DNA of 64,000 nucleotides from Asterias rubens (lineage: Eukaryota): the NCBI RefSeq assembly GCF_902459465.1, contig NC_047080.1, positions 11,966,001-12,030,000 of the forward strand. Direction: 5' to 3'. Positions within the stretch are counted from its first letter, which is position 1, and every line of letters begins with the position of its first letter. Of this stretch, positions 1 to 64,000 are shown piece by piece. Position numbers and translations under genes: made by a program. Under the pieces are notes generated by a model that was given only the letters and a program-made list of their open reading frames with translations, searched no databases and was not told the origin of the DNA.

Positions 1-438
1 AATAAGAATGGCTCTAAATCACATGAGGTAATAGCAACCTACTAGTCTCTGTGTTAATCCCAACCTATCCTCTATATGGTGACGGTTGTTTCATGATGGA
101 GATACACTTTTTATCGTACTGTTAAAATCTTAAAGTTCTTGAATCTTTATAAACTCGAACAAGTAGTTTTCTGGGACTATCTTTACAAGCCCAGCAATTT
201 TCCTCTGATAAAGGGCACTTCTATTAGGAAAATGTAAATTTTTAAAGGAACTTTGCAATGTGCACCACAGCAAAGTCACCGGGCATCACGACAATTGCTG
301 TAGGGGCCGTGGGTTATTTTAATAATAATAATAATCTAAGCATTGAGGTAGCATTCTTACACAGAAAAAGTACCACAACGCTTTACAACAATAATTTTGA
401 GGCCTGCTTTCATGAAACTTATCTCTGCTTCTTCTCAG

Positions 439-3400
439 GATGTATTTGAAGTTCGGTTTGCCAAGATGCCAGATGAACCATTGACGCCTGAAGACGACGA
501 CGATGATGATGATACTAAAGACAGTGATGCCAGCAGTCACCCGACAACACCCTCTGGATCAGAGTCAGACGACAGTGAAGTAGAACGAGAAGAACAGTTA
601 ACCAAGCTGCAGGCTCAGGTTAGTGCTACGATCCAAGGCCCTTTAATGGTTTCATCTATGAACTAGTTGGCATATCACTCAGGTTGGATTTGAACCCATC
701 ACCTTTGCCATGCTAGAGCAGGTTTCTTACCAATAGAGCACCGCGCAACTATGTGGTAGACCTCATTCCACAATGTAATAAAAGAAAGAAGTAAAGTCAG
801 TCTAAGCCAGTATGGCTCATCAGGCCAGTGTTTATATCCGGTTTCATTGGCTTAAAAGGACTGAGACTATTTCTAATCCCCCTGGATGCCATTCCTTGGT
901 GGAGAGAAGTAATCAAGGACACAAGTGTTGTGACTGACCAGCATTCGAACCCACATTCAGTGAATTACCGAACTTGAGTCTACCACCCTAGACTGTTCAG
1001 TCACGGCACCCCACAATATCAACAAATCTCATTCTTTGTTTCTGGAGACGTTAAGTTTGAAATGATGATATCTTGCGTGTCAACTGAGTCGGTAACTTCA
1101 AACCAGTCTTGCAGAGAGCTATGTAGAATATTATAATTCACACTGCTGAACAAGACTGGGGAGAAACGCTAGCATATGACGTATGCTCAAATCTGATCTT
1201 ACTCAAAACAGGCCGTTTACGCCACAACCAATGCAGCATTTTTAGGTGGTAGTATTTTTGCTTAGCATTAGTTAAACTAAGTTTAAGTATGATTAAATCT
1301 GATCTTATGTGACTCCAAATGGGTCATTAATTGCTCAACCAGCACTACATTTTTAGGCGGTAACTTTTTGTTCAGAGTGAGGTTTACTAAGTTGTTACCA
1401 GTAAAGATTTCTGATTTGCGTGCCATGACTTTAATTATTGGACTCGGTATGTGAATCTCTTGCAGCTGAAATCAGTACACGAACAGCTGACGGCACTCTC
1501 CCAAGCATCCCAAAACCGCTCCAAGAAGAAGAAAGACCACAAGAAGAAGAGGAGAAAGGATAAAGATCCCGAGAACCACACCTCCTCAGAGAAAGAGAAA
1601 GACATGATGGAGGTAGATGAGAAGGTTGAGAAGCCAAAGGTGAAGGATGAGCCTGAACCCAAAGTCAAGGAGGAGGTGAATACGAAGACGGTCAAACCCA
1701 AGAAGCCCAGGGCTAAGCCCAATAAAGGGAAAGCTGGAGGAGACAAAGCAACCAAGGCAACCAAGACGAAAAAGAGCTCAGGAAGGTAGGTGTATCAATC
1801 TGTCAGAAAAAAATCCAGTCCTGGGCCCAATTTCATAGAGCTGCTTAAAGGGAAGGTACACGTTTGGTAATTGTCAAAGACCAGTCTTCTCACTTGGTGT
1901 ATCCCATCATAACCATAAAATATCAAGCCTGTGAAAATGTGGGCTCAATTGGTCATTTCCCACAATGTTTTATACTATCAACCTCATCCCCAATGCTTGT
2001 TACCAAGTCAGTTTTTAAGTTAATATTTGTTTTGAGTAACTACCAAACGTGTACCTTCCCTTTAAGTATTGCCTAGAATTTTACGCGAAGCAGAAATGAG
2101 CAGAATACCAGTCACAAATTGTACATGTTACATTGTAGTTTGGCTGGTAACCTCATTCTGGAAAGCATGATTTTGTTGTGCTTAGCTAGTTTTTGTGCTT
2201 CAGCACCCCTATGAAAATTCCGGCCATTCTGAAAAAAAATTCCCCATCAGGGTGTAAGTGAACTAATGTAAGATCCAGAGCAGTAACTGGTTAAAATTTG
2301 TGTTTTTAGTGGTATTTTAAAGTTACTTTTTAGCCAACATTTGGTTTTTTATTCTGCAGATCGAAGAAGTCTAAAGCCATTGTGCCGACATTTGATAGTG
2401 AGGACGAGGACATGGCCAAGCCAATGTCATATGATGAGAAGAGGCAGCTTAGCCTGGACATCAATAAATTACCAGGTAAATAAACTCTTGCCGTCTTCTG
2501 CTGAAGATGATGAAAAGGTTACAGCCACAACTCATTAGCTGCGAACGGACATAACAAATAGAACTAGATTTTTCAGTTTTTGTGACGTCACACAAACAAG
2601 GTGGTCGTGAATTATGTTTAAAAATAGTTTTGCCTTTCAGCATGGAATTATGAAATGTTTTATCCGGAAGACAAAGTGATTTGAGTCGTTTCTGTGAGGT
2701 GTTTGTAAAGGTTTTGAAGACCTTATGTGCTCCATGAATGATGATGTTTTAAGTTTTTTTTAGAAGTGTGACATTACAGTATTCACATTGAGTAATGAGC
2801 TGTGGTAGGTATTATAGAACACATAGGACTCTTGCCCTTTCTTTTTGAGGTTAAACAACTAAAAATGTTTGATACTCTAGGTGACAAGCTTGGAAGAGTT
2901 GTTCACATCATTCAATCGAGAGAACCTTCCTTGAAGGACTCCAACCCCGACGAGATTGAAATCGACTTTGAGACGCTGAAGCCATCGACGCTGCGAGAAC
3001 TGGAAAGATACGTTATGTCATGTCTCAGAAAAAAGCCTCGTAAACCGTATGGTGAGTACTCATTGACCCATTTCTTTGTTTTTGGTTTGTATCCTAGTAG
3101 AGGAACAAATAGGAGCCATGCAATAGTTTCAAATTGTGGGCATATCTATATTTATTTATTTATTCAGTTTTTTGGGGGGAGGGGATGGTACTAATCTGAT
3201 TAACTGACAAAGAACACGCTTGGTTCTTACCATAACAGAGATGCAAACTTTCTTTTATTCTGAAACAAAGTTCCCTGAAAATAAACTAATCTTTCTTAAC
3301 ATTGAACAGGGTATTATGAACAAAATTAAATACCACCTGAAACTGGGGAAGTTGTCTTTATTAAAGATCCATATACTTGTTTTCAAATCGTTTGGACCTT

Positions 3401-4796
3401 GTGGGCATGGGTCTTAGTTCCTCCTTGGAACCAGGATAGAAACCCTTTTCACATGAGGTAAAATGAAGATCTAATCATCCACCTTTATACCACAACCATC
3501 TCTTTGCAGTACTGTTGGTTGATTCAAAGGGTGGTTACAAATCGGTAAGAATAAGTTTTGATAACCATTCTGAATCGTAAAAACGTGTTCTTGAGTGACC
3601 TGATAACTTCAAAAAGAGTTAGTAATGCAAAGCAGCCAACTCACCCTGATTCCGCAGAAAGTTTCCTTAAAAAAAAAAAATCTGTTCCCACCTGTGGTGT
3701 TATTTTTGAAAGATTTTTTGCAGGTTCTTGAGTTACCATTTCATTTGAAAATATCTTTACCACAATGAAAACCTGACTTGACAGAGGTAAGATAAGAAAG
3801 GTTTTCATAAATGTGTCCAATAAAAAGTCGTGGATAAAGAGTCATTCGGGCTTGAAGTGGTTTAAAAATACTGAGTTTTTATGAGAGTTCTCCAAGGTTG
3901 AAATCTCATTGTATTTTTTGTTTTCTCAGCATCCAAAAAGACGCAGGGTAAATCCAAGGAGGAAGCGGTGAAGGAGAAGAAGCAAGAGTTGGAAAAGAGA
4001 CTACAAGCAGTCAGCGGTCAGCTTGGTGGTCAGTTTACAAAGAAAGCAGCCAAGAAAGGTATGTTGGTTATTCACATTCATTCTGATTGAATGAAGTTAA
4101 AAATAATTTTGTTCAACCCAAACTTATTGGAAGATTACCCAGTCAGTTTCTATTGCAGTATATTACTTGAAAGTAATATTAGGCTCTTTATAGTATATTT
4201 TTATACTTTTAAGATCAGTTTGAAAACCACCTTGTTTAATATGGCTTATATGTAACTGTTCTATGCCTGATTTTCCCTTACTTTGCGAGGATACCCTCTC
4301 GTTTGCCTTTAGCACCTTAATTTGTTGGATTTTTGGCACCTTACAAATATTCTGTATTTTTATCGTAAAGTACAAACATTTTCCATGTACATGAATCTCA
4401 AAAACGAAATGCTGGGCATTCTCATTACCACCTTGATTTTCCCAAATCAATTCCTGGGCCTTGGTTTCACAAAGCACTAGGGCCCATCTTAAGAAGAGTC
4501 GTCAGTGTTAAAAAAAATAAAAAGAGTTTGATCTTTTTTATGTTTGACCTTTGTCGAGGAAAGTGGATGTACACAAGTACAGCACATGGATCTATCTACC
4601 TTGTAGAGTTTCGCACCCAAGTTAATTATCCCATTTTCCCCCCATTACAGCCCAGCAAGATGCATTAGACTGTCTTGCTGAAGTTGGTGCAAACCGACTA
4701 ACGAGCAGTAGCAGTTCATCTGGTAGTGACAGCAGCAGCAGCAGTAGTTCCAGCTCCAACTCATCCGATAGCAGTGACTCGGAGTCAGGTAGTTAG
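439..4796 (+). CDS. BRD4: Predicted BET short isoform (read-through of the donor after the SEED exon, ends ...SDSESGS*)
   Basis: Weak donor G|GTAGTT at 4788/4789; unspliced reading gives GGT AGT TAG (stop 4794-4796). It is followed by about 2.7 kb of UTR-like DNA and AATAAA at 7483. Confidence 0.65.
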
Positions 4797-7097
4797 ACTC
4801 AAATACTACAAATATACACAGTGAAAACTTGCACCAGCACAACTAAAACCACAGTCTTGACCATACCTGAGTGATGGCTTTTAACCTACTACTAATTTCA
4901 AAGAGCTGTTTATCGGTAAGCAAATTCTTCTGCTTGTTTTAGCAGACAAATTTGCTTAAGCACATGTGTATTTCACCAGTTAGCAGAGACGGCCAGCTTG
5001 CGCGTTCACTATGGAGTTGCATCATTTATTTGCATATAGTAAGCAACTTGGAATGTTAGAGCATGTCCTTTCTTGTGCTTAGCAGTATTAAGAAACAGAA
5101 ATCGCCTAGTAGGCACAAAATCGGCTGTTAAGCAGCTCTATGAAATTTGGCCCTTGACCCGATTTTGTACAGATGGTAAAATATTGCTCAACAATGCATC
5201 TTACTAGCTTCAAATAAGTGGGAGTTGTTCACTAACAATTTATCACATAATATTTTTGTGGGTAACCTGTTTCCGATAAGCAAAATTTGTCTGATATGCT
5301 TAGCACGATTTAGACAATACGCCTGTTTGTCTGGAAACTGTTTGCAAAAAGCTGTGGTTTCACTGGCGTAGGATTCAATGTGGATCTGTAAATTGTGGAC
5401 AATTTTTTATATATATATATCATTAACGCCATTTGGACACAATTTGATAGTAATGTGCAAGTTTTCACTGTGTAGATGTTTTATTAATATTATTAGCAAC
5501 TACAGAGTATCTTTCAATGGGTAGTCAATCTTGACAAAGAGCAGTGTGGACTGTTAAAATTTATGGGGGCTATTCTTGAAGAAAACAATTCTTAATCAGT
5601 GGCAACAACAGCATGTTCAAGATGAATTAGAACTTACAGAAGAACTGTGCGATTTAAAGAAAGATTTTTTGTCACTGTTGTATTTGAAAACTACTCAATT
5701 TATGATGCAACATGCTGCAACGCCATCCAAGTTGGATAAGCTTTTGCTGCATTTTGATAGTGTATAATCTATTAAAAACAAGTTTGTGTACAAAATACCT
5801 ACCCTGCCAAAAGGTGCAGTAGCATGCTTAATTGACAACTAAATATATGTGGACGAATACGTTGCCAAACAAAAGGGGCTTTGCGGATACTTGCAAGAGT
5901 GTTTTTAAAAGCCTCAGTTTTCTTAACTGTATGTCATCGCAATGAGTGGTGTTCATTGATGGGTAGTTGGCCACTATCGGGGGTTTAGTAGTTTTTGTTT
6001 CAAAGTGATGTTGATTATTTTGTATATGTTGTGAGAACTTTTTACAATCAGCTTAGAGTGCCATGTGTCTTAAGGAATGGCATGGAGATCGCTCAGTGCC
6101 AGCTTTACCGGCCAGACATCTAGGCCCTTAACAGGGGGACTTAACTGACATAGTCTCGGCCCTACAAGACGCTACCTGCATTTTTGCATTTTTATATTTT
6201 TTCTTCTTCTCGACATGACTGTTGTGTTGTTAGTCCACAATGATTGTGTGGTTGCTCGTTTGACAAAGTACTGTCAAGTTGGTAACATGAGAGTGTGAAT
6301 GAAGGAGGTAATGAGTGAAACTGTGGTTTGTGGTTGATCAACGTTCCTGTAGGGTGAACGTGTTGAATCGGTCAATGCAGCACCATCTCTTCGTAAAAAA
6401 AAATCCCCCCGCCCCCCCACCCTAACAGTCCCCAAGGGTATGCCAACATTGGGTCCTCGCTCTTGTTTTCACTTGACAGTTTCATCTGGTAAAGACGCCA
6501 GCTTTTAATCGTAAACAAAATTGTTACTTGAACAAACTGTAGCCTGGCCAAGTCGGCCGATTAGCTGAAGCCGAAGCTGGCCTGAGTTGATAAGTCTGTG
6601 CCATTCTGAACACATGTACGCACTCTGCTGAAGACTAGCTTTGACACTATTCCTATACTAATGTTGTACTGCATTTTTTGTCGTTCTTTAAAGACAACCA
6701 ACCAATCAGATTTACTGCAGCATGTTGATATTGTTACTTAACGTAGTAGCGTCTGCCCATGTTGTTAATTAATACGATCAGTCTGTGAGTTCCAATCTAG
6801 ACTTTAAACAATTTATAATGTGATTATTCTGCTTTTTACAGACGGTAGAGAGTCCCTGAAATATGTTTATTTTTGTAGGCTAGTTCCTATGATGTTGAGA
6901 AACTTTGTTTCTAACTATGTGGCTAGACCACATTTTTTATATTCGTTAAGATCCCTAGTAATAAGTAATCTTCACATGTAAATATAAACAAACTATTCCT
7001 TGACTTGAAAGACATCTTTAAGAATTGTTGGCCAATTACTAGACGAATGCCCCCAAGTAATCAAAAAATGATCTGCATTATGTCTGGTGCTCACAGA

Positions 7098-7140
<43 letters not shown>

Positions 7141-10100
7141 AAATCAAAACTTTTTCAATTGTGTCATAGTTGATCATTTGTTTCATGTTCCTTTTTTTTT
7201 TATAAATGTACTTTAACAGCACCTTTTAGTTTAAGGGATTATTTTGTACAAAACGAAAGAGCCGATTGTGTTTCAGGTAATGTTAATCGTTGCTGTGTTT
7301 GTAATTAAAATTACTGTCCTCTTTTAATCAAGTATTTAAAAAAAAAAAGCATTTGTGTTTTGTGCACTCAATGCTGTAGATGAGTCATTTGATGGGCTAG
7401 ATTCGTAGCTACAGAGTAATGAGTACATGTGCCTGTACATAAATACAATGGTCGGCTCTGTATGCTGATGTATTATCTCTTCAATAAAAATTAAAATAAT
7501 AATAAAAAAAAACAGGTCAAACTTATATTTTCAAATTGTATTTCTTTTTTTGTCAGCGATTTGTCAAGTGAAATCGGTCGAAAACCCAATGTTGGCACCC
7601 ACTTTTCCTCTTTGCCCCAAGTCATTTTATCTTCGAAGCAAATTGTAGATTAGGCGTTTATTAACGAGGTGGAACCATGGTTATTTATAGTCTACATATA
7701 TTTAAAAATATATTTAGTTTCAAATTAATCTGCGTTGCACTGCGTGAAACATCTGTATTATTAACAAGGGAACTGAATAGCTGTGGACTGTTTATAGTCT
7801 ATGCTAAGAACCTTTCTAACAAGTGGGTACCAACAATGGGTTTTGTGCCATCATATTAATTTCATACAAAGTTGAGGTATGCCCCTGTCCATCTCCTTCC
7901 TTTTATTGCAAAATTCCTATAAATTCTCTCACTTTGAAGGAACCATTAACTACAATTATTCATATTCCACCACAAAAATTGTGGAATGGCAATTTTTTAA
8001 ATGTTTGACATAAACGTCAACTCAAAGTGAGGTTTCAAATATTCTGCCAGGAGCTGGTTAGTTGTTGAAGCAGTCAGTCTTTGAAAAAAGTGATTTACCT
8101 GCTTTTGAAGTCAAGTTTGAAACGATGTTTGTCATTCATTTTTAAAGTTTGGATTACCGGCAATTATCCTGGCTTTGTTCCCTCGGTTCCCACACTCTGA
8201 TTTTAATAACACAAAATTTCCTGTGGTCAGAGAGAGAATCTTTCATGGGAAATATTATAAAACTCAAGACATTGTTTCCTGACCATCCTCAGATAAAACA
8301 ATTCTTAATTACGCCACCCCTAGTCTTGATCGCTCCTGTCAAACAATCCCTCTGTAGAAGAGAACCCACACTTTCCTAAAAGCCTTTTTGATTACATCAT
8401 TTTGAAAAGGAAAGAAACAAGATACTGCCATGATGCGACCGTCTTGTTCCCTATATATAATACCAATGCTCCCTTAGTATATAAGATAGTCGCCAGACAA
8501 TTGTCCACCGAGCCTCAGGTTGGTGACTGTGTTTTTGAATGGGAAGGATCTGTTGGATGACATGAAACAAGTGAAGGAGAGGAGAGTGATTGGTTTTTAC
8601 CCTCGATCTGAGAGGGTATTTGAGTAGTGATTATTGAAACCTTGAATACATTATACTGTAGCTGCGGCAGCATCACCCAGGAAGAGACTGAGACCGAGCA
8701 CAGTGTCACCTCCACCGAAGAAGACACCGGCCACAAGAAAACCGGTAAGACATATTGTATATCGGCTGTCTTGTAGTGACTTCCATATTGGGTACAGTTC
8801 ATCTTGCCTTTGCAAGCTGCCTTGGTAACTGCTTTGATATGTGAAGCAATACACCAGGGGCCCTTTTCAAACCTTTTTCAAACCTCGGCCTTCAACCTGT
8901 ATTTTGGAGCAGCTCGTATTGCACGAACATCGACACCTTGAGCCTAAGCCAATGTTTGAGAACGGCCCCAGGACTCATTGTAAGATGAGTTGTCAGTATT
9001 ACCTTAGTGGTTTGTATTGTGACATCATACCTTACTTAAGATTGATACGCATTTAAGATCAATCTTAACTCGATTTGAAATTGGTCCCAGGGCAAAATTT
9101 CACAGAGCACCCAATATAATCCTACTGTTTGACCATTCAATATTACATCCTAGTTTTTTAATGAAAGATTAACTTTATAAATTGAATTCATGTGGGGAAT
9201 GCGTCTATGCAGCATATGTACACAATTCTGTGTTCCCATACACAACCTGTTCAAATATATTTGATAAGATTGCTGGAATGTGATCAACAGTGGGAAGGAT
9301 AACATTCAAAATACTCCACCTGTGTTTCGGCTATTGACCAGATGGCACAGATGATGGCCATTTATATCTCACAAACGGTTGCGTAGCTAGCTAGATGTAT
9401 GAGATGGTGCCTCTTCACTGTCTTTTTCTCTGAAAACCTTGGACTAACAACTGCTCACAGACACCCTCCTACCCCCAAAGTGTCGCCCACCTACACCACT
9501 GGGCACGACATTAAAATATATTATGGGCTTTGCCAAATTCTATAATTATAGTCCCAAGTTGATCCCTGACCCTTGACCTTCTTGATACAGCCAACCCCTA
9601 GAGGTCCAAGGAAGCTAACTGCTAAGCAACAAGCAGCTGCTTCGATGAATATTAAGTTGACGACAGCGGCAGTCGCCCCGGCTGGTGAGGATGAGGGAAT
9701 GGCTGTGCCACTGACATCCAAAACTGGTATGATCCACTAATTGGTTCCGTCCAAAGAAACAACAGTTTCTCAGTCTTTTATATATCAAGTTACGATGTTA
9801 TGAACCTTTAGAACTTCGTAATTATGTTGTTTATGACTGTACCAGGGACAGGTGATCCAAGCTACTTTGATAAGCTCATAGCCCTCTTTTTCTTAACGAT
9901 CAAACAATTTATTGGGTCACTGAGCTGAATTTTCATAACAGTTTTGATTATTCTCCAATTCTCCTTTTTTTCCCAAGTAGCACCATCAGCTTCAATCAAG
10001 GTAACGGGGAAATCGACAACAGCCAGCAAGTCAGCAGCAAGTAAAGCTGCAGCCGCAGCAGCTGCTGCAGCCGCAGCAGCTGCTGCCTCTGCAGCAGCAG

Positions 10101-13100
10101 ATGCAGCAGCTGCCGCAACAGCATCAGTAGCAGCAGCAACAGCACCCATCAAGCCTGAGTCCCAGCCAGAGACGACCCTCGATGAGCCCCCGAAGTCATC
10201 ACTTCCAATCCCCAGTGCTCATACAACCCTCCCAGCCCAGCCGAGTCGGCCAAGTAGTAAAGCTGCACCTCTACCAGCCAAAGTGAAGCGATTAAGTCTC
10301 TCCTCGCCGCCAGCATTAGCGAAGCAGGACACCAAACCATCGTTAACAACACCGCCTCCTTTGCAGTCTCCTCCTCCACTCCAGCCATTACTACAGACAA
10401 CTGCAGCAAGTACAGCATCATTACAAACAGCACCTGTGTCTACAAACGCACATAAAGGTGAGTGGCAACTAAAGAGGACGTTTGAGGTGTTATCCACCTG
10501 CTCTATTCAGAAGCAACACTACTCAATTTACGCACAGTGCTCCCGCAAAACTCACCTCTAAAGGACTTTGTTTCATTCTTAAAAATTGCAAACCTCAGGT
10601 GTTGGCTTGTAGGAACAAGTCAACAAATGTCACTAAAGAAGTACCGTCTTTAATTAGTTGACAGACTCGGGTAATTTTGATTTATTTATTTTTTTATCTT
10701 TCTATCTATCTATTTATTTTGGTTTAAAAATACAAACCATCATCATGGTCAGTAGCATCACAAGGTAATAATAATAATAAAAAGATATTTATAAAGCGCC
10801 AAATTGCCAAAAAGGCCTCAAAGCGCTAGATACAAAGGTAAAAATCAATTTCCAAAAAACAATATTACAATACAGAGGGTGAAAACTGACATGCTTAAAA
10901 TTCTCTTTTTAAAGAATGTTGCATCGTTTTCAGTTTTTATCAAAAATTTGACATCTTTAAATGAAATCAATTGCTGATACAAATCAAATTATTCATTGAA
11001 GTATTAATTGAAATATTTCTTTTCAGATGAGATCCCCAAGGTAGCACCACAGCCTCAACAACAGAGGCGCAAATCTCCAATCCAGCACACCAAGCCACCA
11101 AGCCTTCCTACACCCCCATCTCTCACCCCACTCAAACCCCATGCTACTCCAGCCGCACCTGCAACAAAACCACCACCAAAAGACACCATCAACGATGCAC
11201 CAGTCTTGCCACCTTCACAGCCAGCTCCACTCTCAGCAATACAACCGACTAGACATGACTCCACCACGGACCCCCAGACAGGGATAGACTCACACCCCAA
11301 CAGGGGACCTGAGACAGACCCTGAAACCGACCCAAATCATCTTCCAGAATCTACATCCCAACCCTCCCCTCCATTGCCTCTTGGGGGAAGGCACGAGTCC
11401 CCGGTGTACAGTCCTTCGATGCCGATGTTAGAGAAACCTGATTTGATTCCAATGAAGTTCATGATGGGTGATGATGAAGAGGATGATGAAGATATGGAGG
11501 GGGAGGAAGAGGAGGAGGAGGGTGAAGAAGGGAGCAATGGGACGTCAATGGACATCATCGTTGCATCTCAGCTGCCACCTAACTCACAGACGGCTAGCAA
11601 AGAGCCCAACGCTAAACAACGTGAGTAGACAATTAAAACTAGAGATTTGTTCATTTTGTTTTGTTTTACTCTTACACAGACGTGTTTTAATAAGCACTGT
11701 ACTCTCAGTTCTTTCCTGTGTTCTGTGAAAAAAAATCCACTGGCAAATCACTCGGGTGGGATTCGAACCCAAAACCTTTGCATTGCTAGAGCATTGCTGA
11801 TATTTCTAGAAGAAAATAGAATTTGTTGTTTACCAACCGAAAGGACGGAAAGCTATATGCACCAAAAAAAAAAGGTAATGGTTGATGTTATTTTTGTTAA
11901 AGCCACTCCAGGTTGCCTGTCTAAAAGTCAATCGACCACTCGGTATTTTTCAAAGCATTTTTTTACTTTGCAGAACCGCAAGCCAAGCCCAGTGGTCCTC
12001 CATCCAATAAGAATGTAGAAAATGCTAAGAAGGTTGACCGAGGAACCCCAGGACCAATGAAGAAACCTGCTCAGGATGTTAAGATTCAAAACGTTGGATC
12101 GTGGTCTAACCTTGCCACGGCGCTCAATACGGCCAAGGTCAAGCAATCCACACCCATAGTGAGTCATTCTACCTTTGAGGTCTTCAAGAAAGCTGCTCAG
12201 GAAAAGAAGGAAAGGGTGAGTGAACTTTGACCTCTTTCTCTAGGAACCCCTGAATAAGTTGATGACTTTTGAATCCTGCTTGCACTATAAAGTTGCATTT
12301 TGTTGGACACGGCCCAATTTTATAAAGCTGTAAAGCAGGAAATGCTGCTAGACAATTTTTAAAGCAAAAATCTAAGGGGCCCAATGTATTTTGGGCTGGT
12401 AACCTGTTTTGTGTAAAGCAATACTTTTCTATGCTAAGCAAGTTTTTGTGCTTACAGGCTTTGTGAAATTGGGCCCTGTTGGTTTCTTGTCAGATGTGTG
12501 GTGTGCTCTACAAAGCTGGTTGATGACATTGTACTTTACAGGAAAATCGGACATAACCCAGATTGTAGCGGGGCAAATAAAGTAAAAATTTTTGATACTT
12601 GTGCCTTTCATGATATATCATGGAATTTGGCTCATAGTCAGAGTATGTCATGAGTGAAGATGTTTGGCTTTAGGGCCAGTGCAGATTGGAATTTTGGGAA
12701 AACAAATAGTACTAAAATAACAAGAAATTTTCAAAATGGCTTCTATTGCCGAGAACAAATCTATGCACTAAATTCCATGCTTGTATCATCAAAGGGACAA
12801 TCAAATCAAGTACCTGCTGTATTATTTAGTAGTTAAAGTAGTTGATTTTTCTCTGTGGTCTCCATTCAGGAAAAGGCCAAGAAGCAGCAAGAAGAGATGA
12901 GGAAGACGCAACGAGAGCAAGCTGAGAGAGAAAGACTGAGACAGGAACGGGAAAGATTAAGGTATGAAGACGGTTTACCTTCTATCTGACCTCCTGTTGA
13001 TAAAACATTTCAAAACAGAAATCCTTTTAAAATCTTATTGGTAGATACAATAAAACCTGCAACCAGAATATTGTCGCACATCCCATGTAATTGGTTTCTT

Positions 13101-14129
13101 TAAGAAATGTTCTGAATTTTGTTAAAGGTGTGTTCTCTTTTACAATTTGTTCGGTTGTTTGTATATAAATGATCTTTCCCTCAAGGGAACTCGGCGAACT
13201 CCAACAGCAGGATATAAACACCAAGCTGGCAACAGACAATCTCTCTCATACAAACATTGGTTTAACATCTATGATTACAATTGCACAAATCAAGAAATTG
13301 TGGTTCTAATCACTGTTAAATCAGTTTTTAATTTGGTAGGATTCGAACCAACCACCTTGTGATTGCAAGTCCTGCAGTCTAAGCACTGGACCATTGATAT
13401 CAAAGAAGTTAATTCTTTTAACTAAAAGTCAGTATTGAGACAGTTTTAGACTTAACTATACTAATATCATTTTGGCAAAAAAAAACCCACTAATTTTCTT
13501 ATCCCCAATGCAAAATTCTATTAATTTGATATCAGAAACATGGTAATTTTGTTCTAATAAAAAATAATTATCTGTTCTGTTGCAAACTCCTTTACCAGCA
13601 AAAATGATTGGTATGAATGCAAGCAAATAGTTAATGGCCTGGCATTTTGAACCTAGCAGACTCATTCTTGGAGGCTTATTTTGTTTTTTCTGCAATTTTT
13701 TTTCCAGAGAGAAAGAAGAAGATGAGGCTCTTGAGAGAGCGAGAATGGCTCAGAAGGAAGATCAAAGTAAACAAAATTCACAGAAGGAGAGAGAACGATT
13801 ACGAGAACAAGAACGAAGAAAACGAGAGGCGGTAAGTCGAGTCTTTGAAACAATTTGTAAGATTGTCTTTTGTCTTATCTATTTTAAAATTCTTTGCTTG
13901 AATCTTGGCTAACAGAAAGTTCGCTGGCAGTGTTAAGCCTGGTTCATACTTCCTGTGAATCACGGCTCTGTTTTCACTGCAAATGTTTTTGCAAAATGTT
14001 CATTACCAGATCACTCAACTCCATTTTGACTAAATCTTTTTAATATTGTTGTCAATTGTGCAGATGGCCGGTGCAATCGACATGAATCAGCAGAGTGACA
14101 TCATGGCACAGTTTGAAGAAATGCTTTGA
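439..14129 (+). CDS. BRD4: BET-family bromodomain protein (BRD4-like long isoform), 5'-partial
   Basis: Exons read by eye: 439-618 ([14 protein letters not shown], end of BD2), 1466-1785 (LKSVHEQL, Lys-rich), 2360-2475 and 2881-3051 (ET domain [63 protein letters not shown]), 3930-4058, 4651-4788 (SEED tract), 8662-8744, 9591-9726, 9978/9981-10457, 11027-11620, 11974-12215 ([11 protein letters not shown]...[14 protein letters not shown]), 12870-12961, 13708-13831, 14064-14129 ([22 protein letters not shown]-TEFb-binding C-terminal motif). All GT-AG with consistent phases. Invertebrates usually have one BET gene, so the symbol means BRD2/3/4/T ortholog. Confidence 0.96.
805..1010 (-). mobile_element. 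Degraded tRNA-derived SINE (Deu/Nin-domain-like)
   Basis: B-box-like GGTTCGAATG on the minus strand; body resembles the recalled metazoan SINE central domain (ATTTCTA..CCCCCTGGATG, GGTGGAGAGA). Confidence 0.45.
1823..2225. mobile_element. GGGCCC-ended MITE (host of a nested insertion)
   Basis: Starts GGGCCCAATTTCATAGAGCTGC and ends CCTATGAAAATTCCGGCC; same family recurs at 4890-5153, 15732-15915, 16520-16711, 33556-33802. Confidence 0.7.
1849..2061. mobile_element. TTAA-flanked MITE (Kolobok/T2-like) nested in the GGGCCC MITE
   Basis: Perfect 21-bp TIR AGGGAAGGTACACGTTTGGTA with TTAA on both sides (1845-1848, 2062-2065). Confidence 0.85.
4890..5153. mobile_element. GGGCCC-family MITE, degraded
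   Basis: AATTTCAAAGAGCTG ... CAGCTCTATGAAATTTGGCCC ends. Confidence 0.6.
7100..7137. repeat. Poly(T) run, about 38 nt
   Basis: Uninterrupted T homopolymer. Confidence 0.95.
7483..7488 (+). terminator. Candidate intronic polyadenylation signal for the BET short isoform
   Basis: AATAAA followed by an A-rich stretch and a downstream T-rich tract (about 7525-7555), inside the long-isoform intron 4789-8661. Confidence 0.5.
13338..13398 (-). mobile_element. tRNA-derived SINE head
   Basis: Minus strand TGGTCCAGTGCTTAG (A box) ... GGTTCGAATCC (B box); no complete acceptor stem. Related heads at about 665-750 and 11745-11800. Confidence 0.5.
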
Positions 14130-14363
14130 TGCCCCTCAACACTCATTATAGGTGCAGTATTTATAATATGAAGCATAATTTGGAAAAATTAACCCAGGTG
14201 CGGAATTTCTTAGGATGTTGTTGAAATCTCCTTGAGCCGTTAGCATTTGTTGAAAGAGGCGAGCAGTCATCCAAGAGAGAAAGGAATAGTTCACTTTGAG
14301 TCGAAACATTTACTTCGTAGGCAAAGAGTCTGTCTGTAAGTTTCCTGAATTGTAAACACCTGC

Positions 14364-14467
14364 GAGGTTCCTGGGGGAACTGAATTTAGTTTTGTGTGAA
14401 CTTGATTTATGGATGGAGGTTCCTAGGGGGAACTACGGGAGTTTTGTCTGAACTTGATTTAGGAATG
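14364..14467. repeat. Two-copy ~52-bp imperfect tandem repeat
   Basis: GAGGTTCCT(A)GGGGGAACT...GTTTTGT.TGAACTTGATTTA.G twice. Confidence 0.75.
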
Positions 14468-14599
14468 GAATATTTCTGATACAAACAAGATGGGAGTGGT
14501 GTGTGTTATGATTTATTATTGTTGTATTATTGAGAGATGTTCGAAACAACAAAATGAAGAAATCATCTGTAATGAATTTGTTGATAAGACCTTTTGAAT

Positions 14600-14822
14600 C
14601 TTGGAGAGATTTGTAACATTTTGGCATACTGGCCAAGGTTTAGAGGAAAGGAAACCAGTTGTTTGAGGAGAGCTTGGAGAGATTTGTAACATTTTGGCAT
14701 ACTGGCCAAGGTTTAGAGGAAAGGAAACCAGTTGTTTGAGGAGAGCTTGGAGAGATTTGTAACATTTTGGCATACTGGCCAAGGTTTAGAGGAAAGGAAA
14801 CCAGTTGTTTGAGGAGAGCTTG
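14600..14822. repeat. 73-bp tandem repeat, 3 identical copies, downstream of the BET stop codon
   Basis: Unit CTTGGAGAGATTTGTAACATTTTGGCATACTGGCCAAGG...GAGGAGAG starts at 14600, 14673 and 14746. Confidence 0.95.
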
Positions 14823-15731
14823 TTTTGATTAATGTATCATTTGCTGGGCCCCATTGGTCTCCTCCATGACCACTGGGATGATCTGATGCATGCTGGGACT
14901 GATTGCGCTACTGATCAGCGCAATGCGTACAACCACAATACGTACTTATTTGATATGCTACTGCTGGCCCTCTTCTTTTTAAACCAAACTTACAAGAAGA
15001 ATCAAACTATTTGGGTTCATTTTTAATGTTGTGTTCGAGCTAGCCCCATTTTTAGTCCAAGGCAAAGAATGACAACAAATAGTTTTAATGGATTCAAAAG
15101 TAAGTTCTAACGGATTTCTACAGTAGAGATGAATCTTTTGCAAGAAGGAAGAGGTGACCGGAGGTTATTTATAGGTCTGTGGGAATGGTCCATTGGCGTG
15201 CGAATACGTCGGCCCATTCCCAGCGCCTTTGGTTTAGGCATTGGGACCGAGCCAAAACATATCAGAGGTTTAAATCTAAAAGACTGATCTGTGTTGCCCC
15301 ATTCCAATCTTTATTCACCAACTTGTCACTGCCAATGAGCGACTTTAGACACTTAGTGGCAGCAGATACTGGCTTAATGGATCAGTTTATCAGAGATGTT
15401 GAGCGTTGTTTGTAAAATGTGAGAGATGTTTTTTTTTTGAGAGAGAGAGAATCTGGAGCACAACATAAAACTAATTGTACATTTTGTAAACCAACACTTT
15501 ATTAATGAATGTTATGTGAATGTCAAAGGTCGCCTTATTTATGTATAGACTGTCTGTTCCAGCTTTCTCTGAACTATTCAGCTGTTTGCTTCGTATCCAC
15601 CAATCAATTAAAGCATTTTCATACCATACCCCTCAGTTTATTATAGATCTGCTTGAGACTGTTGGGGCTCACTCCCAGTGATTACACAAACCTCAACTGA
15701 AGACAGGTGTCTCCTTTGTAGTTCATTTCAT

Positions 15732-15915
15732 CAGAGCCCAATTTCAAAGAGCTGCTCAAGCAGAAAATTTTGCTTAACAATTTCCTGCTCGGCAGAAATT
15801 AGCAGAATACCATTCACAAATTGTACATGTGACTTGGTATTTTGGCTGGTTACCTTAATCTGTGCTGTGCTAAGCTACTTTTTGTGCTTAAGCAGCTCTT
15901 TGGAATTGGGTTCTG
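15732..15915. mobile_element. GGGCCC-family MITE
   Basis: CAGAGCCCAATTTCAAAGAGCTGCT ... AGCAGCTCTTTGGAATTGGGTTCTG. Confidence 0.7.
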
Positions 15916-16519
15916 GTTTGCTTTTGTGTTGCCAAATAATGCATGCAGACATTGCAAGCATAGTAGTCCGACTTCCACAACGGGGCAAGCTGGGCAGGAG
16001 CAGGTGGCGGCTTAATAATTGAAAATTGTCTTTGTACTGTTTTATAGCGACCTTATAGAAACAAAAGTAGAATCTCTTGATATATGTCCTTTATGTGTTA
16101 CTGATTGTACAAGAGATTAATTTTAAGAACCATCTTGTCTCAGTCTCTGTAAAACCTTTCAAGATTTCCGAAACCGCAATCGCACAAAAATGTGCATACA
16201 AAACTCTCTCAAAAGTTTTATTTACAAAAATCTTTGGTAGCTTACTGTCACTCCTAATTTCTCGCGTATTTTTGTGTCCTGCTAAAATAAAATGGGTCAT
16301 GATGCATTTTATCTTTTGATGGCCTTATAACGTTCCAATTTAACACATTAAGGTATTATAATGTGTGACTTTCTTAAGCATCACCATACTTTATCCATAT
16401 TTGTAAGTATTAGGTATAAACATTAAAGATCTTGTGCTGATGTATTTACTGATAGTCTTTATCTGTCAGCTTCTAGAATCTGAAAGAAAGTTTGGTGAGC
16501 ACAGAAAACCTTACTAACC

Positions 16520-16711
16520 GGGGTCCAATTTCATACAGCTGCTAAAGCACAAAAATAGCTCAGCACAACCAAATTTTGTCTACCATAATAAGGTTACCAG
16601 CCAAACCACCATGTCGTATGTACAAATTAAGACAGGTATCCTGCTCATTTCTGCTGAGCAGAAAATTGTGGAACAATGTTTCTGCTCGGGCAGCTCTATA
16701 AAATTGAGCCC
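16520..16711. mobile_element. GGGCCC-family MITE
   Basis: GGGGTCCAATTTCATACAGCTGC ... GCAGCTCTATAAAATTGAGCCC. Confidence 0.7.
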
Positions 16712-19700
16712 AGTATTAGAGTATCGGTCAAAAATGCCATCAGGTGCAAGTTGTGTGTGACCGGTTCCCTGTTCACTCAGACTTAGCGAATAAATCTCAT
16801 TTAAAAGCAAAAATTTCCTCTGAAACTCACGTTTGATTTATGGAGGGATCAAGGCACATACAGTTTTTCTATGCATTTTAACGTGCTGTTACGAGTTTAG
16901 ACATCTATGACACAATATCATTAACACTGACTTATATCTACTCTGACATTAACTTATAGACAATTAGAAAAATATCTGCTATATTTGTATATAGTGCAGG
17001 TTGGGGATAAAGGCATTTGCATAATTTATAATAAAATTACGAGTAAGATAATGGATGTTGGTAGAAATATGATGTAATGATACAGTTCAAATCAGCCAAG
17101 TATTGGGTTTTTAATTTTTATTTTGTTCTTTTTGTCAGTGTGAAAATGTTGTTTTAGACAGGCAATATGTGTATAAATATAAATAAAAAAACTTTGATAA
17201 ATTACATAATTCAATATCAGATGTAATTAAATATTAGACACTTTCCTCTGACATAAACAATGAAACCGTAAATCGTTGCTTAGTATTTCTCTAATTATTG
17301 TGCATGTGACCAAAACTGTAGAATGTAGACGTAGTTTACCCTTTTTCCTTTCTCTTTTTTGTTTGTGGAGGACTGATCTTTGTAAAGTCTTTGCAGAGTA
17401 GTTGGGCTGTTAGAGTAGATCGTTTGTCACAACAAATGTATCGGAACTGCAAAATGTTTTAATATAACAAGCAGCAAAGTTACTTTGCTAAATGTGAGCA
17501 GATGTTTTCGAATAGCGATAGTGTACTTCTTAGACAAGAATCATAACTTCCTGTCTGCTTTATAAACAAGTAGAAACACAAATAAAATTATTTATAAACA
17601 AACAAACAAGAGTGAGAGTGTAGGTGCAAATTTAAACTTTTAGTTAATTTTTTTTTTTTTTTTTTAATAAGTTTTTTTTCTTCTATTTTTTCTATATTCT
17701 ATTCCATGAACCACATTGTATTTTGTGTCTCATTATGTCCAGTTCTGGGGAGCCAGAGTATAAAATAAGCAATTTTGAGTGTATGTTGGACACAATACTA
17801 CGACTCTGTTTGGGTCAATTGATCTACAGCAACCAGTGCACTTCTTTAGTGTCCACCATATCTCAAACAGGCTAATGGGGTTTTTGTGTTTACAATAGGG
17901 AAAAAACGTTTGTAAAGCACTGTCTTTGAAAAAGGCCTTTTTCTACTTCCGATTGGCCTTTTTGTCATTTTGCAAATGTATAATTTTAAACACTGTCCAG
18001 TTTTTTCAAAAATTGATGCTCTTGTTTTGGTTTTACTGACCTGACATTGTAAAATCTTTGTAAGAAACTTAGGGTCGGGATTAATCTGGTCCTTTACATG
18101 TATTAGTGCTATTATGTCCACAGTGAACAAGGGAACTAGACGTAGATGCTGGATATGGGTCAAATATTCTGGCCTGTTGGTCAGCAGTTATTCGAAGCAT
18201 TATGAATTTATTTTATTATTTTTGGACGAGTATACACATTATTATGATGTCCGATACTTTAAAAAGTAGTATTTATATTTTGTTATTAAATAATTTGTTA
18301 AGACATGACAATGATTTTTTTCTTCTTCAAGACATGTTGTCATGGTCATTCTTATGTGATGTTCACTGCATAAGCGAAATGTACTTGTACTGCACATTTA
18401 CTTTTCATGTAGGAAGTTTTAGTGTGTATTACTTGATCACACACACTAGATAATTTACAGGCAACCAGCTCCATGCAATCTAGGACCTTGGGCCGATTTT
18501 TAGACACTTCTCAGTAAATTTCCTGTCTATCAAATTAAGCAGGGAAGCTCTCTGAGTTCAGTCGTCACCCTTATAACCGTATAATACATGTATAAAGAAA
18601 AAAGAAACGACACAGAAACATTCTCACCGTAATACAAACTTCAGTTTATAAACTTAAAACATGGCGTATTTTGTTTGTCTTATGGTGACTTTCTATCAGT
18701 ACTGGAACCGGTGAATCAAACTTATTGGGGGGGGGGGGGGGGGTGGGGGGGGGGGGTTAGGTTGCACTTTTACACCAGGCTTCTCTTTCACTTAAAATCT
18801 GCAGTGGCATGTTACATTTATTGAGCAATGATAGACAAATATGATCTGTAAGTTAAATTACTTTGATAACTTTCTTAAGGGTGTTAATATAAGTCCAGCC
18901 TCTCTGAGGAATTTGGAGAAGTATCAATGTTGAAAAGAAGAGGTTTGAGCCTTCTAGATATGGTCTGATTTAAGTAGTGGAGGTAGGTTATCGAGGGTGT
19001 TAATTTACTTAAAGAAAATTACTGATTCCAATATTTGTGTTAGGTGTCTTGACGAGTTCTTTTTAAAAATTTAATCTGTGTATGCAAATTGTTATGTTCT
19101 TTTTTTATTTATTTGTCATTTTATGAAGATTAACCCTAGAGAATGGAGGGCAAGTTGACAATAAAGTATTTTGTACATCAGTTATTGTTTCTTGGTGGTT
19201 CCTATTTGGTCCTGTCACTCAAACATCCCCTCTTTTTTAACAATTCACATTGGAGTTCTGTGGATTAATTCTTTAAATGACAACCTTCTAGAGTTCTTCA
19301 GAGGGGGTGCAAACTTTAAGGACTGATTTTCAAGTTAAAATGTCCAATAATCCCAAAGTTAAAAAAAACGAGTGGACACAATTTATTTTGATCGTCAATA
19401 CATGGATGAAACGTTGAACTGAGAGAGTAAACACAAGCATGCTGTATGAAGCTCAAATTGTGTTGGTCTGCCCCCACCTCAGAAGTGGATGCAGAATTTA
19501 CCACCATTGTCTTGGGTTCTGCCATGGGTTGCACAGACAAAAAAAATAGCAGAACGTCTTTGCTTAGGGTCGAAACGTCAGGCCATTAATTATTTTTTGC
19601 ATTTATATCATAGGTCCTTTTGGATGGTAAGTTGTTTGCAACAACAGCTATTCTATTTTCTCAAAAAAAGAAACACAAAAGAAATCGCAACTAGGGGCAA

Positions 19701-20564
19701 ACCTGTGGAGGAGAACTTCCAGTGAGCTATATTATTTGTAGGATATACTTCTTGTCTTGAGAACTCTGTCATTGGATACAGGGTGACTTGGTCATTGATT
19801 GCCTCCAACGAAATCGATTTTGCATACATAAAACTAATCGACTGGTGACTGTACATGTAGATAACTGTGCCAAATTTACGATAGCTGTTGCACATGTGGT
19901 GAAATGCTAAACCAAAATCATTTCTTGTTAAGCACATAACTTGAAGATCATAAATAAATTTGATGATCAGTATTTTTAAACAATTCCATTCCAATATAAT
20001 ATCGCATATTGGAACCTCATATTTCAAACACCTTCATTTCGAGAAGGATCTTTTATAAACAGACACGAAATGAAAACCAAACTACTACAGATTCAGTTTC
20101 ATAATTCTAATATTATATTTCATCTTCTCCAACTGAAAACTTAACTGGTGATGACATTTGTTTCTCACTACAATCTTATGCACACAGACTCTGAATAAAA
20201 ACTTTGAAGAAATCAAACCAGTTGGTGAACTTTGAATGTGGGATGTTTTATCACAGATCAAAATTACTTGGTCTTTCTGTTCAACACTTTTGTTCACAAT
20301 GGGTCAAAGAATGTTAAAACCACAGTGTCGAACAGCAGAAATGTCTATATAGCTACGAACTCGAGTCAATCTTTCTAAATTGAACGAAAATAAAGCGAAA
20401 ATTGCAAGCTGTGGTAAAATCAACATGTAAACATATGGATTAAGAATAGCTTTTCAGGTTTGTCAACCCGAAAGGCCAATAGTGTAAAATGTGACGCTAT
20501 AAATTAAATATCAACGAGGTGTCCAGAGTGTTCTTGAACCGGCCTTCCGTCCGATGAGCCCGTT

Positions 20565-21460
20565 TTACGGCATGGGGCGAGCGATGGAAAGTGGCATCTT
20601 CTTGGCCGAGGTGAAGCGACGTTTTCTCTGTTGGACATGAGAAGCGACTCCCTCAGACAGACGGAGCAGCAAAGCTTTATCACTTCCTTGTGGCATCTTC
20701 ACTCTCTTCTTAAGATGCGGTTTGAGGTTAGCCATCATCTCAATCATATCTTGCCCTCCTTCTGCCTGATCTTCCCCGTAATGCTCAACATGATTTTTGA
20801 TCCCACGATGTTCTTCTGTTGTTTCCTTGCGTTTCTCTGCTACGACCGAACTCATCCTAGCGGTCTTGGCAGCCGTCTTGAAGGAAGATTTGAGCTTCTT
20901 CAACTGGGTGTTTTTGACTTCTTCGGGTGCATTGGAGCCCTTGATCATTGCTACATCATGCATAAGGCGCTTCTTCATAATGGCCATGTGGGGGTTGGTT
21001 TTGTCATCTTGGACAGCCTGAATAAAATAAGGGGAGAACAAAACTGGTTTATCTGTCAAAAACGGATATTCAGTGATGGCTACTTTTGTGCGCGGTACAA
21101 AAACTTTCAATTGCACTTTTACCATTACCTTTCGAGTAATACCTTGTTGTTGACCGATACATTCGTTAAACGGTGGTGCTAATAAAATAACTATTTTCAA
21201 AATTTCTTGATAAACTAGTAATTAATGTTTAGTTACTGCTTGAGAACTCAGGTTTAATAACACTTGCTGGACTGCTTGACACAAAAGCTATTGCGAGCAT
21301 CGGTAGCTGCGCTCACTGTCATTTCCTTTTTGATGTTACAACAAACTTCGACCTATAAACAAATGATGTATTCAAAACTTACCCTGGCCCGTCTTGAATC
21401 TGCGGCACAAGAAATAGCCAGAATGGCCCCAAACACAACCAAGAAGAGAGCACAGCGCAT
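20565..21460 (-). CDS. Uncharacterised secreted prepropeptide (176 aa), candidate peptide-hormone/neuropeptide precursor
   Basis: Exon 1 is 21460-21383 (MRCALFLVVFGAILAISCAADSRRAR, donor AGG|GTAAGT). Exon 2 is 21017-20565 (polypyrimidine tract + CAG|GCT, phase 0, open to TAA). Hydrophobic signal peptide, RRAR, KKR, KRK, KKR and RKRR sites, and the exons are GC-richer than their flanks. Confidence 0.8.
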
Positions 21461-21841
21461 CTTGATTTCTGAAGAATCTTCGAAGAAACTGTAACTCCAG
21501 ACTATCTCCACTAGACTAACTCTTGTAAATGTTTTTAAGATGCGCAATGAGTTGCAAGCTTACACTTATCCGCAGAAGAAAAAGAAATTGATTTTCTTTG
21601 GTGGTTCTTGGTGCTTCTTATTGATTAAGATCGATGGATCGCGAAGGACGAATTCTCATCGTCATGACTTCGTCAAGTTGTTGGGGAGACAGTTACGTAA
21701 CATTATGAAAAGAATTCAATAGATTGGGAGTGCTTTTAACTAAAAGGGTTACATGGTTTTCAGTGTGCTAGTTTTGTTTCAGTCACGCACAGAAGTGATA
21801 TAAAATTATAGAACTGAATATTCAGTTATTAATCAGACCTT

Positions 21842-21890
21842 ATTTGCATACAGGTGTGGTGTAAGTTTGACAGGAAACTGCCCCGCCCCT
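21842..21890 (-). promoter_or_regulatory. Motif cluster upstream of the prepropeptide gene (octamer, E-box, ETS-like, GC box)
   Basis: ATTTGCAT 21842-21849, CAGGTG 21851-21856, CAGGAAAC 21871-21878 and CCCCGCCCC 21881-21889, all within 50 bp and about 400 bp upstream of the ATG. Confidence 0.35.
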
Positions 21891-23584
21891 TTCTTCCCTC
21901 ACTGTTTGTAAATATTTTGTATTAACTAATTATTGTTGTTAACAACATGTTATTATACCAATTTGGCCGAATCCATTCAAGAATATGCTGAGCTAGTTTG
22001 CATTTTTCCTTGTTTTTGAATATAAAGAAACGAATTTTTGAAAATTGCATGCCTGTGTTTTTACCGAGGAAGTATTTGATTCGAGATCCTGTTAAGATAC
22101 AGCATTTCAAGATGCTGCCACAGTGTCTGGCGACCAGACTCAATATAATTAACATTGTGAATTAAGAGTACGGGTACCAATCTATAATTAGCACACTTCG
22201 GGATAAGAAAGCTACGGTCGGTCGTCTGCTCGTTGAAAAAGTGATCCGAGTTTTTGCGCCAAATCTCTTCTGTTAGAGCTGCCAAACTTGACCACTATGC
22301 ACTACACGAACCAAAAGTAAGTACAGCCTTGAAATTATATTTGTAACTTAACAAGACTTCGTAAATTTTCTTACTAGAAGAAAAATTAGGCTGGAGTGGT
22401 GCCACGCAAATGATCAGCTGGTGTCCCCAGCCCAGCAATAGCAGTGGTACGTTTTGTGCATTCCTCCATGCTGTCATGATGTTTTGACGGGCATCCTTCC
22501 CCTTACAAGACAAGATGAAAGTTTGATTGAAATCACATAATTTTATGCAAAGGGTCACAAATCGTAACGGCAAACGTCGGATATGTATTTGACTCCAAAC
22601 ACCAAAGTGTATTTCATTGTTGTAGTTTTTGTTATAAACAAGTACATGATGCCGAATAAGATGTTCAGCCCGGTTTTTTTTATTTAAAAAATAGTCTATA
22701 AATCTTGTTAAACTATAGTTTCACACAGTAAGATATGTACAACCTCAGTCAAGATAATAATAAGACATTAAGTATATTTGGTTAGGGCACAAATTGGCCA
22801 TATATTTCATAACCTTGAAATCTTTTTCTGCAACAGTAGTGAATAACCTAGACAAATTTATGATGTTGTTGAGTGCAAAGTAAAAATTGCAAGGGCTGTG
22901 CGAAGTAAACCACCTGCAGCTTGCGCATAGAGCAGGCCTGGAATTACACAGCATTGGCCTTCGTGCCCCTGCAAAAGTTTCCCGTAGACTTTAAGATTTT
23001 CCAATAAAAGTGCCCTCTGCCGAATGAAAATGGCCTTGCCTCTTCAAAGATGAAATTCCAGGCCTAGGGCAAGTCTGAAATTGGTTAGACTTTGATCTAA
23101 ACAGAGTTAAGACTGTCATCTTTTGTTTATACTTTGAGTGAACCTTGAATAACAGAGTACATTGTAAAGGTCCGGTAACACAGGCCCTGATAAAGAAAAC
23201 GAGAACGATAAAAATGCACGCCCTCGATTGGTTGAATAAGCGTGGGGGCCAAGGGAAGAAAGGGTTCAAGGGCCTGAAGACTTTTACATATAATACGAAC
23301 CCAAGGTATAATGAACATAATTACGATTGTCATTCACTTATACAATACAAATTGAATACAGTGTGCATCAGCAAAACACTAAGGATACATCTAGTTATTA
23401 TATACAAATACAATCCTACAGTTTCATATGTTACATTTTTGAGTTTAGACTTGTTGAATAACATCAAAGTTTTTGACAAGTACCTGTGAAGGTTAGTAAT
23501 AAGTGCATAGTTAAAATCCTAGTTAACTAGTGAAACCCTTTACCTATCTGACACTACTGAGGTCATTCTCTACTGACCACTTAA

Positions 23585-23920
23585 AGGCAGTGGACACTAT
23601 TGGTAATTGTCAAAGACTAGCATTCACAGTTGGTGTATATCTTCATATGCATAAAATAACTAACCTGTGAAAATTTGAACTCAATCGGTCATCGAAGTTG
23701 CGAGATAATAATGAAAGAAAAAAAACTCTTGTCACACGAAGTTGTGTGCGTTTAGATGGTTGATTTCGAGACCTCAAGTTCTAAATCTGAGGTCTAGAAA
23801 TCAAATTCGTGGAAAATTACTTCTTTCTTGAAAACTATGGCACTCCAGAGAGAGCCGTTTCTCACAATGTTTTATACTATCAATATTATTTTGAGTAATT
23901 ACCAATAGTGTCCACTGTCT
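23585..23920. mobile_element. TTAA-flanked MITE (Kolobok/T2-like)
   Basis: 24-bp TIR AGGCAGTGGACACTATTGGTAATT / AATTACCAATAGTGTCCACTGTCT with TTAA on both sides; related to 1849-2061 and 43667-44017. Confidence 0.85.
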
Positions 23921-25138
23921 TTAAGATGTTTGTACATGAGTGAGATTGGCTTTTGCCAGCTTAGTGTTTATATCACCTTGTAAGAGTTTGCAGAGTTTCC
24001 TTTATTGGAAGACTCTTCTAAACAATATACAAAATCTACCATGATGAAGAAGTCGGAAACATTCTCACACAACATAAAAACCTACCCTAAACTATGAATT
24101 TCTTTTTACAAAGGTGCAACCATTTCAGAAAATAAAATCTTGCACGAGAGTTTATTAATAACAAGGAGCATGGATAACCTAACTTCATATAGGTGTTTTT
24201 AAAACATTTATATCATTTTGAAAACTCACACACACGTTTTAAACATAAATGTACATTTATACAACGTCTTAAAAATCATTCTGAAACCACCTCAGATTTA
24301 AGGACTTAAGGGTTTTTTTTATAGATAAAATGTACTTATTTGTGCGACTTAAGCTTATTTTGATTAAACACACACGTTTACTAGCAATTTGCAAGTTATC
24401 TGGATCGAGCTAGGTGTTTACAGGAGATTTTTAAAGTCTTATTCTTAGTCTGATCAAGCGACTCTGGCTATGGCTTGTGACAATAGAGAAGAATTTGCCT
24501 TTTCCGTTATGAAACCATAGCTACTGCTGAAGCCATCAATTCAGACCCGACCTACATCATGTGTTTGCATTGACGTCATCAAACCTTCTGGGCTGATAAA
24601 TGGATGGACGGATATACCACTATCAGTTTCTAAAAAATCCAATGTTATTGCATTGGGAAAACTAGGCACTAAACATCAGTTTGCTTTTTCATTGTCTTTT
24701 AAAATATATTTACAAACCATTAAAATTGCTCATTGTTTTGCACTGATGTCTAATCGTTGTTTACTAGTCACCGATTAGTGTGACCTTGCGAAATATATCG
24801 ATAAAAAAACATTTTATTTCCAATGAAACAAACTCCACAGACTGAGAGTCTTTTCTCCCTTCAAAAATAACCCTTCAAATTCAGCCACTATTTCAAGTTA
24901 TGGAAGACTCGACTTTCAAAGGAGTACGAAGAAAAATTAAGTGGAACATAATCGCAACTATTTTCATCATGATCAGCAACGAAACACTGGTCTGCATCCA
25001 TTTTACATCCATTTTTATTTTTAAAAAGAAAACGGATCCATTGATATCGTGAAGTGTTAACAGAACAGAAATCTTATGTGACCCAGTTAAGCCAAGAGTT
25101 GAAATATATTTCTCCAGAGAAACACTGGTCCGTCTTGA

Positions 25139-28100
25139 CTACTTGTCTGACATCTTGAAAGCATCTAAGACTTCAGTGAGGGCGTTAACATCGTCTACAA
25201 AATCCTTAAAGGAGAGCTGGAAGGAAATGAAAACAAAGAGTAATGTACAAGCATTTATAAATAGCAGTATTTACTGAGCAAAAACAAGGAGCCCGTCCTT
25301 GAGAATGTGTCACATTTATATACAAATTTAATTCCTTCACTGAAACAAAAAGTCAATAAAAAGAAAGGTTGCTTATAGTGTTATCTTTCCTCGCCTTCCA
25401 CCTCAGAGCCATGGTTCGAATCCCACTGGGGCACTATGTGGATTGGGTTTTAGTCCCTACCTGTCAGCATGGGTTTTCCCTGGAATGAATCTTTGTGGTT
25501 TTCCCCATGTCTAAAACTCAAATTTCTTGGGGTTCTCTTGACACCTCGACGTCCTTCTGAGAGTCCTTGGCTTCACAACCAGGCTAAATGACATTAAACT
25601 TCATTTCCTTCAAGACGTTATGTTCCTTTCACCTACCTCTTTCTTGACTGCTTTCTTCAATTTTTCAAAATGCTCAAGAACAGAGGGTGCACTAGCCTCA
25701 TGAGCATCTAACTTGGCATTACTGACATCCAAACTGTCATCAGATCGTCCACTTGTCTCTGCTCTCGATGTGACGTTGGTAATAAGCTCTTCACGCGTTC
25801 CTTCAAGGAATAGAGCACCCTCAATGTATCCAAACTGTTTGGTCAAAATAGAACAACCTTTTAATACTTGAATACTTTGCACATAATAATGACTGTGGCA
25901 TTTAGCTCTGTAATATTGGGACAGCTTGCTTTGCTCATGTGTTGCTATGGATGTTTTCAAATATTGACAAGCTGCAAAGACTAGTTCTTCATCATTACAC
26001 CAACTGGGATTGGTTTCCAAAAGTGCTACACTTGATCTTAAAATGTGCATCAATCTTTAGGTTTATTTGTTTACAGCAATATATTTCAAAGAAATCTAGG
26101 TAAAGTTCTGGAGAACAATGTCTACCTACCTCGCTAACAAACGACTCAGCCTGCTCAACTGTCCTTGGAAACCCGTCGACCACAAACCCATCAGCCTCAG
26201 AGTTCTTCTTCACCTCGTCTTGCATCACTTTCAATATAACCTCTTGAGGCACAAGACTACCTGCCAGGATGAGCTTGGCAACATCTTTGCTCTCCTGGGC
26301 CTCAAGCTCGGAAAAGGATCTCAAGAGCTCACCAGCCGAGAGGTGTACAAGTTTGTATTGGGCAGCTATCTTCTTTGCTACTTCTTTCTTTCCAGAGCCA
26401 GGGCCACCTGTATGAAAAAAAACAATCAATTAATAAATCACCCCGTGAACTCAACACTCGCCGCTTCTACACCCTGTCTACAGTCAGACGGCAGTCAGTG
26501 AATGAAAATTCAAGTTAATCTGCTTTGGTGAATGATTTGCAATGCCAGCCTGCAATAATATATCTTGTGGTGAATGCATAGTCAACCTTCTTACGGTCCG
26601 ACCTTTCAATATCATCCACTGTGGTTTTGAATAATAGATAAACTATGCCAGCCTGCAAAAAGATACCATGCAGCACATGACACTACACAGGCAACCCCCC
26701 TACTATCTGTCCATTTAATATAATCCACTATGGTTTCAAATGATTAAGCTATGCCAGCCTGCAATTTGATGTGGTGAATACATCTACACAGTCAACCCTC
26801 CTACTGTCTGCCCATCTAATATCATTCTGACTACTCACCGACAACAAAAATAAATCGTTGTTGTTTCTCTTCTGTTTCCTTCTCCTTGGGTTCTGCCTCC
26901 TTCTGTGTGGGTTCTGCCTCTTTCTCTGTGGGTTCTGCCTCTTTCTCTGTGGGTTCTGCCTCTTTCTCTATGGTTTTTGCCTCCACACCACGCTCCTTTA
27001 AGGCATTCTGCACTGCTGTGAATATACTGTCTGGATCACCCTCAGCTGAAATCTGCCAATGGTAAATAGTTGAAAAAAACCTCAAGTTGTGTGTGTGTTT
27101 TTTTTTTCCCCGCATGATTCAGGAAAGCACACAGCGCTCGACCTACATTGGTGTCAGGATGAAACCATTTGCTTATATTTCATGCATTTATTACATCAAT
27201 TAAGAGATACGCTAACGTTCCTCATCAGAGTCCTGTTTTCCAGCACTCCTCATCTATTCTTGCTCTGTATTAATTCCTGGAAATTAATTTAGGGTTGCTC
27301 CTTGTCTTCTTCCTCTGTCTACTTCTTTTGCTCAAGTCTTCACACTTTGGGAGGCTAATCATCCTTGCGTGCAACAGAGCCAAAGTGGGAAGGATGCGGC
27401 TTCAATGTGTTCGAGCCACAGCCATGAAAGCGCACATCGAGCCATGTATGATTCCATTGCAATGCCTTATATGTCCAACCTTCTCTACTATGAAGGTTGA
27501 ACCAGGCTCTTATCGTCTATTTGACAAGTCTGAAATTCCATATTTTAAAAGATGAGGGCCCTGTCAACTTTTACAGGCAACTTGGAGGCAACCAATTGCA
27601 ATGCATGCTACAGGACCACTTTGGTAGCACACAAGTCATTATTCGAACATTGTCTTAGGTTCCACAAGAAATATAGGTGAAATGTGAATGGCTTTTCTTC
27701 TTGGAAGTTGTCTGGAACTGGTTGCCTTTACATTGCCTCTTGTGACATGCCCAATAGTTGTCCTTGCCCATTACCTTAATAATCTTGTTCTTTTCTTCGT
27801 AGTAATCGACAACAGGCTTTGTAGCATTGTGGAAAGTCGTCAATCTCTTCTTGATGGTCTCTTCATTGTCGTCTACTCGACCGCTTGTCTCAGCTCGTTT
27901 CAATAACCTTTGTGTCATTATCTCATCAGACAGTTCAAAATACAAGGCACATGTGCACTCAGCAATCTGGAAACAAAATCAAAGTCACTTAAAATCCGCA
28001 AAATTTTACAAATTTAACATGTCAACTTGTTGCGAGGTAGTGTGATGTGAGGCAAGTGAAAATAAACTATTATTTCAAAGAAGACAATTTAGCTTTCTCC

Positions 28101-31100
28101 CTTAACAGTGGCCACTGGCCAAATGCTTGTTAAAACACTTGAGGACCAATTAAAGTTCTCTCCAAGTGGTTCGGTACCGTGTTAAAAAAAAAAAAACCTA
28201 TTTAATATGAAACATGGACCATTGCAAAAGGGTGACAGACTTAGTAGTTAAACAAGCTAACAGGTCCTGCTGGCTAGTTACGGAAAACGTTCAGTTCTGT
28301 AAATACTGCAGGAAAAATTATTTTTCAGACAATCAATACAGAGAAAGACTCTGCCAGGATAACAACTTTCGACAAATGGTACCAACATATATAGCACCAC
28401 GTCTTGAAAAAGTTTGTTTGAGATCAAGATTATTCTCTAATATCCCATAGACTTTTCTTGACTTCTTGTGCAAAGGAAGAGGAATGTTCGTCTGTAGTGT
28501 TTTTAAAGAAAGGAAGATTTCTCTACCTGTTTTTCAAATTCTACTCCTTGCTGGACCTCCCTAGGGTAGCCATCAATAAGGAACCCAGTTGAAGTCTCTG
28601 CTTTGGCTAACATGTTCTCCTTCAGCAACTCAAGAACAGTCTCCTGATATGACAAACAAATACAGAGAAAAAATGGATAACTAATTATTAGCGTCAAGCA
28701 TCAAGAGTCGTAGAACTCGTCAGACTGGCTGAAAACTGAGAAGAGTGGAGCCACATCGTCAAGAATGCAGGGTTGCACCAACGACCGCAAGGCTATGGGA
28801 CTTGATGATGATCAAAAACAACCTTATTTATTAACGTACAGAAACAATCCAGCCCTTGAGCTTTGTCTCAGGAAAAGGAAATATCTTAAAGAATTTGATG
28901 TCAAATTTGAATTTGTTTACACAAGGAGATCAATATTGAGCTACTTCAAAATTTATAGTTGGGTTACCTGTGGTACGAGGTCCCCATTTTCCATGATGGC
29001 TGTTAGCTTCTGACCTCTCTCTGACCCTGATTTGACCTCTGCCCTCAAGAGGTCACCAGATGACAAATGCGTAAAGCCGTAGGTGGCGACAAGTTTTTCA
29101 CACTGTGTACCTTTGCCGGAGCCTGGTCCGCCAACAACAAAAATGATCTTGCACTGTTTGAGCTTGTCAGCTACAAATACAAAATAAACAAAATATTTTT
29201 TATTTGATTATCTCACAGAATCACAGGATGTTTACAAATGTTTAAACTCTGTTGACTATAAAAATGAAATCATTAAAACCTAGGTACACCCAGTTAACAA
29301 AAAAGCATATTAAAAACCCAACTAATATTACAAATTATAGTTCATTTTCACCTGCAGTGTCGTTGAGTTGCACATTTTCTGCTGATTCTTTTTCTGGTTC
29401 AGCTGCATCTGAAATAAAAATTCACTTCTGGTAAGAACAGTGTTTTCGAAATAAACAACTTAGAAGCAGAAAATACTGCTGATTGAGTTGGGCACCAGTA
29501 ACTACAATATAATATAAGCTTTATGGATTTGTGGCTGGTAACCAGTTTATGTTAAGCCAGATTTGTCTTTGCTTTGCAAGTTATGTGTCATCAGCTGGAG
29601 TGGAGATTACATATATATTATAGAATATAATTCTTGATTTTAAGCAAGAATATGGGAATCATTACCTGCTGTTTCATCGATTACTGGAACTCCCTTGTCA
29701 CCCAATACTTCAGATTCAACTTTGGTCACTGGCTCTTCAACAACTGCAACAAGAAAGTCAAACACCACTAAACTTTTATCATTCACTACAAAAACTGTAA
29801 AATTGCCTTGAACTTTTTATCCTCTAAGCTACGGACAAAGTTCCACTCAAAACAAAAAAGCTTAAGGATCTTCCCCCTTCCACAGAAGAGTTTGTGTGGG
29901 TAAGGGATGAGTCTTGAGGGTGATGTAATAGGATACAAGAATGATTGTTAACATACCAGCTGGTTGGTCTAGTTCCAAATCTCGTCCTTTGTCTCCACAT
30001 ACTTCTGCTTTCTCTTTCATGACCGGTTCTTCAACAACTGCAACCAAACGTGACATTTTCCTTTGAATTAAACTAGAAAACTATCAAGACAACTGTCCCC
30101 CCCCCACACCGACCTCTCCTTCTGGTTTTCTCTTCTTTTCTTCCCAGAGCTTTGCATTATTTGGTCAAAGGCACTCTATAGGCCTAAATGTTGTGTTTGT
30201 TATAATTATCATTGAGAAGTTTTGACTAAATATTTCAATTTTTGTTTGCATTTCAAGCGCTTCACCGAGTTGCAGCAACTTACAGCATGTCACTTGTGTG
30301 ATTAAATGCCCCCTTAACAAAACCAGGCACACAAGGTAGCTGCACTACCCATTCATAAGGTGTACTCTATTCTATACCTTCTGGTTTAACTTCTTCATCC
30401 TCCTTTGTGGCTGGTTGATCTTGGGAATCTACGTCTTCCTTTGGAGGTTCCTCTGTCTTGGCTTCTGAAACAAAACAATAAAGAAAGGAATTTTTTTGAT
30501 TTGTTTAAATTAATTTGTATGAGCTAAATTCAACATTACAACATTGGTTCTCATGTGAGGTTTGTGGTAGCACCGTGTGTAAATCTTTTTTGAGTAGTGT
30601 TGGTTCTGAAAAGAACCAGTGGTTGGTTTACACTTCAATGTTTTGATCAGTGTGCTCTGATTGTCTTAGGAGAATGCTTGACTCTGTTGCTGGATGCTGC
30701 TTAAAGGATCCGGGTACTTTTTCAAAATGTCCACAGATTTACATTAAACTTACAGGGTTTGAAGATAATTATAGTGGAAAGCTTCCCTTCCAATATTACT
30801 AACTAAGGTTGTGTAGTTTTTGAGAAATGAGTAAAACAAGTCACAAAATAGTTTTGGTCTCATGAGACGAAAATTATGTTAGCATGTAAAATCCCCTTAA
30901 CCAGTTATGATATATACCAAAACCATAGCATAACTGGTTAAACCGTTTTTACATGCTAAAACTGAGACGAAAATTATTACTTTTACACATTTCTCAAAAA
31001 CTACAGCACCTCAGTAAGTAAAATTTCAATGGAAGCTTTCTACTATCATAATCTTCAAACTGTGTAAGTTAAATGTAAATCTGTGGACATTGTGTTTTTT

Positions 31101-34100
31101 GTTAGGAAAAAGTACATGTACCCTTTAAGCACTGACTTGGAGATTAACTGGTAGTTGGGCTCGGCTTAAAATAGATTAACACATGGTGCCACCGTAAACC
31201 TTACCTGATTATACTTCGACCATTCAAGTTTACAATTATTTATTACAATTACTTATTATCTTTACCTTCTTCAGCCTTGTTCTGTTCATCCATCATCGCC
31301 AATGCCTCAGCACCAAGTGCTTCTTTCTGTAGATGAGAAGAAAGTTGGGATATTGAGTGAAGGTAAGAAGAAATTATGTTTCTTAAGAGTTGTAGCATTC
31401 TCTTGTACTAGGTGTACAACTTGTACAAATGTGCACAATAATTTTTTTTAAATGAAGTCAGTGATAGTATTAAATATCTAGGATGTCCTACATAAACATT
31501 AACTGTTAGACACTTATTATTTAATTTTAAAGAAGACTTCGGTTGCTTTACCTCTGCTTCTGTCTTATCCACAATGCTTGGCTCAGTATTTATGTCTGTC
31601 TGGATTGGTGGGAGTGGACTTACTGATTTACCAATTATTCCAAGTTCAACACCTGGTGGAGAAAAATATTAATAAGTTAGACCAAAATACAACCAAGAAT
31701 ATGATATCAAGTACTTGCAATATTGATATTCTAAAAACCAGTCAAGAAATTTAATTAAGACTTAAAAAGCTTGTATTTAGAAGGACAATAAAGATAAGAA
31801 ATTTGCGGTGACACTATGTTAGAACTCTTTACAGTGATCGGTGGTTATGAGAAAAACCAATGAACTCAACGTTTCAGACAGTATACTCTTCTGTGGAGAC
31901 TGCTGGCTTCCAACAGGGTCTATGGCTTATAAAGGAGAGAGTGGGGTATAAGCCATAAGCCCAATTGGAATCTAGCAGTTTCCAGACGACGGACAGAGTC
32001 TACTGTCCGAAGTGTTGAGTCCATCGGTTCTTCTCGAAACCAGCGATCACTCTAAAGAGATCTAACTGGATGGTGTCACCGCAAATTTCTTATCTTTATT
32101 GTCCTTCCCAAATTCAAACCTTAAAACAAAGTTTGTAGCATGTAGGAAAGTCATAACTGTATTTGGGAAACTTCAGTGGGATTTTTTTTTAGGGGGTAAT
32201 CAATAACTTACTGTCTTTTGCAGCTTCAGGGTGTGGGGTGAAGAAACGTGAATCAATTAGTTTAGAGATATCGTAGAAAACTTCATCAACATCACGATCA
32301 CAGTTGACCTTGAGAAGAAATAAAAATTCTAAGATTAAAGAATATTCCTCACTAAGAAAGTACCTATGAAGTGTGTTACAACAATCTTTGGGAAGAATCA
32401 GCAAACAAAACGTCTATTTTGAAAAAGACAAACAATATACATCCAATAAAGTTTGAAAATAAACAAATAAGAAAAATCTGCGAACAATTTACTCTTTCAG
32501 TACCACGGTCAGCTGGCCAAGGTAGATGTACGATCTTTTTTATTCACTCAAAAAGTGTAATAAATAGTACATAAATGACCAATAAGATACATGTTATCAC
32601 CTGAGGGCATTATCACTCAAGAAATACTATTCACTTTGGGATGAACCAGGGCAACACCAATCGGCAAGAAACATTTTGTTTGTCAAAAAAAGACAAATTT
32701 TGTGTGTGCAGAATTTTGAAAAAAAAACAAAAAAAACACGTGGCATTTGATGTTCAAAACGAAAATTAAAAGTGGGCAGTGATTTAGTTAAAATAGCATT
32801 TAATAAAAAATCAAAGTTTTAAGATCCTACCGTTTCTAAAAGTCCCTTGTTCTCAAAGTGTTGAGTAACTGACACTGCACCTTCCTTAAAGTTGGACAAC
32901 CTGTTGGAGATAGCAGCATCAGTGTCGTCAGCTCGGTCACTTTCTTTCATCCGTTTCTCAAGACGGTTCTTTAGTCTCATCTCATCACACATCAAGAACA
33001 AGGCAACGTCTGCCGAACCAAACTATCAACAAAATTTACAAAATAAAGAATATTGAAACAAACATACATGGTTTAAGCCAGGATTTGGTTAAAGGGTGTC
33101 CAAATTTGCTGATTTTTTTTAACAAATTGTGAGAAAGGGTCTTAGAAAATCCCAAAGAAAGTTATAACCGTAAGTGCACCAAACAAATCCTCCTGTACCC
33201 TGATGTATGATTGATGTATAACCAAACCACAGTGGTGCCAAACCATGAATGTTTGACTTGAGACGAGGCAAACAACTTAAAGTTTCAATCTGTGGTTGTT
33301 GAGTTATCAGATAGGTTCAAGGTTAAATTTGAGTCAGGGCTCAAAATTTGTGGATACAATTCAGAGGACTGAAAGGGCTTGTGACCCACAGTCTAGAAAT
33401 GTTTTTACAAGACTGGAATAAAAAATAAACACTTTAACATTAATTTTTTTTTATTAGAGATATTACAAAGTGAGGTATTTCTGTTCAATTGAAAAACCAT
33501 AAGACCGACATGTCCAGTTGTGAGTCTACTTGCTAAACACTAAAATCATTAGCCTCAGGCCAAATTTAATAGAGGTGCTAAGCACAAAAATTTGCTTAGC
33601 CACTAAATTTCTTCCTTGATAAAACAGGATTACCAACCAAACTTCCATGTGACTTTCAGGATAACCCCAAACAACAGCTGAATACCAGTAACAAGCAATA
33701 CGCAACAAATGGAAATTTGGTTGGTAATTTTGTTTTTATCAAGGTAGAAATTTCATGCTAAGCAAACTTTTGTGCTTAGCAGCTCTATGAAATTGAGCTC
33801 TGTTGTCCAGGGTTAATTTTTAGCTCTATTGACGATGTAGGGATTAAGTCAGACTTACTTGTTTCTCAAATGCTTGCACTTGTTCCACACTCCGGGGGAA
33901 CCCCTCTATGATAAATCCCAGGATGTCTGGTTGCTTGGCTGCTTTACTCTCGATCTTTTTCTGCACCAAGTCAAGCGCCATTTCCTAGAAATACAAAGTT
34001 ATATTAATAATAAAGACATTTGTAACGCGCCAAATGCAAAAGCCTTTAAGCGCATAAAGAGACCAATCAAATATACAATGAGTGAAAGATACAATTACAA

Positions 34101-36669
34101 ATAAGCAGAATACAAACAAGCAACTTCAAACAAATGAGTTTTTAAAAGAGACTTACAACAGTGTAAAGAACTATTCTGGCAAATATGCACAGGAAGACTA
34201 TTCCAAAGAAAAAGGGCGTCGTAAGAAAATGATCCGCAATACCTTTGTTCGACTTGATATTCCAAATAAATTTTCTGCAATATGAAATCAAATTTACGAA
34301 AGTATGAATGTCTTACATGGGGGATAAGTTGCCCACTCGACACAACATCAGCCAGCATTTTCCACTTATCATCTTGGGGGTACTTCCTAAACTTGCGTCG
34401 CAGTAAGTTACCAACAGAAATGTGTAGGTATCCCTTATACCTGTCGGCCAGTCTGTGACAGTGCTCCCTCTTACTGCTACCTGGGCCACCTGTCAGGTCA
34501 ATTACATCCCAAATAATTAGTAGTGACAAATAATAAATAGAAAGTTTGTAATAGTAATAATAATAGTGGCTTCTTATATAGAACGCATATCCGTCACAGG
34601 CGCTTATCATACAGTATTTTTCTGCAAGATAGGGGGACTACGTTTATATTATGCACTCTGATTGGTCGAAAACTAGTCACATGGGGTGCATTAACATGTG
34701 AAATAAAGACCAGCTCTGTGAACTTTTGATTAATTGACCCCTAAACAAGCATACTGCTTTGTAAAAGTTATGTATGCACACTAAACTTGATGTGCACTGA
34801 ACTATCAAATAAACTTGTTTTTTTTTTGCGCGCAGGCCTCAAATAAACTCATGGCACACACAGAATTTGCTGTGTTGCCGTGTGTTTTGCTGTGGTGTCT
34901 TTTGTAAGGTTTTAATACAAGTTCAAATTTTTCTAATAAAAGTGCCCCTTAGCAGAGGGAAATTGATTCAAGGCCTGTGATGTTTTCATGTATTATAAAC
35001 AAGTAGGTTGCAGAGTTTTTAGTAACCCACAGGGCAAGTTGACAAGTTGTGCGTACTAACCCATATCAGCGATATTTGTCAGTGCTTAGAATTTGCTTTT
35101 TTTCTTCTTTTTTTTTAAACACTTACCAAGAACAAAGATGAACCTGATGTTAGGGAAAGGGAACTGTTTGACAGTGGTTACCGATGGTGACGTAGCAATT
35201 GGAGGCAGTGGACTGGAACGCTTCATTCCTAATGGTACTTCTGTAATAATAATGACAAGGGTTTAAATGAATTTGGCAGGATAAACCAATTAAAGAAAAA
35301 ACAAACAATGAAAAAACAAACAATGAAAAATTGTCAAAATTATGTTTGTACAGCAAGACAAGGCAACCTATTTGTGTTTGAAAACTTCTTCATTCCCCCT
35401 TTTCTTTTACTTAGGGTGAGGACACAACTTATTAGCTTAAATTGGAAATAAGGATAGTTTTTTGACACTCACTTCTAAAAGTTTTTTCAGAAAAGCTTTT
35501 TTCAGAAAAAAAGTTTGATAATTTTGTTAAATGGTGATAGTTTCTTGTTTATTAGGAAATCAAACGCTTATAGCATACCTGTAGTGAATGTAGGTTCACG
35601 TTCCAACGCTGGAGCAGCTTGGGTTGTATTAATGGGTGGCAAGGGAGCCTGACCTTTGACCTCATCAACAAATGTATTCCAGCGAACTCCATCACCTTGC
35701 TGTGTGCCTTTAATCTTGGTCAGGCATTCCAGCATATAATCTACATGGTCGCCTGGCTTATGGTACATCAGTCCAGTCATAAGACTCTGAAATCAGAAGC
35801 ATGATTTTATGGGTCAAAATTAGTGCCAAGTTTTAGGTTCCTTCCTCCGTGGTTTAGTGACTCCCTGATGAACAGACCTTAGTTTAAAGTAGTTTTTTAA
35901 GTACGATTTCTTTTATGAATCCTTCATGAGTTAATTATAACTTTTCAAGTGTAATGTTTTTCACGCCAATTGAAAATATTATGTTTGAAACAAAACAAAA
36001 ATATAATGCAAATACTAAATAGGTAAAGATTAACAGTGTATAACAGGCGAAGGGACACAAAAACTTAAAGTACATAACATTTATACATTACTGGGAAAAG
36101 TTTCCGTATGGCGCCACCACTTTTTCATTCGATATGAAATAATATAGTATCTAATTTACCTCAATGAGATATTCCTTTTTGTAAAAATGAGTGAAAAGGT
36201 GGTGGCGCCATACAGAAAGTTATCCCAACACTGTGCCGTTAATAACTTAAGTGAGAAGAACAAATGGCTATTTTATTGTAAAGTAGGCTTTATCACGGTT
36301 AAGTCAGCACTAAAAATGGGTGGCCTTCAAATGATCAACAAATGACAATTTTATATTTTCTAAAAGATTTCATTATCATTCATTTAATTTAATAATGCCT
36401 GATTTTCGGATCGTAATAAAACAAATATAAAGATAAACAAATTAAATAAATTGAAATTAACTCAATTCTAGCACAAATGCGGCTCACTGTTTATTGGAAG
36501 AAAAAAAAACCTGCAAATAATTAAATAGAAAAAACGCTTATAAGTATTGTTGTCCGGGAACTGGACACATGAAGTTATCCTGTCCCACCGACTGCCTTGC
36601 CCTTACCTCAAATAACTGCGGAATTTCCCGTTTTGACAAATACGTCTTGGTATCATCTCTGGATGCCAT
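25139..36669 (-). CDS. AK5: Adenylate kinase 5-like protein with N-terminal dimerisation domain and three AK domains (905 aa)
   Basis: 20 exons (plus coordinates): 36607-36669 ([21 protein letters not shown]), 35579-35786, 35127-35240, 34317-34489 (GGPGSSK), 33859-33984 (EGFPR), 32831-33022, 32212-32308, 31552-31652, 31266-31326, 30378-30464, 29957-30037, 29666-29743, 29352-29408, 28968-29170 ([21 protein letters not shown]), 28527-28643 (DGYPR), 27775-27966 ([13 protein letters not shown]), 26839-27052, 26130-26407 (GGPGSGK, DGFPR), 25637-25834, 25139-25216 (stop). Total 2718 nt with consistent phases. Confidence 0.93.
25385..25540 (+). mobile_element. tRNA-derived SINE with V-domain-like body
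   Basis: GGTTCGAATCCC B box then GGGGCACTATGTGGATTGGGTTT...TGGGTTTTCCCTGGAATG...; homologous copy on the minus strand at 60245-60412. Confidence 0.6.
26880..26975 (-). repeat. Coding 21-bp repeat (EKEAEPT x ~4) in the AK linker exon
   Basis: GAGAAAGAGGCAGAACCCACA repeated on the minus strand. Confidence 0.9.
30705..31124. mobile_element. TTAA-flanked fold-back MITE
   Basis: TTAA|AGGATCCGGGTACTTTT ... AAAAGTACATGTACCCT|TTAA, with imperfect internal inverted symmetry along most of its length. Confidence 0.75.
31780..32107. mobile_element. Palindromic fold-back element built from two inverted Penelope-like terminal repeats
   Basis: Perfect outer inverted repeat GAAGGACAATAAAGATAAGAAATTTGCGGTGACAC; arms stay imperfectly complementary to the centre (CTATGGCTTATA / TATAAGCCATA); each arm has hammerhead-like remnants. 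Confidence 0.7.
33556..33802. mobile_element. GGGCCC-family MITE
   Basis: CAGGCCAAATTTAATAGAGGTGCT ... AGCAGCTCTATGAAATTGAGCTCTG. Confidence 0.7.
33997..34262 (-). mobile_element. LINE (L2/CR1-type) 3'-end fragment
   Basis: Minus strand translates [34 protein letters not shown], typical of the L2/CR1 ORF2 C-terminus, followed by an (ATT)n-like tail. Confidence 0.7.
36093..36226. mobile_element. ~133-bp MITE
   Basis: TIR GGGAAAAGTTTCCGTATGGCGCCACCAC; near-identical inverted copy at 53159-53290 and degraded copy at about 54960-55085. Confidence 0.85.
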
Positions 36670-38080
36670 GTTGAGATTCTTTTCCTCTTCAATTTTGCTC
36701 TTAGTCAGTTTTTCAGGCCAGAACTCTGGCCCGTGATTTGTGATTTTAAGAGCAGGTGTTTCGGTGACTTTTGATCGTTATTGTGTGCAGTCGTCATGTA
36801 CGTAGTTAGGCAAACATCAGTCAAAGCCGACTTATCTCGCTGGCTCCCTGTGCCGCTTACACGCGTTCAAGTATCACAAGTGGCACTCTAACAACCAGCG
36901 AAAAGTCAGACTGCTGAACAATTAGCTACGGTGTCCTGAAAGGAACATGCACCTGATTATTAACTGCACATTGCTTGTGCAGACTTCGTGAAATGTGAAC
37001 ATCCACAAGTGAAATAAATGTAAGCCTGCATGGTGTGGACACAGGACACGGAGCCAAAGGCTCGCATATTATGCAGTTTATACGGCTTTCGTGCATTGTT
37101 TCTTTTATTTTTGGGGTGACGGCGGCGACTATCAGAGCCACAGAGACTAAACACTAGAATGGCAGTTTAAATAAAGCAGATTTATTTCAACTTTAACAAA
37201 AATATAAACACTTTTGACTGTCACTGTCACTATCCTCTACTTATTTTCGACTAAACATGTAGCAATAATTAATAGCCTTTACCTTAGCAAAGAAATCATA
37301 AGCTTCTCGTGAGAAAAGTAAATGGCACTTTTAAACTTTTTAACATTCAAGGAACGTCTCAGTGAATCCCATAGTTAAGCATATTTTTATTGAGATTGCA
37401 TGCACTGTACAACCTTCCAACTTTTGATATAAGAAAGGGGCACATCTCTCAAAACGTTCTCTCTCTGTTCTGTTTTGTGCCTTGAGCGTGAAAACTATAA
37501 TGCTTATACAATCAAATTTACATTATTCTAAATTTGTGGCTCTGGTTATTTGGTTTTATAGAAATATCGTCAAAATATATAGGGGGCTAATGGCTCAATT
37601 TTATCTCGCTATTTATTTGCAAACCGCTATATATTTATGGCAAAAACAATTATGCAAAGGCGTTGGGAAGGGGAAGAAAAGGAAAAAAATACTGCTACAA
37701 ATACCCGTACAAAGTATTATTACGCAATTCAAAGCACAATTAACCTGATATTTAAATGCACCAAAAAAAAAACCGCACTAAACCTGATTGTATCCTATTC
37801 ACTCACAATCAAGTTGCTGAAGCAAAACTCAATGTGGATGCTTTACACAAATCCATAGGTTATGTAGCTCGGATATAAATGCGAAATATACAGTTCCAGG
37901 GTTTGGGAGCGGATACAGAAAATATCCCATCATTGCAGGAACAGTTATAGAAAGTTTTTTTTTAAATCGAAGATTGTAACACTGTACTGTGAGACAAGTT
38001 CGTTGAGATATGGTGGTGCGCAATTCATAGCTTCCCACAAGCAATACACATTTGGTTAAATTAAGATTAAAAAAAAAGGT

Positions 38081-41000
38081 TTAAGAGGCAGTTTCTTCCT
38101 CCCCTTTGCTGTCCACCTGTTCCTCCAATTCACCAGGCCACTCCCGCCCGGGCCCCTCGTGTTCCTCTTCTGCTAAAGCAATCCATTTACGCCCAGGCCA
38201 AAACATCACAACAAACATAACAAGGGCGCTGAAAGTAGCCACAGCCAACGCAAGACCATTGTATGATAGTCTGTAGTAGTCTCTGTCGTATAGCAAACAG
38301 GCTCCTACACCGTCGCAAGATTCCTGCCATACCACACAGGCGGAGTCTATCAAAGAGCCGAAAATCAACCCTGATGGTACGATTCCTGAAGAAGAAAAAA
38401 AAATACAAAGTTTAAAATCGCATTGTCCTGTGTGACAGGCAGGATAAAACGGGCGGCAAGCAGCATGTCAACCCTTAAGCGCCATATATTTTATCCCGAC
38501 AGATTTGTGCTTTCTTCGAATAAATCTTCACAGTCTTATTAAAGGCCTGTTTTATTTTTATGGTGTAATAAGTTTGGGCGATTCACATTATAATACGCCT
38601 TGAAGAGCTGTCCAGGGGCCGATTTCACTAAACTTTAAATCAATCGCAAACAGCCAATATCCATCGCAAATCAGTCGCAAGTTTGCGACGGATTTAAAAA
38701 ACTGATTTCTCTAAAGTCGGACGTTTTGAAACCCATCTGGGCCCAATTTCATGGCTCTGCTTACCGCCGAATTCTGCGCTTACGATCGCGATTCCCCGCT
38801 TACGTGCAAGCGCCGAATTTCTGCGCTAGCCTTGTAAGCGTAGAATGCATAGTAACGTGGAGTACGCACGCGCAGAAGCCAACATTCACCGCTTACCCGT
38901 GAAATACGCTTGCCGTAAGCACAGAATTCCCTGCTTCCGTAAGCGCCGATTCTTTGCTTACGGTAAGCAGAGCCATGAAATTGGGCCCAGCTGTCCAGAG
39001 CCTGTTTCTCGCTGTGCGTCATTGAGGCGAGACAACGTCCATGTAATTTGCAACTTCAAGAACCCTAAAAATGTGTTTTTCATTTGTTTACTGTGGACGT
39101 GAATGTTTGTCAAACCTACCTATTATCTGCGTCAAGTACGCCAAGCACAGCGCCACCAGTCGATTGGCTGAAGATGTTGATCTAGAATGATTGGGAAAAT
39201 TTATTTATCAACCATTATTTGATTTATTTGAATCATTCAACAGTTCATTTTCACTTTTTAATTTATTCCACCCAATATCATCATTCTGTAAGGGACAACT
39301 GAATCCAAACACAGATAGTGTTAAAACATGTTTTATTTATTTTTTTGTGGGGGGGGGGATGCTTGGATATCATTATTTGATTTTTTAAAAAGTTGGCAGT
39401 AAAACAAGGAGGATCAGGGTCCAATTTTATCAAGTTTTTAAGCACACAAATACGTACAAAATAAACATGTTGCAGAAACATGCTTCCAGCCAAAAAGTTC
39501 CCTTTTTTCTTTTCTTTTTTTTCTGCTAATATCTGCTTCATGAAATTCGGCCCAGATTCCCAGTCAGTGACTTTGGTTTCACTTACCGAACAATGATTGT
39601 CAGTCGTAGGAGATCACTGAATGTAGCCAACACAAACACACAGATCAGCACAATGAGGAATATAACCCCACTCCCACAGGGAGAGAAACAAGCGCCCTCT
39701 ACAACTGAACTAGACATTTGAAGTTCGTCAGAGTCGTTAAAAGAGGCAGTCTCACATGCACAGTCAGTGAAACTTTTCTGTAAAGAAAGAAGATTCCAAC
39801 AAATTAAAGATTATTATTATTATTATTTTTTTTGAGGGGGTGGGGGGTAAGGAGATGACTAGAGATGAAAAAAACTTTGAGCAGAAAAGAATGTTGGTAC
39901 TCTTTCTAAACATGCACCAGAAGTTTCATCAATTTGTTCACTGGACACTTGTCTTGTAAATCAATCAACAAAAGACTCTAAATTTGACGAAGATTTCTGG
40001 ACCAATTCTTGTACCTTTTGCTTCCACCTGCCTAAAAATATCAACAACTATTTTGAAAATAACTAGATCCCTTGCATTGACCGCAATCTTTGATGCAATA
40101 AAACATGCACGCGTGTACAAACGGTGCACGACTCTCATCCAATGGTAGCTCTTCGGTGCATGTTTCATCAGCTATGGCCGCCAATGAAAGTGGTCAGTTT
40201 GTTTTAGAAGCTTACGTTAACACTTGATTGAGCGCATCCAGCGTGGCATGCGGAGAAATAAGTTACTCCGACTTCGTTGCAAACGGGGGCGTAGACAGAC
40301 AGAGAACAAGAACAGTTGACATTACATGGTGCTTCCAGGTCGACTGATGAACTCTGCTTGCTGTGTAAAAAAAAAAAAAAGGGATCAAAGCAATAATGGT
40401 CAAGACAAATTAAAAACTCAAATGATGAAGTGCAAAAACTGTGTTTATACAAAGATATGCAAAATAAAAACGTGGCTTTGCGAAGAAAACAACGTTCAAT
40501 TAAATGAAGCAAGTTTAGTTGAGACAGATGTGCTGCGGAGACCGGTTGCACTCTTCTGTTGACGTAACGTTAACTGTTGGAATGCATTCGACCATTTCCA
40601 TCCCAACTGCATTTTTGTGTTTGTTTCTTGCCATAATTTTTGAAGAGCTTTTAAATTGTTTCTTACCTTAATCCATCGTAGCTGGAGAAGACACCGGCAA
40701 CGTTGTTATTGTCGCATCCAACAAACATGAGCAAGAAAAGACCAAACACACACCCAGTCAGGACGCCGCATGTAAGACGGATTATTGCCCTCAGTTTCAA
40801 GTTGAGTTTCTTCACTAGGAAACCGGCAAGCAGTTCACCCACAGCGTAGGCAGGAGCCAGTAAAATACCTCAAGAAGATGTAAAGGTTGGTACATGTTTT
40901 ATTATTTTGTATTTCTCGTCGTAAACTCTTTCTTTTTAATTTGAGACTTTTGAACGCTAGGTGGCAGCAGACTTACCGGGTTAACTTCCAGTTCTGAACG

Positions 41001-43163
41001 TGTGCACATTATCGAGAACAATGGACGTCTACATGTTGCCACGCGTCCCAAAAGTCTCACAAAATGTGGCAAGATGCCTTGGATATTGACTATACTAATA
41101 ATATGAGCAAGAACAAGATTATTGTTATATCACGACATGAATTAAATAAGTAAATGCAAGTAGATTTAATGCTTACCTGTCAGTAGATCGGCGTCTTGTC
41201 TTCCATAACCAAACTCAACCTCGAGGTACTTGGGTATAAAGACACCGTAGCCATAGAGAATGAAGTAGAAGCTGCTCTGTGATAAACACGTCACTGAGCA
41301 GTACGGATTCTTCAGAGTGTTCAACAAGGCCCGGAAAAACTCTGTGAAATTTTAGACAAAGGATAGTCTTTCTGAAAGCAAATTATTATTTTGAGTTATT
41401 ACAAAATTGATTGAAAAAACAGTAAACAGTTTGCAACAGATAGTTTTATGTTCTCATAATTATAAACGACCTACCTTTTGCGGTCAGGTACCCTTCCTCG
41501 CTCGACACTTTGTTATTCACTTCCTTTCCACTCACTACATCATACTCCCCATGACTCGATGATGGCATCTTCCGTGGAAAGAACAGGAACAACGTCGAGA
41601 AGATAATGAAGACTATCCCGACCACTAAGTAACCAAGCCACCACGCCCCAATCCATTCCGAGTCCTCCGGGCTGAGAGCGAGTACGGAGCCGTGCTCCAA
41701 GCCGTAAAAATCCACCCAGACACCGATGACAGCAGCAGTAAGCATGACCCCAGCAACGGGCCCGAGGCCCAATACAGCATTGACAATGCCTGGGAATGAG
41801 TAAACATATCAACAAAACTTTAATTTTCTTTAAGGTGTTGGATAGGTAGCCTACTAATAGCTCAAATTTGACCTCGCCCTGGGGTTCGTTCTTTATGTTA
41901 TTGGGGAGCTGGAATGTGAAGGCGTGGTGTGCATTATAAGCATGGGGATGGCAGCTTTTTGCAACATTCAGTATTTCAGTTTTAAAAACAAATTGCGAAA
42001 AATAATTGTCATTTCATCAGACGAGGTCAAGAAGCCATGAAAACTCGTAAGACAATTTTTTTCTGTTTTCTTTTATTTTTTCTCAAATCTTCGGTCACAG
42101 AAGGACTTGACCAGTAGTCCAGGGAAATTAACCTGTCCTTAAAAATATGTGTCTTATATGGGAGTTGAGTCATTGCATGGTGAGGAATTCAGTATATCAA
42201 TACATTTTGTTTGCGGTAAAACACCATGTTTGTTTCTACTTGCAGATTTTCTATCTTGCTTATATTTTTTATTCTGACTACAGCGGAGTAGATTTTCAAA
42301 ATGTGCCTTCTTCCAAAAGTCCCTGGTCAGAAATGGACGATGGACTTCAAATTGATGAATCGTGCTATACGCCTAACACAAAGTATCTGTGGTGGTCAAT
42401 TCCCTTGCTATTTTTTCTCTCTCTTCAAATATACTTTTTTTCTGGACCAACTATGAGGCTTCTCGACAACCAGCTTACCGATGTAAAGCGATGTGGTTCC
42501 TGGTGTAGTGCAGTCAGAGATGTAAGCGATCCCTATGGGGTACACGAGCATCACACACATGCCTTGCAATGCGGACCCTAAAACAAAGATGTAATAAGCC
42601 GCGCTAGTAGATGATATCCCGTGAGATACGCCATCACCACAATCCTGAGAATGTCCTGAACAAGTCAGCACCGCCGAGCTAAGAGTCCCATCTGTTTGGT
42701 TTTCCAACCCGGCAAGACTTGGAGGTGTATACGGACCCTGAATAAATTGTGGCAGACTCTGAACTGCCATCGCCAGACCGCTGATCACCCCACAGATCCC
42801 CATCAGTCGAGGGCGGTTGCTGCCAGATCGGCTGCCGACGTACATCGCAAAAAGCAGGCCCACGATTCCGCCAGTGCAGTACCCAGTCTGCATGCTGCCG
42901 AGCTCCGTCAGGGTGAACTGGAAGCGGGCTTCGATTGAGGTGATCGAGCCGGTGATGATGCCGACATTAAGACCGTCACAGGCAACGAAGAGGCACATGA
43001 CCAGGAGGAACACACCTGGCCTTGCGAAGCGTTGGAGGCACGATGGCCTCCACCAGAAGTACCCGCATTTGGTATCTACATCTTTCTCTATGGTATCTAC
43101 AACCATGGATGGTGAACCAACATCTTTGATACCTCGGTCCTCATCAGAATGTGCAACATCCAT
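38081..43163 (-). CDS. Organic anion transporting polypeptide (SLCO/OATP family), 689 aa
   Basis: Exons 42479-43163, 41475-41789 (DSEWIGAWWLGY, OATP signature-like), 41177-41341, 40667-40868, 40216-40360 (Kazal CNVNCSCSLSVYAPVC), 39587-39777, 39120-39181, 38081-38385 (IFGSLIDSAC). Total 2070 nt with consistent phases. Subfamily not assignable by eye. Confidence 0.93.
38737..38990. mobile_element. Young GGGCCC-ended MITE
   Basis: Perfect ~30-bp TIR CTGGGCCCAATTTCATGGCTCTGCTTACCG; CpG-rich interior with repeated GCTTAC/GTAAGC motifs. Confidence 0.9.
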
Positions 43164-43666
43164 TCTATCTGCAGCGACCTGATAAATGTATCCAAAGTTA
43201 TTATTGCGGTAACACCATGTGTGTCTACTTGCAAGGTAGAGTTTGTTCTTTAGAGAACTGTCTTGCTAACCGCGGAGTAGAGTTTTCTGATTTTTCAGGA
43301 GACTCAAATCCCATACATAAATTTAGGTGAATGGCCACGAAAAAGTGCCACACTCAGCGACTGAAATGCGAATCGCTATAGGATTAAATCAAGGGTCACA
43401 CGGGTCAGGGTAAAGCAATACTTTATTCAGGTCATGAGCACTCATGCCTCAGAAATAATAGAATCATACCTCGTGAATAAGTCCAAGGTTCTGATTTTAA
43501 ACCCTAGACAATCATTGTAAGTTCTGCTTTAAAGTTGAGCAATGTATGACGATAACAATTGCGTGAATAGTGAAGTGGTATACAACAGCTGATACTTTGT
43601 TCGCACTGTATCATACATCATACACACGACTGAACTTGGTTAAAGCATTTCTACCTCCATGGTTAA

Positions 43667-44017
43667 AGGCACTGGATAGCCTACTATTGGTAATTACTCA
43701 AAGTAATTGTTAGCATAAAATCTTACTTCGTAAAGAGCAATGGAGAGCTGTTGATAGTATAAAACATTGTGAGCAACGGCTCACTCTGAAGTAACGTAGT
43801 TTTTTAGAAAGGGGTAATTTCTCACTCAAATAATAAAAGACTTTAGCTGAAGCCTCTTATTATGCAGCAAAGCACACAATGAAACAAGGATGTTTTTTCT
43901 TGTATTATTCTCTTGCAACTTCGATGACCAATTGAGCCCAAATTTTCACAGGTTTGTTATTGAATCACTTCAAGTGAGAGAACTGGTCTTTGACAATTAC
44001 CAAACGTGTCCAGTGCC
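43667..44017. mobile_element. TTAA-flanked MITE, same family as 23585-23920 in opposite orientation
   Basis: TTAA|AGGCACTGGA...CTATTGGTAATT ... AATTACCAAACGTGTCCAGTGCC|TTAA. Confidence 0.75.
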
Positions 44018-45228
44018 TTAAATCTATAATAATCAACTCAGAATGTTATCCACTGCTGTCCGAGCATTAAACAATGCATAGGCACTGATGTTATTAAACA
44101 ACTCGTTGGAGGCTGAAAGTTGGTTTTGACTACTTGGCATGGTCATTTTAAAGCACTAATAGCAATGCATGTTCAGAGAAGAAAACCAAACACTTGAAGA
44201 TATAGCTAGCTGATATACAAACATTGACTGCTTCGAGTGTAGTGGTTAATATACCCCTGCAGCCAGGATTCTGTTATTATCTTTAAAACTACAAAGTGGT
44301 CGTGGTAGTGGCAGTTTCAACCACAGCATGAGTAAAAACAGTCAATAATGTGTTTTGTTACACCCCCAATATAATTTACCAATACTTCTAGGTACAAAGA
44401 AGCTAATGTTGCTATGGGGATAGTAGACTGGTTGCTATGGTAGAAACGGGTATAGTACATTGTTTGATGTGTGGGTATAGCGCATAACAATGCTACTAAA
44501 AATAAAATGTGTGATGCAGTATAGAAACCAATCAAAAGGCAGGTTCTTATAAGGGAAGTTATAACTCCAACTATCAAACATGCGTGGTGATCTATCAAAT
44601 GATTACATAAAATAATCGTGATGCAATAGAAAACTCTTTCATAAACAAGTATTCTGTTAACAAATATTTTTATTGACATCATTTCAAAACTATCTTGTTT
44701 TCATCACAATAACGTCTTAAAAGCTGAACATACATTTATAAATACCAAAACAAAAGTAAAAACTATGTTAAGATGGAGAAATCTTTTCCCTTTTTATGTA
44801 GGCAGTTGATAGTTGGGCTACAGTCCCCAATCCCCCACTATATTCCACTTTATGTTCATTCAACACCAAAAATGTTTGGAATTGGTTAAGATTGGTATGC
44901 CTAGCGCAGTGATAAGTGATTGTTAAATAAAATAGCCCTTAAGTCCTCAATCCCCCGCAATGAGACATCTTCCAGAAGAGGATTTTGGAGGGGTCAGAGG
45001 TCACCAAAAGCTACAACAATATTATTTGTCAGGATATAAATCATGTTTTGTTCTCATTCAGTACAAATTGGTTTCCATTCCTGATCAAGCCCCCCACATG
45101 ATCAGTTCAATTGAAGATTTCCATTCTGTTGGGGTCGTTGGGCTCTTGGCATTGTCCACAGTCTCGCCCAGAAGTTTTGAAACAAACTGTGGGCGATATA
45201 TACACAGATCAACCCTCGCACTTGGTTG

Positions 45229-48200
45229 TTATAATGGTCCAAAATCATCTCTCTGTAGATTCAAAAAATAAGAAAGGAGATAACTTTTATAATTTCAAAC
45301 AGCATTTTCATCATCTGATTAGAGACATTATGAGGAGTTGGCCCAGTATAAACAAATAACCAGTTAATATTTTGCAATAATGCATCAATGTACTTTACAT
45401 TAGTGCCCTGATCATTGGGCCAATAACATTCCGTTAATCTTCCTCAGCTCCTTGGGGAGCACACAGCCCCGAGCTACCGTGGCACTCCAGTTGCTTTCTC
45501 CTACACAATATTAACATTCTCTAGACATTTCTTACCATCTCGTTGTACGTTGTAACATGTTGGCGAATCTTGGAAGTGTCTGTCCATGTCACAAAGTCCT
45601 CCAAATTCCTGTACGGCAGGTAAAAACAAAAAGCAAAATTAAGTTAGAATACTTTCAGCAAAATTGTTAAAGATGGTGTCTTTCATAATTCTTTCACAGC
45701 TAACAGCTACAGATGACAGTAACAGCATTGATTTACTCACTTGTTAACTAAGAACGCAGGATCTAACACAAGCTCTGGTCCAACTCGTATATCTGAATCA
45801 GGCAGTTAAAGATTCTTCAACGACACAGATGATTTTCAACTGAAGAGAAGTGAGTGTTACTTTTATACAAATAAAGCAAAAACATTTAATTACAAAATTG
45901 TGGCCCTTTGGGTTGTTGGAAATTGAAGTCACATGGAAAAAAAGTGTACAGTTTGTGTCTTTCCCATTGTGTTTATTTTTACACCGATTATGTCTTTTGT
46001 ACCAAGGTTTTTTTTGTTTTTTTTTGTGTTTTGCCTTGAAACCTAAAGCAAGGAATAATTCTCAAGAAAAATATCAGTGTTAAAGGGAGGGTATACCTCT
46101 GGTTATTACTAAAAAATTAATGACAATACTCGGTAAGAAGCTCTGCAGCCGTTAATAACAGAATATCATAATGAATGTGCATATTGAGAAACAATTCCCT
46201 TCCCAGGAAAGTGGTTTAGATAGGATTTCAAACATTTCAATCCGAATTGTACTCCAATTACAAATTATTCACGCTTTATATTAATTTACCAAATTTTATA
46301 CGACCCCTGGGGCGATCTCACAAAGAGTCCTAACTTAGGACTAATCCTAGGAGATATACAAATTGCATGGATAGTCCTAAGTTAGGACCAGTAACTGGTC
46401 CTAACTCGAGATAAGACTAGTCCTAACTCTTTGTCAAATCCACCCTGACCTGTATGCTTCGTTTTTGGAAGGGCAAGGGCACCAAGACATTTTCTCCTTG
46501 GTAAAGGGCACCAAGACATTTTCTCATTGGTAAAGGGCCCCTATTGTAAATTTCTATGTAGGCATTTCAAGGGCACCAAGGCAATGACTAGAGGGCATTG
46601 AGGTAATTGCCTGCATTGCCTCTGTGAAGTATCAAAGTGCATATGTCACAAGTAAGTTTTATAAATACAATTTACTTAAAGGATACGTCCTTGCTCAATG
46701 AATCTAACAGCATTGGCCACGGACTCCGCCATATTGAGTCTCACCATGACAACAGGGAGTCTTCTTCTACAAAACGCTGATGCATTTACTTTGGAACAAA
46801 GCTCCAGACTTCGCTTTGTAGGGATCAGACCCATCATGTATCTGCAAGCAAAACAAGATCAATAATGAAAGATTGTATAAGATGCTATAGTGCTAAAATT
46901 AATGTTTAAGCACATGAAAGGAAAATGTCACTTTAAACCATCATCTATAATGAAAGATACAGTAAACTAAAGATCAACACTCACTATTAGCCCTCACTTT
47001 TAAAGTCACCTGGAAATATATATTTTTTTTCTTTCAAACATAAGAGTATATGCTTACGAAAAAAACAAACGATTTTTTCAGTAATGGTTTGGCACGATTT
47101 ATATGTTTAAAAAATACATAAAGTTGTTTGGGGGGCTGACTCCGCCTACCCCTTTTGTGACGTCAATCGAGGCAGACTTTGCCTGCAATGCGTATAGTAA
47201 ACACACGTGCAAAGTACATGTACGTCCAAGTCGTAAGTTGGTACATTTCAAAAATTGTTTTTCTGCATTCAGCAGCAATACACCTGGTCGGCATTGCCGG
47301 AAAAAACAAAAAAATATTTTTTTGAAACGTACAAACTCACGACTTGGTCCGTCCATGTACTTTGCAATTGTGTTTACTCTATGCATTACAGGCACAGTCT
47401 GCCTCGATTGACGTCACGAGCAGCGCCCTCTCGGGTCGGGGTCTACTCTTAAATTTGTAAATAACATAAAACCTGATTTTTTAAAACCTTAGTTAACTGT
47501 TTATTCACATTCCACTCATCAAAACACATATTATAAGTGACACAAGCTTTATTTTGAAAAAAAAAACTACTTCCAGTTGACTTTAAAGCTTATTCAGGCT
47601 TAAGTAAGCACAAGACTTTTTGTATAAATAAAATATAAAAAATCAGTCTTTCCTAAATCGTTCAATACCTCATTGGTGCGTAAGGATGACTTGGAAAAGA
47701 AAAGAGGAAAAAACACTCCAAAATGAGAAACTATGTTTTATGACAAAATATTTTTCATTCTTGAACTTGTTTACTTTGAGTGTTGACTCTGTTTTGCAAA
47801 AGTTTTCTGAAATACGTAAAATAAAAAAACAAACTGTATGATTTAGCATTAATTAATATTCTGAACCTTACTTACAGTTTTTCGATGAGCTGTGATGTGC
47901 ATTGTGTTCGGAAAGGGTCCTTAGGGTCCAACTGCTTTATCTTATTCGCCAATGTACGTACATGACGACTGAGTTTATTATACCTAGGTATAGATAAAAA
48001 GAAAAAAATTCAGTGGTTTTGGAGTTAATTAACGGGGGATAAATTGGTGGCGACGTGCAGAAAAGTATCCCCCCTGTTTAAATAATGTTCCTACTCCGCT
48101 CATATAATGTTATTGTTACTTTTTAACTTTGCTTTGTCTTTTTTTGTGTTAGTTAATATTCCTCCAGAGTCCATGCCACGGTTCATTCAATTAAAAAAGG

Positions 48201-48692
48201 GGAAACACTGACTGACACAAGTGACAGTGCTGGTGAGGTGGGAGACCTCAGTCACTAGAGTCATCGTTTGCCAACGCCAACGGGTTACCCTCAAAAATAA
48301 AAAATATAAAAATAAAAAGGTACAGATACAGCTATATAGATGAAAAAAATAATTAAACAAACACCTTAACTTGTAAAATTGAAACTGAAGTTCTTCAATG
48401 TGGTCCTACTTCTTTCGTCGTCAAAAAATCAACTTTACTGGGCCCGTACTAGCCTCATTTGTGTGGCCAAGGCTAAGGATTCAGCTTGCCTTGGCCACAC
48501 ACACAAGTGGGGCTAGGCCCGTACTAAAAAAACATTCGACATCATAATTTTTGCTTACTTTGTGTAGTCTTCTCTTTTTTGAATGTGGTATTTTCTCAGC
48601 ACTTTCACCTCGTGCAAGTTGTTGTCGACTTCCCATGATATAAAGTCGACTTTCTTCAACAATTTTTGTTCGTGAAACTTGAGTTTTCTCAT
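45229..48692 (-). CDS. IMP3: U3 snoRNP protein IMP3 (181 aa)
   Basis: Not in the ORF track. Exons 48559-48692 ([21 protein letters not shown]), 47876-47983, 46687-46841 ([10 protein letters not shown]...FIEQG), 45741-45792 ([16 protein letters not shown]), 45536-45608 ([16 protein letters not shown]), 45229-45252 (RDDFGPL*). Matches the recalled IMP3 S4-domain motifs throughout. Confidence 0.95.
46310..46445. mobile_element. Short palindrome-rich MITE
   Basis: GGGGCGATCTCACAAAGAGT ... ACTCTTTGTCAAATCCACCC ends, with internal GTCCTAACTTAGGAC palindromes. Confidence 0.6.
47004..47582 (+). mobile_element. TTAA-flanked MITE, ~580 bp, copy 1 (IMP3 intron 2)
   Basis: TTAA|AGTCACCTGGAA ... TTCCAGTTGACT|TTAA, with an internal ~110-bp inverted repeat (GTGACGTCAATCGAGGCAGAC...). 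Confidence 0.9.
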
Positions 48693-49437
48693 GTTGATCT
48701 TGTTGCAGCATGCATTTCACGTGTAATAGCATTGAAAAAACTGTGTCTCACCACTTTTTCTGATGGAAATGGCTTAAACACGTCTGGGACCCGTACCAAA
48801 ACGCTTATTTCTATATAGCGCCCTCTCTTGCTGTTAATTATTCAACCCCCAAAACCCTTGTGGTTTATGTTAATATTCAGTACAATTTTAATGCCATTTT
48901 TGCCTGCCGCCTCCAGCCCCGGGTTGGAAATGCAGATATGATTTCGTCCTCACTCGCTGTCAACCGAACTACTAAAAAAAAATCCGTATAAATATATTGT
49001 TTAACATTGAAATGATGTGTAAAAATGTTCCTCCATGTATAGTGGTTGTCAAGGGCGTGGCGAGTTTGTGAGATCGGATATAGGCCTACATTCAAGAAAT
49101 ACTGGAGATCTTAATCATCCAATGTCAAGAATATGCATGAAGTAGACAAGTGCAAGAACGGCGGTCTTAAAATACAAGCAAACACACTAAAAGTTTCGTT
49201 AGCAAAAATAAACCCCCCAAAACCCAGTTGTGTCGTCGGTGGGCCACATGCGCACATTGACTGCGCGATCTTCAATGGGATCGAAATCACCACACCGTAG
49301 CCTCGTGTTCATTCAAATCACTCAATCCCAATCAGAAAAGAATTAAGAATGAAGAGTCCTTGAGCAAAAGAAAAGGAAGTCACTTTTATTAACGACCTAT
49401 GAGCAGTAGAAACTTGAGGTTAATGAATCCAGGTTAA

Positions 49438-50009
49438 AGTCACCTGGAAGTGGTATTTTTTCAAAATAAAGCTTTTGTCACTAATGTGTTTTGATGAGTG
49501 GAATGTGAATAAACAGTTAACTAAGGTTTTAAAAAAATCAGTGCTTATGTTATTTACAAATTTAAGAGTAGACCCCGACCCGAGAGGGCGCTGTTCGTGA
49601 CGTCAATCGAGGCAGACTTTGCCTGTAATGCGTAGAGTAAACACAATTGCAAAGTACATGTACGGACCAAGTCGTGAGTTTGTACGTTTCAAAAAAATAT
49701 TTTTTTGTTTTTTCCGGCAATGCCGACCAGGTGTATTGCTGCTGAATGCAGAAAAACAATTTTTGAAATGTACCAACTTACGACTTGGACGTACATGTAC
49801 TTTGCACGTGTGTTTACTATAGGCATTGCAAGCAAAGTCTGCCTCGATTGACGTCACAAAAGGGGTAGGCGGAGTCAGCCCCCCAAACAACTTTATATAT
49901 TTTTTAAACATATAAATCGTGACAAACAATTACTAAAAAAATTGTTTTATTGTTCGTAAGCATATACTCTTATGTTTGAAAGAAAAAAAATATGTATTTC
50001 CAGATGACT
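49438..50009 (-). mobile_element. TTAA-flanked MITE, ~570 bp, copy 2 (inverted, upstream of IMP3)
   Basis: Near-identical reverse complement of 47004-47582; gives the near-duplicate ORFs 49603-49929 and 47103-47411. Confidence 0.9.
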
Positions 50010-52323
50010 TTAAGTTTTGTTGCCGCTTTGGGTGTTTTCGGCTTTGCTTCGCCACTTTATAACTGAACAACTTTTCGCTTTCTTGAAAGTGTTTTAATCC
50101 TGAAAAGCGCTGTAGGCATAACATTGGCATACAATATTTGTCACGACTAGGGGCCTATTTGATTTGCTTGTAAACTTATAATTATAAAAATTGCAGTAAA
50201 GATAGCGTCAGCATAATTATTTCAGATGGTTCTCGCAAAGTGATGCAGTCTCGGTTTGGTCATTATATCAGAGTTTTGGATCTGCTCTCAAAGTGCAATC
50301 GTTAAAGGAAAGTTGGGTTAAGTTCACTTAGTAATCGATAATGCATTATAGGGCCTATGCCTATATTATTATAACCCCACTTAGCCGAATAAGTGTATGG
50401 TTCAGTGTGGCGCCACATAGTTCCGGATTAACAGCGTGTTTTTTGTAACCTTGGGTTTAGCTATGGAGCATTGTGACATACTTTTTTGTATTCCTCGGAA
50501 GCTTGACGTGATTTAAGTGGATTCTGTCCATATTGAGTGGATGTTGGTGGTGGGTAGTGGGATAGTGTGTGTTTAACCCTTCTCTGGTTTAACTCAGGTT
50601 CAAAGAGTCCAGCCAAAATTATGACCGTGTACGTTGTAATGTGTGAGGTTCATTTTTAGCGACCTTCACAAATAAGTTTGACAGACAATCGACGTATTGA
50701 CGTAATTGATAATTAGAACATAGGTATTGTAATTATGTTTTAACTTTACACATAAAAACAAATCTCGGTCAGAATTTGTGACCCGGATTATTGAGGGTTA
50801 GGTTTGGGGTAAGGGCCGACCCACCCCCCCCCCCCCCCCCCGTGAGAGGCTGACCCAGGAAGTAGTTAAAAGAAGCAATCTTAACGGAGTCTGTAACAGT
50901 GACCCATTTCTGGGTCATACATACACACTAGCTTAAAACAAACCAAAAAATATAATTGTGTTCATCCATTAATAGTTTACATGTATATATCACTAAAATA
51001 ATCGGGCCCCCCGTGGCAAGATTCTCTAGTCACCGTGTCCTTGGTGGTCTACTAATCATAAAAAAAACATTAAACAAAAACGACTTTAGAAATAGCCTTC
51101 GATAAACACACTCTGCTTAGGGTTGAAATTTCAGGCCAATATTACTATTTTTGTTTTCATTTATACCATTATTTGTCTGGTCCTTTTGGTTGATAAGCAG
51201 TTATAAAACAGCTAATTCAAAATACAAAATATTGTTTTCATTTTAAGAACAAAATAAAAATTTACAACTTTGTGATTAATTTGTACTTCTTCAAAATAAT
51301 TTCTTCAAGTGTTCGAGTAATCAGTAAAAGTTTTTTTTTTATATCAACTGAACTTTTGGTCGGTGTAACTCTTAAAAGATTACATAATGTTTATAGAGTT
51401 TTCATGTTTTTAGTTCTCTTCGTATGGTCAGTGTAAACTTTGCCAAAATCTAAGACATTCTTCTGAGTCCTCCATCCTCATTCTCGTAACCCCTGCAAGG
51501 GTCAAACATTAACAGGTTATTCAAGTCATGGCGAGTGATTTTGTAAGCATTGTCCGGAGTGGGGCGTACTATTCAGTGTAAACGGGCACACAATCACGCC
51601 GAAAGAACGGGGACATTCCACGGGTCCTGGCCCTGGCTTCATCACCCGGTAACAATGGGGTGAAAAGACAGGACCACTCGGCCGGAGGGAAGGCTCAATT
51701 CGCGCTTGCAAGTTGGATGTGTTCGGTGTTTTGTTTCTTTCTCAATCGATTTGAAACAATATCAAGGGCTTTTTGTTTTACAACCAGAAGTTAAATGATA
51801 TTCAATTAAATGAACAATTTAATATACTCAATTTTGTAATAACATCAAGTGCTTTTTTATTTTTACAACCAGAAGGTGAGAAAGTATTTATATTAATGTT
51901 TAATTGTAGGCAGGGAGAAATAATTTTAAAAGACATCTTTATACTTTAATTTCCTTGAAATAAAAATGCGGTGCCAACAAATTGTCTTCGTTATTTCCAC
52001 TATAATTGTCGGTCCTTGTATATTTATGGAGAAGTTAAGTTGTTTTTCTCGACACCTTTTTTTAAGAATAACCTATCGGTAATTTAGCCTCTGTATTCAA
52101 GTATTGTGTGCTGTGTCTATTAATCAAATTGCGATACTTTTTCTTCACCAAATGTTTCCTTAAAGATGATAGGTTTGTTTGTAAAGCTATATAACTTGAT
52201 TTAATTAAACTTACTGATTCAATTTGCCCCTCCGAATCACTTTCTAATCCTAAAACCCCCTCTCCACAAATGAGAAGAATAAGACGCCAACAAATTTACC
52301 TATGAAAGACTCTAGGGGTGCGC

Positions 52324-52355
52324 TTACGTAACTCACTTCAGAGGGAGATAAAAAG
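52324..52355 (+). promoter_or_regulatory. Putative ADAMTS proximal promoter (palindromic TTACGTAA bZIP site, TATA-like GATAAAAA)
   Basis: TTACGTAA at 52324-52331 (PAR-bZIP/NFIL3-type consensus) and an A-rich TATA-like box, about 135-165 bp upstream of the ATG. Confidence 0.35.
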
Positions 52356-52486
52356 AGTATGAGCCGTTTGGGAGGGGCTTTAGTGAGAGTGCCTAGATCT
52401 GGATATCACTTATCGGCAGAACGAGTACAGTCTTCAGTTTGGTGCTAAGACGGTTTTTGCTGGTTCATCACCGTCTCTCTGCCGTT

Positions 52487-55400
52487 ATGGAGTCCAGGTT
52501 ACTCGGCGTTGCCTCCGTGGCTGTCTGCCTCTTATGTTTAGCAACACCGTACTTCGCCAAACCACTAACTCAGGTAAACCAATCCTTCATGATTCACATC
52601 CAGATTTGAAAAGTTCTTAAGGATTTTCCTTTTTATTTTATTTGATGTACAGCATGTCGTTTATAATGGGGCGGGGTGGCGCTCTTAAACACCCATAAAT
52701 GTTATGTAAAGAACTCAAACTGCAATAGCAAGTTTGTGTTCAAAATTTCGAGCTGTTTTTGGCTAATTTGCTTCAATTTTAAAATAAGATTGTGTTTAAG
52801 ATTATGTTTCATTTGGCGCTACCATGAGAAATTCTCATACGCTGACCACACCGGATTCACCACACCCCGTCCTAGATCGAAAATTAAATCGATGACGCCT
52901 AACCACAAGCTACTGTGATTGGCCAATTGGCTGCACGTGGCAGTTTATGAATGAACAAAAACGCCCTTTCAGATTTCTTGTTTCAAGAAGTTTTATTGGT
53001 TCAAAACTGACCGCATAGTTTGTTCTGCATTTTGCCCAATGCTAAATTACTTTAGTCGGCCCGTTTAAAAAGCAACAACGATCATCTTTTTCTTGAGTAA
53101 AAACGTATTCTACTTTACAAACATTTTAAAGTTGGGTCTTAACTTTGTAAAAAATAAAGGATAACTTTCCGTATGGCGCCACCACCTTTTCACTCATTTT
53201 GACAAAAAGGGATATCTCATTGAGGTAAATTAGATACTATATTATTTCATATCGAATGAAAAAGTGGTGGCGCCATACGGAAACTTTTCCAAAATAAAAC
53301 GCCCATTTCAATTTTGGCTAAAATAATGTTTACTTTTGCTAAAACGCCTGTGCACGTCCTCCATGGTCACATCTTCAACAGTTTGATTTTTAAAATGCAC
53401 GAAGACAACAAAATGGTAATTAAATCATGGAAATCTTTAGTCACTATTTTAATCTATCAGACCCCCTCAAAATTGTAAATTGAAATGACCAAGGGTAATT
53501 TGAAGATTTTTAATGTAAAAAAGGGACAAACTCGAAGGGCAGAGATTCGACGCACGTGTGTGAAAGAGCCTTAAGCCTCGAGAACTTGGAACTTGTCCAA
53601 CATTTTATTCAACAAGTCCTTAGACGACCTCGTGTTCAAAATATGACCTGTTTCCCTGATATTATTGTTACTACAGCAGCTAAAATCATGCAAATTGAGA
53701 AAGCACAATGACATTTATTTCTGTAGTGTTGATTCCAAGTAGGACTTGAAACTTTGAATGTGTTGGTAACAGAGAGAGGTTTTTGGTAACACCATGATAA
53801 TTATCTCTTCCCAAACGAGATAATCACATAATTAGTGTTATTGCAAACTTCTCTTAGTCCTATAGTTGTAAATTTCAAATTTTAATTTTTCAAATTGTTG
53901 ATTTCTAAGGAAATAATAGTATCCGATCTGACTGCCACTGTTTCTTTCAAGGCAAATACAACTTCTCAATTTGTGTAATTAAGTGTAATTTTATTTAATA
54001 TAAAATGTACCTGTTCATGTTTGTTGTGTTGTCATTTAGCCTTCGAGAAAGACTCTGCTAGGGTCGAAACGTCAGGCCATTAACTATTTTTTCAATTATT
54101 TAATATTGAAAGAAAAAGTGGCAGTTGGCGACGGAAACCGTTCAACTTCTTGTTCCTCTCTGTATATCTTTAAGTGCTAAACATTGTCCATTTTTTTTGT
54201 AACTTTTCATTCACTATGGCGTCCATGTCAAACGTATAATTATAATCTTTCTTTTTGATATCTATTTATGAATCGCAGCGTTAAAGTAAATGGCTTTCCG
54301 CGTATGTGTGTATGGGCTCGTGAGCACTTTTGGATGAAGCATTGAGGAATGAAATTTCCTTCTCGGTTGAAGCGAGGGGAAGTTATTTGCTCCAAATGTC
54401 ATTTTCTATCTCTTCGTCATAAGATGTTGTCATCCAGAAATGTAAACAATTCTAAACAGACGCAACTTCTCATACACCACCCAAAACATGAAATGAGTCA
54501 GGGTATCTAAGGTGGGCGTTGGCCGTCTGGTCGTACCCTGGTTTTCCCCAAGTCCTCAGACCACCTTGGGGTCAGGGTGTCGATTGTGTCCTATCTATCC
54601 CCCATATTAGCAAGTCAAAACCCTTCTAGAAATCCATGTTAACAATGCGCCATTTCAAGCGTTATGTAAGCCTCTCTTTGCGGAGGCATTGTTTGCTTGG
54701 TTTGTGCATAAAGCTTCTGAAATCTCGAAGTGAAGTGAAGGGTGTTTGGACACAACTGGCCGTATGGTCGACTTTCCGGTTCTGACCGGTTGGATTCACC
54801 GAGAGCAAAGAATTTGATTAATTGAAACCAATTACCAAGAGCCGTCAACAAAATGAAATAGAAAGTTCATAATAAAAGGGTTTTTTAAATAATAAAATCA
54901 TACAACAATAATACTAATTGAATGCTTCTATGAAATTTTAGAAACCCTTTTTTAGAAACAAATCGGTAACCTGCCGCCACTTGTTCATTCGTTATGAATT
55001 AAATAAGTGTCTCATTTACTCGAATGAGATATTCCTTCTGCTGGTTAAGAATGAGTGCAAAAGTGGTAGCAGGAAATCTTTCCCGTTATTAAAGGAAGCT
55101 AGTTCCCAATAAGAATTTGTTTTCTTTTACTTTTTTTTGTGTCAAAAGTATAACTATTCGCGTCTGTCTGAATTTCCACTAAAACTTCCCAGTCAATGTT
55201 ATTACAATCAAAATGAGTTTGGCGACAAATCAAAATTAATTGTACACAATCTTCCCACTCGAGACGGAGGAGTGAAAAATGTGGAACTTAAAAAAAAATG
55301 TTCATCTTAAGGCTTTCTACGTAGAAGTTTTCAACAGGTCTTTAACAACTGGTGCTATATGGTGGTCTAGCTCTATATGTAAAATATGTAGGGTAGATAT

Positions 55401-58400
55401 GTAATGACCAGAGAGCAAGATGTAATGACCCAGTGAGGAGAATGCCTTGTGCAACGTGGAGAAATCTCGGGCTATTCACATGCAAATTAACAAATAATCT
55501 GGTTTACTCTGGGTCAATTATTAACTCGATAGCCTACAATCAATCCATATTAATTTGTTCTGCACCTGTGTTTCTTGTTAGCCTTATAGTGTTTAAGCAT
55601 TGGTATCCTTAATTTAGTTATCATGGTACCTCAAGAAAGTTGAAACTTTTTAGAAGGTGCCGAGTTGAATCATGAACCATGGTAGTGCATTTTACCATTA
55701 GTGTGTGGAGCTACCCGTTCAACCAACATGTAGCCGGCCTGACTGCTAGCATGCTGGGTTCATTGTGATTGACTTTTTATGGCCCCCATCTCACACTATA
55801 CCATGCCGTGACAGTCTTCAGGTTCTATTGTTAGCCATCTACAAATACCTCCCTTATGTTAATCCCTGTTGTGTAAACGAATCACGCCAGCGGAAATTCC
55901 TTTGCCAAGGCAGCATTAGAAAGCAATCGAATTGTGACTGGAGGAAATCACTTAGCAGAAAAAAATTAAATCAACTGGGTCGATTTTTCTATTATTTGAT
56001 AAAGATTTCTTGTGCAAAAAGAAAGAATCAATTACGTTCTTGGCCTTAATTAAGTTCTAAGCATGTAATATAACGTTATAGTCATAGGTTTATCGTCATA
56101 AAGGATGCATTCTTGTGGTTATATAAAAAATTAAGAGCAGTCAAACTCTTGATTGATTTTCCTTTCCTATACTCAGTAGGCCCACTTTCCCAAGTAATGC
56201 GCAAAAAACCCACATGTAAATCACTCGGTTGGATTCAGACCCAGTACCGTCCTTTGCATCTTAACAGTTGTCCTGCACAACAAATATACTTATTGATATG
56301 TATTTTGAATGTGTTCTTTCCCACAGAATATCGAGCTGAGCTCGGAGGATCGTCTTTATTATTTCGGCCAAAAGGAAGGTAAAAGTCACAATATCATGTA
56401 ACCATTAATCCTCTCTACTAAAATTACACTTTTGATGACAATTTTGACATGACAATAATAAATGCATTTTATAGTTATTCAAATGAAACACCCGGTGTTC
56501 GATAATGTTTGATACATGTACAAGAATGGCGTTGATTTCCTTAAGTTCATAAGGGTTTATAGAGTCTCGATCTACAACAAAGATGCGACCTTGTCTTTTC
56601 TTAAGCAAGAATTTCTAGTGTCCGCTATTTTATCCCTTTTCTTCTGGTTACCTTGATGTATTGTAAGACTCGCCGCTTTCAAAAAACATCTTTCAGACGA
56701 CTCATTTAATTTGTTGCTTTCTTCTCAGTGCAAGATTTCGAGCTGGTCTCACCGAGCCGATGGAATCGAGCTGCCCCTGGCAAAGCCGCTCTACATCAAG
56801 CATCCTTTGAAGCCTTTGGTGAGGATTTCAACCTCGATCTCAAGGGCAAGAAAGGTCTTATCAACGCTGCAACCGTCTTACATAAAGTTGGCCAAGATGG
56901 AAAGGTTAAATTGAGCCAAATCAGTAATAATTGCGATCTGTACGAGGGGACGTCTAAGAAACATGACAAATCTCACGTTTCAGCCAGCATTTGCGGCGAT
57001 AAGGTAAGGGTTTCACCTCAAGATTTAATTTTTAAAATTTATTTTAATTTTAAACCAACTCTGCAATATTGAAGAAAATATTTTGAAACCGATTTAGTCG
57101 ACGTGCCAGTAGATGTGTAAGATTAAGTTTAGGGAATACAAACTAAATTATTACTGTTACTTTTGCTTCACTGTCTTGCAATTTATGTGCAAGCGGAAGC
57201 AAACATTTACACTGCTTTTTGCAGCTTTCTCCAACTGTTAAAGTTCAAATAATTAAACTTAATATATTAAATTATTCTTTCACTTTAACTGTACTTCTTT
57301 AGATCGAGACAACAGTTGAGACTGATGCTTTTTAGTCAAATCATTGAAGTAAAAATAATACAAACATTCCGGAACGGAATTTTGTATAAAGTTATTATTT
57401 CACTTTCTTTTAACTTGTTAAGATTGAGGCAACAGTCAAGACGAAGGGAGCCGTTTTCCACATCCAACCTCTCCTTCCAAAACATCAGGAGCTACTAGCT
57501 ACTGATGATAAAACAACAGTGGATGAACCGGTCACGAAAAACATGCATATGGTGCTTAGAAGAAGCGTGAACATCGAGGCGTGTGACATGCAAAGTAAGC
57601 TAAACTTCTGCAAAATTTGTGTTATCAAAACATTTTTGTGAAACTTTGTCGATAACGCCTATTGACACCTATATATATCAATTTTGGGTGAAACAATTGT
57701 GCGCGTTATTTTCTAGCAAATTAAGTTTCAATGTTTTATAATACTTGAATGCATCAGATGCTGGTAATACAGATTCTGAATTTCATTTAAGACGAAAAAT
57801 TGCATTTGAAATGGAAACTTCCTCAGAAAAAAAATCAACAGTGGTGGCAAATTTCACTGTTTGTGACAAAGGAGATTGAGTCTACCACCGAAACACACAA
57901 AAGCCATAACTTAAAAACAAAGCAGGCGATTTGTATAACCAAGACGAGCAGTTAATTGAGGCAACTGTATTTACGAATACCATTTTCTTCCCCTTTTTGC
58001 AGCTGAAAGAATAACTTCCAGCGAGAGGCAGAAAAGGTCCACAATTGAAGAGCCGATTTACGTTGAAGCTTCGGTGGTTGCAGACGACATGATGTTCAAA
58101 ATTTATGGAACCAATACTGAAGAGTACATTCTCACCATCATGAACCAGGTATGTAACGATGTCTGTGATTGATCAAAAAGTTTGGGGGCTTTAAACGATT
58201 CGTTTCATCTGTTTTCATGACGTTTCAACAAGTCAAACTAAAACACTGTTTAATCAACTTTGCAATGATAAGCATTCTGTGCAAGTAGCAGATTCAACAA
58301 ATAATTATTGTTGCAATTTAAAATATTTGTTATTCGATTTTTTGTGTATAGGTGGCAGGTATGCTGAAGGATTCTAGTCTTGGTGTCCAAGTCAATCTCC

Positions 58401-61400
58401 GCATCACAGACATCAAAATCATCGAGTCGCCTCAGGTAAAGATAATTGCAGACAACTTTTTACATGGCACTTTTAATACACCGTATATTTTCTTTAACTT
58501 CAATAGTTTGAAACACTTGAGGGCGCTGTTACAATAAGTAGCACCTGTGACTGAAAAACCATACCGGGGTTTTCGAAATCGGTTTTTCACATTATTTATA
58601 CTGGTAATACTTTTGTCTTAATATTGTTTAGGATGACCTGCAACTATCTGAGAATCTGGATGAGACTCTGGACAGTTTCTGCTCTTGGCAAATGGACAGC
58701 AAATCTGACATTTCGATCCTAATTACAAGGTAAAGATTATACTGGAGTGAGATGAGATGAGGCAACGACTTGCAAATAAAATAAATATATCCTTGTTGAA
58801 TTACTTGTCCTCCTGCATGACATTTTCCTCTTCTTATTAAGATAACCCCCTTCTTAAATCCTCTAAAAGATTTCCTGAGATTCTAAGCACACAATGAACA
58901 CAATAGGGGGAGGGGGCGGGCTAGCGAGAGGTTTTTTTGAGAGGAAATAAAGTCTGACATTGATTGTAATGATCTCAGATTGCCATCTCTTGAACATGTT
59001 GAATTGAATCATTGAGTTGAATGAGTGAATTGATGGTCTTGTTGCTGTTTGTTGTTAGTCTTTAGTAAGTTGATCCCTTTGGCTTTGCAGCACAAAATGT
59101 GGCTACTGGGGTGTTTGGAACCAACTATTATTAATTAATTTTCACATGAATAATGATACTGCTCTTCTTATACTTATAGCCTTCGAGAAAGACTCTGCCA
59201 GGGTAAAAATTAACTATTTGCTGCATTTATACCATCGGTCTATTTGGTTGGTAAGTTGTTTGCAACAGCTAATTCTATTTTCTTGCTTTATTAATAAAGT
59301 TTTTTCTCTTATTGTTTTACAGACGTGACTTGGTATCGGCTGGCAGTCATCAGGTAATGGGTAAAGCTAAGGATGTAGGTGGAGCATGTGACCCTAAGAG
59401 ACGTTGTGTGATTGGACAAGATCATGGACCAAGTGGATTGATCTTTACTCTTACTCATGAGATTGGACACAGGTAACTCGAGAAATAAAATTAAAAATAA
59501 TCCCTGAAATTGATGAATAAAACTGATTATTTTGTTTACACAAATAAAAGCCATTGTCATTGCTTTTGTTATGTTCAGCTAACTTTGCCATTGTGTTAGC
59601 TTTATGAAAATGTACATCATTAAGTTTTAGTAAGGTTTTTTACAGATGGAGATGAAACAACTTCATCATTTCTTTACACACACTTGTAAGAAAGTGGTCA
59701 ATTGTCTCGAGCAGTAGAAAAATTTAAATTATATTGAAGACAAATTACAGCATTTATAGTTATACAAAAGACAAAAACAAAATATTTTCTGAAAACTATA
59801 GAATTTTTTTGAAATACTTGTCTCAAAAGTTACATACTGTTCTCCATGCTCTTGTTTAACAGTCTTGGTATGTATCATGATGGAGGCTTGAGCGATTGCG
59901 TCAACAAGAAGAATATCATGGCTACCGTACACTCTACTGGACCTGAGGCCTTCCAATGGTCAGAGTGTAGCCGAAATGATCTTCTCGACTTCTTGAGGTA
60001 AGTTGAAGCTTTGCATGTTGTGAAGAAACTTTGCAAGACAAGGGTAGCAAACATATATGATAATCTCTACTTTGAAGAGGCTTGCAATGATCATGTTTTG
60101 ATTGATGTTGCATGCTATTTTGAAAGGGGTGTATAATAGACCAGGCGAAGACCGCTTTAACTTTTAATAAATTCTAGATCTGGGTACCATTATACTCTCC
60201 ATATACTTCCAATCCCCATTTAGAGCCATATGAGAAGAGAGAAGACAATGTAGAAGTTTTAGTTTTAGATGTGGGAGGAAAACCCCAGAGAATCATTCCA
60301 GGTAGAACCCACGCAGTCAGGTTGGGACGGAAACCCAATCCACATAGTGCCCCTGTGGGATTCAAACCTAGGTCCCGGAGGTGGAAGGTGTGGCAAGACA
60401 CTACTACACCAACCTGACCTTAAAGTTAAAGTTAGGATCGGCAGGTTTATAGTTCTGCTCCATTAATTAGAAATCTGACTGGAATTCGTAATTGAACTGC
60501 GTGTGATCTTTGTACTTCTACAGCCGTCCCGAGTCCAAGTGCTTGAAAGATACTCCCAAGGCTTTGAGGAAACACTTTGCATCTTCCGTCCCCATGCCTG
60601 GATTCCACTACAACGCTAGCCAGCAGTGCGCCATGACATTCAATAAGAACAGCCTGGTTGCGTCTGAAGTCCTGAATAAACCTGTAAGTTAACATTATCA
60701 AATAATAAACCATGTTGTTTATCCCTTGATATTTCAAACAATTGACCACTACGATATTGATAAAAGAGGGAGACTAGATCATCTGGCTAGATAATCTGGA
60801 AGTCGTTGGTTCAAATCCAGCTGTAGTCATTCTTCGTTCAACCCTATATCAAAATAAACTTTCACACATTTATGTAACAGTCAGGATCTGAAAATATTAT
60901 TCTAATTTTTGTGTTTGGGAGATTAAGAACTTATTTTTGAAATGATTTTGTATTGTCTTTCTGTTTTGTATTTGTGTTTACAGGAGATCTGCAAAGCTCT
61001 TGTGTGTAAGACTGGAAAGGGAGAACCCGAATCAACCCTGAGTCCTCCACTCGATGGAACACGTTGTGGAACCAAAAGAGATGTAAGATTAAATTGATGA
61101 TGTCACAAATTTATATATATTCTCTGCTTGATTAGAAGTCTTGAACTTAATTTGTAATTTCTTTTTTTGTTGTGGAAGGGGTCCTGATACGCCTAATTGA
61201 TTTAATTTTGTTACCTTCTTCATGTGTTGTAGATTTGTATCCAAGGTGAATGCATGAAAGTCTACAGTACCTTGGTCTGCGATGGCGGAGAATGTATTCC
61301 CTTGTAAGTATCTAGTTTTATTTTATTATAGACCACAAGGAAAGCTGACTTACTGGCACCCCGAACAAAGATATTGACAAAATAGAGAGATCACCAACAT

Positions 61401-63903
61401 AGGGCTAGATGGCCAACATAGAGCTAGATAGCTCAGTTGGTATTAAATTTGGCTTTGTTCAACCCCAAGTTACAGCCCATTTGTAATGGTTTATGTTCTC
61501 AAGGAACCATTATTATTTTCATTTTTTTTTCTCATGATAAAACTTGCATATTCATTTTGTTCTGTTCTCGTTGTAAGTGCATGCTTTATTATTCAAATGT
61601 ATTCTAATTATCTCTCGACTCCAAACAAACATTGGTCACATTTGCTTCTAGAGAAGTTTGTTGGTCTCACTTTTACGATGTCCCTTTTGGTTTTGTATCT
61701 GAAAAACAAAGCCATGACATCCTGGCTCTGTAAAAAAAAAAAAAAAGTCAAGACAAGTCCCAGGTTTCAACTGGTAGGAACCCCACCCCACACAGCTCTG
61801 TCTTGCAGACACTTTGTGGACATTACTGTGTTCTGTACACATAAGAAAAATTGTATTCTACAACACTGTAAATAACAATGTGTGGACGTATGTAAGTCCA
61901 CATAGTGTTTCAAGTCTCTACATAATGTTGACTTCTTTTTGTTTCCAGGTCCACATTTTATATGTAGCATTAAAACAAACACGCATAAGGAGACTTCAAT
62001 CCAGCTTTCCATGTCATTTTAACAAACACGCATAAGGAGACTTCAATCCAGCTTTCAATGTCATTTTAACAAACACGCATAAGGAGACTTCAATCCAGCT
62101 TTCAATGTCATTAAAACAAACACGCATAAGGAGACTTCAATCCAGCTTTCCATGTCATTAAAACAAACACGCATAAGGAGACTTCAATCCAGCTTTCCAT
62201 GTCATTTTAACAAACACGCATAAGGAGACTTCAATCCAGCTTTCAATGTCATTTTAACAAACACGCATAAGGAGACTTCTATCCAGCTTTCAATGTCATT
62301 AAAACAAACACGCATAAGGAGACTTCAATCCAGCTTTCAATGTCATTTTAACAAACACGCATAAGGAGACTTCTATCCAGCTTTCCATGTCATTAAAACA
62401 AACACGCATAAGGAGACTTCAATCCAGCTTTCCATGTCATTTTAACAAACACGCATAAGGAGACTTCAATCCAGCTTTCCATGTCATTTTAACAAACACG
62501 CATAAGGAGACTTCAATCCAGCTTTCCATGTCATTAAAACAAACACGCATAAGGAGACTTCAATCCAGCTTTCGATGTCATTTTAATTAACAAATGAATT
62601 TCATTGCATTACAGCTGGTTGTCTGGTAGTTTTGTCTGTGATGCGTCAACCTGCATAGCAACCCGCTCGGTACTCTGCGTTGAACAGCACGATGACGGCA
62701 CAACTATTCGAGTAACGGACCTTTCTCGCTGTCCCGCTGATGTTCCATCAACTACTCAGGCTTGTGCGGACGATGCATGCAGGTACAGCTAAGTTTGTTT
62801 AAAATGTTAAGAAAATAAATAATGTAACGCCACTACAGGGTTGTGGTTTTGTCTGGATTGATCCTAATATGAAAAAGCTGTATAACTTTGTATCAACTCC
62901 AATGGTTTGTGGTTCAAATACAACAAAAATGTTCCATAACTCGGTCACTTTTTGATGTTTGTCCACTCGTTGGCGATTGCTGATTTGTAGCATTGGCTGA
63001 CCTTAATGACCTATATGATGGGTTATGTAAAGTGCTTACACTGCCAGCAACTTTTTTGTTAGCAAAACCAATTCTATAATGTTCCTTTAAAGTTAATATC
63101 CGGATTGCATGTGTTTCTTGTCGACAGGTACTCCTTTGTGATAGTAGCAGTCGGTGCTTGCTCAGTCACATGTGGTGACGGTTTCCAAACGAGAACAATA
63201 TTCTGTCAAGATGCCACCACTGGCAATTCCGTCTCTGAGTCACTCTGTAACGCCAACACGAGGCCTGCATCTACCCAGAGCTGTGCAACTGGAGTGACTT
63301 GCCCTGTCACTGTCAGCTATTTCTTGGGAGAGTTTGGACAGGTTAGTTGAAGTTCCTAATGCTTGTAATTTTGTTGTTGCCCTACTCCGATGTGTAACGT
63401 TGAGACCCCTCGATCCACTAAAGCGAATGTACTTTCCCGACCCTCACACCACTGGTATTAAGCTTTGTATACTCGCTACCTTCCCGAGTTGTGTTAAAAA
63501 AGTTTGATAAACTCTAACCTTCAGCGCCTACTAAGGGGTGGCTACATGGCCCATGGTTTGACATATTTGGTTTTAATAATAATAACAACTGCATTTATAT
63601 CGTGCGCCTAACACCTTTAAAGAAAGTCTCTAATTTTGATTTAATTTCTGACTAGATTTTCAAATGTAAAAGTTTGGGATGATATAAATCTTAATTGAGA
63701 TTTGTTTTTCTTTATAGTGCTCAGTTACTTGTGGGGTGGGAGTACAAACCCGAAGTGTGACCTGCCGCAACAACCTTGGAGAAATCGTTAATAATATTGA
63801 CTGTACCAATGCTGGTCTAGTCGCTCCTTCAGCCACCCAGGCATGCAGTGTTAACGTTGCCTGTCAAGAAAATATCCGCTACATCGCTGGACAACTCAGC
63901 ACG
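52487..63903 (+). CDS. ADAMTS-like secreted zinc metalloprotease with TSP1 repeats, 3'-partial
   Basis: Exons 52487-52573 (signal peptide), 56327-56378, 56729-57003, 57423-57594 (Cys-switch-like ACD), 58003-58148 (furin RQKR), 58352-58435, 58632-58729, 59323-59472 and 59863-59997 (HEIGHSLGMYHD, Met-turn NIMA), 60524-60683, 60984-61082, 61233-61303 (disintegrin-like), 62615-62782, 63128-63341, 63718-63903 (CSVTCG TSP1 repeats). Continues beyond the window. Confidence 0.93.
53159..53290. mobile_element. ~132-bp MITE
   Basis: Inverted near-identical copy of 36093-36226. Confidence 0.85.
54039..54077 (+). ncRNA. Minimal hammerhead-ribozyme-like motif (Penelope-associated variant)
   Basis: GCCT-TCGAGAA-A-GACTC(TGCTA)GGGTC-GAAAC-GTC-AGGC gives stem I, a U3-A8 variant core, stem II and GAAAC/GUC; truncated copies at 19548-19660 and 59178-59285. 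Confidence 0.55.
60245..60412 (-). mobile_element. tRNA-derived SINE with V-domain-like body
   Basis: Minus strand A box GGTGTAGTAGTG, B box GGTTTGAATCC, then GCGTGGGTTCTACCTGG...TTTTCCTCCCACATCTAAAAC. Confidence 0.6.
61974..62584. repeat. 47-bp minisatellite, 13 copies, in an ADAMTS intron
   Basis: Unit AACAAACACGCATAAGGAGACTTCAATCCAGCTTTCCATGTCATTTT with a few recurring variants; period 47 from 61974. Confidence 0.97.
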
Positions 63904-64000
63904 GTGAGTAAATGAATACAGTCTCCAATTTTAACTACTAACATTTTGATACAGAGATGCAGCATGGATGAAAGTTTTCATTGTTATTAATTCTGTAATT

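What the first reader, a model, noticed from the sequence alone, without database searches (positions are those of the whole stretch)
20565..21460. Orphan two-exon secreted prepropeptide gene between BRD4 and AK5
Seen: a signal peptide exon spliced in phase 0 to a 150-codon exon; a furin-like RRAR just after the signal; internal KKR, KK, KRK, KKR and RKRR sites; an acidic spacer (ETTEEH...EDQAEGGQD); no Cys in the mature region and no Gly-amidation signals. This is prohormone architecture. It does not match any echinoderm neuropeptide precursor I recall, and the ORF track only shows it as an intron-extended ORF.
Basis: partly seen in the sequence, partly recalled or inferred. Interest (0 to 1): 0.8.

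Follow-up and report, generated by a model that had tools for sequence, protein, structure and literature searches.

The report
Orphan secreted sea-star pre-pro-protein gene
This is a real, spliced and expressed sea-star gene for a small secreted, very basic protein with protease-cutting sites and no detectable relatives outside the genus Asterias; it looks like a hormone precursor, but that function is unproven.

Summary
On the minus strand, a 26-codon signal-peptide exon (21460-21383) is spliced in phase 0 across a 365-nt GT..AG intron to a 150-codon exon (21017-20568, stop 20567-20565). RNA contigs from three independent marine metatranscriptome studies show exactly this junction.

The 176-aa product has a signal peptide, RRAR, six further multibasic sites, no Cys after the signal peptide and no Gly-amidation signal.

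Asterias amurensis RefSeq already carries the same gene as an "uncharacterized protein" (XP_071801912.1). It sits in the same place, between an AK5-like and a BET/BRD gene, and differs only by V9L.

Against that ortholog, exon 2 has 7 synonymous and 0 non-synonymous changes. Intron, UTRs and flanks differ by about 5% and carry indels. The whole polypeptide is therefore under purifying selection.

An exhaustive phmmer search, Pfam, PDB sequences, the Atlas and two metagenome scans found no other relative. The gene is single-copy.

It is well represented in plankton RNA and was not picked up in two species-labelled RNA-like runs that hold BRD4.

My reading is a lineage-restricted secreted precursor cut by convertases. 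"Prohormone" is plausible but unshown.

The scan's separate note on this same DNA, that the C-terminus resembles apelin/Elabela, is nominally unusual. No profile supports it, and published work places the apelin-receptor clade in vertebrates only.

The parts
21461..21525 (-). 5' UTR. The transcript start lies at about 21524/21525. There is no upstream ATG.
   Evidence: RNA contigs of X1 and X2 begin at 21524 and 21525. Sequence read.
21383..21460 (-). Exon 1 coding part, 26 codons. It encodes the signal peptide (about residues 1-19/20), a short pro-piece and RRAR (residues 23-26, nt 21394-21383).
   Evidence: Translation. Spliced in RNA. One substitution against A. amurensis, V9L.
21018..21382 (-). 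Intron, 365 nt, phase 0, GTAAGT...polypyrimidine tract...CAG.
   Evidence: Skipped in RNA contigs of three studies. 5.6% substitutions and 13 gap columns against A. amurensis.
20568..21017 (-). Exon 2 coding part, 150 codons. The product is Cys-free, basic (pI 10.4) and hydrophilic, with KKR, KK, KRK, KKR, RKRR and KK sites.
   Evidence: Translation. Composition. Seven synonymous and 0 non-synonymous differences and no indels against A. amurensis.
20616..20627 (-). RKRR (residues 157-160). This is the best furin-type site, R-X-K/R-R, and it precedes the C-terminal peptide.
   Evidence: Sequence read. Cleavage is inferred, not shown.
20568..20615 (-). C-terminal 16-residue peptide FTSAKKMPLSIARPMP. 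If the internal KK is also cut, the product is MPLSIARPMP.
   Evidence: Predicted as non-helical coil with low confidence. Similarity to apelin and ELA quantified.
20565..20567 (-). Stop codon TAA.
20091..20564 (-). 3' UTR of at least about 470 nt. Its end is not defined and no canonical AATAAA was seen.
   Evidence: Contigs of X1 and X2 run 81 and 109 nt beyond 20200. Sequence; polyadenylation-signal scan.

Best explanation
This is a single-copy, two-exon protein-coding gene of a sea star. The window's genome fits Asterias rubens. The gene encodes a 176-aa pre-pro-protein that enters the secretory pathway.

Proposed steps:
1. Signal peptidase removes residues 1-19/20.
2. A furin-type convertase cuts after RRAR26, which coincides exactly with the exon junction. 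This removes a 6-7-residue pro-piece and exposes AVQDD...
3. The second strong furin site, RKRR160, releases the C-terminal 16-mer FTSAKKMPLSIARPMP.
4. The weaker KKR, KK and KRK sites could give further peptides (14, 22, 20, 38 and 25 residues) in cells that express PC1/3 or PC2.

The products are hydrophilic, Cys-free, non-amidated and probably disordered or loosely helical. They act outside the cell as signalling or other extracellular molecules during the planktonic (embryo/larva) phase.

Shown: the gene, the splice, its transcription, its orthology and synteny in A. amurensis, and purifying selection over the whole length.

Inferred: secretion, every cleavage step, the stage of expression and the signalling role.
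For: - Splice junction and transcript ends come from RNA contigs of three studies.
- The first AUG of the transcript opens the ORF, followed by a classical n/h/c signal sequence with S-C-A at positions -3 to -1.
- RRAR and RKRR fit the furin motif.
- The A. amurensis ortholog is 175/176 identical and sits in the same AK5-like / BET-gene interval.
- In exon 2, dS is 0.077 and dN is 0. The chance that all 7 changes are synonymous under neutrality is 1.9e-5. The 95% upper bound on omega is about 0.17.
- Neighbouring intron, UTRs and flanks differ by 4.5-9%, with indels.
- A model with short constrained peptides and unconstrained spacers is rejected (P of 0 non-synonymous changes = 1e-6; P = 0.004 even with spacer omega 0.4).
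- There is no hydrophobic core and no amphipathic helix (GRAVY -0.91; max muH 0.51, shuffle P = 0.43). A globular fold is therefore unlikely.
- At least 8 marine or seawater metatranscriptome studies hold the mRNA-sized share of the locus. They hold almost none of the neighbouring BRD4 3' region.
Against: - No peptide, cleavage or cell-type data exist.
- The excess of adjacent basic pairs is weak (P = 0.027) in a protein that is 22% K+R.
- There are no amidation signals and no repeated peptide motif.
- The gene is not in the radial-nerve precursor catalogue.
- AlphaFold in single-sequence mode draws long helices straight through several basic sites, with pLDDT up to 94 for residues 41-80.
- Uniform conservation over 150 codons fits an intact functional protein just as well.
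- Abundance relative to BRD4 in plankton RNA is higher than one would naively expect for a gene expressed in a few neurons.
Confidence: 0.5

Rival explanations
1. The gene encodes a secreted extracellular protein that works essentially intact: about 150 residues, basic, Lys/Met-rich, helical or disordered. It could be a component of the larval or embryonic extracellular matrix, mucus, an adhesive or a protective coat, or a binding protein. The dibasic motifs would then be a by-product of its Lys/Arg-rich composition.
For: - The whole 150-codon exon is uniformly constrained, with 0 non-synonymous changes.
- The dibasic excess is only marginal (P = 0.027).
- Long helices are predicted confidently across KKR and KK.
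- Representation in plankton RNA is high relative to BRD4.
- The gene is absent from the nerve-cord neuropeptide catalogue.
Against: - There is no hydrophobic core, no Cys, no amphipathic helix and no domain.
- Two sites, RRAR and RKRR, fit the furin motif rather than being mere K/R pairs, and furin is in the pathway any secreted protein takes.
- The RRAR site sits exactly at the exon junction after the signal peptide, as in classical pro-proteins.
Confidence: 0.33
2. The C-terminal peptide is a functional counterpart, by homology or convergence, of the vertebrate apelin/ELABELA ligands. It would be a small C-terminal Pro/Met-rich peptide released after a multibasic site, acting on a rhodopsin-type GPCR during development.
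For: - In an end-anchored ungapped comparison, 7 of 18 residues are identical to the human apelin C-terminus and 5 of 13 to the ELA C-terminus.
- Chance estimates are 1e-4 to 2e-3 and 1e-3 to 9e-3 respectively. The joint estimate is 0 to 7.5e-5 across the three composition nulls, before any look-elsewhere correction. The human sequences come from PMC7154429.
- In both cases the peptide lies at the extreme C-terminus, directly before the stop codon and after RR/KK.
- Like ELA, the gene seems to be expressed in early life stages (inference).
Against: - No Pfam hormone family is hit at E <= 10, and no PDB ELA chain is matched.
- The precursor is 176 aa, against 54-77 aa for ELA and apelin.
- The basic residue before the P-M-P is displaced by one position, and the terminal Phe of apelin is missing.
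- After correcting for roughly 100 peptide families and the dozens of candidate precursors this scan has flagged in the genome, the match is P ~ 0.03-0.4.
- Published CLANS and phylogenetic work places the apelin/angiotensin/bradykinin receptor group in a vertebrate-only clade (PMC10792014).
- Exactly this peptide was not found in JGI metagenome contigs.
Confidence: 0.06
3. The gene is a very diverged member of a known secreted-protein family, for example UCMA/Gla-rich protein or PTH/PTHrP-type, that the sequence searches failed to recognise.
For: - The Pfam UCMA model aligns colinearly over positions 6-118 of 134 with E = 0.004 and 17.6 bits.
- UCMA is also a small secreted protein cut by furin (my own knowledge).
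- Recalled from memory only: PTHrP also has a short pro-piece, a mature N-terminus AV... and multibasic clusters.
Against: - The UCMA score is 10 bits below the gathering threshold. It falls to 13.7 bits (E = 0.064) without the signal peptide.
- The protein has only 11 Glu in 155 residues, so it is not Gla-rich-like.
- There is no Pfam Parathyroid hit, and no PTH or PTHrP chain among PDB matches at E <= 10.
- Exhaustive phmmer found no vertebrate protein.
Confidence: 0.04
4. The gene is a young or non-functional ORF on a transcribed locus, in effect a non-coding RNA with a fortuitous ORF.
For: No homolog was found outside the genus. The Atlas recognition score is low, 1386.
Against: - Exon 2 has 7 synonymous and 0 non-synonymous changes and no indels, while surrounding non-coding DNA has about 5% substitutions plus indels.
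- The first AUG opens the ORF.
- The signal peptide is intact.
Confidence: 0.02

Closest known systems
Orphan candidate neuropeptide precursors of Asterias rubens (Arnp11-Arnp25; Semmens et al. 2016, PMC4772807)
   Same: Small secreted proteins of 83-157 aa with a signal peptide, dibasic sites and acidic spacers. They have no similarity to peptides of other phyla. They come from the same animal or genus.
   Different: It is not one of them: no length or sequence string matches. Most Arnp peptides carry Cys pairs or a C-terminal Gly for amidation, and this protein has neither. Those were found in adult radial nerve, whereas this gene is seen in plankton RNA.
Preproapelin and ELABELA/Toddler (APELA)
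   Same: Secreted, basic precursors whose active peptide is the extreme C-terminus behind multibasic sites. The local resemblance is ...L-S-x-x-x-P-M-P to apelin and M-P-L...P-x-P to ELA. ELA is an embryonic gene that was long taken for non-coding RNA.
   Different: The precursor is 2-3 times longer. There is no profile-level similarity. The receptor clade is reported as vertebrate-only (PMC10792014). The resemblance is not significant after look-elsewhere correction.
UCMA / Gla-rich protein (Pfam PF17085)
   Same: A small secreted, charged, helical protein with a signal peptide and a furin-type cut. There is a sub-threshold colinear Pfam alignment (E = 0.004).
   Different: The score is below the gathering cut-off (17.6 against 27.6 bits). 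The protein is not Glu-rich. UCMA is known only from vertebrates (my own knowledge).
Classical pro-proteins with a short pro-piece (for example proPTH, proalbumin; from general knowledge)
   Same: A signal peptide is followed by a 6-7-residue pro-piece that ends in a multibasic convertase site.
   Different: No sequence relationship was detected.

Membership tests
Neuropeptide / prohormone precursor (generic kind) | N-terminal signal peptide | tested here: met
   The sequence is MR + a 14-residue hydrophobic core + SCA|A, read directly from the sequence. No SignalP was available.
Neuropeptide / prohormone precursor (generic kind) | Peptides flanked by mono- or dibasic convertase sites, more than composition predicts | tested here: inconclusive
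   Seven multibasic sites are present. Adjacent basic pairs number 12 against 7.2 +/- 2.1 in shuffles, P = 0.027.
Neuropeptide / prohormone precursor (generic kind) | Bioactive peptides more conserved than spacers across species | tested here: inconclusive
   Only one ortholog is available, 175/176 identical. The whole of exon 2 is invariant at the protein level, so regions cannot be ranked.
Neuropeptide / prohormone precursor (generic kind) | Expression in neurons or endocrine cells; processed peptides detected | not testable with these tools
   Only bulk RNA contigs are available. The gene is not among the 40 radial-nerve precursors of PMC4772807.
Apelin / ELABELA ligands | Match to the family profile or significant sequence similarity | tested here: not met
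   No Pfam hit at E <= 10 for the C-terminal 45 aa or the whole protein. No ELA chain among PDB matches. The short-motif identity of 7/18 and 5/13 is only nominally unusual.
Apelin / ELABELA ligands | Cognate APLNR-type receptor in the same genome | not tested
The literature (PMC10792014) reports that the apelin/angiotensin receptor group connects only to vertebrate sequences.
UCMA / Gla-rich protein (PF17085) | Pfam score at or above the gathering threshold (27.6 bits) | tested here: not met
   17.6 bits for the full length and 13.7 bits for exon 2 alone.
UCMA / Gla-rich protein (PF17085) | Glu-rich (Gla) C-terminal domain | tested here: not met
   There are 11 Glu in 155 mature residues and no Glu-dense C-terminal half.
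PTH / PTHrP | Match to the Parathyroid profile or to PTH/PTHrP sequences | tested here: not met
   No Pfam hit. No PTH or PTHrP chain in the PDB phmmer search at E <= 10. The resemblance (AV start, LMHD) is recalled from memory only.

The most novel reading that the evidence does not exclude
The gene encodes an embryonic or larval secreted signalling precursor restricted to the sea-star lineage. Its conserved C-terminal Pro/Met-rich peptide (FTSAKK-MPLSIARPMP) would be a developmental ligand that works like ELABELA/apelin on a gamma-rhodopsin-type GPCR. That would make it either a case of convergence or the first trace of an apelinergic-type ligand outside vertebrates.
Probability: 0.06. Interest if true: 0.85.

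Novelty: new member of a known kind. Interest (0 to 1): 0.4.

Why it matters
Asterias rubens is the reference echinoderm for neuropeptide biology, and its precursor catalogue was built mainly from adult nerve.

This gene is strongly constrained, secreted and rich in convertase sites, and it lies outside every known family. It appears mainly in plankton RNA, so it would add a candidate developmental or larval signalling molecule to that catalogue.

It is also a clean example of a taxonomically restricted gene that is nevertheless under tight purifying selection. If it turns out to be a structural larval protein, it is of ordinary interest.

Tried and rejected
**Searches for relatives**
- The word-index protein search with exon 2 and with the full-length ortholog found only the gene's own cluster.
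- Exhaustive phmmer against 1.84 billion representatives gave self plus P0002. P0002 is a 1199-aa repeat protein whose E-value came from five identical copies of one weak 37-residue match. I rejected it as chance.
- The ESM Atlas feature search gave no usable hit.
- Searching the window's own genome for paralogs found none.
- Two JGI metagenome scans found nothing: one with six peptide patterns of the protein and one with back-translated MPLSIARPMP plus stop.

**Searches for a known family or fold**
- Pfam on the whole protein and on its N- and C-terminal 45-mers gave only sub-threshold UCMA, NNH6 and similar hits.
- PDB sequence searches with the whole protein and the N- and C-terminal parts gave only chance hits (mevalonate kinase, DatZ, an ABC transporter).
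- A test for amphipathic helices, as in antimicrobial peptides or apolipoproteins, was not significant.
- The single-sequence AlphaFold model is all helix at mean pLDDT 70. I did not use it for fold search, because isolated helices give meaningless matches.

**Literature**
- String searches for the protein in 8.4 million papers returned nothing.

**Other readings considered**
- A-to-I editing at 20546 was rejected. A. amurensis DNA carries the same base as the RNA, so this is a SNP of the reference animal.

- I could not recover the BRD4-AK5 interval of other sea stars. No in-session protein id for the large neighbouring genes could be obtained, because of the length window of the protein search.
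- I sent no complex-prediction job, because I make no binding claim.

Full report
**What is there**

On the minus strand, the first ATG of the transcript (21460) opens a 26-codon exon, MRCALFLVVFGAILAISCAADSRRAR. It ends at a GTAAGT donor.

After a 365-nt intron (21382-21018) with a polypyrimidine tract and CAG acceptor, the frame continues in phase 0. It runs through 150 codons (21017-20568) to TAA at 20567-20565.

The 176-aa product has Cys only at positions 3 and 18, both inside the signal sequence. It carries RRAR 23-26, KKR 41-43, KK 66-67, KRK 88-90, KKR 129-131, RKRR 157-160 and KK 165-166.

It has an acidic stretch at 91-115 and no Gly followed by basic residues. After the signal peptide it is 22% K+R, has 11 Met, pI 10.4 and GRAVY -0.91.

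**Is it transcribed and spliced as predicted?**

Yes. I laid Logan contigs of four RNA runs from four studies on 20200-21800. Three of them (X1, X2, X4; marine or seawater metatranscriptomes from three different studies) join 21383 directly to 21017.

They skip 365 nt with CT..AC on the plus strand, which is GT..AG on the gene strand. The shorter side of the junction is 118-144 nt long.

Two contigs start at 21524 and 21525, which gives a 65-nt 5' UTR without an upstream ATG. They run 81-109 nt beyond 20200, so the mRNA is at least about 1.07 kb.

The only consistent difference from the window is at 20546 in the 3' UTR. The RNA there carries the base that A. amurensis DNA also has, so it is a SNP of the reference animal and not RNA editing.

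**Whose gene, and is it conserved?**

The window's assembly is 417.6 Mb in 150 contigs. I treat the species name as an inference.

The protein cluster contains XP_071801912.1, "uncharacterized protein [Asterias amurensis]". It is 176 aa and differs from the window's product only by V9L in the signal peptide.

Its locus, CP134966.1, has the same neighbours: a multi-ADK (AK5-like) gene 3.5 kb upstream, and a 1486-aa gene on the other side that aligns to the window's BET/BRD gene.

In the window itself, Pfam confirms a BET domain at 2802-3194 (+), ADK domains at 25995-26429 and 34095-34610 (-), and an OATP transporter at 42408-43163 (-).

I aligned the two species over 3.5 kb:

| Region | Substitutions | Gap columns |
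|---|---|---|
| CDS (531 nt) | 8 (1.5%) | 0 |
| Intron | 5.6% | 13 |
| 3' UTR | 4.5% | 9 |
| 5' UTR | 9.2% | 0 |
| Flanks | 4.6-8.8% | 34-73 |

By the Nei-Gojobori method, exon 2 has dS 0.077 and dN 0 (7 synonymous, 0 non-synonymous). The probability that all seven fall on synonymous sites under neutrality is 1.9e-5. At the non-coding rate, 16-20 non-synonymous changes would be expected.

For the whole CDS, omega is 0.039. For exon 2 the 95% upper bound is about 0.17.

A model in which only about 35 codons (the peptides) are constrained and the rest is free spacer is rejected at P = 1e-6. Even spacers with omega 0.4 give P = 0.004.

The ORF is therefore a real coding sequence, and the whole polypeptide matters, not just one short peptide.

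**Relatives**

None were found beyond the genus.
- The word-index search returned only the gene's own cluster. That cluster holds two intron-extended ORFs from ENA marine assemblies and the A. amurensis protein.
- The exhaustive phmmer search of 1.84 billion representatives added only P0002. This is a repeat protein whose score is five copies of one weak 37-residue match.
- The gene is single-copy in its own genome.
- Two scans of JGI metagenome contigs found nothing.
- The Atlas features gave no usable hit and a low recognition score.

The window's own spliced 176-aa product is not a member of the cluster. It therefore seems not to be in the protein collection, while the sister species' model is.

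A caveat applies. In a database this large, an ortholog needs roughly 40 bits or more to pass the threshold. A strongly diverged or unannotated ortholog in Patiria or Acanthaster is not excluded.

**Known families**

- *Pfam.* Only sub-threshold matches appear. The best is UCMA (PF17085), E = 0.004 and 17.6 bits against a 27.6-bit cut-off. It is colinear over most of the model but drops to 13.7 bits without the signal peptide. The protein is not Glu-rich. I do not file it as UCMA.
- *PTH/PTHrP.* No apelin, APELA or Parathyroid model is hit. No PTH, PTHrP or ELA chain appears among PDB matches at E <= 10. My recalled resemblance to PTHrP (short pro-piece, AV start, LMHD) therefore has no statistical support.
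- *Starfish catalogue.* The protein is not among the 40 A. rubens precursors of Semmens et al. 2016, by length and description. None of its strings occurs in the paper library.

**The apelin/ELABELA lead**

An earlier first-stage note on this same DNA (s1-150126) pointed to the C-terminus. I took the human sequences from PMC7154429.

The last 18 residues share 7 identities with apelin, anchored one residue before apelin's terminal Phe. The last 13 residues share 5 identities with ELA.

Random sequences reach these values with these probabilities:

| Comparison | Probability by chance |
|---|---|
| Apelin, 7/18 or better | 1e-4 to 2e-3 |
| ELA, 5/13 or better | 1e-3 to 9e-3 |
| Both together | 0 to 7.5e-5, depending on the composition model |

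That is nominally striking. However, the comparison was chosen after the fact from roughly a hundred peptide families. It was also chosen from dozens of candidate precursors that this scan has flagged in this genome. A fair corrected value is about 0.03-0.4.

Published clustering and phylogeny place the apelin/angiotensin/bradykinin receptor group among vertebrate-only sequences that arose in the vertebrate stem (PMC10792014). I keep this reading as a low-probability case (about 6%).

**Expression context**

The mRNA-sized share of the locus (0.34-0.55 of the sampled words, where the mature mRNA would give at most 0.63) is held by metatranscriptome runs. These come from at least eight marine or seawater studies, including poly-A and oligo-dT libraries.

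As a control I searched the 3' exon and UTR of the neighbouring BET/BRD gene. Only two metatranscriptomes hold it, at 0.05-0.06.

Conversely, two species-labelled, RNA-like runs (X21, X22) hold the BRD region at 0.25-0.33 but 0.00 of this gene.

Contig data cannot give expression levels, and tissue labels are coded. The pattern is what a strongly stage- or tissue-restricted gene would give: abundant in planktonic embryos or larvae and silent in the sampled species-labelled material. This step is inference.

**Structure and physical character**

A single-sequence AlphaFold model is all-helical (H3-33, H35-52, H58-131, H138-162). Mean pLDDT is 70, rising above 90 for about residues 41-70. The last 14 residues are coil.

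There is no hydrophobic core. No 18-residue window has an amphipathic moment beyond what shuffles give (max 0.51, P = 0.43).

The mature product is therefore most likely an extended or disordered polypeptide. It is neither a globular domain nor a membrane-active helix.

**Most likely mechanism**

A pre-pro-protein enters the ER, and signal peptidase cuts after residue 19 or 20. A furin-type convertase cuts after RRAR26, which is exactly the exon boundary. RKRR160, a full R-X-K/R-R site, releases the C-terminal 16-mer.

The KKR, KK and KRK sites may be used where PC1/3 or PC2 are present. They would give peptides of 14, 22, 20, 38 (acidic), 25 and 10 residues.

I put about 0.5 on this convertase-processed secreted precursor. 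I put about 0.33 on an essentially intact secreted basic protein. Small amounts go to an apelin/ELA-like ligand, a diverged known family, or a non-functional ORF. The last is effectively excluded.

**Novelty and verdict**

The gene model exists in RefSeq for the sister species as an uncharacterised protein, so the gene's existence is not new. Its family, function and early-life expression pattern are uncharacterised.

It is a new member of a known kind: a lineage-restricted secreted pre-pro-protein or candidate prohormone. Interest is moderate. It would rise sharply only if orthologs single out the C-terminal peptide or if a receptor is found.

Noticed in passing
window 20546 (3' UTR, 19 nt after the stop codon): All four RNA runs read C on the + strand, which is G on the mRNA strand, where the assembly has T. 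This looks like an A-to-G change on the transcript. A. amurensis DNA has the same G, so it is a SNP of the reference individual rather than A-to-I editing.
   Followed up: yes
window 20400-21600 compared with 11008-14100: Marine metatranscriptomes from at least 8 studies hold this small gene's mRNA but almost none of the neighbouring BET/BRD gene. Species-labelled RNA-like runs X21 and X22 show the reverse. Sea-star (probably larval) transcripts are evidently a recurrent component of coastal plankton RNA data sets.
   Followed up: partly
P0001 and P0004 (ENA contigs of 1635 and 1876 nt): Two ENA metagenome assemblies contain genomic, intron-bearing copies of this locus. They were gene-called prokaryote-style as intron-extended ORFs of 186 and 211 aa. 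One carries an intronic variant (C>S in the read-through translation). This is Asterias DNA in marine metagenomes.
   Followed up: no
P0002 (ENA contig of 152,784 nt): A 1199-aa protein with at least five identical ~123-residue tandem repeats. It has Pfam matches to UPF0193 and to the baculovirus PEP N-terminus. It surfaced only as a chance hit.
   Followed up: partly
window 21461-21525 compared with L001: The 5' UTR differs from A. amurensis at 6 of 65 positions (9.2%). That is more than the intron (5.6%) or the 300 nt upstream of the transcript start (4.0%). The sample is small and this may be noise.
   Followed up: no
window 40204-43163 (-) and 56728-57072 (+): An OATP/SLCO transporter gene is present (first large exon 42408-43163; a Kazal-like Cys pattern lies in the ORF at 40204-40551). 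A 114-aa ORF at 56728-57072 has no Pfam match.
   Followed up: partly
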